A DNA stretch of 64,000 nucleotides from Raillietiella orientalis (lineage: Eukaryota). A model generated the notes under the pieces. The model was not told the origin of the DNA and made no database searches. It was given only the letters and a program-made list of their open reading frames with translations. The position numbers and the translations under genes are program-made. Each line of letters begins with the position of its first letter. Positions within the stretch are counted from its first letter, which is position 1. Below are positions 1-64,000 of this stretch, one piece after another. Location: NCBI GenBank assembly GCA_036172245.1, contig JAYWIR010000003.1, positions 3,286,001 to 3,350,000 on the forward strand. Direction: 5' to 3'.

Positions 1-1115
1 TATGAGATAGTTGGTCCTGATTTTAGAATTTCTGCATGTATTATATGCTTTGGCATGTATTGCTAGTACATTTTCTAATGCATTGAGACTAGCTTTGCTA
101 TTCTTGGAGACAGCAAATGCCTTGAATGAAAAGCTCAAACAAGGTTTTAACTCACCTACCAAAAGTGAAAAATACAAAAATGTAACGGTTTAGGATTCTG
201 TGGTTGCTGAAATCAATCCACTCCGAATTTTCGTGTGAGACACATTGAAGCACCGTCATGTGTGCTCCCTAAGGTCATGTTGTAATTTTACCCAAAGTAT
301 CAGCTTTTCTCTTTGAAAACACGTGATGGAACGGGGTGTGAGTGAGTGCTTTTGTCGTTGACATCTAAAGATGGGGAGCAACAGGTTGGACACTGCGAAA
401 TTGCCAACTGAAGGCCTTTTCCGAAATGCGTAGCCAAGTAAATACGAGGTATGCAAGTAAAGTTTCCTGCTCGAGAGTTGAAGGGGAAAACAAAATGAGC
501 CCACTCAGTAATGTTTCGGCTTTGGCTGCATTTGCTCAAAATCGCACCCTGAAATAAGTTTTGTGAATTTTTATTGTATTTAAGAAGGTGAAGGAGGTTC
601 GCGTGCCTTTTTAGTCTTGACGTTTGTTTGCTGTCCAAACCGAATAAAAGTGCAGTTGGCTTGCTCAACGTCAGCCATTCAGTTTTAGTACGTGGAAGAG
701 AACAATTCATGCAAAAGTGGAAACGGGAGAAAATCTTTTTTCCTTCTCCTTATAAGTGGCGTTTCCTTTTGCTTTTCCATTTTCGCGACGTTTACGAGGA
801 GAGAGTGTGCACGCACGAAAAATTATGAAGTCAGCGAAGGAAACCGATTAGGCAGGCGAGTTGTTTTTTGGCGGTTCGGTTCTCGAAAAGCGCCCATTGA
901 GGAGACGGCTGCCCTTCCCTTCCCCCCCCCCCCCCTGCTCAGGAGGAACGTGTTGGAAATACCGTTGGGAATACTGTTTTGAGTGAGTGTTTACGAAAGC
1001 GAAAGGCCTCCCTTTCGTCAGTTCGGCTGCGAGGTGCAGTGCTCGTACGCACGCTCGAAGTGGATTGTACCGAAAATGTCCCAGGGTGGGCATAAATGTG
1101 TGTGGTGATTTTCAG

Positions 1116-2835
1116 AAGTTCAGCGAGAAGAATGTTCGAGTTATACACGATTTCGAGGTCCATCCATCACGGAGACCGCTGGTCCTCATGCAGACTGCAG
1201 GGCACGTTTCGGGAAGTGCGTACTACTATCAGAGATGCGACCTAGAAGATGACCCGTGGGACGAAAACGAAGTAATTATGCATTCTTGCTTTTTTTCTTT
1301 TCTTTCTCCTTGTGAGCGCTGCTACGGCTTTCTTTCAAGGTAGGCCTCTCTCGGGCGATCGGTTCGGTGCTTTTGTATGGCAGTTTTTTCTTTTGTGTGT
1401 GTCTTCGAGGGATGTTCCCATTGTCTTTCACGCAGGTGGATCCTCGTCATCAACTCTTCCGGACTCAACCCGCCAAGATTCTCCCAGATTTTGTATCTGT
1501 CCCAAAAGCTTGGCAGGATCTCCCCTGCCGATTGCCTTTATTTTTTTTTTTCTTTCCTCGGCAAGAAACTTAAACTCGACGGATTGCATTCCTAGCTGAC
1601 CCCAAGCATGCCGGACGCCGTTCCACATCGTGGCTCTTCATTCCTCCTCCTCCTCCCTCGTTTCGAGGTGTCCGTGCTCCTTGTTCTGCGCGGTTGCTTC
1701 CTTCTTCCGGTTCTTCCGAGCGCACCACCGGAGGGCAAAAGGTAAAGCGCGTTCAGAAATGGAGAGAGGCCTTTTCGAGCGTTCGTTTTTCACCCGATCA
1801 CGCCGGGGCGTTTGTTCAAAAATAAACCTAAATAATGGGAACTCAGTTCCCAAGGAAACTCACAAGAAGTTCGTGGGGAGGGATCATCTACACGCGGCTC
1901 GGTAACATAGGAGGGCCGGAGCGGGAGGGAAAAGCAAAATAAGTAAATAAACGATAGGGCATGGGAGTGGCAAGGATGTTCGTTGTCGGCCGCTTCTTCC
2001 TCTGCGGAACCGGAGCAGAATGCAAGCTATCCCCGTGATGACCTTTCCTTCCAAGTGGGACCACCTTGCTGCGGTTCTTCGCGTTTATCACGGGGTGACC
2101 TCCCGTCGCTGCGCGCGAAACTCGAACACATGGTGGGCAGTCACGACGGTACGCACGCTGATCACGGCATCCACGAAAGCCCTCCGTGCTGCGCCGCCCC
2201 CGGGGTGACAGCGAGGGACCTCCGCGTGCGAAGAATCGCCGCAGCAAGTCTCTGGCAGTGTCCTCTGGGTGCAGCAGCGCCATTGCCAGCATCGTCGTCC
2301 TGAGGGCTTCTTGCCGCGCAGACACCGCCACGGGGAGCGCGTTTATGTAGCGCGCTATGTTTCTGGGGAGGAGGGGGGAAGGGATGAGGAACAGTATCTG
2401 GGCGGCTTCCGCTTGTCCCGTCGAATTCTGTTCATCTTAGCGGCAACGAATTCCGTTTTAAGGCATTTCGTTTGTAGAGGATTGTGGGAGTCTGCGTTCA
2501 TCCCAAGTACGGAGGTTGGTTCGCGTTCCGGGCGGTGCTCATCTTCCCGTCCGTCTCCTGCTCCGCCTTACCGAGGAAGTTCCCCGCCTGCATCCTGAGC
2601 GTGAGTAGCACGCAGATTTCCGAGGCGCGCCGAACGGAGTCGGTTCCAGAAGGAGGAGATCGTGAGGCTCCTGGAGGAGTTCAATTTCTCCTGGAGGAAG
2701 GGTCGGTACCGAGAGGTGGGAAAAGTGCAGGAGAGATACTCCATCATCCAGCTCTGTTACTTCCTGCTGAAGCCGTCACAGCGGCAGTGGCTGGTTGAGG
2801 CCATCCGGCACGGCAACGAGCCGACGGCGGCTTAG
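1116..2835 (+). CDS. MMACHC: MMACHC/cblC cobalamin-processing protein, 3' part (exons 1116-1271, 2478-2600, 2650-2835); 5' exons not identified in the window
   Basis: Spliced translation KFSEKNVRVIHDFEVHPSRRPLVLMQTAGHVSGSAYYYQRCDLEDDPWDENE|RIVGVCVHPKYGGWFAFRAVLIFPSVSCSALPRKFPACILS|KEEIVRLLEEFNFSWRKGRYREVGKVQERYSIIQLCYFLLKPSQR...* carries the MMACHC motifs (EVHPxRRP, QTAxHVxG, AYYYQR, HPxxGGWF, FNFxWR, ERYS). GT-AG introns 1272-2477 and 2601-2649 are both phase 0. TAG at 2833-2835. Confidence 0.93.
1791..2300 (-). mobile_element. LINE 3' fragment, antisense, inside the MMACHC intron
   Basis: Minus-strand ALLHPEDTARDLLRRFF resembles ALLHRGDTARMFMRRFF of the 5000-8550 copy. Ends in the family terminal hairpin at 1791-1810. 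Confidence 0.7.
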
Positions 2836-3024
2836 GGGTCGCGTGCCGTCCCCGCCGCTCTTCCGCCTTTCTGGTTGCATCCGTCCGCGACCTTCGCGGA
2901 GACGCGCCGGATCTGCCGTTCCAGGAAGCAACGTGTGGATGCCGTCCGCTCCGCGCGTAAGCTCCGGCAACCGGCCCGTAGCTCCGAAGTTTCGCCACCA
3001 CCCTCGAGGAACCCGCAGCCCTTG

Positions 3025-3030
3025 AATAAA
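3025..3030 (+). promoter_or_regulatory. Possible polyadenylation signal of MMACHC
   Basis: First AATAAA after the stop codon, ~190 nt downstream. Motif only. Confidence 0.35.
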
Positions 3031-3259
3031 GGGAGACCTCCATTAGCAGGGGCGATCCTCGTGCCGAAGAAGGGGCGGTCGGCCACGAGCGGCGCCCAGG
3101 AAGACGAAGGAGAAGAGATGAGGTCGAGGCGCCAGATGGAGCCGGGACGAATCCGTCTTCCGAGATCAGATCCACCGTTGGTCTGCCGATCACGCACTTG
3201 CAGAGTGTGGCGGCACAAAAGGGCCCCAACTTTCATCGCGCAGTAAAAAGCTAGTTGTT

Positions 3260-4330
3260 AAAGCACCAACCTCGTGAATTCATCTCCGATGGCGGTGTGC
3301 GACTCGAACGGTGTCCACGACACTTGATGCCAGCCTGCCTTTCCTTCAGCTTCTACAGAAGCTGCAAGCACTGCTGCACGAGCATTCGAATTCCACGAAT
3401 CCAGGTGGCCGATACTGTCGACGGCTGCGGATGAGGCAGGCTGCGTCGGTGCGCGACGTGTCTGCGTGTCCTCTCTGCTCACTGCTTTTCGAACGAGCGC
3501 AGTGTACGTGACTCCCTTGATCGGACGGTTGTTTCGCTTCGCGCCGCCTCTTTGAAGAAGCAGAGGGAAAAGGTGGGGGAAATCCATCGGTCCAGAAACG
3601 GTCGATGTCGGTGCCCTCGAGGGGTCTCTGATGGCTCTCATGTTCCAAATGAGCCCGTTGGCGGCCGCACGTCTACTGCGGCCGTGCGTGGCAGCGGGCG
3701 TCGCCGGTATCGGATCACCCGTGTAAGGACGACGCTGGTTGGCTCGGGCTCAGGGTGTGGCGTTGGTGTGACGCTTATGCGCGTTGGCCACCGGTGGCCC
3801 ACTGACCAGCCGGAATCGTGAGTGAACCCTCCTGTGTCTTCCCAGGAATCAAGGGGGTGGTTCCTCGATTTCTGGGAGGTTTCATCCGAAGAGTTAGGCA
3901 GGAAGCTGACCCATCCTCGGGGTCATTCCTAGGTATGAGGGTAGTTTCTTTGCGGTTTCCTACTGACTGCGTGGAACTTTCGGGTGGCAAGGCAGTGGAA
4001 AAGAGCCTTGTGGAAGCCTCCATCTGGTGGGCGGTGCAGAGCCGCTCCGATATCCCTATGGGATGAAGCAACTGTTCTTGAGTGCTTGGCAGACCGAATG
4101 GAGAAAAAGAGAAGTTTGAAGAACCGAAGGATTCCCATAATCTTGGACCAATAGCAACGACCATCTCTTGAGGTCATTACTGGCATTTAAAAAAAAAAAA
4201 AAAAAAAAGGACTCCCGTCTTAGACCAGCGAGAGAGTCCACCAGTTTGCGCAACTCTCCGTCTTGGGGTGTCCGGCGACGTCGGTTGCCGGGTTCCGAAG
4301 CGGTCACCCGTCACCCCATACGCAAAAGTT
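3260..4330 (-). mobile_element. Degenerate LINE ORF2 fragment (EN-RT linker and early RT)
   Basis: LLLQRGGAKRNNRPIKGVTYTALVRK resembles RT subdomains 1-2 (xxRPIxL..Y). Upstream LIPGK resembles the GKxPGxDG region. Heavily frameshifted. Confidence 0.45.
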
Positions 4331-4999
4331 CTCGTTCATTTTTTTTTCTTCCTTTGTTTATCTTTTGCCTGTCGTGGTCTCGGCAGGAACTTGCAAAGTG
4401 ATTATCTGAAGTGACCACTTTTGCGTCATGGTTCCAGCGTGTTCGTAGCGGGTTTGGCGAGCGCCGCCTCCCCGCGGAAAGCGTTTCCGCAATCTTGGGA
4501 GGAACCGGCTCCCCTTCACGGACGGACCTCAGGCTGTTTGCTTCCGGTGCAGGTCAGACTTGCCCGGAGGCGAGTCGGGGGCGCATTTCCAGAGTGCGGT
4601 ACGAAATGATGCAGACCGTGCGAGGCTGCGCGTGCGTCACTGCGCTTTCGCGGTTGCTTTCAGGAATGCTAGTTGGGGAGGGAGGTAGGAAAAGCTTCTC
4701 TTTCTTGCATCTCATGCCGCTGTCCGGGAACCCTCTGGGCTGTGTGTGCAGTCGTCGCAGGAGAGGCAGCAGATGGAGCATTTCCGCTGAGCGCTTGAGA
4801 AAAGCACAGGGCCCTCCCTTCGCTTTTCCAATGACGAGCATCCTCAATCTACATGTCAAACCATCCATTTGCATCAGATTGGCACGGCCCGGGAGAGAAG
4901 GAGAAACGCACACTGGAGTGCCGGCCTCGCCTGTTAGGGCAAGGAAGCCTACGATTCTAGGAAATCGCCTTTCGAAGGGGGTGGATGCGCTCCGTCTGT

Positions 5000-7900
5000 T
5001 TGGAGGAAGGGTGTAGGGGAGGGACGTGCCTCTGTACGCAAAAACAGCGGCTCGTCGTCTGAAATGCGTGCCAAGCAGCCCTTGAGGCTATCATCGAGTA
5101 CACACTGGTCATTCTCCGTGTTAGCTCTTTGAGGTGGTCACCTGGCGAGTCAGCCCGTGGCACCTGGCTGTCCCAGGCTTGCCTTCTGATCGCAGGAAGA
5201 GGCTGGCACCCATGGAAACCGTTGAGAGCCGCCTCTAAGGAATAGCCATTGCAAACAAGTAGTGCGCCTGCCATCTCTTCGGGGTAACCCTGGAAGCGCC
5301 GCGTCCCACTTTCACTATCAAAAAACGTTGGGCACAATGGCAGCACTGTTCCCCTATTCCACTAGGGATGGCGGTCTCCCGTACTGAACGTAGATCTCCG
5401 TACGCCTTGGGGCATCTCCTTTCCGTTTGTCGCCTAGCGAATCGTGCTCGCTGGTTCGCAGGAGGTGTCTTGTACAATGGGGAACAGGAAATGTATTCCC
5501 GCCAGGCGCTCTCTCCTGGATGAAAGCTAGCGGGGAAGCAGTGGCTCGGGCTTCTGGTTTCCTTCCCATTTCCTCCAGGGAGGCTGTTCTCGGGTTGTGT
5601 GAGTGGTACGTATCAAAGTTGAGTCCGTGCGCGCGCTGCGTATCCAAATGCCACTGTCTTCTGCCTCCAAGCGTTGTGGTGTGCCGATAGGGAGGGAGAT
5701 CTACTGATCTTCCCACGGGACAGCGATCTGCTAGTGGGAACCCTGATCGGCAACCAGGGGACGCGACGTGCCTCCATTTGCGACTTGACCTCGCCCTGCG
5801 ACAAGGGAACCTTGTCATCACAGTACTAGACCACACACCGCCTGGCGGGAAGAAGCGGCGCATGAACATCCTTGCGGTGTCCCCTCGATGCAGTAGAGCT
5901 GAAGTCAGCCTCCGCCCCAGTCCTTGGAGGACATCGCAGTCGAAGAGCAGGTGCGGGAGCGTTTCTGCTGCTCCGCACCTTTTATAGTTCGGGGAGACAA
6001 CTCCCCCGGAAACAATGTTGCTACGCTGGTTGCAATGGAAGCCCCAATGCACTAGCAGCAGCCCGCCCTGCTTTCATGGAAGGGGGAACACTGAAGTGTC
6101 CACGCACGAAAGAAGGACCACAACTTCTTCCAGGGGCACACTCAGGAGTTCGGTTCACCGAAGGAGTCCCTTGGAAATATTGCGAGGTGTGGCGGCGTCT
6201 GCCAGCTCGCTGGTGCTCCAGCCGCCCATGGGTCGAGTTGCTCCTGCGATCGTGCAGGCGATCTCCCACCCCGCCGGTAGGCAACTGTCATCTCTTGCCC
6301 TGAGGGCAGACAGCGCTGCGGCAAGGGACATGGCGGCCAGGCTGGTCCACTTGCAAGGCATCACATCCTCCAACGGAAGATAGGGGGAAAGGTGCACGCT
6401 ACGAAGTTCGATTAGCGGCATTTCCTGATGCCTTGCCCAGGACGATAACGCTTCCCGCCGCCAGGCGTTAAACTTCGTTGGGCGGCAGGAGATCCAAGAA
6501 TGGACTTCCAGGAGCGAATTAGCGGGAAGCCTAAGCCTCTCGTGACGCGTTCGGTATGCGGCAACGAAGCAGTCCTTCGCTGCCGGTGCAGCGCTGCAGT
6601 AGCAGGCGCGCAGGAGCACACCACGGAGTCGACTATAGTTTGGCACAACGTGCGAACAGCCGGAGCTGCACTTGCAGCCCGATCCTATCCAACGTCAGGA
6701 TGCCTAAACCGGCACCCTGAAGCGGTGCCGCCAAGTCCTTCAGGCGGATCCCGGACCTCGCAGGACCCCACGAAGCGTTCCTCAACGGGCGTCGCACCTG
6801 GAGCTTGGCCGAGTAGGGGACGGACAAAGGAAAAAGAGGGATGGAGGAGGGGGCAACGAAGGTGTTCCAAACAGAGACTCGCTCCGGCAAGACGAACTTG
6901 CCATTTTAGAACGGACCGAGAGCACTCTCTGCCTTCCGAAGGCAGTCCGACCACTCTTCCACTGGACTGATGTCGCCCAACGGCACGCCGAGGTACTTCA
7001 AGCACCTGGCCGTGGGGATCCCAAGGCGGACCCAGTCGGACAGCTCCTCCCACGCCGCATCTACAGGAACAACCACAATCTTTCTCCTATTTACGCTACG
7101 CCCGCTCCCCGACGAATCAGCTCGAAGAAATTCTCGAGACTGGACGACGGGGTGGACATGGGTAAGAGGAGAAGCAGGTCATCGGCATAGGCGGCCACGG
7201 ACGGCGTACCTGGACAAGAGCTTGGCAGGTTAACCAGCATCAGCCTGTACGCATTCAGCACCAACTCGAAGAAAATGCTGAAGAGCAGAGGGTTTAAGCT
7301 GTCTCCCTGCCTGATGCCCCGCCGCATCGGCACGCCGTACACGTGGCAGCAACTGAAACAGGTGGAGGTGATCTCGTGGCGCTGGCGTCTGCTGGTTCGT
7401 TGCTGTCCCTCGCGTTTTTCGCTCTTGATGAGGCGAGGGACGTGGCCTCAAGGGATCAGCTCCGTGTCTTGGACCTCCACCTTTGCACTCGACCCAGGAG
7501 GCTACCGCTGTGGTGCCTCACAGCCCGCCCGGTTGCATTTGGGTGCTGCGAGGGGTGGTCAGCTTTGTTTCGCCATCTTCCGGTGTATCCACCGTGCAGG
7601 TCTGGCCGAGATTGCCCCGAGGATGGGTCCAGCGGAAGGGGAGAGAGGTGTCGCGGTTGCGTTGGACGGCGGACCAAGCCCTCCGCTGGCTGCCCTTGCC
7701 GCGCCCTCTGGCGTTGGAGATGACGCGGACGATGGAATTCGTAATGCGCCACGCACTCCTCTATCCTGCGTGACCTCGTTCAGCCAGTGAAACAGCTGCC
7801 CCTGGCCCATTGGGGAGCACCTCTCAAAGAAGTGCTACAGAAAGAAAGGAAGCCAAACCCCTCAATAACCCGGGCTGCCCTTCCTGCCGACGAAGGTTGC

Positions 7901-8550
7901 TCAGGTGATCGTCCGAACCCTTGCAGTTGGCTTTCTAGGGTTCCGGGAACCCCAGAATGAAGAGGCGATATGACTGCAATATCGACATATAATAAATATT
8001 CGATATATGTCGAATGAATATATAAATATCGAATTATAAACATATTTATGTATTTTGTTTATAATCCTTCGAGTATATAATATGTCAATACATATTATCA
8101 ATTATGCCAGTAATATGTATGCTAATAAACATTAAGAATAAAACATGAAATAAATTGTATATTAATCTACGTATGCATTTCTTTTTCGTGATCTTTCGAG
8201 ATCCCGATCGTTAGGGATTTCGAACGCAACCTCGACTGGATCCGCGTGTCGGGACATCCCTCCTACGAAGAAAACGCCGAGAAGGCAGAACACGTGGAGA
8301 GGATGAAGACGGTGACGACGCCGTCCCCATGAACATCGACGCCCGATAAGGACCCGCGTCAATGGACGCGGAAGTAGACGAAGGTTCTCTTCCGGAAGCA
8401 AATTCCTATACTTGCGGCGGGAGCAAGAAGATGGTGAGGAGCTCCCGGAGAGCCCTTTGTTCCCTGCTACCTTTCTGCCCCACTCAGTAGGCAGAGCTGG
8501 CCCGCACATGGTCCTCAAGCTCTTGCAGAAGGGTGTCGGGAGCATTCGGT
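5000..8550 (-). mobile_element. Decayed L1/Tx1-like non-LTR retrotransposon ORF2 (APE endonuclease remnant, RT, C-terminal zinc finger)
   Basis: Motifs in order on the minus strand: PDTLLQE (~8530), SDDH (~7905), RGIRQGDSLNPLLF and YADD (7091-7342 ORF), KYLGVP (~7000), CGAAETLPHLLFDC (~5950). Stops, frameshifts and internal deletions present. Confidence 0.85.
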
Positions 8551-10212
8551 TGGTACCCGGTCACTCCGGGTATCAACCGAATAGCGATCAGTTGCAAGAT
8601 GCGTGATCTTGCCACGTTACAGAATATACAAAAAGAACTTGCCGAACGGCAGCACAGAGGTTCGCCACGGCAGCACAGAGGAAGGGAAAACAAACAAAAA
8701 GAAAAAACAAAACAAAACAGAAAACATACAGTCAAAAAAATGGGGGGCTTTGGGAAGGGATCACTGGGTGCTGAAGGACATCCTCTGCATCCTTGTAAGG
8801 ATGCCGGCAAGTTCCTGTTTCAAGACTCACAGATGGGGTCATCTTGACGCTGTCCTCATGAAGAGGACAGCAAAATACATGGCGTCTCTGCCGTTCTGGT
8901 CTCCCCTGTCCTTGCTCCATGCGGCCACGGTCCGCGTAGGCAGCAAAGTGCTTCTAGGGATGTGGCCGGAGTGAGGGCTTCGCGCGAGAATAGACGCTTG
9001 AAAACGTCTCTGCAATCGTCCTCGGGGATCCACAGGTACGCGGCAAAGCTCTCCCACAGGGAACGTAGGACAAAACAATCCATGAGTAGGTGCGGAGTGA
9101 CTCTTTTGCGGCACCTATTGCAGTTCGGGTTCGCACTCCCCCGGGTCCAATGATGGAAGTGAACCTTGCACGGGAGGTCCCAGTGCAACAGCAGGGTCGC
9201 CGACTCCTGCCACTTTAGAGGGAGGGTAGCACTGTTCCAGCACACTGGGGGCCATTTCACCACCGGAGGAATTTATAGCAGCTCTCCCCAGCGTAGCAGT
9301 CCTTTTGGTGGGAAACTCGGGGTCGCGGCGTCCTCCAGCTCCCGAGTTGTCCACTCACCCAGATGTTTTTTCCTTCTCCCTATCACGCAGGTCACTTCCC
9401 ATCTCGCTGGCAGTTGGCTATCCATTGCTCCCCTTAGGGAGGGCAGCACTGGGGCAAGGGGGGTGAACGAGGCCCACATCAGATTCTTGGTGTTCCCCAG
9501 GATCTTTTCCAACGGCTGACGAGCGCATCTGCTGTCCTGTAGGCAGATTTACTCTTCCTTGCGCGTGCCGTTGATTTTTCCCCATGCGAACATCGACTCC
9601 TGCAGCCAGCCGGTCCAGTTAGCAGGGAGGACGGAGATCCAGGGGTTCTTCTGCACAGAGGCAACCATATATCGGAGCTGCGGGTCAAGATGGTCCAGAC
9701 TCTTCTCGGTGGCCACGAAGACCGAGGTCAGTCCTTCGCATCCGGTTGCCTGTTTGGCGAGAATTCTTGCTGGAGCGCACCAAGGTGTAGTCCAGTGATT
9801 GGATGCGAGGGCCAGTCTGAGGAATCGGAGCTGTCGCTCCATTCGATCCAGCGTAAGCAGGCCGAATCTATCATCCCTGAGAGGAACACAGAGGTCTTCT
9901 AAGCGGACCTTCTAAGCGGTTCTTCTTTTGTCCCATAGGACTTTTCTGAGGAGATCTTCGGTTCTTTTGCGAATCGCTGCAGGGACGAGGCAAACAAAAA
10001 GCAAAGGGCGGAGGAGAGTGGCTGGGAGCGCCTTCCAAACCGCAGCCTGTTCCTGCAAGTTGAGCTTGCCGTACCAGAACGGGCCGAGAGCCATTTCTAC
10101 TTTTTGAAGACTGTCGGACCAGGCTTCTGCTACGCAGAAGTCCCCCAACGGAAACGCCAAGGTACTTAATGTACCCGCCTGTGGGGATCCCCAAGCGGAT
10201 CAAGTCCGTACA
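8551..10212 (-). mobile_element. 5'-truncated LINE (RT C-terminal part to 3' end)
   Basis: IKYLGVS (~10160), LPARWEVTC, LPLKWQE..LLHWDLPC, CNRC..HLLMDC zinc finger, ELAGILTRMQR C-terminus, pyrimidine-rich 3' UTR, terminal hairpin 8554-8572. Confidence 0.9.
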
Positions 10213-10214
10213 TT

Positions 10215-10790
10215 GGTGTGATAGAACCCGTGGTTCTACTACGTGCAGTGAACCTGCCGAAGAGCGGTTTGCAGACCGGCGAGGTATGCTTCAGCAGCGT
10301 GTGGAGAGGGAAAACAAAAAAAATAAACAAACAAAACTGGGGAAGGAAGAGGGACCGAGGAAGGGATCACGGTACGCTACCAGGAGGTCCTCTGCAACCT
10401 GTTCAGGATGCTGGCAAGTTCCCTTCGTATATCGCCCAGGTGGGGTCATCTTGAGGCAGTCCTTAGGAAGATCCACGCCAAGTAGATGGCATCCCTTCCA
10501 TTTTGGCCTTTTCTGGCGTTCCAGGCCGTCATCGTCCCGTGGAGACAGCAGAGAACTGCGAGGGACGCGGCTGGTGGTGGCAGTGAGTCGCGCACGAAGA
10601 GGCGTTTCAAAATGTCCCTGGGTCCGCCCACAGGGTTCCTAGGGTCGCCGCGAAGTGATCCCAAAGGGGTCGGAGTCCAACAGGGTCTCCTTCTCCCTGC
10701 ACCTGTCGCACTCCGCATGAACACTCCCCCGGGTCCAACGGTGAAGGCGCCATTTGCATGGGATTCCCCAATTCAAGACCAGCAACGCGG
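10215..10790 (-). mobile_element. LINE 3' fragment
   Basis: RDILKRLFVRDSLPPPAASLAVLCCLHGTMTAWN..DAIYLAWIFLRTASR, followed by the family 3' UTR hairpins. Confidence 0.85.
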
Positions 10791-10869
10791 AAACAAAGCA
10801 GAAATTGTCATTCCGACTGGTTGCTTTCTATGAAATGAACGCCCCCGGGCGTGACCGGGAGAAAAACTT

Positions 10870-12330
10870 CTCGTGGCAAGTGGGATCACCTCTCTGTAGT
10901 CCCCGCGAAGGCGGCTACTGGACGTGTGACTTCCCTTCGTTGCGAGCATAGCTCTAGGTCGAGGCGGGTCTCCAGGATGGCGCGCACGCACCACCCCCAG
11001 CGTTGCGATCTCCGCGCCGCACGAACGCCTGTCGCGTGCACGAAGAGGCGCCTTAGCCAAGTTTTGTCCGCCAACCGTTTTGTCTCTCACCCTGTCCTCC
11101 TCGGGATGCAGCCGCAGCGCTGAAGCCGTCCGCCGCAGTTCTTGGAGGTCGCCGCGGTCCAGCAACAGCTGCGAGAGCGATTCAATCATCCTGCGCCTGG
11201 AGCAGTTTGGGGATGCGGTTCCCCTGGAAACGATGTAACGGAAGTCCCATTGCAGAGAGAACACCACCTGGAGCTTCCATTTAACCCTTTGGGTGTGGGG
11301 CTCATCGAATTGAAACGTACCGTACTGACGGCACGCGGGTCGCAGCTGCGAACTCTGTGGACGGAATGCTTTTTCGCGTACCACCTGCTCTGTAGAGGTA
11401 TCGATAAATTGCTGATTAAAGTTACTATTGTAATTGTTTGTTTACACTACATTAAATGTAATACTTTCAGTTTTTCCAAACATTTCTCGTCTATATTTGG
11501 CTATTCTATTATCTGTGATGCCTTTCATATCTTCGGAGTCAGATAACTATGAAAGCCACAGGGATATTTTCTCAATTTCATCGTCACATTCTTCATTCGA
11601 ATCCGACTCTTCACCCATGTCGCCGTCGTCTCTTGCAATAATCTCTCCAAAATTATTTGACATTTTAAAGATATCACAAAGATAAAAATAACAATATAAT
11701 AAATTACATACGACACCGAGAAAAAACGAGAATCGTTAGTTTGATATAAATAGAATTTTGTTTACTTTCGTTGCCAAGGGAATCATAAGAACACGTAAGT
11801 GCATGCGTCCATCTCAAACATGGATAGTGTTAACTTATGCCGCGTGTGCAAGGTAAAAAACATTTGCCAAACACACATATGCGTCCATAGTCCACGCCAA
11901 TAGTTCTCGTCGAACACATAGATGCGTCCATGACACGCAAAGGGTTAAGGGGCCGCAGCAGCGACGCGTCCATACGCTGGGGAGAGGGACGGACCACGCA
12001 CGGGGGAGTTCTTCCCATCGAAGCGGTCCCTTGGGCTGAAGCCGTGGGGTGGTGGCGACCACCGGTTCTCTCGCCGTCCTTCAGCCTGCTTGGAGTTCGG
12101 TCGCTCCCACGGTGGGGCGTGAGAACCCCACTCCCGCCGTCGCTTCCCCTGAGGGCAGAAGGCAATGCAGAGAGCTGTGTGACAGTCACTCTGGACCACT
12201 TCCTGGAGTCCTGCGTCAGTACTTTCGAGGAGATGCTGCGTGCAGATTCTTCAGTGCGAGTAGTTCTTCCGGAAACACTTGGGAGGCGGATAACCGGGTT
12301 TCCATGGTTCCCTACCGCCAAGCGTTGAAG
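10870..12330 (-). mobile_element. LINE ORF2 C-terminal fragment interrupted by a piggyBac-type insertion
   Basis: KGPLRWEEL..LLRP on one side and LKWKLQVVFSLQWDF..PNCSR..ESLSQLLLD on the other rejoin as the family PLKW motif once 11285-11948 is removed. Confidence 0.8.
11285..11944 (-). mobile_element. Non-autonomous piggyBac-superfamily DNA transposon (660 bp)
   Basis: TTAA at 11281-11284 and 11945-11948. Terminal inverted repeats CCCTTTGGGTGT / ACACGCAAAGGG (11 of 12 match). Subterminal ATGCGTCCAT three times (11803, 11879, 11922). AT-rich interior with a short acidic minus-strand ORF from 11663 (MSNNFGEIIARDDGDMGEESDSNEECDDEIE) resembling a transposase N-terminus. Confidence 0.88.
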
Positions 12331-12339
12331 CTCCAGGAA

Positions 12340-13005
12340 AGCGTGGATTCGGCGATGTTACTCCAGCATCGGGGCAGTTCATCTCAGAAATATTCATGCC
12401 CCCTCCCTCCCCGTCTTCCGGGGGATAGTGCGGTAGCATGGAAGCGAGTCCTTCACTGCCTGCGCAACGCCGCAGGAGGAGGCGTGAGGGCGCCCACAAC
12501 GGGTCCGAACTTGGATCCCCCAGACCGACGCGGTCTGCAACCCTCGCCTCCGCAAGGAGACTTCGGAATGGAAAGCGGCATAGCTTGGCTCTAAGGGCGA
12601 GGATCCAGAGCTGCACTTGCAGTTCCTCTTCGTCCAACTCCAAGGTAGCAGAAGGCTGCTGCCTGCATAGGATCGTAGCGGTCTGAAGCACGACGACAGT
12701 GGCGTCATCCATTTCGTGGACCTCTTCTTGAGGAGAGCGTCAAGGTGTCCCGAGGAACTTGCCGGCATCCTGGAAAGGATGTTGAGGACTCCCTCCTCCA
12801 GCAGGCCGTGATCCCTTCCCGAACCCTCCCAGTTTTTTTGTATGTATATTTTTTTATTTTTTATTTTATTTTTGTTTGCCCTTCCCCCTCTACCGAGGCG
12901 AACCTCACCGGGCTGCGTACCGGTCCTCGGCAAGTTCTCACTGTTGCATTTGCGGCATCTATATTTATTTTATGTCAATAAACACCTTACAGTGATTCCA
13001 GGTAT
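12340..13005 (+). mobile_element. LINE 3' fragment
   Basis: GAACTTGCCGGCATCCTGGAAAGGATG C-terminal motif, T-rich UTR, hairpins and AATAAA at ~12977. Confidence 0.8.
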
Positions 13006-13519
13006 AAAACTTGAAGGTGCGCCGAACGCCGCGCCACCGAGTCCTCGAGGCGTGCCCCGGACCTCGCTGGTTCCTTCAAGGCTTTTTGCACGGCGGGCGT
13101 TTCGCCCAGAGCTTCATCACCTGATGGCAGGGTGGAGGGGCGAAAAGCGAGGAAGGGGGAAAGGGGGGCACAAAGGCTTCGACGCCCGTTCCATCAAATG
13201 GAACTTGCCGTCGAGGGGCGGGCCGAGAGTGACTTCGGTCTTCTGAAAGCATCTGGACCACGGGTGCATCTACTCTCAAAGAGGAAGCGGACTGCACTTC
13301 CGTACCCTTGGCGGAAGAGCGTGAGCCCGCACAGCAATGCAGTCCAGAGGCTGCTGAATCGGTTTCTGACCCGGTCACGCCGGGGGGTTCACTTCAAATA
13401 GGTGAACAACTCGGGAAAAAAAAAGACGACCACGGGAGGGTTTACCACCGCACGGATTTTCCCTCAAAAACGCTAGGGACAACGACCTCCCAGCAAGGTG
13501 GGAAGTGTCCTGACGTATC

Positions 13520-14357
13520 TAAGTCAGGAAAAAACTTTCAAGGGCGTGGTCAACTAGGCAGAAAGCGGGTGCTGCGACCCCGATCGTTTTGCCAAAATGT
13601 ATTCCACGCTGGAGCGAGATGCTCGCGATACCTCTGGAGGAAGTGAAGTGGCCCCCAGGGTGTTGGGACAGTAGCACCCTCCCTCTGAAGTGGCAAGAGG
13701 TGGTGTCGCTAGTGTTGCATCGGGGAGTCCTATGCAAAGCGCTCCTCCATCACTGGACACGGGGTAGCGTGGATGCGTAGTGGGACGGTGCGGAGAGAAG
13801 ATCACATTTATTAATAGACTTCGTCGGCCTCCGAGTCCTTTGGGATCAACTTTCGTCGATCCTTAAAATCCCGGTAGGCGAGCCTAAGAACATTTTCCGG
13901 AGTCTCTTCATGCGTGACGCCCTGCTCCTGGCCGCGTCTCTAGTAGTGCTCTGCTGTGTACGCGGAATCGTGGCAAGCTGCAACTCCAGAAGAAGGGGCC
14001 ACAAACAGCAAGGGTGTCACCCATTGGACGGGAATCTTCTTGAAGACTGCTTCCCGATTGTCCCAACTGCAACCAAAGAATGCAGAACTTGCCAGCATCA
14101 TGGACAGGATGCAGAAGACGTCTCCAGGAAAGCAGTGATCCTTCTCCGCCTCCCTTTTTCCGAAAAACTCCTACACCCCATTTTTTTTTTGTGGTTTTCC
14201 CTTCCCCTTCCCCTCTAAAGCGGACCTCACCGGTCTGCGTACCGGTTTTTGGCAAGCCCATCGCGCGTGGTAGAACCAAGCGTTCTATCACGAATTTGTA
14301 ATGTTTACGAGTTTTATTATAATTTTTTTAACAAATTCCCCGGCAAATCCGGGTGAT
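13520..14357 (+). mobile_element. LINE 3' fragment with complete 3' end
   Basis: RWSEML..LPLKWQEVVSLVLHRGVLC, IFLKTASR..ELASIMDRMQK, all 3' hairpins, terminal CCCGGCAAATCCGGGTG. Confidence 0.88.
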
Positions 14358-14403
14358 GAACCACCCCACGGGTCGGCTGCTGAAGAAGTCCGGAGCGGGA
14401 GGA

Positions 14404-14423
14404 TTAGGTTAGGTTAGGTTGGG
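14404..14423 (+). repeat. Short (TTAGG)3-TTGGG run matching the arthropod telomeric motif
   Basis: ttaggttaggttaggttggg seen directly, between two convergent LINE 3' regions. Confidence 0.5.
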
Positions 14424-14424
14424 A

Positions 14425-16150
14425 AGTCCTAGGGAGGGGGACAATGAATCGATAAGAAAGAGAGGGAGGGAAGGGACAGGGTCCCCGGTGCAAGCAGCTC
14501 TTCTCTACAACCGGCGCTGAGTGGTACCGATCACCTTGGAGACCACCTCGCGGCCGTTCTCGTGTGGACGGCTGCCACGTGGGTGACCTCCCTTTTGCTG
14601 CGGACCCGAGATCCTGGCGCGCAGAGGGGACAGCAACGACGGCGTGGATGCAGCATCCTGACGTGATCACGGCGCTCGCCGAGAAGTTCGCCACTCGCGC
14701 AACACGCAGAGGATCCGCCTCAGCAGGCCGCGGGTAGCGGCGCTCCCGGCGCAGGAGCGCTGAGACGGCCGACTTGAGGCCATGGTTCCTGGAGAGCACA
14801 GCAGTCCGGAAGCAGATGCGGGAGGGGGGGAGGAAGGTGATTCCGGCTGACCTGCACGAAACAAGGCGCGGGTCGCCCCGTACTGCACCGGGATGCCTGG
14901 TTCAGGAAGAGCACCACACCACAGGGAATGCGGAAGCGTTCCAAAAGCATGTTGGAGGAGGGAGCACAGGTTCCCCGGAAAGCTGACTCCACCGAAGGAG
15001 TCCCGCCGCCATAACACTAGCGTCCGCCAACCCGCGCCGTCCTCCAGCCGCCGAGGGGTTTCGCCTTCATCGCGATGGTGCAGGGAAGTGCCCACCTCGC
15101 TGTCGCCAAGCTGTCGTAGCTTGCCCCCAGGGCAGGAGGCGCTGCGGCGAGAGGGGGGTGGCGGCCATGGTCCACCACTCTGCCGCGTCCGGCGTCATCG
15201 CTTCCACGGATGGGTAGGCAATTCTGGGCCGCCTCCTACCCCTCCGTATTCCCAGCAGATACCCACCAGCCTCTGGCTGGTCTCCCTCATGTGCCCTTGC
15301 CAGCCTCCTCCTCGTCGTCCTGCCGCACTGGCAGATCAGCGACGATGCCTCCGAGGTCGTCAGCAGCGCTGGCTTCCTGTTCTTCAGCCTGCTGTTCCTC
15401 CTGCCCACCGCTGTGCAGCCCACGATCCTCACTTGCAAGTTGCTCCGCCTTTCACCTTCGGGACCCACCTTTCCTTCATCTTTCCACCTTCCCCTTCTGG
15501 TTCCGTTCAAGAGGACGGTCTTCCGAAGGGGGCACCTGAACTACTGGTGCTCCCTGAAGGCTCACCACCTGGCGAAGCCGGTCGCCAATCTGCCCTTCCA
15601 AGTGGCCTTCCCCCGCGTTCTACCTGGTGGTTGTGTACTTCGTGACCCGACAGCCCCCTGGGTGCCGCCCGCTTCTCCATGGTCCCGTCCATGCGCGTGG
15701 TGACCCCGCTGGTCTTCCAGAGAGTCATCATGGTCATCGGGTCTGCGCTCTCCACTTTTCTCGGCCATATCGTCTCTCATCCTCCTGCTCCAGTTCTTCT
15801 GGGTTCTTCGGGACCTTCGACGAGATGATCCCTCCCCGTTCCATGAGGTGGTTCGCCTCATATCTCACACCCGGTACGTGCGGAGGCGCCACGCTGGCCA
15901 TCCACGGCCGCACCTCGACTGCCACAGCATCTTCTGCTCCTTCACCAACCTGGAAGACCTCCTCAACGAGCCAGGCATCGTCGACGCGACCTTCTACGCC
16001 GGCCTCCCAGCCCTCGTGGTCACATGGCTCGCCCTCGGGGTCCTTGGCGGCTTCGTGCTGCGGTGGTAGCTGCGACAGCAGAGCTGATAGGCCGCCGCCC
16101 GCCTCCCGGACGCCATTCAGGCCTGCGACAACGGTGACTACGAAGACGCA
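14425..16150 (-). mobile_element. Older LINE ORF2 fragment (related subfamily)
   Basis: 14960-15210 aligns by eye with 16750-17030. AYPSVEAMTPDAAEWWTMAATPL resembles PYLPLEDVMPCKWTSLAAMSL of the 5000-8550 copy. Confidence 0.55.
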
Positions 16151-16437
16151 AGAAATTAACAGGATAGGGGGGAAGCCGGATAGGGTGGAGAGTGATGCAG
16201 GGGGAGAAGTTCCTCCGAGCACATTCCCTGGAACGAGGCCCAGGAACTCGACAGTCCCCTGCCGCTAGGCGCTGGAGTTCCTCGGGTTCCAGGAGACCCA
16301 CTAGAGGGGAGAGCTGTCTCGAAAGAGGGAAGCTGAATCCCCAGCATCCCTGCGCCGGGCACTCGGCAGCAATGGGAGCAGCCCTGAGCAGACGCACAGA
16401 GTAGGGAAGTCCATGCGGAGCGCCTGCATTGCCACGA

Positions 16438-17120
16438 GTTTTTCACCCGGTCCCGCCTCGGCGTTTATTTTATGAAAAATAAACCACTCGGTAACACGCT
16501 GCTTCCCAACTGAAGACAGCAAGAAACAAAGGGGAGGGTCCACCGGCACGCAGGCCGGGACAGCAGTGAGTCCGGAACGTTTTCAACTAGCAATAATCGC
16601 GACTCAGTCACCTCCCTCGCCTACGATATTGCCCGTGCACAACAGAGAATCCGGAACGGGGGAGGCACAAGAGGAATCCCCAGCGGATGAAGAGCAGCAC
16701 GGCCTGCTTCCAGGCGAAGGGGAACAGCGAACCGTTCACATAATTGGGAGGGACCACAAGTTCTTCGGCGACCAACACTCAAGAGTTCGCCCTACCGAAG
16801 TAGTCCCGTCGCCACACCACGAGGAGTGGCAGCACCCACCAGCTCGCTCGTCTTCCAGCCGCCGAGGAGTCTGTTTTTTTCCCGCGATGGCGCAGCAAAA
16901 TCTCCCACCTTACCGTTTGGCTACTGTCGGCTCCTTCCCTGGAGGCAGACAGCGCTGCCGCGAGGGGTGTGGCGGTCATTGTCGAAGACTTCACCGCGTC
17001 CTGCATCACCACTTCCGGTGGCCGTGGTAACGGATGTCGCAGGGGGTCAAGAAGAAAGCATCCCGGATTCAGACATCTTCTTATGGAAGCAGCGACAGTA
17101 AACCAGACGACGGTTTTCAT
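16438..17120 (-). mobile_element. LINE 3' fragment (internally deleted)
   Basis: TPLAAALSASREGADS..RWEI is homologous to SLAAALSALRARDDS..GWEI. The 3' tail has the CTGCGT-loop hairpin, AATAAA and a terminal motif at 16444-16463. Confidence 0.7.
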
Positions 17121-18429
17121 AGGGACGGTGAATCTGACGAGGGTCTTTACTGTGACAATGATCTGGAAGAGGGACTGGAGTCCCTCGACGACGTACCCAT
17201 GTCTCCGCTTCGACTACTTCCTTAGGACTCGAACCCCGGACGCTTGGTGCCACGAACGGACGCCGTAAGCACTTGGCCTTCGACGCGGGCTTGGTCACGG
17301 GAAGCCTCTAGGGGGCGCGCGCGCATCTCGAGAAGGCTATGCGGAGGAAGGGACGGGGCCTGTCCCAGAGACCCCACCCACCCCTATCTTTTCGTTTATT
17401 TATTGGAAGTCCTCTCCCTTTCGTTCCGGACTCGCCTCCTGTCCGATTTGCGTCCTGTCTGGGAGGACCACCTTCCCACTGGCTTCTTCTGCTCGTTTCT
17501 CTTGACAACGCGGTCCCCGAGTTCCCGTGTGTTTGCCTTTCAAGGAGAAAGCGCCCATCTCGGCCGCGTGAAGACAAAGAAGTGCATCCAGGACGCCAGC
17601 AGCCAACGGATCCGAGGTCGCCGCCGCGAAATTGGCGGTTCAGAGACGCCCCGGGCATCTGGTCTGGCGTGACCCGAGTCCGATCTTGTGGTGTAGACTC
17701 GGAGATCGACCTTGACCGGCGACCTCGGGAGAATCTCGATGTTGAGATTGCGTTTCTCAACGGTCACTTTCGAGGGGGACCAACCGCCCTCCAGTTGCTG
17801 GAGTGAAACGGCGGAGGCTCAGTGGACAGCAGGCGCTCCTCTCGGACAGCACAAGGAGGCAGCGCACTTCGGGGAGTTTTTCCGAGTGACTTCGAGGGGT
17901 CACCTACCGGTTCGCAGGGGGAAAGAGAGTCTCCAGTAGAGTGATGCTCTCGGAACGGACGCTCATTTTCGCCTTTTTTCCCCTCTAGGGACGGGAACGG
18001 GTCTGCGTCGGAGGGAAGGGCAGGGGTCCGAGCTTCCCGACCCGAAGGGAGAACAGCGTTGCCGAAGAGTTGGGACGGCTGGCAGCTGGGTGTCCTTGAA
18101 AGGAGCCCTTCGAGCCCGTAGTGACGCAGGTCCGGTAAGGAGGCGCCTGCACGAGGAACGGGTCACGGATGAAGGTGCCTCAAGATCCGCTTCGAGGGAG
18201 CCGCCCGGGCAACAGGCGCTGGCGGGGTGGGTCAAGTCACCACGTGGCTCTCCTTCGAGTCGCCGTGGGCCGCGCCCTTGGGATGCAAGCGATCTCGGGG
18301 GTCGACAAGCGGGAGAGTCGCTCTCTCCGCACAGCTCGTCAAGATTGGGGGTGCCCCGGGAAGGGATCGCCCTACGAACCCAGGAAGGGTTCCGGAAGAA
18401 AGGAGTCCGTTCCTGTCACGCCTGGGGGG

Positions 18430-19250
18430 ATTTGCCACCCGGTCACACCGGGGTCTTTATTAGAATTCTCTATAAAAATCGTGGTACTAGGCCCCACTAC
18501 GGTCACCACAACGCTGGACCTGCTGGGTCGCCGGTACGCAGACCAACGCGACTCTCCTCGTCAGCGGAAGGGAATGGGGGAAAAAAACAGAAAGAAAAAT
18601 AAAACAGAAAAAAAGGAGATTTTGGAGGGTCGGGAAGGGATCATCACCCACTGGGAGGAGGGTCCATCCTTTTTAGGATGCCCTCGAGGTCCGTCCGAAT
18701 TCTTCCAAATTGGAGTTGGCGGGCTGCATACCATTCAGCCGTTCTCCTTGGCCAGTGTCGCCATGCGCCCGAGGAGAAGGCCACATCTTCTGGTCTTTCG
18801 GCCTGGGCACAAAAGATGAGACGCGAGTCCTTGCGTCCTGGATACACGCCTGGCGAGGAGGCGGGGAAAACGCACCAGGGAGTGCTCCAATACTTCGCTG
18901 CGATGGCCATGGTGCGCCATCGCAGCTAAATTTCCAAGCGCTCCAGCGTCAGGAGGTCGAGACCGCCGTCCCGATGCGGAGAGCAAAAGTCCTTCAGAGG
19001 GACTCGGGGCCTCCCGTTGCTCCACAGGGCGATACGTAGGAGGTCCTCCGTCTGTTTCTTCAAGAAAGAGAGGAGTCCTTCGTCCGTTTCTTTCGTTTCC
19101 TGGGGGAGGGGGAACTCCGGAGGAAAGAGGTCCTCTCTATTCTCTCCGGAAGGGTTCCCAGGAGGGGCTTGCTCCCGGTTTCTTCCTCCGAAGAAGGGCG
19201 CTCCCCGAAGGGAGTAGCGAATTTATTTCCACTCTGGAGAGGCAGCATCA
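18430..19250 (-). mobile_element. LINE fragment with 3' end
   Basis: KYWSTPWCVFPA resembles NHWTTPWCAPA of the 8551 copy. DLEGILKRM C-terminus. Terminal hairpin 18436-18454 after AATAAA. Confidence 0.75.
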
Positions 19251-19259
19251 ATCCACCAG

Positions 19260-20552
19260 CTCTATGGCACGAGACATAGGGTCCCCCCAGGAAGAGGAGG
19301 GGACGTCTCCATTTGCATAGCAGAAGGGGAGTTTCGGAAGGGAGCGGTCTCCTTGGTTCCTGGAATGACCCGGATGGTCGACTCCCAATCCCGGCCACTC
19401 ATCGGGAGCATCCGGGGTTTCTGAATTCCACCATTTTTTTTTTTCTTTGGTTCGTTCAGCACCTCGAGAGATGTCGCGCGCCTCGCGGCTCACGCAGCTC
19501 TTCAGCGCTGTTCCACGCCACTCGAGGGTGCGCTGAAAACTCCGTTAGGAGGAAAGGACTAGGCGAGTGGACGACGGACCAGCTCACCGACACTGCCACC
19601 CCGAGTGCTCGATCTCGGGGACTTTTGCGCTTGGGTGTGCTACTGGATATTACGGAGGAAGACCCGTAGTGGGCCTCGGCGCTCATGAACAACCGCACCC
19701 TCCCCTTGAAGTGGCAGGGGTCGGCGCTGCTGCTGCTGCTGCACTGGGGTCTCCCGTGCAACGTCCGCTGGCATCACTAGACACAGGGAAAGGGAGTGGC
19801 CCCGAATTGTGCCAGATGCGGGGAGCGAGAATCTCTCCCGCACCTGCTAGTGGACTGTGCTGTCCTCCGGTACCTTTGGGGACGCTTTGCCGCGATCCTT
19901 GGAACCCCCGGAGGCAGCCCCAGAGTCGTTTGGAAGCGCCTCTTCCTGCGCAACACCCTCACGACGGCCGCATCCCCAGCATCACTTCGCTGCCCACGCG
20001 GCGAGACCGTGGCAGCTGCATGGAGCAATGCCAGAGGAGGCCAGAACGACAGGGACGCCATCTATTTTGCTGTCCTCTTAACGAGGAAACCGTCAAGACG
20101 GCCCCATCTGGGAACCTTGAACAGGATGAATTGTCGGCATCCTTACAAGGATGCAGGACTGGAGGACGTCCTCCAGCACACAGTGATCCCTGCCCGAACC
20201 CCTCTTTCCTTTTTTTGATTGTACGTTTTTTTTTTTCTTTTTATTTGTCTCCCCTTCCCTTGTGTAGCCGAGGCGAACCCCACTGGCCTGCATGCCAGTT
20301 CCCGAGAGGTTCCTTTTAGTAGTCATAACTGCTAGAGAGATACCTCATAACTGGGGCGAGCTACTGGATGTTCCTCTGGAACATCTGAAGTGGACTCCGG
20401 TGACTCATGGACACCCACACCCTTCCCTTGAAGCGGACCTCGCCGGTCTGCTTACCTCTCTTCGGCAGGTTCATTGAGCGTGGTAGAACCAACAGTTCTA
20501 CCATAAAAATGTATTTTTATTAGTAAAATGTCCCGGAAGAACCGGATGAGAA
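19260..20552 (+). mobile_element. LINE 3' fragment followed by a second, internally deleted 3' fragment (20335-20552)
   Basis: LGEWTTDQLTDTATP, PNCARCGERESLPHLLVDC zinc finger, DAIYFAVLL. The 3' UTR motif occurs twice (~20270 and ~20430). Terminal hairpin 20531-20548. Confidence 0.9.
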
Positions 20553-20559
20553 TCATCCT

Positions 20560-21345
20560 AGTTTCATCCATCCCGGCAAGGTGGGAAGTGACTCGCTGCA
20601 TAGCAACAAAGAAGGAAGCATTGGGAGCGTGGGCAATTCGGGAAGTGATGGACGCTGCTACCCCGAGTGTCCCGTCAAAAGAACTTTCACGCTGGGGCGA
20701 GCTGTCCGCAATCTTCTTCCGCACGTCCGGAGCGGCCCCAGAGTGCTGGAACTCTCAAATGGTGGGAGTTGGCTTTGCTGGTGTTGCATGGGGGAATCCC
20801 GTGCAAAGCGTGCCGCTGGACACGGGGCAGTGTGGGTGCGGAGTGGGACAGGTGCGGCGAGAAGGAGACCTTCACCCACCTGTTGCGAGATTGTACTCTG
20901 TACCACCCTTTGGGATCGTCGACGGACGACCCTAGGAATTTCGATGGACAGCCCCAGGGACACTTTCATACGCCTCTTCGTGGGTGGTGCCGCGCTGCCG
21001 CCAGTCGCGTCCCTCGCAGTCCTCTGCTGTTTCCACGGGATCGTGGAGGCCTGGAACATGGGAAGAAGAGGCCGTAATGGCGCAGGGACGCTACCCACTG
21101 GGCATAGATCTTCCTGAGGACCGCCACGAGATGGATCCACCTGGGAGACATACGAAAGGAACTTGCGAGCATCCTGGACAGGATGCAGAGGATGCCTCGC
21201 AGAAAGCAGTGATCCCTTCCTCGACTGCTGCCCCCCTTCCCTTTACCGGCCTCTGTTTTTTGCTTTTATTTCTCCCTTCCCCTTGGCTGCCAGAGCGGAC
21301 CTCGGCGGTCTGCGCACCGGTACTTGACGGGCTTAGCGCATAGAA
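20560..21345 (+). mobile_element. LINE 3' fragment
   Basis: IPARWEVTRC..LGAW..DAATP..RWGEL, DRCGEKETFTHLLRDC, family C-terminus and UTR. Confidence 0.88.
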
Positions 21346-21479
21346 TTGATCATCGTCATGGCCTGCCACGTGTTGGAGGCGCGAGCGGCCCAAACAGAGG
21401 TCACCAGGACTGCAGCCTCTAACATGAGGATGGCTGCCAGTTGGCCTCACATGAGCGAAGAAGGCAGGAAGGAGATCTC

Positions 21480-21785
21480 CGGCATTCAGCGCTGGTTCTG
21501 AGAAGAAGGAACGGCCGAAGCCAAAGACCCCTGTCCCCTATCCCCCCATATCTTTTTGTATTTGTTTATTGTACCCTCCCTCCCGTTCCGGACTTTCAGT
21601 ATGCCCGACCTGCGTGTCGGGTAGCCTTCCCCCTGAACTTCTGTTCCCTCTGCCTGGGAGCTTTGTTCCCAGATGGTTTGTATTTTAAATAAACGTCCCG
21701 GCGCAACCGGGTAAGAAATCGCAGCATTGAATATTTTTAATTGCACTCCCATTATTAACAAATGCCCCTGCAAACCGGGTGGAAC
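21480..21785 (+). mobile_element. Two abutting LINE 3' tails
   Basis: CCCGAC-CTGCGT-GTCGGG hairpin, AATAAA 21688, terminal hairpins at 21697-21711 and ~21764-21780. Confidence 0.65.
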
Positions 21786-22926
21786 ACCCCCTCCCCCTCT
21801 CCCCGCACGGCTGCGGAAGGGGAGTGGGGGTAGGAAAAGAAAGTGCGCCGCGCGAGACCTGCGCCTCCTTGCGGGAGGAAGGCGCACTTCCGGCTCCCGG
21901 CTGAGGGAGTGTCCGCCCGCCGCCGGCCGAGCATCCCGGAACGATCGCTTGGAGAAGAGGGATAGCAGGAGGTCGAGGAGCCCCCAAATGACGAGGAGCC
22001 GCAGCCGGAGTGGGAATTTCCAAGGGGTGAAGCTGCTGCTCCCGGCCTGGAAGCTCTCGTAGAGCGTGGAGACTCCAGGAAGGGGTCGTCCGTCCCTCCC
22101 CTCCCTGTTTGAGCGTCCGGAGAGGCAGCGGAGGGACTTGAGGATCGGAGGGGAAACCCGGGTGACTGGGCATCTCCGCCTACCCTACCCTTTCCTCCCG
22201 CGAGCCTCTTGCCCTCGCTGCCTCCACCCCTCCCGCCGAGGCGCTTCCCCGGCACTCGTTCGCTCCGCCGCCATCCGCGCGACGGGCTGCGTGCGGCCTT
22301 CCAGGAAGCCTTCCCGAGGCGAGCGGCCCGCCCGCCGTCGCGAGAAGGGAGACCTGGCTCTCTCGCCCGCTCCCGGAGCTCCACGTGCGTGTGTGCATCC
22401 CAGGGAGACCTTCGGAACCTCGGCAGGCACGTCCGAGGAAAAGCGGAACGTGCGTGGTGGAGTCCGGGAACGCCACGCCGACGCAGGAATAGGAATCCAC
22501 GGCTTTGGAGCTCCGGCCAGGCAGGCACAGCGCAACGCCGAGGCGCAGGAGAGAGAGTAGGTCGAAGGTCCGATCGGAACTCCGGTTGAGCGGGTAGGTC
22601 CGTAGGTCGGCCGCAGCCTAAACGGCATTTCTCACCGAAGCAGTTCGCTTTATCCAGCAGATGGACAATTTGGCTTTTTCTTTCCCATTGAAGCCTGTGA
22701 AGGAGCCTGGGAATGAGGAAAGGGAGGGGTAGGCAGGGGGGGGGGATAATTTCTTGAGGAAAAAAGACAGATTCATCTCCGTCGGAAGGGGACGTGGCAA
22801 GTTGCCTTTGCCTGAAGGTACGAAAAAGGAAACCTTTCTTCTTCTTCGAGCACCACTTGTCTTCTCGAAACTTCACGCTGTATCGAATGTGGTCGGGAAG
22901 CCCTCCGCTGAGCCTTTTCAAATCGA

Positions 22927-23001
22927 CCAATGAGCGTCGGGATGGAGCCGACACGCCAAGGGCCAATCCGAACGGTTTCCCAGGAGTCGAGCGAGTATAA
23001 A
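22927..23001 (+). promoter_or_regulatory. CCAAT-CCAAT-TATA promoter-like arrangement with no identified gene
   Basis: GACCAATGA (CCAAT 22927), GGCCAATCC (22963), TATAAA (22996-23001). Confidence 0.35.
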
Positions 23002-23439
23002 TGCAGCCCTGGGAAGCGAGGAGCTGCCTGATTTGTTGCGTGGCGCGAGCGAGGCGTGCGGCCGCGTCGCTCCACGGAGGATGCGCGGCGGCCCAGAGGG
23101 TGGGGCGCGCACATGCGCAAAACGGGCACATGCATAGCTAAGGAGGTGTAGGTTTCCTCCCCCCCCCCCCCGGCCTGGCCCAGCAGGTTCGGCTCCGAGT
23201 TGGTCAGCTCCTTGAATTCCCCGGAGAAAACATCCCTGCATTTCACTCGTGAGATCGCTCGCACCGGCGCTGCGGACGATTTGCGCCTGTTGCTCCTCAG
23301 ATCTCCCGGCTTCGGGAGCAGGGGGCACCTGCCGGCATCCTGTCCAAGGATCCCGTAGGATAGGGAAGCTCGTGCTGGTCTTTCTCGAGAGCACATGTTT
23401 AGGGGAGAACTTTCTTCGCGCCTTGAGGGATCGACCTGG

Positions 23440-24400
23440 GAAACACCCGGATGCATCGGGGTGTTTATTTTGAAAATAAACATATACATGCGTAGGGCCA
23501 TCGGCCCTACGACGTCCGGAAGAGTTCAGAATTTGCCGAGTAATCGGCACGCAGGCCGCCGAGGTTCGCCTCGGCAGTGGAGGGGCACAAACAAAAAGAA
23601 AAACGAAAACACTATTTACAAAAAAAATGGGGAGGGTTAGGGAAGGGATCACCAGGAGCTAAAGGGCGTCCTCTGCATACTTTCCAGGATGCAGGCAATT
23701 TCCACCCGAGTGTGCCCTAGGTAGGATCATCTGGCTGCCGTCCTCAGGAAGCGTAGGGCGAAGCAGATGTACGTCCCTGTCCATCTCTGGCGTAGCTCCA
23801 GACCGCCACGATCCCGTGTAGGCAGCAGCAAAGAGCTGCTAGGGCTGCCGCGGGCGAGAGGGCATCCCGCACGAAGAGGTGCTTCGTCACGTCCCTGGGA
23901 TTGTCCGTCGGTGAACCAAGGGCCGTTGTGTAACGCAACCACAGGGACTGGAGGGCAACACAGTCTACAAGCAGGTGCAAGAAGAGCTGGGATTCCCGCA
24001 CCCCGTACCTGCAACAGTTGGGGTCCACAGCCCTGTGGGTTCAGTGAGACCGGCGGACGCTGCACGGGAAACCCCAGTGCAACAGCAGAAGTGCCGACTC
24101 GTGCCACTTCAGGGGAAGAGCCCTGTTCTTCTTCAGTGCTGAGGGCCATTGGGGAATCGACGGTGGGAAGGTTTCTCTGGGGAGCTCTATTGCTCCCTCC
24201 GAAATTCATGCTTTCTCCCTCGCCAAGGTGGCTGCTGGAAGAACAGCCAAACAATCAGATGGTGTTTTGGGAGAGTAGGACTTTGGATATGGATCCTGAG
24301 AGGGACACTCTTCGTGAGTGAATGCTCTGTCCTTTGGAATAGACTAGAGGGGAAGAAGGAGTACCTGTCCTTTTGGAAAAGATGAGGAAAGAAAAAGCTT
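23440..24400 (-). mobile_element. LINE 3' fragment with complete 3' end
   Basis: PNCCRYGVRESQLFLHLLVDCVALQSLW..HLFVRDAL..LCCCLHGIVAVW. Terminal hairpin 23444-23463. Confidence 0.88.
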
Positions 24401-24808
24401 GGCTCCTTGTTCAGAGATTTGGGCTCGCCGTCATCTCGTTTCTTGAGGGTTCAATGTGTCCTTCGCGATTCAGCGCTGAGCGTTCGCCTCTCTGAGGCAG
24501 CGTCAGACATACGGGCGGGAGATGAGCACCGGCGCCTGACCTATTCCACGTAGCCTCTAGCATCCACCTGACTAGCTCCTTTCTATCCCGAAGCAAAGGC
24601 GCGAGGCCAGCAACCGCATGTGCTTCTTACCATACGTTTCAAGGGCGCATGCCTCTCCACCGGCGAATAGCGCATCCTGCGCCCATGGCAACGGAGCTCC
24701 AGGCAGCTACGTTTCCAGCATGGCAATGCACCAGCTCAAATGGCTACCTCGGTGGTGGAGGTCGCGGTGGGAATTCTCTTGTTCTTTCTTCCATTCCACC
24801 CGGGATTT

Positions 24809-24974
24809 CGCTCGAAGGGCTTCTTTGCACCGTAACGCTGTCGGCATCTCGTTCACCGAATCTGCGTGGCGCGAATCCGCGAAACCGGAACGCGTGAGGG
24901 TCATGTCACGAGGGTCACAGGACGTCCAGGTATCCCCTCGCCTCTTAGACGGTGATTCGGTTTCACGACCAGTT
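24809..24974. repeat. 166-bp direct repeat, copy 1
   Basis: Differs from 26210-26375 by 3 substitutions. Confidence 0.95.
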
Positions 24975-26209
24975 CCTCTGGAGCCTTGCAACGGCGTGCG
25001 GCCGATTCTTCCGTATCCAGAGCGTTGGGCTTACCTGCGTATCACAGTTTTTTTTTTTTTTTGTGGTGTTTTTCTCATTGAGCAGCGTGCGTTGCACGTT
25101 CTTGATGAGAACCCATCGCCCTACGAGTTGGCTCGAAAATTCTGTCGACGTACGTTGTGATTCTTAGAGATGGCTCCCATCAACATAGCTGGAGACCGAT
25201 GGAAAGGAAAGCAGGAATCCTTTCGATTGCTGCTGTGGCTCATCCAGAAACGTCCCGGACTGCTTGCTGGTTCATTTACATGGGTTTCCGGGAGGAGTTT
25301 TTTTTTTTTTTTTTTGCTCATCTGCGGTGCACGCTGGCACAGGTTTGGACACCTCGATTTACCGCCGTGAGTCGCTGCTTGCGAACGTGGCAGCATGAAA
25401 AAGTACGCACGGAGCTATTTTTTTCATTCGTGGAGGAAAAAGTCATCAGTACAGCTGAGCACGTTCTGTCAAGGTAGGAAACTGAGATCAGTCACGGTCG
25501 CGGTTTTTGCGGAAGGCTCGCCAGCATCCCTGCAGCCTCCGATGTCTCGATGGATTCGGCCGTCGTTGGTAGAAGCCAAGTCAGCTAAAAGAAAAAAAGA
25601 AAAAAAAAGCAGTCTCCTGGAAAGTTATCTATCATGCGTCGTTCCCGAGCTGCGCCGAGGGAGAAGGCGCGAGGGAACTGGCAGCAGCAGCGACAGAGCC
25701 CATGGCAAAGGAATGAGGGGATCGCGAATGGCGTTAACACACCAGGAAGAAGCCTTCGCTTCGAGTTCACGGGAGAGAACGCATCTGAGGCGGTCCGATG
25801 AGGCGACTGAACTCTCCAAACCTGCCGTCTCCCGAATCACTCTCCCTCTCCCTACCCTCAGCTCGCTTTGAACATCTGTCTGCACGACCGAACGTCCTGC
25901 CGAAAGACACTTCTGTTCCTCTCCAGTCGCTCAGCTGCCCGTTCGTCTCTTCAGAGATTCGCTGCCGCTCAACGCGGCGGGCTTCTGTCTTCACTTGTAC
26001 GAGACCTTCCAGTCCGCAAACACACCAGGAAAGAGTGGCGACCAGGGGTCCTAGTCTGCCTCTGCAAGAGAACCTCGGAATGGCGAGCAGCACTTCCGCG
26101 GGGACACTTTTTCCTGCTTGGTGGATTCCTCCTTTCCAGCTGGCGGCTCAGGAGCGCTCCGCCCGGCGACAACCCGGTCTCCCTCATGCCTCCCGACCTG
26201 CGCCTCTCG

Positions 26210-26375
26210 CGCTCGAAGGGCTTCTTTGCACCGTAACGCTGTAGGCATCTCGTTCACCGAATCTGCGTGGCGCGAATCCGCGAAACTGGAACGCGTGAAG
26301 GTCATGTCACGAGGGTCACAGGACGTCCAGGTATCCCCTCGCCTCTTAGACGGTGATTCGGTTTCACGACCAGTT
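26210..26375. repeat. 166-bp direct repeat, copy 2
   Basis: Differs from 24809-24974 by 3 substitutions. Confidence 0.95.
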
Positions 26376-27879
26376 ACCTGCCAACGGGAGGGACGAAAGA
26401 CTGCACTGACGAAGCTCCTGCGGCTGCGACGAAGCGCCGCCTCGGGTGCGGCCACATCCTCCGCTGAGTTCCCACGCCGCCGTGCCCGTGCCCACAGGGT
26501 CCGGCGCTAGTCCTCGACCGCCGCTCGGCTTTCATCTTGGCATCGCCGTGGAGAGACGCTCCCGCCAACCTAGCGGCGCCCTCGCCCTCGACCCCTTGTC
26601 TACCTTCCGCGGGTCGTGTACTGGACCCTCTCCTTCCGCGCTCCAGAGGGCGTGGGCGACGGCGACAAGTGCATTTTCCGGAGGAACCTCGCCTGGCTCC
26701 CCTTCCCGCCTTCCAGGAGCGCGGGGTGGCAGCAGCGGGAGGCAGTGGAGGGACTGCGATGCAGACGGGAACGGTTCGTTCGGGAGAAGCGGTCCAAAGG
26801 GACTAGGGCGCAGGGGTCCCTTCGGGCTCACATCGCTGCTGCCGGATGCGAGTTGTGGGAGAGGGGAGCAGAGGAGAGGGGGGAGCGAGGGGAAGAAAAC
26901 GGATCACTCTGGTCCTCGCGTCTCCCTCTTCCTCCTCCTCCTCCCTTCTTTATCGTCCTCTTCCTCTCCCACCGTTCCTCCCTCCCCTCGCTTCCTCCTG
27001 GAGAAGGCTCCGATCGTCGCAGTCTGTTGAACAAAGGGGGTGGTGAGATGTTCCAAGGACACGCACCCGGGACGCATCTCGGATCGTTGGCCAGGAGGAG
27101 CAGCGCTCACTGAGCTTCCCGCGGGAAGGCGGGATCGCAGAGGATCTTCCCCGAGCCCGTCGTCACGCGCCTCCCCTTCTCGTGTCTTCTGCGAGGTAGG
27201 GTGCGTCCTGCTGGGGTGGGTCCGCGCAGATGCGCTCGCCGGGTCCCTCCGTGTTCGAAGCTGACCCGCTCTCCTAGCGGAGGGGCAGCTGCTTGACCGC
27301 CCGCGGTGGAGTCGCCGTCCCTTCTCCGTCGCGAGTCCCCTCCGAAGTTCGAAGGAACCGCCCAGGCGTCTTCCAGGTGGTCTGCGGCACGGCAATTCGT
27401 CCGAGCTGCCTCTTCCCGAAAGGTTCCCTTGGAAGGTTCCCTCCCGCGGGCTGTTCCCGTCCTGCACGCTCCCCCTTTTTTGCCCTCTACGGACGGGGTA
27501 ACGCCAGAGCGAGAGGTGGAGAGACGGGGGTTCCCCGGCTCGCCGGCGAGGAACAGGGCCCGGGAGCAGGACCCGGAGAGGCGATCCGCCCGGGCAGCGC
27601 GCCTCCTTGAGGCCTTCCGCCAACCGGGTCCACCGAGCGTCCGATGCCAGTTCGATCGGGCAGTCGCCTAGGCAACGCCGGAAAGAACGCGTGTACGTGG
27701 GAGGAAAAAAAGGGTGGAAAGAAGGGACCTTTTTCCTTCCCGGGGCCGCTCTAACCCTCACGACTCCGCCGGGACTCCGAGAGCAGCCTCAGGGTAAAAC
27801 AAAAAGATCACTCTGCGTGTTCGGCGGAGGCATCCCGCTCAGCCTATGGAACCGGCACCTCTCCCGTCAGAAACGACGA

Positions 27880-28480
27880 GGGAGCGGGAAAGGAGAGGAG
27901 GGAAGGGGACATTTTTGGGAAGGGTCAAAGAAGCTCAGAATATCGGAATTGCGAAGGATTCCTCCCGAACACGTCATACCTACCAAAATCTTGTAGGCGA
28001 AGTCTTCGCGCGCCACGATGCGTATATGTCTTTTACTGCTGCTGTAATCAGGCCTTCGCTCTTGGAAGACGGGCTTTCGAGGACCTGTTTCTCTTGACAA
28101 CAGCTCCTAATGGTTTCCGAAAAGGCTGATAGTCTCGGATTTTGAGTCGTCACACCCCATGCTCTCCGCTCACTCGGAAGAGCGCTCTATTTCAAACGAC
28201 CAACTCAAGGATGAATCCTCATTCGTCTTTCATCGGTTCTTCTGTAAGAAACGTTTCGAACGACATCTTCTCTTCAAATTTTCCGGGACTGTCGGCCGTA
28301 AGAGCTCGTGCCTTTTGCTTCTTGTAACTTTGCTTCATCCCAGAAGAGGCGATTCCCTGCCGGAAACTCCAGGAACAGCAACGCATGCAAGTCCGCGTTC
28401 TGTCATGCATTTGGCGTGCCCTCCGCAAAGATTTCTGTGAAATTTCGGTTTGGTCCTCCCTTCGTTCCCGTCTTCCCAAG
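27880..28480 (-). mobile_element. Degenerate LINE ORF2 fragment (pre-RT region)
   Basis: Weak resemblance to the linker and PGxDG region preceding RT. Frameshifted. Confidence 0.35.
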
Positions 28481-28489
28481 TTCGGATCC

Positions 28490-29990
28490 CTCAACGAATT
28501 TGTGTTTCCTGAAAGTGGAGGAAGGGATCTGAGACATCACCGCTTTCTCGCACGCCCTTTTGCCACTTGTGGATCTGATGGGGAGATCCACCCTTCCACG
28601 TCCGGCATATCTGGGACACGGGGGAAGGGGGTGGACTTAAACTGCCCCAGGTGAGGGGAACGTGAATCCCAGCTGCAGCTGCTTGTGGATTGTGTTGCCC
28701 TCTGTCCCCTTTGGGAACGCTTTGCCGCGACCGGAGACAACTCCAAGGACGCTTTACGGCTTCTCCTCCTATGCGACGCACTTCGGCCGGCAGCCTCGCT
28801 AGCAGCTCTCCACCGCCTACGAGGGATCGTCGCTGCCTGGAGCGACGCAAGAGGACACAGCGACAGGGGTGCCACATCCACTTCGCCGTCCGCTTCATGA
28901 GGACCGCAACAAGATGGTCCCACCTGGACAATAACATCCAGCAAGACCTTGCCGGCATCCTCCAAAGGATGCAGAGGACCGCGCCTAGCAGACAGTGGTT
29001 CCTTCCCACTCCTCCTTCCGAATTTGTTTTATTTGTATTTTGTTTCTTTTTCTTTTTGATCGTAAGAGCTGGGTGTAGAGGCGAAAGACGAATGGAACCA
29101 TCTGGTAGCTGCTGGTTTCCACCGAAGTTTCCCTCAGGATAGCTGGCGCTCGCCGAAGTAGGAAAAGAACGGAGTTCATCCGGTAGAGCAAATGAATAGA
29201 GGCCTTGGATCCGAAATGACCTCAACATATTCTCAAACTTTAAATGGGTAAGAAGTTAGGTTTGCTTGAAAGCTGGACCGCTTACCCATTGGGAGACGGA
29301 CTTGCGCTCTCTCCCCCCGACTTCAGCTCGGACTGTCAGATCCATGAGCTCTCGGTGGGCCAATTTTGATAAGCAGAACTGGAGCTGTGGGATGAACCAA
29401 ACGTTGGGTTACGGCGCCTGATGCGACGCTTATCAGATCCCATGAAAGGTGTTGGGTGCTATGGGCAGCGGGACGGTGGCCATGGAAGTCGAAATCCGCT
29501 AAGGAGTGTGTAACGACTCACCTGCCGAAGCAACCGGCCCTGAAGATGGATGGCACTCAAGCGTCGAGTCTGCTCCCAACCGCCGGGACAGAGCCGTTCC
29601 TGCCTTCCGGAAGTCGCCTCGGGCTCCGGCGAGTCGGAGGGTCGCGACGGGGCTCGCAGAAGGGTTTGGGCACGAGCTCTCCTGGAGTCACCTCGGCGCA
29701 GATCTTGGTGGTAATAGCAAATACTCCAGTGAGATCCTGAAGGTCTGATTTGGAAAAGGGTTCCATGGGAACAGTCTTTGAGCATGTCCAGAACAGCCAT
29801 CGGTCCTCAGTCCCCGGTTTGTGTTCCCCTCTGCTGCCACGGTGGACCTCACCGGTCTGTGAACCGGTAACGCAGCAGATGAGAACGGAAAAGGAAGTGC
29901 TTGGACCAGTGGTCCAACCACAAAGATGGTAAATTGTCTTATTGTTTATTTAATTTATGAATAAACGCCCCGGATCACCCGGGTGACAAC
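28490..29990 (+). mobile_element. LINE 3' fragment whose 3' UTR is split by a 28S rRNA fragment
   Basis: LNCPR*GERESQLQLLVDCVALCPLWERF zinc finger and DLAGILQRMQR C-terminus. The T-rich UTR runs to 29057 and resumes at ~29817 (GGACCTCACCGGTCTG). AATAAA 29960, terminal hairpin ~29966-29985. Confidence 0.88.
29058..29810 (+). pseudogene. 28S rRNA: Degenerate 28S (LSU) rRNA fragment, ~750 nt, ending at the start of the D7 region
   Basis: Eukaryotic LSU core strings in order: GGCGAAAGAC..GAACCATCT, CCGAAGTTTCCCTCAGGATAGCTGG, TATTCTCAAACTTTAAATGGGTAAG, AAGCAGAACTGG, GGACGGTGGCCATGGAAGTCG.AATCCGCTAAGGAGTGTGTAAC.ACTCACCTGCCGAA, GATCTTGGTGGTA.TAGCAAATA, AAGGGTTCCATG, TCGGTCCT. It has substitutions in near-invariant positions and no flanking rDNA, so it is non-functional. 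Confidence 0.95.
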
Positions 29991-31149
29991 GCATGCCCCA
30001 ACGTGGAAGATTTCCTTCTCCTTCTCATCTTCCCTTTGTTGTTTTCTAGGCGGGGTTTTTACGTTTCCTCACTTTCGGTTCGAACCACAATGAGACATGG
30101 CCACATTCAGCTGCCTACCCAATGGAAGCGGACGCTGAAGACAATGCAGCTACCTCAGTGCAGAAAGCCTGCCGTGTTCGTCGTCCTCTTGAAAATGATC
30201 CATCGCGGATATTCGAGGAATTTGGCAGACTGGCGCTTAATCGAAGCGATTGAAACTCATCTGTAACCATAAACATCTCTCGTGCACAGTGAAGACTGCT
30301 GATAAAAGGAAAATGATGGATGGTGTGCGTAGATGCATATTCCCCGCAAATCAATTAGGACGAGAGGTATTTATAGGTTGGTTAGAGAGCTTCTTTTGTC
30401 GGTCGTCCACGTTCGTTCGCTTTGCAATTGTCTGCGCCTTCTTGTGATAAGAAAGAGACCCCCAATAGCCCTGTCGCAGGCTTTCTTTGGGATGACTAGG
30501 AAGATGACAGGCATGTTCATTCAGGAGTCGACACCACTGGGGGCAGAAAAGACTTGGCAGATTGAATGGGAGAGGTAGCTGAAGTGCATTCCTGTTGCTG
30601 CCGTTCTCATTGCAAGAATTTGCGTAAACTAAAGGCGAATTTTGTCGAGAGGGAGAAACGTTTCTCCCACCTTAAAGTCTTCTCTTTTTCTTTTAGAGGA
30701 ATCCTCGCTTGAAGTCGACCCTCGTGGACCAGATCCGGTTGTGCGCCAAGTCCGGTTACCACGGTCACAACTCGGAGTGCCGTAAGCACCAATTCACAGA
30801 GAGCAAGAAATCGAAGATATAATTGGGGGAAAGTTAGGGACGTTTCAGATAACCTTGCTGGAGCTCCTTTGCTTTCGTTTGCCGTGTGATTTCCTGGCAG
30901 TTTGTTTGTTTGTTTTTTCCATAGCTTTCTAAACGACAAGACTGAATGTCCCCCTCCTTTTTTTTTTGTCTTTTCTTCTTCTCTTTCCAGTGCGTGGGAG
31001 GAATATGTTCGCGCCGAAGAGCCTGAAAAAGTACAGATAGAACAAGTAGCTCATTTGCATCGCATTTGATGCGCTGATCCCTCCATAACTGTCTCAATTG
31101 TAGGCCATAAACAGCAGGACGGGCGAGGCCGATCACGCGCTCATTTTGA

Positions 31150-32880
31150 TCGATCACGCGCTGCCGTTTCGTAGGATGACGCAACAATGGAGCTCCTTCT
31201 CCCTCCCGAAAATAGGCGATCCGAAATGAATTCTTTGATTTTGCTCGGAATGGCGGAAAGTGATGGGTGCGCTGGTCGATCGGGAGGAGGCGAAGAGCTT
31301 CGAAAGATCAGAGGAAAATTCGGCATCGCCGGTAATGCCGGGAAAAGGAGGTTGCTCTGGAGAGCTCCCGAGTCGATCCGGAAGAATCCAAGGGGTGAGC
31401 TGGGAACCCTTGGTCAGTCTGCAGCCTGTGTCCGATCCCCGTGTTCGGCGTTTCGGGAGAAGAAGAAGAAGAAAACGAGCTCTGTGATCGGCTGCTTCCT
31501 GGAAATCTTTGAAGGCAGTGGGGGGAGCCGGAGGATAATGTGCCTCGCATGTCCAGCAAGAAGGAATGCAGCAACCAAAGGCAGTTCTGTAAAGGTGCGG
31601 AGACGGGGAAGAGAGAGGAAGCTTCGCAGTGGGAGCACCAGGTGGTGCTCGCGTGCCCCCGCGGAGCTTCATTTTCCAAATTCGGCATGTTGAGTGCGTC
31701 CAGACGACAAACCACGGAGGGAGAATTCTGCAGGAGATTCCCATCGTGGTAGGTCAAGACCTCCCATGATCATCGATACCCCTGAGCAAAGTCGGCATTT
31801 TCTTTCGGAGGCTTGAAATCGAATTGATTAGATTTTCTTCTGAACTTTCGGTGCTGTCTCTCACCATCTCTGGAAAGAACGCCAACAGAACATTCAATGG
31901 ATTCTTGATGCTCTCTTGTTTGTTCACATGCTGGTGGAGAAATCGCCTCCAGCAAGCAGCGAGGTCGTCTCAGGAGTATTCCGTGGAGAGTTAAGGACTT
32001 TCCTTCGCGCCTTTCTGGACATTGTGAGGGAGAGATCCTCCCGATTCCCTCTCAGACCCAGGGATCCTCACCATCTCCCTTGCACGCCAGATAATGCCGG
32101 TCCCGGGACGGCTGCCATCTATCGAGGCGACCTTGAAAGCGTGGAGCATCGGTACCTCCGCTCAACAACGCGTTCCTCTCTTCCACCCCTTCCTCCTTTT
32201 CCATCGATCCTGCGGCCCGGGGTGCAGGAGCAGGAGGAATGTGGGTGCCAAGAAGATCCAGTAAATGTGGCTCTGGGAGACGAAACCGGAGCCGATGTAT
32301 ATGGTGAGAGAAACTGAAGGGCGCCTCCCGCCGGTTTCGCCGACCAAGCATCAACAGCAACAGAAGCACATCGCAGCGGTGCTTCAGGTTTCCCGATCAT
32401 GCCCCAGGGCACCTGCTTGAGGAAAGGTTCGCCTTTTCGGGCTTGTGCGCTGCCTGACTGATGCCGATCCTCTGTCCCGTGCGCGCGTCAACGGTGACCT
32501 GCCGGATAGAACGAAAGGTGTGGCCATCATCCTAGGGAGCTATCGCCCGATCTCCATCGTTCTCATGAGTAAGAAGTGCTGTCCCCAACAGCCCAATCAG
32601 GGAGTCTTAGGACGATTGTGGGCAGGACAGCCTGAAAAACCAGCGAGCGCAACCAACCCCCTTCCCTGCCCCGGAGCAGGCCCTCGGAAATCGTTCCCAC
32701 CGCCATGTTTGTCGGCCTTTCCCTCTCTCTGCCTCCCCTCTTCACACGACTCCTGTACGCAGGGAGGTTTGCCGTCGTCCTCTTTCGTTTCGGGTCCGCA
32801 CATGACGGACGAGTCTCTTCCCGCTGCAAAACTTTCGTTTACTTATTTGAAATAAATGGCCCAAGCAATCCGGGATGACG
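31150..32880 (+). mobile_element. Highly decayed LINE ORF2 with 3' tail
   Basis: ESVEHRYLRST resembles RT subdomain 3 (KAFDSVxHxYL). AATAAA plus a degenerate terminal motif at ~32850-32878. Confidence 0.45.
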
Positions 32881-33249
32881 CGATTCAGTATATCCCGGGG
32901 GATCCCGAGGGAAGTCAGTCGGGTGGAAAGTTTCCCCTCGCCTGCTCCCACTTCCCGCGTCGAACACGCGCATTTTCCTGCCCCTCCACCTTGAGGAGGC
33001 GCTCGCACACGGACGCGCCGCACGCGGATGCTTTCCCGCTTCGCTTCCCAGAGACCACCCACCCCTCCTCGCCCCTGGTGCCAGAGAATCCGAAAACGCA
33101 CGCGTTCGGTACCTCCAGAGGAGGTGGCGATCTCTCTCAGGACAGCGTGGAGGGGAGGGAAGGAGGGCCGGGAACGGGTCGTTCTTACAAAGCGAGAGGG
33201 GATACAAGTGGCGGGCCAGGATGGACGCGGCAGAGAGGAACGCAGGGAG

Positions 33250-36200
33250 GCTGTTGATAGTCTTCGACTCGTCCTCTTCCGTTAGAGTGCTTTCGTTGGT
33301 CCCGGACGGCTCCTGCGGGTCTTCCCTGCCGGCGACCCGAGCCGATCCTTTCCACCGTTCCTCCCTTCTCAGCAGTCCTCGACCTCCTCAGGGCGAGGGA
33401 ATCGCGAGCTCTTCTTGCCGGCCTTCCAAGCCGTTCGGCTCGGGCGAACGTCCCGAGTCTCTCTGCTTCGGAAGACCGGGATTTCCTTGATCCGGCCTCG
33501 GCCGCAGGAGTGGAAAAGGGCGCTGGTGCTGCGGCGCCACCCGAAAGTCTTTCTCGGGGGCGCGCTGCAGCTACTCCCGTCCCCAAGATGTGAGACGGCG
33601 GCTTTTTCTCTCAGCAAATCACGCGAAGATGGGAAAGGGAGGCGGAGGGTGCCTCCCTTGTCCCCTGGGGCGGGCGTGCCTTCTTTCTGCGAAAAGAGAG
33701 AGCTGAGGAGCAGGAGCGCCCGGGGCGATCTTCCAGGAGGCTCCCTAGAAGCGGAAGAAGAAAGCCGCGATCCTCTAACCACCTTATCCTTGAGCGCGCT
33801 GGATCTGAGACAACGGCTTGCTGCGCGCGTTGTGCCGTCGCCACCCCGGAAGAGACTCACCTCCCTCCCCCCGTGACTTTCCAGCAGGCGGGTCACGCGG
33901 ACCCCATTCTCCAGGGCGAGACCCGCCCGCCATCCAGACTGCGCGCCTTCACGGGTTCCCGGTAGCTAGGTCTCCCTCTTCGCGCACGGGGAAGAAAGGC
34001 AAAAGGGGGGAAGGGGGCACGCCTGACTCCTCCTCCTGCCCGACGTCCAGGACTCACTGCCGCCACGCGACCTATTCGAGGCTTTTGCGAGGCGAGGCTG
34101 GACTCGGCCTCGTGATCTGATCCGACTCCGCAAGAGAGCTCACCCTCTTGGTGGACGCGTCCGCAGGCAGCTCTTGGAACAGTGCCCTTTCCTGCCACAT
34201 TCGCTCCTCTCCTTCCGTCCCGCTCCCGGGAGTGCGGTCCAGCGTCGAGCATGCGGGAGGTCGTGCCCACCGTCGGCAAAAAAAAGGAAGGGGGGGGGGG
34301 CGGAGACTCGCAGTCAGTGCAGGAGGTTGTTTCGGCCCTGGAGCTCCGGTCCCGACGCTCATACCCTACCGCGATCGCCCCACAGGGAATCCCAGGAAGC
34401 AGCTGCCCCCAGGAGGGGCGTCGAAGGCACGAAACGAGGAAGAAAAGAGAAGAAAGGCGGAATGACCCGCTTCCATTAGAAAAGGCATCCCACCTTGGTT
34501 TCCCACCAGTACTGACCGCCGTCGGCACCGTTCAGCACATCCTCCTCTCTCCTCACCTCTCTGGAACGCACGTTGTGACACCCAACGGGATTTTTTTCTC
34601 CTTTCCTCCCCTCCTCCGGACCCTCATACTGATCCGTGGAACGGTGGTCGCCGTTTTCCTGGTCGTGGGGTTCAGCCGCGGCCCTCCCACCTACTGGACA
34701 CCCTTCCAAGTCTCCAGAGACCCCCACGAGTGCCCACCTCGCGCGAAGAAAGGTGCCCTACGCCCCTGCAGCTCCCTTGCACCGAACAAGCCCTGCGATC
34801 GAAGGTTTCCCCCTCCCTCCCCTAAGGCAATGTCCCTGGTCCCACATTCCCATCCGCTCTCTCCTCGCCTACCCGGATCTGCGTCCTTCCTGAGGCGTCT
34901 CTCCGGCTGCCAGTGGCGGCGCTGCGCTAAGCTCGGGTCGATTTCCACATCCTCACCCGTCCCTTGTCGTTCCGGAGGGATGGGAAGAGAAACTGGGGGG
35001 AAGCCCCCCTGTTTCTCTTCCCCCTCTCTCGACCTGGTCCAGCCCGGGGGGAGTCTCCCTCCCGCGAAGCAGCTCAGGAAGGCAGCAGGGAGTCCGCCGT
35101 CGATCCGAGGACCTGGACCCCTCTTACTCTCCTTCCCTTCCCCCCATGTGCATTCTGGGCCGAACCGATGTCTTCGGCGAGGATCGCGGCGCGGACGCTT
35201 CGGTTCCTTTTGCACGTCAGCACGAGAGCCTCCGCAGCCGGCGGTACGGGAGGGACCTGCCGCGTCTGCGATGGCTGCTCACAGAGCCGGGTCGCCACTG
35301 GCGGCCTTCGGGAAACCTCGGCTTCGCTCCGCCTCTCCACACGAGGGGGTGCGCGCTCTTCCCGGTGGTCGTGCATCCTTGGGAGGAGACCTCGGGACGC
35401 TCTTGGAGCCGGAGGAACCGAGAGAACTCTCCTGGAGGCGGAGAGCAGTGGGCTGCCGGCGGCGGATGACCCGCCCGGGGGCTCGTGTGCACCTTCCCCG
35501 GCAACGCCCTCCTCCGGCTGAGGGCGTCGGCGCGCGGCAGCGCCGCCGAGGGTCCTCTCTGGCACGAAAACGCTCCTCCCTCGCGCGGCTCGCGGCAGCC
35601 GGTGGTCATCCCCCGACCTCGCCTTCTGCGCACGCCCGCATGCTGCTGCAGGCGACGGTGTTCCCTCCCTCTTCTTTCCCCCAGGCGCAAACGGGGATGT
35701 TCCCCGCGCTGCTCTCTCCCTCGTCTCTCCGAGGGCACGGGTCCGGTGCCGGCCGCCGTGCCGACGGCACCGGAGAGCAAGGATGGACGCTCCGTCGCCT
35801 CGGGGGGGGGGGGAGGGGGACAACCCGCTCCTTGCTCGGTTCAGTGGGACGAGTCGCCGTTCGCTCGCGAGCACCGTCATCCTGTGCGGTCAGTCGTCTC
35901 CGCGCACGTCGATCCTCGGAGCCAAGGGACGTGGGAAGAGAGAAGGCGGAGAGGAGTCTAGAATTCTTCCCAGGAGCCTTCCATGGGAAACGCAAGACGG
36001 ACGGACTGCGCGCGCTCCCTGAAAACAGCCGGCAAATAGATGCGTTCGTTCTACTCCCCCCCCCTCCCTCCTCCCTCCCTTCCGCTTCGGGAAGACGGGG
36101 AGCGGACCAGGTTGAAAAATGGAACCGGGAATTCGGAAAGGAAGCGAGGAATTCCGTCCTAACGAGTGGCCGTCGCTCCCTGCGCCAGCCGAGCGCACCA

Positions 36201-38050
36201 AAGCCGAACGGGCGGGTCGCGTCCAATTAGAAGGAGTACCGGCTGGAACGGAGCCTGCGGAGGCGCTCTGGAACTTCCCGCTCTGCCCCGGAGCAGCTGC
36301 TGCCGAGCCGCGGTGGAGGCTGTGCCCGCGTGATTGATGTCCGCCGGGGGGTGGGGGGTGGGGGTGAACCGAACTCCCTGGGGTCCGCGCGCCGTGTGAA
36401 CGCGTGCGCACACCCGGGTGTGAGGTGCGAAAGGAAAAGAGAGAGAGAGAGAAAAGGAGAAATTCTTGCATCGCTGGCTCGGCCCTGGCCCGGCAAACTC
36501 CACAGCCCTCCGCCCCCCGTTTTGTTTTCCCCTTTTTGTCGGAGGGGCTCGACGACGAACGTGGTCCGTACGTGGGGAGCTCGCGATGGCTCTTTTCCCG
36601 CGGTCATGCGCGCGAGGTCCGCGGGTGAAGCGAAAGGTGCGCTCCTAGTCTCCTCCACTTTCCTCATCCCGGCTGCCGGTCAGCGGGGGTAGCCCGGAAG
36701 CGGACGCGAGCGCTTCCTACCCATGCGCACCCGAAGCCCGCCCGCAGCCGTCCCAGCGTCATCTCGCGGGCAGAACTCGGAACCTCCGGACGAGCGCTTC
36801 CAACACGGAGGCGGCGATATCGTTAACGGGGGTGAGTCGAACCCCCTTGGGTGTCGCGTGCGGGCACGCCGCGACCACGCTGCCACCCTCCCTCGCCCCC
36901 TTCCCTTTCTTTCTTTCTCTCTCTCGTTTTTTTTTCGAGCACCGCGTGCACAGATGGGCGGGATCGGGACAGGGCACAAAGAGCGGCTCTCTACCCCGCG
37001 CAGCATCCTCTGGAGCGAGGATGGAGCTCTCCGCGACCAGGAGCAGAGAGAAGGGGTCAACCGCGGGACGGCATCGTACGCAATGTGGCGGCGGCGACGA
37101 CCATATCCACGGTGGTGATGGAAGAGCCGTGGCCCGTTCCTTGGAAAAGACACTGGCTGCTCGATTGTTCCCTGATACCAAACGTGGGGCCGTTCGGAAT
37201 CCCGCAAGACGCTGCGCTGCGGGCGCAGAGATCCTCTCAGCGAACGCACAGCGTGCGCGTGCTCTCGTCCTCCCTCCCTCGGGGCCGGGCGCGTCCCTCG
37301 AACCGCCGCGACTTCCGGACGGGCATCCGGCCTAGCGCGGATGCCCGTCGAGTGAAGATTGGTGAAGCGCCCGTCTTCGTAGGTGAGTGGGAACGGGGGC
37401 TCCAGGACCAGGAGCACACCTCTGCGCGTACGCTCCCGGAGCGACGTTCTCGCCGCCTGAAATGGTTTACCCGCCATAGCTTCCCGTGTCCGTCTGCAGG
37501 TGTCGGCCGTTACTCTAGCGTCTTGCGCGGGGAGGAGGGGGGCACGGTCCACGTTTTCCTTTCAACGCGGGCTCTTTGCGTGGGGGTGGAGGTTCGGGTG
37601 TCCCCTCCCCCTTCCGCTTCCTTGCGAGTCACTGTCGTCGTCCCCATCCCTCCCCTTCTCCACTGCGTCGGCGACGAAGGGTCTGTGGCTACCGTGGAGC
37701 TCCGCCGCCAGCTCGCGCTGCTCTCGTAGGCGGTCCGCGACGGCGGAAGCTCGGTGACCGCTCCGGCGGGCGGCGCGCAGGCTGAGCTCACGCTCCCGCT
37801 GTTCCCGCCGGCCGCCGTCGAGCTGGCTGCGCGGAAGGTCCTCGGGGTGGCAGCTCGCACGCCCTCTCTCGGGGCGAAGGGCGGACTCCGTTGCACGCCC
37901 GGGGGAAACCGGAAACCGAATGGCCCCGCCGTCGTGCGCAGCTCACGGGCGGTCAGGTGGTGATGCGAATCGCAGCGCCGACGGGCAGGAATTTCCGACA
38001 TCCGAGAGGAAAGAAGTCGTCACCGTCGCCGTCGTCGTCGGGTCGCGCGA
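33250..38050 (-). mobile_element. Possible decayed 5' half of a LINE (ORF1-like region plus endonuclease)
   Basis: VGCHNVRS...WETK (~34590-34500) and GSDHEA (~34115) resemble the APE start and end motifs. ORF 36680-37552 lies upstream in the ORF1 position. No database support. Confidence 0.4.
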
Positions 38051-38149
38051 GCAGCACGCAGCGAGTGGGCGAGGGAGGTCGCCCTTCCGCACTCGCTGGA
38101 CCTGACACGACCTCCCGCGCCCTCTCTCTCGCGCGCTCCAGTGGAGGGG

Positions 38150-41100
38150 CTTCCCAGAGAGGCGCCTCCGGAGCTTGGTGGAGCGCCGATGCCGGCACGC
38201 ATGTGCTACGCGTCACCCCCGCGCGCGAATGCTCCACGCGTGACGGTCAAGGGCTGGTCGCTGCTACCGATCGGTCCGGCGGTGGGTATGCGGCACTATG
38301 GCGTGGGGCAGAGGGAAGGGCGACGCCCCGGTTGTCGCGATGTCGAGGGACGGGAGTGTCGGAAAGACCTCGAGGATATGAGTGAACTGGCCTCCCGAGC
38401 CTCGAGGTCATCGTCGCCGCCCTGAGCGGCAACCTGGGCAGAAGGCACCCCCACCCCCGAGGGCTCTTCCGCGCCTGGGAGTGGACGGGGAGGACCACCT
38501 GTCGCAGCGTTCTCCTTGCTTGGGACGGCCCGGATACCGACGTCGAGGCGGTCTCCCATGGCACCAGATCGGCTCGAGAGCACGCGCGTTGCGGGGACCG
38601 CTGCGCTGACTCGCATCTGAACCTTCGGGGAAGCACCAAAGCTTCCAGGAAAGGCTCCAGGATGAAGGTCCCCCCCCCCCTCCCCGCCTTTCTTTTGTTT
38701 GCTCTCTCGCTCTCTTCCCCCTCCCTCCTTCTGCTGCTACAGCCGCTCTTCCTCCGCTAATTAACGGCGGCAAAGGAAAGCTCCGACCGACTAGCAGACC
38801 GGCTGACTTCAATTTCGCGAACGCGTTTGCGTGTCTCGCGCGCGTGAGTTCCGCGCGAGCGAATTAGCGTGGATAAATGACTTCGCGTACGGCCGAAATC
38901 CTATATGGGCGCGAGGAGGGGGCGCCGCAGTCGAAGGAGCACTGCTGCCGCCCGCCCGCGCGTGCCCACCCGCCGCTCACAGCCGGGCAAGGGAAGCACC
39001 AGGAAAGCGCGCACGCGCGAAGGTAAGAGGAAGGAGCCAGCCACCCCTCCTCCCCCGTTCTCCTTCCGTGTTTTCTGCCCGCTTTCTGTCGCCTCCCGGA
39101 AGCTCCTTTCCTTGCGGGTCCATCGCGTGGTTTCCCAGCAGGAAGATGTCGACCATGGGGGACGAGGAGAACGCGGCCCGGGATGGACTCTGGCGTCCTC
39201 GTCAGCCCCTGAGGGCTCCTTAGCCGCGCCGAGGGCGAAGGGAGATCATAGAGAGGGAGTGTCGAGGGGACTGGAACAAGCTGCGGAGACCGGACAAGGG
39301 ACAAAGTCAGCTCTTCGTACCTGCTCCAGGACTCCTCCCCTCCCGCAACGTGGAACCTCGACGTAGGATGGCGCGATGGGTCCGCACGGCCAGGCTCTGA
39401 CGTCTGCTCTCCCTCGCCCACGGCTCCTTCATGGAGAGGAAGGGGAAGGGGAAGAAAAGGGAAAAAAGCAGCTGCGACGAGGGATGCTGGGCGGACGGAA
39501 TCTACGCTGCCGCTGCCCGGGAAACAACTCACCAGCGAAAGGAGCACTTCCCGGGGAAAGGAGCGGTAGCGGAGGAGGAGGAAGAGGGACGCTCTGTGAG
39601 ACCTCTGCCCTGTCATCGTCGCCCACGAGTCGGCCTTCTAGCAGCCGACCGTCCAGCTGTCCATGTTGCTCCGTGCGCCTACCCTCTAAGGCTGCTCCTG
39701 AACCCGTGCGCGCATTCTGGCGTACCGCTCTGACCCTCCGTTCCTTCCCGTCGGATGCGCGGAGGCCGGCTGTCGCGATGGACGCTTCCAGTCGGATGGA
39801 AGTCGTACTTGGCAACAGAGGGATGCCTCTTCTTCCCATGGCCTCCACCATCACGCAGCCAGCCTCTTTTCCCCTCCCGCCCTCCCTCACCCTTCGGGAG
39901 GAAGAACCCTGGGGAAGGAGCTACCCCAAGCGGCACCTCGGAGGAAGCGGAGAAGAGAACGGGGGGGTATCTCAGAGAAGACTCAGAGTATTCCCTTCTG
40001 CACTGTTCTCTTCCTGCCCAGACTCTTCCAGAAGTCCTTGTCGAGGATCCCTCAAGCTGCCTCCTTCCGACCTGTGGGGAGCTTTCCTCCTCCAAAGGGG
40101 GTCAGGAGCTCTCGGAGCTCGGGGGGCGGGGGAATGGGGCAAGAGAGAGGGAGGAGGAGGAGAACAGCCTTTGCATCCTCTCTTTCTCTCCCGAACCCCT
40201 GCCTCCAATGAGTTTGCCTCCCGGACCCGTCTCTCTCCCTCCGCTCCCTCAGACTAAGCTCCCGGCCGTCCTCTCACGAAGCCAGTGAGAGATCCTCAGT
40301 CCGCAGGCAAGTCATTGCCTGCCTGGAGGTACTGACGACGCCGCCTGCTGACAGCCTCGTGCGGCTGCATGCCCTCTACAGCCTCCGGGCCCGATTGCGT
40401 AAGGGGCGGAGAGTGAAGGCGTCCTGAGACTCCTCTCACCCTTTCCGCTACGTCCATGGCGCGTGGATGCCCTTCTGAGTCCTCTGCCGCCGTTGTCCGC
40501 ACCGCGTCCTGGCGAGGTCGCCCGATCGGCCACAAAGGATGGGGATGAGAGGTTCCCCTTGTCTTCCTGGCTGCTCCTGCAGAGACCTGGGGGATCTCGA
40601 GGGGCCCACCCTGCTCCCTTCCTCCTTGTGCCCGAGGCTGCAACTGCCTGATGCCTCAATGAAGCGCACAGGGTGACCAAGGAGGGCGGAGGAGACACGG
40701 GTAGCTCATCCATTCCTGTCATACCCTGCCCGGCTTTCAGGGAAGAGCAGGGCACTGGAGAAATGTGCTCGACGATAGTGGCAGCTAGCGCGCCCCAGAC
40801 GTGGGAAGGAAAGGAGGGAATCGAACCGCTTCGCTTCCCTGCTGCCCGGAGGGTACGGAGGGCGTGCAGCCACACGAGGGTGTCTGCAGGCGGCGGCGTC
40901 ATCACCTCCAGGCAGGAGATGACCCGCCTGAGAACTGAGGGCCTCTTGCTGGCTCCGTGTGAGGACGGCCCACTGCAGGGTCGCCGGAAGGAGGTGGTGG
41001 TGCTCCGGCTAACCCTTCCCCTCCACGCGTCGTCGCTGGTGCCTTCCTCCCTTCTCCCCCATCTGCCTTCTGCTCCCTTGGGCAGGGCTCTCTCCTCCTT

Positions 41101-41400
41101 GGCAGCCCCTCTGGAGACACCGAACCTCCGGGTGGACCTCCTCATAAAAATGCAACGCGCTCACCTTCCCGTGGTGGGGCTACGAAGATGCCGAGGATGC
41201 GAAAACGGCAGAGGTCATTGTCTTCGCTGGTCCGAGGAGGTCGGCGGCGCCACCTGCGCCTATGAGGCTCAGGTGGCGCCGCCGATGATTGACTCCCCGC
41301 TATACCTATGGTCCTTGGAGAGCGCCGTCCAGCCTGCGGCGCCACTCCTCCCTTTCCTCTTTTTCTCATGGTGACGCGTCGCTCTTGCATCCTTCACCGT
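38150..41400 (-). mobile_element. Old, near-complete decayed LINE ORF2 just upstream of the Pax gene
   Basis: Colinear remnants: FRILGIFVAPPREGERVAFL (APE VYAP region), DDAWR, KYDFHPTGSVHR (RT3-like), TRGRR*QG (RT4-like), SWSRYEELTLSLVRS..STLPLY (post-RT). Confidence 0.55.
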
Positions 41401-41802
41401 GACCGGCGTCGCGCGACGTCAGACATGGAGGCTTCCGACAGTTTCTCTCTCCCCTCCCCCTTTCTCATCCCTCTCCTTCCCAGCCTCTCCGTCTAGGCAT
41501 CCCTGCTTGCGTCAGCTGCGACCCACGCAGATTCAGTCGCCTCTTCCTCCTTCTCCTCCTCCTCAACGACGAGATCAGCGAGCGGCAAACTCATGGAACG
41601 CTCCACTCGTCCTGATTTCAGGCTCCTTCTTCCCCAGTTTTGGTTTTGGGAGCAGGGGGAGGGGGCGTCACAGGGAATCACCCAGATTCGCAGGACCTTG
41701 GCGGACGACCAAAAGATCCCTGGGCGACGGCAGGGAGCTGCGCAGCAACAGCGGATCTCCGGAAGGCCTGCGCAGCTAAGAAACCGCCCCGAAAGAGCAA
41801 GC

Positions 41803-41936
41803 GATTGGTTGCCTCGCGAGGGAGCGCCGGCCCTGCCATAGGAGGACTCTCGTGGCGGCGCCTCGCGCCAGCCTCCTCCCATTGGTCGGAGCGCGGGAGC
41901 CTGCGGACGCGCCCCCTCGGGATCACCCGGATATAT
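41803..41936 (+). promoter_or_regulatory. Putative Pax3/7 proximal promoter
   Basis: Two reverse CCAAT boxes (ATTGG at ~41804 and 41881) and ATATAT at 41931, ~95 nt upstream of the ATG. Confidence 0.4.
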
Positions 41937-42028
41937 GTGCGCTGCAGGTCGGGCGTCGGGAACCACTGCGACCTGGGGAAGAGGCACTACCGCGACAAGG
42001 GGAGGAGGAGGAGGAGAGGAATCCGAAG

Positions 42029-62373
<20,345 letters not shown>

Positions 62374-62589
62374 CTCCCGCGGCACGGAGTGTTCCCAGTT
62401 CGTCGCCTGAGATCTATTTATTTTCCCGGAAGGAGGAAAGAATACAAGCAAGGAGAAGCAGTCCGATGCCCTTGCAGGAGGGGGAGGGGTAGAGGCACAG
62501 ACAAGGAGGAAAGAGGAAAAAACAACCTGGAACTTCCTGGTCCGCTTCCGTCCCTATTCCACCCTTCTGCGAGGATTAGAAAGGAGCGC

Positions 62590-63300
62590 TGATGGCGGCA
62601 CCACCCTCTGACCTGGCGGGTCGCTCGTAGAAAGAGAGGGCGAGCCCCTCTCCTGCCCTAAGGACGCCGTCAGCTCTCCTGATCCGCTTCATGTGCTTCC
62701 TGTGGGTGGTGAGCGCTTTGGCGATCCCTGCGGCCACTCTCGTTAGGTGGCCACCAGGCAGCGGCGGCAGCAACAGTGGACTTCCGCGTGCTCCCCCGAC
62801 AGATCTCTTTTGGTGGCGATCACGCCGCACACGGGGGTCCTCGTTCAGCAGCTTCCCAGTACCCCTCAAGCTGGTCGTCTCGGAGGAAACAGACCTATCT
62901 CCGAGCCAAATCTACCTCCACGGTGTCTCGCTGACGTTCACACAGCTTTCCGCGCCCTCCTCCCACGCCACTGTCGCCCCTTTCCGCAACGACACCGCCG
63001 CCATGGTCCCAATCGCTATTCTCCCGTGAGTCTTCTAAGAGATTGGGGAAGCGCTGTTGCCGATGGGCTCCCAAGCACATGGATCCTTGTCCCCACTTCG
63101 AAAAGAGGAGGGAGGGGAAGGAAGCAAGACTGCACCGAAGGGGTCAGAAAAGCAGCCGAAAGCAGCTGGACGACCACGCGTTTCGTGCCTGTCTCACACG
63201 GCCCCCTGGAAAAACAGAACCTCGTGCGGAGGCTGTGCGGGCAGCCGGTCCCACAAGGGCAGCGCGGACTGGGGAAGGAAAGGGCGGATGAATGGGAGAA
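62590..63300 (+). mobile_element. Decayed LINE ORF2 post-RT fragment
   Basis: LAGR...LLIRFMCFLW..IPAATL..GG..LP resembles the L1/Tx1 post-RT region (LSLxGR..FLW..GGLxLP). Confidence 0.4.
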
Positions 63301-64000
63301 CCTATGGCTCTCTCAGTTATGGCGACGGGGGGATGTACTCGTTGAAGGGCCGCAAGCAAGCTCACGGACGGAGGGAGTCCCTCTCTCTTGTGAATGGGGG
63401 GGGGGGTAAAGGTTCGCTCAAAGTGCCACCAGACGGCGAGTCCCGATCGCCCCCGTCCCCCACTCCAATTCTTCCGGAGGGTGGTAGTGGTGCGCAGCAG
63501 AGTACACTCGTATGGGACGGCGGCGCCTGCTGAAGGGCCGGGACATCCCAACGGGCTTCCGTGTTGAGTCCCGCGCGAACATGGGCGCCGTCCCAACCCC
63601 GGTCCATTCGGCTCAGGCTCACTTTTGATATGGGCGGTCACCTACGCGTCCCTGCATTTCTGGCCCAAACTCGGGATTGGACCCTCACCCCCCTTTCATC
63701 CCCGCCGCCTTGCCCACTGGTCGTAAGCCGCGAAGCGGAATCCGGTGGCGGACCCGATGAGCTTCCAGTCCGGTGAGAGATTCCTCAACCGGACGGGGGC
63801 CTCGGTCCAGAAGGGAAGCTTTGGGATCTCTCGGTGCCGGGCGGGTGGCAGGGCGATCCCGTGGGGCCCAGTTCCAGGGGAAGGGGACCTTAGCCGGAGG
63901 GCAAAAACGTCCTCAGGTGCGTGTGCGATCCCGGCCTGCTCCCGTCGCTTCCTCGCCACTGTCTCGCTGCCGCCGCCAATGCGCGTTTATCGGCGGTCGG

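Follow-up and report, generated by a model that had tools for sequence, protein, structure and literature searches.

The window analysed here, a stretch of 64 kb of DNA, holds a single non-LTR retrotransposon in 15 copies or fragments of its tail, all of them between 1.8 and 30 kb. All 15 are 5'-truncated with broken reading frames, and their mutual likeness is 64-75%. Eleven carry the end of ORF2 together with a multi-hairpin 3' module and belong to a first subfamily (copies A-I) or a second one (K and L), while the other four (J, M, N, and O) are tail-only fragments. The module consists of a long-range stem, a, whose 5' and 3' arms we call a5 and a3, and four hairpins, b, c, d, and e. Its 5' half runs from a5 and hairpin b in the last ORF2 codons through the TGA stop to a pyrimidine-rich or T-rich tract, and its 3' half from hairpin c through a3, hairpin d, and an AT-rich stretch with AATAAA to hairpin e and a final GAnAAAC. 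The order c-a3-d-AATAAA-e-GAnAAAC is common to the 15 copies and fragments and to both subfamilies; exceptions to the full module include copy C, in which hairpin c is deleted, and copy H, in which the part with AATAAA and e is missing. The features are as follows.

12755..12764, + strand: copy A, 5' arm of stem a, GAACTTGCCG, codons ELAG at the ORF2 end; partner 12928-12937 in RNAalifold and in the MFE fold
12765..12782, + strand: copy A, hairpin b, GCATCCT-GGAA-AGGATGT, coding for GILERM
12809..12811, + strand: copy A, ORF2 stop TGA, in the conserved block GTGATCCCTTCCC (block majority fraction 0.92)
12812..12897, + strand: copy A, pyrimidine-rich and then T-rich tract, of varying length
12907..12924, + strand: copy A, hairpin c, ACCGGG-CTGCGT-ACCGGT, with conserved loop and varying stem
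12928..12937, + strand: copy A, 3' arm of stem a, CGGCAAGTTC, a conservation island
12942..12957, + strand: copy A, weak hairpin d, TGTTGC-ATTT-GCGGCA, with two G-U pairs, z -1.02
12977..13009, + strand: copy A, AATAAA, decayed hairpin e, and A-rich end
14085..14112, + strand: copy B, 5' arm of stem a, GAACTTGCCA, and hairpin b, GCATCAT-GGAC-AGGATGC
14137..14139, + strand: copy B, ORF2 stop TGA
14229..14246, + strand: copy B, hairpin c, ACCGGT-CTGCGT-ACCGGT
14250..14259, + strand: copy B, 3' arm of stem a, TGGCAAGCCC, 7 bp paired (CTTGCCA/TGGCAAG at 14088-14094/14250-14256)
14266..14292, + strand: copy B, hairpin d, CGTGGTAGAAC-CAAGC-GTTCTATCACG, 11-12 bp, z -2.90
14330..14361, + strand: copy B, AACAAA (a variant of AATAAA), hairpin e (CCCGG-CAAAT-CCGGG, 14339-14353), and terminal TGATGAAC, with no poly(A)
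8540..10206, - strand: copy C, from the C-terminal part of the RT to the 3' end, module z -3.80; stem a of 10 perfect bp (8635-8644 with 8805-8814); hairpin c deleted; d is GCAAGAT/ATCTTGC; e is extended by a 9-bp outer stem
23430..24150, - strand: copy D; d is CGTAGGGCC/GGCCCTACG (23491-23511), z -3.27; closing pair of c is C-G
20573..21422, + strand: copy E; stem a decayed, hairpin d absent (z +0.96), e decayed
28600..30000, + strand: copy F; ORF end with a5 and b at 28945-28971, later c, a3, d (29901-29917, TTGGACC/GGTCCAA), and e (29969-29983); a ~750-nt piece of 28S rRNA lies within the T-rich tract, between b and c
19670..20420, + strand: copy G; c is ACTGGC/GCCAGT (20282-20299), d is TAGTAG/CTGCTA
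10207..10830, - strand: copy H; stem a and hairpins b, c, and d all there; 25 nt past d the 5' end of copy C cuts off the tail
18420..19063, - strand: copy I; outer pair of c is G-C, e intact; stem a can pair only after a one-base slip, as GGACCT/AGGTCC
20421..20565, + strand: copy J, tail only (c, a3, d, e), starting at most ~15 nt from the 3' end of copy G, z -4.49
1775..2080, - strand: copy K, second subfamily; ORF end, c (loop CCGCGT), d (TGGGAAC/GTTCCCA, 1836-1852), and e, without stem a and hairpin b
21423..21730, + strand: copy L, second subfamily; c is CCCGAC/GTCGGG with loop CTGCGT (21604-21621), d is CTGGGAGC/GTTCCCAG, followed by AATAAA and e
13350..13470, - strand: copy M, second subfamily, tail fragment with hairpin e
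10810..10875, + strand: copy N, second subfamily, tail fragment with hairpin e
16430..16700, - strand: copy O, second subfamily, 3' UTR; c is CCGGC-CTGCGT-GCCGG, e decayed; the 5' half of a U4 snRNA sits upstream of hairpin c

The coordinates and sequences that a preliminary description had given for stem a and hairpins c and d were correct on re-checking in every instance, and its claim of many copies in one order is borne out. The 27-nt motif made up of a5 and b occurs 6 times at no more than 3 mismatches, against 0 in 100 shuffles, and the c motif occurs 4 times where 0.02 occurrences are expected. A profile HMM recovered 8 whole modules plus fragments, and RNAalifold, given an alignment built from sequence only, predicted stem a and hairpins b and c unprompted. 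Truncation from the 5' side reaches down to ~60 nt remaining, with the tail kept throughout. Copies G and J abut head to tail, as do E and L. The tail-only fragments J, M, and N are indistinguishable from 5'-truncated LINEs.

The preliminary description put the module at the 3' terminus of an L1/Tx1-like LINE, and the protein comparisons agree in giving an L1-like RT. Upstream of its module, copy C is matched by P0004, a relative of 619 aa that is 46-66% identical to the copies in the window. The best match of P0004 among solved structures is human L1 ORF2p (E 7e-40), so that by best match the RT of this family is L1-like. The database relatives of P0004 carry Exo_endo_phos, RVT_1, and zf-RVT domains (PF03372 in most of those listed, and PF13966 too). 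The RT region of the family is at most 30% identical to any database protein. The copies in the window stop short of the N-terminal APE-type endonuclease region; a CCHC motif (C-x2-C-x7-H-x4-C) can be read in copies C, G, and D, with Pfam zf-RVT reaching only E 0.22, and Pfam gave no relevant domain in the 12 long open frames of the window. A profile search with the C-terminal domain against 1.84 billion representative proteins returned three matches, of which P0003 is genuine; P0001 and P0002 have no Pfam domain and were set aside as repeat artefacts. A DNA pattern scan of metagenomes for more copies found 0, and scans guided by P0003 confirmed 0 loci among 598 and 600 pattern matches in metagenome and genome contigs. 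From a DNA sequencing run we obtained 329 short contigs, 5 of them at least 99% alike and 257 less than 90% alike, which indicates that the run stems from the same organism and that many other copies exist; the contigs gave no linked sequence usable for covariation.

Hairpins c and d are RNA hairpins whose pairing has been upheld by compensatory change. In an unguided MAFFT alignment of 10 copies, 75.1% of the cells in c and d together are paired, compared to 61.0 +/- 2.3 in 500 shuffles (reached in 0/500) and 27-44% when the partners are slid. Pairs altered on both sides number 13 of 18 (8.4 in shuffles, 7/500), double-changed cells 30 (11.8, 0/500), and further pair types 28 (21.6, 3/500); the alignments here and below comprise only 10-13 related copies, all dead and decayed, and the shuffle control ignores their relatedness. 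Hairpin d alone has double changes in 11 of its 12 pairs and 25 such cells versus 10.4 in shuffles. A hairpin score of at least 7 is reached in 9 of 13 d windows as against 5.9% of 4672 background windows, and the mean z over 12 d windows is -1.6. In the stem of hairpin c, both sides have changed at 4 of 6 pairs, and of 11 copies, six close the hairpin with a U-A pair and three (D, G, and L) with C-G, while the loop is more conserved (majority fraction 0.87) than the arms (0.78-0.80). Stems a, b, and c taken together over 13 rows are 82.6% paired versus 77.2 in shuffles (0/500), with 14 double-changed cells versus 5.4. The sequence turnover with pairing kept that had been described for c and d is therefore well above controls, with changes that are mostly not of the CpG type. 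The preliminary description had cautioned that paired changes might reflect CpG deamination; the caution hardly applies to hairpin d, where 24 of the 25 double changes have no CpG-type side, but it does apply to stem a, where the changes are mostly CpG-type. The observed/expected ratio of CpG in the window is 0.94, so any deamination bias is weak. A competing pairing, c' (GCGGACC/GGTCTGC), overlaps hairpin c with 85.7% of its cells paired, but it has 0 double changes and does no better than shuffles, and we keep it solely as a possible competitor. A pseudoknot between the loop of c and the flank of d, judged by eye, was rejected: the loop differs in H, G, and F, and nothing in the supposed partner changes to match.

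Since the pairing of c and d has been kept despite sequence change, the likeliest explanation is that the tail is recognised by the element's own reverse transcriptase. On balance, and going by its sequence, we lean towards reading the module as the final ~260 nt of an uncharacterised LINE, L1-like and APE/RT/CCHC-type, that carries a recognition tail of the stringent type.

Stem a had been described as a long-range helix bracketing the ORF2 stop codon. Its sequences and positions hold, and it is a perfect 10 bp in copies A and C, but its covariation is sparse. Five cells are double-changed, three of them fully CpG-type and one (copy L) in doubtful alignment, leaving no more than one cell of non-CpG covariation. 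Copies E, F, and G pair badly at this stem, copy I pairs with a slip, and K and L have no such stem; an equivalent in the MFE folds of these last two copies was sought among GAAG/CTTC-type pairings, and two copies are too few to support a conclusion. In copy F the ~750 nt of 28S separate one arm from the other, so either stem a is dispensable or this copy was altered after insertion. Nonetheless, the MFE folds of copies A, B, C, and H form stem a, which directly adjoins b and leaves 3 nt to c, and a3 has a majority fraction of 0.79 against 0.53 in the spacer before it and 0.44 in the downstream flank. We regard a real helix here as plausible, though the case for it is weak. Hairpin b is a near-invariant palindrome with a variable loop. 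It does lie in the last ORF2 codons with conserved arms, as first described, and it forms in the MFE folds of copies A, C, G, H, I, and F, but a 13-row alignment gives it one doubtful double change and nothing convincing by way of covariation.

These observations leave room for a narrower reading, possible although somewhat unlikely in our judgement, in which only c and d are RNA structures and a, b, and e are conserved primary sequence whose self-complementarity is coincidental or irrelevant. The protein sequence ELAGILxRMQ would constrain a5 and b, and a3 and e would be protein-binding or signal sequences. The covariation outside CpG sites fits such a reading (one cell in a, one doubtful in b, none in e), as does the frequency of equally good long-range stems, perfect at 10 bp or more in 1.6% of 871 background windows, and the loss of a and b in K and L while c, d, and e remain. 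Coding constraint sits poorly, however, with the majority fractions of hairpin b in the first subfamily, which are 0.95-0.98 in the arms against 0.61 in the loop and 0.51-0.70 in neighbouring codons. It also leaves a3 as an isolated conserved 10-mer that is the exact complement of a5, with folds that form both a and b, and copies B and E share a matched G-C to A-U change in stem a (in copy B at the inner end, with both sides CpG-type) in a window where CpG decay is weak.

Hairpin e (CCCGG-N5-CCGGG) is a fifth element, absent from the preliminary description, that lies just past AATAAA in 11 copies. Its arms are paired in 92.7% of cells in these copies around 9 different loop sequences, with zero double changes over 11 sound rows. 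Double changes counted at first were an artefact of misaligned rows A, G, and H, row H being RT coding sequence of copy C. Homology stops ~9 nt past e, at a single GAnAAAC; no A-run or poly(A) follows this conserved end in any of the 11 copies, and no array of the short tandem repeats usual at the termini of stringent LINEs was found there.

Such an end would also be expected if the tail elements served 3'-end formation and RNA stability instead of RT recognition. AAUAAA would then direct cleavage ~25-30 nt downstream, just past hairpin e, and e and d would act as a processing signal, terminator, or exonuclease block on an RNA that has hardly any poly(A), or none. In 10 of 11 copies AATAAA, at times with one base altered, is present 3-4 nt 5' of e, homology ends at a normal cleavage distance, hairpin e is an invariant GC clamp, and the genomic copies lack poly(A). 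We nevertheless think this unlikely, as it leaves unexplained the conserved loop of c on a varying stem and the conservation of d in shape alone. A polyadenylated RNA would, moreover, normally leave A-tails in its copies unless the RT starts internally, and that in itself requires recognition of the tail. The two roles are compatible, and RT recognition, which we prefer, could operate alongside 3'-end formation.

Non-Watson-Crick cells overall comprise 35 G-U and 28 A-C, so with no G-U excess the sense strand of the RNA is not singled out and either strand could fold, although neutral decay of dead copies equalises the two classes and gives the strand test low power. That the hairpins act as DNA or cDNA (in first-strand cDNA, in second-strand priming, or as an insertion target beside older copies) would suit this near equality and the head-to-tail copies G/J and E/L, but we consider it very improbable given the weakness of the test, the G-U to A-C ratios of 6 to 1 in hairpin c and 4 to 0 in b, and the LINE tail signals documented in PMC4176376 and PMC3472496, which, so far as these accounts go, all act as RNA. 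A comparison with Rfam had also been proposed for the module, and no family matched the module itself: scans at gathering thresholds over the 64 kb, and at E up to 1 over 1-31000, gave no Rfam family, ribozyme, or R2 match in it except for the 28S piece of copy F and the U4 5' half of copy O.

L1-like elements are usually regarded as poly(A)-dependent, and to our knowledge the way in which a LINE protein chooses its own RNA has been worked out closely in few cases, namely L2-clade fish LINEs, R2, and SART1. Eel UnaL2 is an L2-clade LINE with a 3' tail of the stringent type. The R2 3' UTR resembles the present tail in having several helices, in keeping shape over sequence, and in giving a precise RT start without poly(A); unlike the present family, R2 uses a restriction-like endonuclease, and its insertion site is 28S rDNA. 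Our RT is also far nearer to L1 ORF2p than to R2 (E 7e-17 in the same comparison of P0004 with solved structures), and Rfam gave no R2 match. Human L1 has a poly(A) end and is of the relaxed type, and the accounts of it that we drew on, in the portions bearing on its 3' end, describe neither a multi-hairpin module backed by covariation nor a long-range stem.

According to the relevant parts of PMC4176376, the ORF2 proteins of stringent LINEs bind a 3' stem-loop, recognising the stem generally and the loop specifically. The same portions describe the L2-clade tails of zebrafish ZfL2-1 and ZfL2-2 as recognised by the shape of the stem and the sequence of the loop, a signature that hairpin c repeats here with its conserved loop and varying stem. 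Like the present family, they have a conserved stem-loop near the 3' end and no poly(A). These tails have one hairpin and short tandem repeats and belong to another clade, whereas the present family has five elements over ~260 nt, no terminal repeats, and a helix reaching into ORF2. In PMC11194090, as far as its account of the 3' UTR extends, that of R2 folds into a domain, a few hundred nt in size, to which the R2 protein binds. Closer to our family are the maize LINE1-1_ZM group and Chlamydomonas L1-1_CR, for which PMC3472496, in its treatment of these lineages, describes an L1-like RT and a 3' hairpin with compensatory changes and conserved loop nucleotides; the comparison is by description, and their tails are ~45-50 nt with a single hairpin and known partner SINEs. 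That source, within the same compass, tabulates some green-algal L1 families without a 3' repeat. The suggestion that the module might be an undescribed cis-element thus stands for the present family but not for the type, as 3' hairpins with compensatory changes in stringent lineages of the L1 clade are already on record there.

Under the recognition reading that we favour, the folded tail would be recognised by the ORF2 protein, leading to target-primed reverse transcription from a defined end. The likeliest sequence-specific contact would be hairpin c, whose CUGCGU loop is conserved while the stem beneath it changes freely, and hairpin d may be required for its shape alone. Hairpin e, 3-4 nt past AAUAAA and ~9 nt from the terminus, could mark or protect the 3' end and position the RT. 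By stacking on b, stem a would bring the end of ORF2, stop codon included, close to c and so create a junction, the long pyrimidine loop of which would be free to vary in length. A more speculative proposal, which we think improbable, makes stem a and hairpin b a switch, coupled to translation, that would give cis-preference without poly(A). The last ribosomes nearing the ORF2 stop would melt a and b, and once translation ends the helix would re-form and close a three-way junction (a/b/c) at the stop, so that fresh ORF2 protein would be handed its own tail. A pyrimidine loop tolerant of inserts would, under such a switch, explain the pieces of 28S and U4 lodged in the tract.

As a deep-branching L1-like family that lacks poly(A) and has a multi-hairpin tail backed by covariation, it is one more case in favour of the view that stringent recognition is ancestral in the clade. 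The last ~170 nt provide a compact RNA for binding and structural work, and the tail gives a handle for finding SINEs and chimeric retrocopies mobilised by the element. If the long-range helix over the stop codon is real, cis-preference becomes directly testable, and if the switch operates as proposed, the pyrimidine loop would be a cradle for new SINE-like chimeras.

Between ~1.8 and 30 kb, the window (eukaryotic DNA of 57% G+C, with no N) is a graveyard of one non-LTR retrotransposon (LINE) family. A 27-nt motif at the start position of the 3' module proposed in the preliminary description occurs six times at up to 3 mismatches, against none in 100 shuffles, and every sequence quoted in that description is present at its coordinates. 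BLAST and profile-HMM searches of the window found eight whole 3' modules plus fragments. The ORF2 end and the module occur together in 11 copies, and four more (J, M, N and O) are tail-only fragments; A-I belong to a first subfamily and K-O to a second, J aside.

Copies with ORF2 end and 3' module (window positions, strand)
12750-13010, +, copy A
14080-14370, +, copy B
8819-8540, -, copy C
23707-23430, -, copy D
21154-21425, +, copy E
28940-30000, +, copy F
20121-20425, +, copy G
10427-10207, -, copy H
18692-18420, -, copy I
2080-1775, -, copy K (diverged pair with L)
21423-21730, +, copy L (diverged pair with K)

The copies are pairwise 64-75% identical over at most ~700 nt, except for copy C, which extends into the reverse transcriptase (RT), and reading frames are broken in all of them. 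The 5'-truncated copies J, M, and N retain the 3' end down to ~60 nt, the pattern expected when target-primed reverse transcription starts at a defined 3' end. Two pairs abut head-to-tail: J begins within ~15 nt of the 3' end of G (20420/20421), and L within ~10 nt of the decayed 3' end of E (~21420/21423). The RT region of copy C begins 25 nt after hairpin d of copy H (~10207), in place of the AATAAA and hairpin e part of H. Such junctions may have arisen by insertion beside older tails or by template jumping of the RT.

When a profile built from the decayed C-terminal pieces was run against 1.84 billion representative proteins, one true relative emerged: P0003, an 87 aa protein with the C-terminal end ...ELAGILERMQRTASSGL. 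Two other matches, P0001 and P0002 (2080 and 1732 aa), were rejected as spurious gene calls without a Pfam domain, matched by the profile in 8-10 stretches; on reading, P0002 is a translated tandem repeat with a unit of ~60 aa. An RT fragment from the window matched P0004 (619 aa, RVT_1 E 4.7e-24), whose record gives a contig of the same length as that of P0003. With tblastn, P0003 matches nine copies, residues 383-592 of P0004 lie at 10190-9555(-), directly upstream of copy C, and P0004 also matches upstream of copy I, so both proteins belong to the window's LINE family. A further copy of the family at 7381-5354(-) contains a CCHC region (6073-5354) and an RT core that is 66% identical to P0004 and has YADD at 7189, with no recognisable 3' module downstream; a related piece lies at 16693-16978.

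The preliminary description called the family L1/Tx1-like, a label that seems reasonable from sequence comparison. The best solved relative of P0004 is human LINE-1 ORF2p (E 7e-40; R2 proteins reach E 7e-17 or weaker), and most of its relatives in the database, none more than 30% identical, combine Exo_endo_phos, RVT_1, and zf-RVT. In copies C, G, and D a C-x2-C-x7-H-x4-C motif can be made out, although no copy in the window reaches the endonuclease region. In a public DNA run, some contigs match parts of the window exactly and 257 are under 90% alike across the LINE parts; the organism behind that run therefore has multiple copies of the family.

In alignments of the copies, the order of the module is fixed. 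It opens with the 5' arm of long-range stem a (GAACTTGCCG, encoding ELAG), flush against hairpin b (GCATCCT-N4-AGGATGC, codons GILxRMQ), then ~25 further nt of ORF and the stop TGA within a strongly conserved block, GTGATCCCTTCCC. A variable-length tract, pyrimidine-rich and then T-rich, leads to hairpin c (6 bp, loop CTGCGT), the 3' arm of stem a (CGGCAAGTTC) 3-4 nt past it, and hairpin d within 7-25 nt. An AT-rich stretch terminates in AATAAA or a one-base variant, followed after 3-4 nt by hairpin e (CCCGG-N5-CCGGG), which the preliminary description had missed, and a short TGAnAAAC, after which similarity among copies ends. Neither poly(A) nor a terminal repeat was found at the copies' 3' ends. 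The module is conserved and ordered and has a precise non-poly(A) end; every truncated copy retains that end. As for the Rfam comparison that had been proposed, the module matches no family, ribozymes included.

Two copies carry foreign RNA sequence in their 3' UTRs. In copy F, a sense 28S rRNA piece of ~750 nt (29057-29810(+)) lies in the T-rich tract between b/stop and c; Rfam LSU_rRNA_eukarya scores 345 bits over 29116-29698, both sides also read as 28S, and no clear target-site duplication flanks the piece, which could be a chimera from template switching or have been inserted later. Just upstream of c in copy O (16430-16700), and in the same orientation as the LINE, lies a U4 snRNA 5' half (16575-16646(-)) with GTTCCGGA on both sides; its Rfam score of 42.4 bits is below the gathering score of 46, with good alignment only at model positions 1-72. 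It appears to be an snRNA retrocopy cut short, or the product of a double template switch. The window's only (TTAGG)3 run, an arthropod-type telomere unit, is at 14404-14418, 46 nt downstream of the end of copy B. A ~100-nt hairpin at 26850-26965 weakly matches about ten unrelated microRNA precursor families on both strands (E 0.05-1, far under gathering scores) and is probably just a long inverted repeat.

Hairpins c and d are kept by compensation. In an unguided MAFFT alignment (10 copies, 18 pairs, 500 shuffles), 75.1% of their cells are paired against 61.0 +/- 2.3 in shuffles (0/500), and 27-44% when the partner is slid by 1-3 columns. Both sides have changed in 13 of the 18 pairs (8.4 +/- 1.8 in shuffles; 7/500), with 30 double-changed cells (11.8 +/- 3.0; 0/500) and 28 further pair types (21.6; 3/500). 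Taken alone, hairpin d, in 29-nt cuts that MAFFT aligned gap-free and in one register, shows double changes at 11 of its 12 pairs, with 25 double-changed cells against 10.4. Copies B and C (TAGAAC/GTTCTA and CAAGAT/ATCTTG) differ by four compensated transitions, D has GTAGGGCC/GGCCCTAC and F has TTGGACC/GGTCCAA, all between identical flanks ACGTG ... CAC. Hairpin c is closed by a U-A pair in 6 of 11 copies and by C-G in D, G, and L, its outer position holds A-U, G-C (in I) or C-G (in L), and its fifth pair changes from G-C to A-U in the second subfamily; the loop, common to both subfamilies, is more conserved (0.87) than the arms (0.78-0.80). Of 13 d windows, 9 hold a hairpin scoring at least 7; among 4672 background 50-nt windows the share is 5.9%. 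Against dinucleotide shuffles, 12 d windows have a mean z of -1.6, with extremes of +0.96 (E) and -4.49 (J). For the module as a whole, z is -1.56 in A and -3.80 in C. Given eight copies aligned by sequence only, RNAalifold predicted a, b, and c without guidance; in MFE folds of single sequences, stem a forms in four copies (A, B, C, and H), hairpin d in ten, b in the majority, and e in the majority of those that carry it.

Elements a, b, and e may instead be under sequence-only constraint. The arms of b, in coding sequence, are nearly invariant (0.95-0.98; loop 0.61, neighbouring codons 0.51-0.70), with just one, doubtful, double change. Hairpin e is paired in 92.7% of cells across 11 copies with nine different loops and no double changes; apparent double changes in e come from three unsound rows, row H being really the RT coding region of copy C. 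Stem a is a perfect 10 bp in A and C, 9 of 10 pairs in H (one G-U), and 7 contiguous pairs in B plus a matched G-C to A-U change also present in E; D has an A-A mismatch, E, F, and G pair poorly, I pairs only with a one-base slip in register, and K and L lack the stem. Perfect long-range stems of at least 10 bp occur in 1.6% of 871 background 260-nt windows, so stem a could be chance in one lineage. In its favour, the 3' arm is an isolated conserved 10-mer (0.79 against 0.53 and 0.44 on its sides), exactly complementary to the 5' arm and 3 nt from c. Together, a, b, and c on 13 rows have 82.6% of cells paired against 77.2 (0/500) and 14 double-changed cells against 5.4. A pairing that overlaps and competes with c (GCGGACC/GGTCTGC) is paired in 85.7% of cells and shows no covariation. 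A less probable alternative is that the hairpins act at the DNA or cDNA level: mismatches show no excess of G-U over A-C (35 against 28), so we infer the folding strand from the biology.

The caveat that paired changes could be CpG deamination touches stem a and leaves c and d standing. Over all five elements, 6 of 43 double-changed cells are CpG-type on both sides (3 of the 5 in stem a, 2 in c, 1 in e), and in d, 24 of the 25 lack a CpG-type side altogether. With a CpG observed/expected of 0.94 for the window and 0.78 for the LINE copies, this genome has a mild deamination bias; differences between public-run contigs and the window are nearly balanced (C>T/G>A 79/82, T>C/A>G 72/64).

Structured tails are the rule in stringent LINEs. 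Zebrafish L2 elements follow a bipartite rule, the stem being recognised generally and the loop specifically (PMC4176376), and hairpin c fits it, with its conserved loop and changing stem. In L1-clade lineages of maize and a green alga, PMC3472496 describes hairpins that have compensatory changes as well as conserved bases in the loop. What is new is the LINE family itself, the number and arrangement of its tail elements, and a terminal GC hairpin that follows AAUAAA with neither repeats nor poly(A), together with the putative helix across the stop codon.

We infer that the module is a stringent-type tail and that the family's ORF2 protein has to recognise it in order to prime at the defined end; a less probable reading is a role in 3'-end formation or stability. 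By analogy with zebrafish L2, the loop of c would be read specifically and its stem generally, and d looks like a shape-only spacer. Stem a and b would, more speculatively, close a junction placing the stop codon beside c. Hairpin e sits beside AAUAAA, 9 nt short of the terminus, where it may serve to fix the 3' end or to protect it, and to place the RT.

Follow-up and report, generated by a model that had tools for sequence, protein, structure and literature searches.

Chimeras of LINE sequence and cellular RNA are raw material of SINEs and a record of how LINE reverse transcriptases (RTs) behave in vivo. Closest to the locus described here are the 28S/L1 chimeras of primates, in which, as here, 28S sequence is fused directly to the 5' side of a LINE 3' part, mostly in the sense orientation (bioRxiv 10.1101/2025.02.02.635956). 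The authors ascribe these loci to template switching or RNA ligation during target-primed reverse transcription; as described there, the primate chimeras are bipartite, with 28S segments of 50–482 nt that often start near human 28S position 3636 and with an L1 part that carries poly(A). A three-part arrangement is described for the WEIRD/Mg-SINE/MGL composites of Magnaporthe: as at our locus, three retro-copied segments stand head to tail with the LINE part at the 3' end. The Magnaporthe segments derive from three different transcripts and are flanked by a 14-bp duplication, and these tripartite retrogenes have been taken as evidence for two LINE RT template switches in one event (PMC2104539).

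Two further systems provide points of reference. SINE28 of mammals is a 28S-derived sequence mobilised by LINE machinery, which is what our locus would also be under a LINE-origin reading; with 27 loci in humans it is multicopy, it stems from the 28S 3' end, and its transcription is by Pol III (PMC4994717). For the genesis of SINEs by template switching the expected order of parts is a body abutting the 5' side of a tail (PMC5786205). Dispersed rDNA pseudogene fragments (Robicheau 2017, as cited in PMC10946416) and fragments of cDNA or DNA captured at double-strand breaks share with our locus an internal rRNA segment that lacks poly(A) and duplication and has clean junctions with an overlap of 0–2 nt.

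Here we describe a 28S rRNA fragment embedded in a LINE copy, found in a 64-kb stretch of DNA that was analysed as a whole and is referred to below as the window. The window has a G+C content of 57% and an observed/expected CpG ratio of 0.94, i.e. no CpG depletion, which points away from vertebrates. It also contains a Pax3/7-type gene downstream of the composite: a paired-box exon at 50034–50378 (+) (Pfam PAX, E 3.3e-59) and an exon at 61014–61481 (+) with homeodomain positions 1–46 (E 1.6e-14). Between the composite and the paired-box exon, which share a strand, lie ~20 kb. With such a gene, the DNA comes from an animal.

A 28S rRNA fragment inside a LINE copy

The original prediction had described a tripartite structure, the ORF2 end and U-rich UTR of a LINE, a sense 28S fragment at 29058–~29810 and the tail of the LINE, and this anatomy is confirmed, with coordinates that were right to within a few bases (Table 1). 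A scan of the whole window at Rfam gathering thresholds matched LSU_rRNA_eukarya (RF02543) at 29116–29698 (+) with 345 bits against a gathering score of 50, and returned no other match in the 64 kb. The left flank is identified by BLAST against other copies of the same LINE family and the right flank by a hidden Markov model (HMM) of the family tail, both detailed below.

Table 1. Parts of the LINE/28S composite, in 5' to 3' order (positions are those of the window)
Feature	Positions	Strand	Basis
Decayed, 5'-truncated C-terminal coding part of LINE ORF2, CCHC zinc-knuckle region	28570..28998	+	BLAST, translations, protein alignment
Proximal LINE 3' UTR with T-rich tract, ending ...CTTTTT	28999..29057	+	Aligned with the T-tracts of 8 other copies
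Sense 28S rRNA pseudogene fragment	29058..29816	+	Rfam RF02543; each boundary ambiguous by 1–2 nt
LINE 3' tail, resuming GTTTGTG..., with three hairpins and terminal motif	29817..29986	+	Tail HMM, folds, shared motif

We delimited the rRNA part by scanning sub-stretches. The left limit of LSU homology falls at 29056–29058 (model 893–899), where the window reads UUGAUCGU against the consensus UCGAUCGU; the right limit falls at ~29787–29810 (model ~1535–1548), with the last confident homology at ~29787. The motif that the fragment had been claimed to reach, TCGGTCCTCAG, is indeed present at 29800–29810 and corresponds to consensus GUCGGUCCUAAG at model ~1537–1548. An antisense ORF at 28494–29255 agrees independently with the left boundary obtained from the Rfam sub-stretch scans: its residues 1–66 align with database ORFs derived from rRNA, which are spurious ORFs predicted on the rDNA of other organisms, and the alignment then stops, residue 66 corresponding to base 29058. 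A permissive Rfam run raised the LSU score to 386 bits and drew the match out to 28741 and 29927. We regard this over-extension (~300 nt to the left, 120 nt to the right) as an alignment artefact, and reject the extension to 28741 because the left flank on its own (28400–29057) gave no LSU match at E ≤ 10 in an Rfam scan.

The fragment is 759 nt (~760) long and spans the LSU model from ~893/899 to ~1548, plus 6 nt. It comprises parts of domains II–III, from D3 to D6, with its 3' end at the start of D7a, and it is not a full-length, intact rDNA gene: only model positions ~893/899–1548 of 3401 are present. A hand count on the Rfam alignments gives mismatches at 34 of 345 highly conserved consensus positions (~10%), the conserved positions being those in capitals in the Rfam consensus. 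A 3-nt insertion at ~29109–29112 interrupts a universally conserved core helix, and single-base deletions occur in core helices. Given the mismatch level at conserved positions and the core-helix insertion, the piece is a pseudogene, which argues against misjoined functional rDNA.

To the left of the rRNA lies the end of the LINE coding sequence. The start of the ORF2 remnant is approximate, being 28615 by BLAST and ~28570 by translated similarity; the remnant carries an in-frame stop and a frameshift, and the position of the family stop codon is occupied by TGG in the focal copy (28996–28998). The 28S piece begins 59 nt past this former stop codon. By BLAST, 28615–29057 aligns with four other copies in the window, at 19780–20242 (+), 24028–23592 (−), 9093–8703 (−) and 10591–10311 (−), with 66–67% identity over 289–474 nt; further family copies lie at 20837–21319, 13823–14291, 12693–12938 and 18700–18460. 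The translations of the family share a CCHC-type C-terminus (...C..C.......HLL.DC...LW...), and a homologous stop follows ~100 codons on in 6 of 8 copies.

Protein searches are consistent with this being the C-terminal part of a LINE ORF2. Two of the five copy fragments matched the Pfam family zf-RVT (E 0.0028 for a sister copy and E 0.22), both under the 27.5-bit cut-off. A profile of eight family fragments retrieved seven proteins at E ≤ 0.001 from 1.84 billion representatives: one 87-aa close relative (E 9.8e-13) and six others (E 7.6e-5 to 8e-4), all six with zf-RVT, in five cases above the Pfam cut-off. None of the seven carries an RT domain, no RT or endonuclease family was found among the 142 stop-to-stop ORFs of at least 150 aa in the window, and all LINE copies in the window are 5'-truncated. 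The ORF2 end of a sister copy was also compared with longer proteins to place the LINE clade, and nothing was found. On these results, 'LINE ORF2 end' seems a reasonable name for the coding part of the left flank, at the level of LINEs and not of a clade (L1, RTE, CR1/L2 and so on).

The right flank is the tail of the same family. A tail HMM built from eight other tails, with the focal tail left out, matches 29823–29869 at E 1.1e-8, and also a tenth tail at 18577–18484 at E 1.6e-5. The window thus holds at least ten family tails at E ≤ 1.6e-5, eight used in the HMM and two not. The bodies upstream of them vary in length, and in one copy the tail stands alone; as expected of a LINE, many copies share their 3' end and are truncated to different extents on the 5' side. 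The family tail is ~170 nt long and follows the T-rich tract. The focal tail and the copies ending near 14340 and 23450 have in common the hairpins and a terminal motif, AATAAAC-CCCCGG-loop-CCGGGTGA. Folded as RNA, the two halves of the focal tail reach −30.4 kcal/mol each, with z-scores of −2.88 and −3.50. Five of the 12 folded tail segments, namely the two halves each of the focal and the 23.5-kb copy and one half of the 14.3-kb copy, have z ≤ −2.5; the other seven range from −1.85 to +0.59. The hairpin stems of the tails at 29817–29986, 14190–14362 and 23445–23593 (−) differ in sequence between copies while pairing is kept. Overall, the tail has the look of a 3' UTR whose structure is what is recognised; an AATAAA-like motif lies ~20 nt from its end, and there is no poly(A). 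We also considered metagenome loci as relatives of the LINE tail and rejected them: one query yielded no confirmed relative; a degenerate 20-nt tail pattern returned at least 119 loci, the one locus inspected looks bacterial, and the scores of the 13 of these loci that reached E ≤ 1e-3 in nhmmer (16.3–20.3 bits) rest mainly on the typed 20-nt match.

The copies are clustered. Between 8400 and 30000, ~22 kb contain at least ten 3' ends of this one family, on both strands, all 5'-truncated and with pairwise identities of 57–73%; the second half of the window contains no family 3' end. Two family tails stand in tandem at 20251–20352 and 20423–20514 (+), ~70 nt apart. The second, which is the tail-only copy, has its start immediately 3' of where the T-tract would be: it aligns to the tail model from position 15, the focal copy from position 6. 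The tandem suggests insertion beside an existing 3' end and copying that terminated at the U-tract boundary. At ~14400–14430 (+), ~50 nt past the 3' end of one LINE copy, three TTAGG-like units form a short run.

Junctions, the hidden break and relative age

In all eight other copies that have both parts, the end of the body and the tail are contiguous. The sister copies at 23590 and 8690 read ...TTTTTCTTTTT GTTTGTG/T... across this point, and the 20250 copy has ATTTG there; the focal copy reads ...TTTCTTTTTCTTTTT, then the 759 nt of 28S, then GTTTGTGTTCCCC. When 29058–29816 is removed, the focal LINE reads CTTTTT followed directly by GTTTG, as do the copies at 23590 and 8690: no LINE base has been lost or gained. 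Overlap at the junctions amounts to 0–2 nt; each junction is ambiguous by 1–2 nt, with G at both ends of the insert and UU versus UC at the left. The parts are fused directly and in the same orientation, and the LINE 3' part stands at the 3' end, which is the arrangement expected of a template-switch chimera.

That the rRNA piece bears no poly(A) and no obvious duplication had been noted in the original prediction and is borne out. The 3' end of the piece has no A-run, and no direct repeat around it is longer than an ambiguous TTTG; a target-site duplication of up to TTTG could be present, since the LINE itself repeats TTTG there. For the composite as a whole, comparison of 28440–28660 with 29975–30030 revealed no convincing flanking duplication: the two stretches share just one 7-mer, located inside LINE homology, and one 6-mer, and decay of ~24% may hide a duplication.

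The original prediction had further raised the prospect of a multicopy, SINE-like 28S family, which finds no support: the 28S piece is the sole LSU match in the window, and protein searches with the two junction ORFs returned no junction-spanning relative, a result that carries little weight since it depends on open frames in other copies. The left-junction ORF had five protein matches, of which the two aligned ones are confined to the rRNA part (residues 1–66) and the other three cover 13–26% of the query; the right-junction ORF had none.

The 3' end of the fragment had been placed near the hidden break of protostome 28S rRNA. In pancrustaceans, according to PMC12880105, CCTAAG marks the start and CGAAAGGG the end of D7a, which is 93–98 nt long in two ostracod entries; the gap left by excision is internal to D7a, in an AU-rich portion. 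For species that have the break, an average distance of ~118 nt is described between the two conserved markers on either side of it (PMC6925239). The fragment ends 0–6 nt past its CCTCAG, a motif of the CCTAAG type. Since D7a begins at this motif and the gap is located deeper within it, the fragment ends near the expected 3' end of 28S-alpha and not at it, and the link to the hidden break is weaker than had been proposed. By comparison with these annotations, the 3' end of the fragment is at the 5' edge of D7a, probably some tens of nt before the point where a 28S-alpha would end.

Against the plurality of the other copies (421 columns), the LINE body of the focal copy shows 75.8% identity, inside the family range of 65–81%, and so a divergence of 24%. 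Subfamily differences inflate this 24%, which is not comparable with the ~10% at conserved rRNA positions; the two values hint at most at an rRNA piece younger than the LINE parts.

Routes to the composite

The explanation that we tentatively place first, while allowing it somewhat less than an even chance, is that the composite is one old, dead retrotransposition product generated by a double template switch of the LINE RT. While this 5'-truncated LINE copy was being made by target-primed reverse transcription, the enzyme would have begun with its own RNA, copying the structured tail of 170 nt. At the boundary of the tail and the U-tract it would have left the LINE RNA for the abundant 28S rRNA, of which it copied ~760 nt, beginning at the D7a start and running back into domain II; it would then have resumed the LINE RNA at the next base and copied ~490 nt more before truncation. 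The exact return might have been possible if the nascent cDNA was still base-paired with the tail from which it had just been copied, on that same RNA; alternatively, a single cut of the LINE RNA in the U-tract could have led to end-to-end jumps across three RNA pieces. That all three parts were made in one event, that the source of the 28S was RNA and that the enzyme returned exactly to the LINE RNA is what we infer from the following features. The 28S piece, in sense orientation, directly precedes a complete LINE tail, an order of parts that is canonical for LINE-RT chimeras. The tail has kept three strong hairpins, with stems that differ from those of the sisters, and resembles a tail that was still recognisable to the enzyme when copied. 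The insertion site is the boundary of two 3' UTR modules, and the tail-only copy at 20423–20514 indicates that copying by the enzyme can end nearby. The 3' end of the piece lies within a few tens of nt of the point where a protostome 28S-alpha would end, poly(A) is absent, duplication around the rRNA does not exceed the ambiguous TTTG, and junction overlap is merely 0–2 nt. Precedents are on record both for 28S/LINE-1 chimeras in primates, with 18 loci of which 83% are sense (bioRxiv 10.1101/2025.02.02.635956), and for tripartite chimeras produced by two switches (PMC2104539). However, the model does not predict a base-exact return to the LINE RNA and needs an auxiliary idea for it; the tripartite chimeras described in PMC2104539 join three different RNAs and are not of the A-B-A type; 759 nt exceeds every 28S segment in the primate chimeras as reported (50–482 nt; bioRxiv 10.1101/2025.02.02.635956); a duplication flanking the whole composite was not found; decay may have gone less far in the rRNA part than in the LINE body (~10% versus 24%, measures that are not comparable); and only a single locus is known. 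The template jump and return proposed in the original prediction is thus partly supported: anatomy and orientation are as it would lead one to expect, and the exact rejoining would be explained by later insertion as well.

Such a later event, at the DNA level, is a possibility to which we give somewhat less credence: an rRNA cDNA or rDNA fragment would have been captured at a break in the T-tract of a resident LINE, for example by end joining. Base-exact rejoining then needs no extra assumption. The LINE is colinear, with no base lost or gained and overlaps of 0–2 nt, as in a clean end-joining capture; body end and tail are contiguous in 8 of 8 other copies; dispersed pseudogene fragments of rDNA are on record (Robicheau et al. 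2017, as cited in PMC10946416); and mismatch stands at ~10% in the rRNA, counted at conserved positions, and at 24% in the LINE body, counted from the family plurality, although these values were obtained in different ways and subfamily differences inflate the second. It would be a coincidence, or a consequence of T-tract fragility, that the piece adjoins the tail and runs in the direction of the LINE. Chance must then strike, within a base or two, the one boundary at which LINE and SINE modules usually meet, and in the orientation of the LINE. Nor does this reading specifically predict an internal 28S fragment with its 3' end at the D7a start. The single-event and later-insertion readings are close, and the route by which the composite arose lies beyond what a 64-kb window can show. 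Less probable than either, and in our view unlikely, is that 28S was already present in the 3' UTR of a source element, either a LINE or a short non-autonomous derivative of one, from which this copy descends as one member of a multicopy subfamily. The structurally intact tail, whose first hairpin has an outer stem different from those of the sisters, would fit a distinct subfamily, and the 5' truncation is typical of an ordinary daughter copy. Against this, the piece is the only LSU match in 64 kb despite ten family tails, and the junction ORF searches (five matches, confined to rRNA where aligned, and zero) point weakly in the same direction. An improbable route involves only one switch: a bipartite retrocopy of 28S plus tail would have inserted into the T-tract of an older LINE, and recombination between the new and old tails would have removed one of them. 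Family tails do land side by side, as in the tandem at 20251–20352 and 20423–20514, but an extra, scarless step is needed and nhmmer found no second tail or remnant beyond 29986 (E ≤ 10 in 29990–30400). We consider an assembly artefact, with rDNA reads misjoined into a LINE copy, very improbable indeed: the piece is decayed (34 of 345 conserved positions differ, with the 3-nt insertion and small core-helix deletions), and the LINE continues in exact colinearity past two clean junctions.

Within the double template switch, a more specific version is that the RT, at a point 59 nt past the ORF2 stop codon, made an excursion from its own mRNA, to the 28S of a ribosome on the same mRNA or to the free 3' end of 28S-alpha, and returned to the very next base. 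We regard this version as a long shot. If other loci carried rRNA at the same U-tract/tail boundary, it would imply a recurrent footprint of the RT meeting the translation machinery on LINE RNA; if true and recurrent, such excursions would lead directly to SINE-like elements with a 28S body and a borrowed LINE tail.

Comparison with known composites

The consequences of the two leading readings differ. If the composite arose in one event, an RT can leave and precisely re-enter the same template, which the chimeras described in the work cited here do not show. If the rRNA was inserted later, the locus is one more dispersed rRNA pseudogene, of little consequence. Captures of cDNA or DNA fragments at double-strand breaks have no reason to be found at the boundary of UTR and tail modules in the orientation of the LINE, where the 28S piece lies.

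A single decayed locus is a pointer to a genome-wide search rather than a result, and the described systems indicate what sets it apart. In contrast to the primate chimeras, the 28S part is 759 nt long, comes from domains II–III, has LINE sequence on both sides and is followed by a structured tail without poly(A). While the Magnaporthe composites combine different transcripts, parts 1 and 3 of our locus come from one LINE, in which they adjoin, and are joined again to the base; a flanking duplication was not found. Unlike that of SINE28, the 28S fragment is internal (model 893/899–1548 of 3401) and is known from one locus. The structure, represented by this one decayed locus, is an unusual variant of the known LINE/cellular-RNA composite, of the A-B-A type and exactly rejoined.
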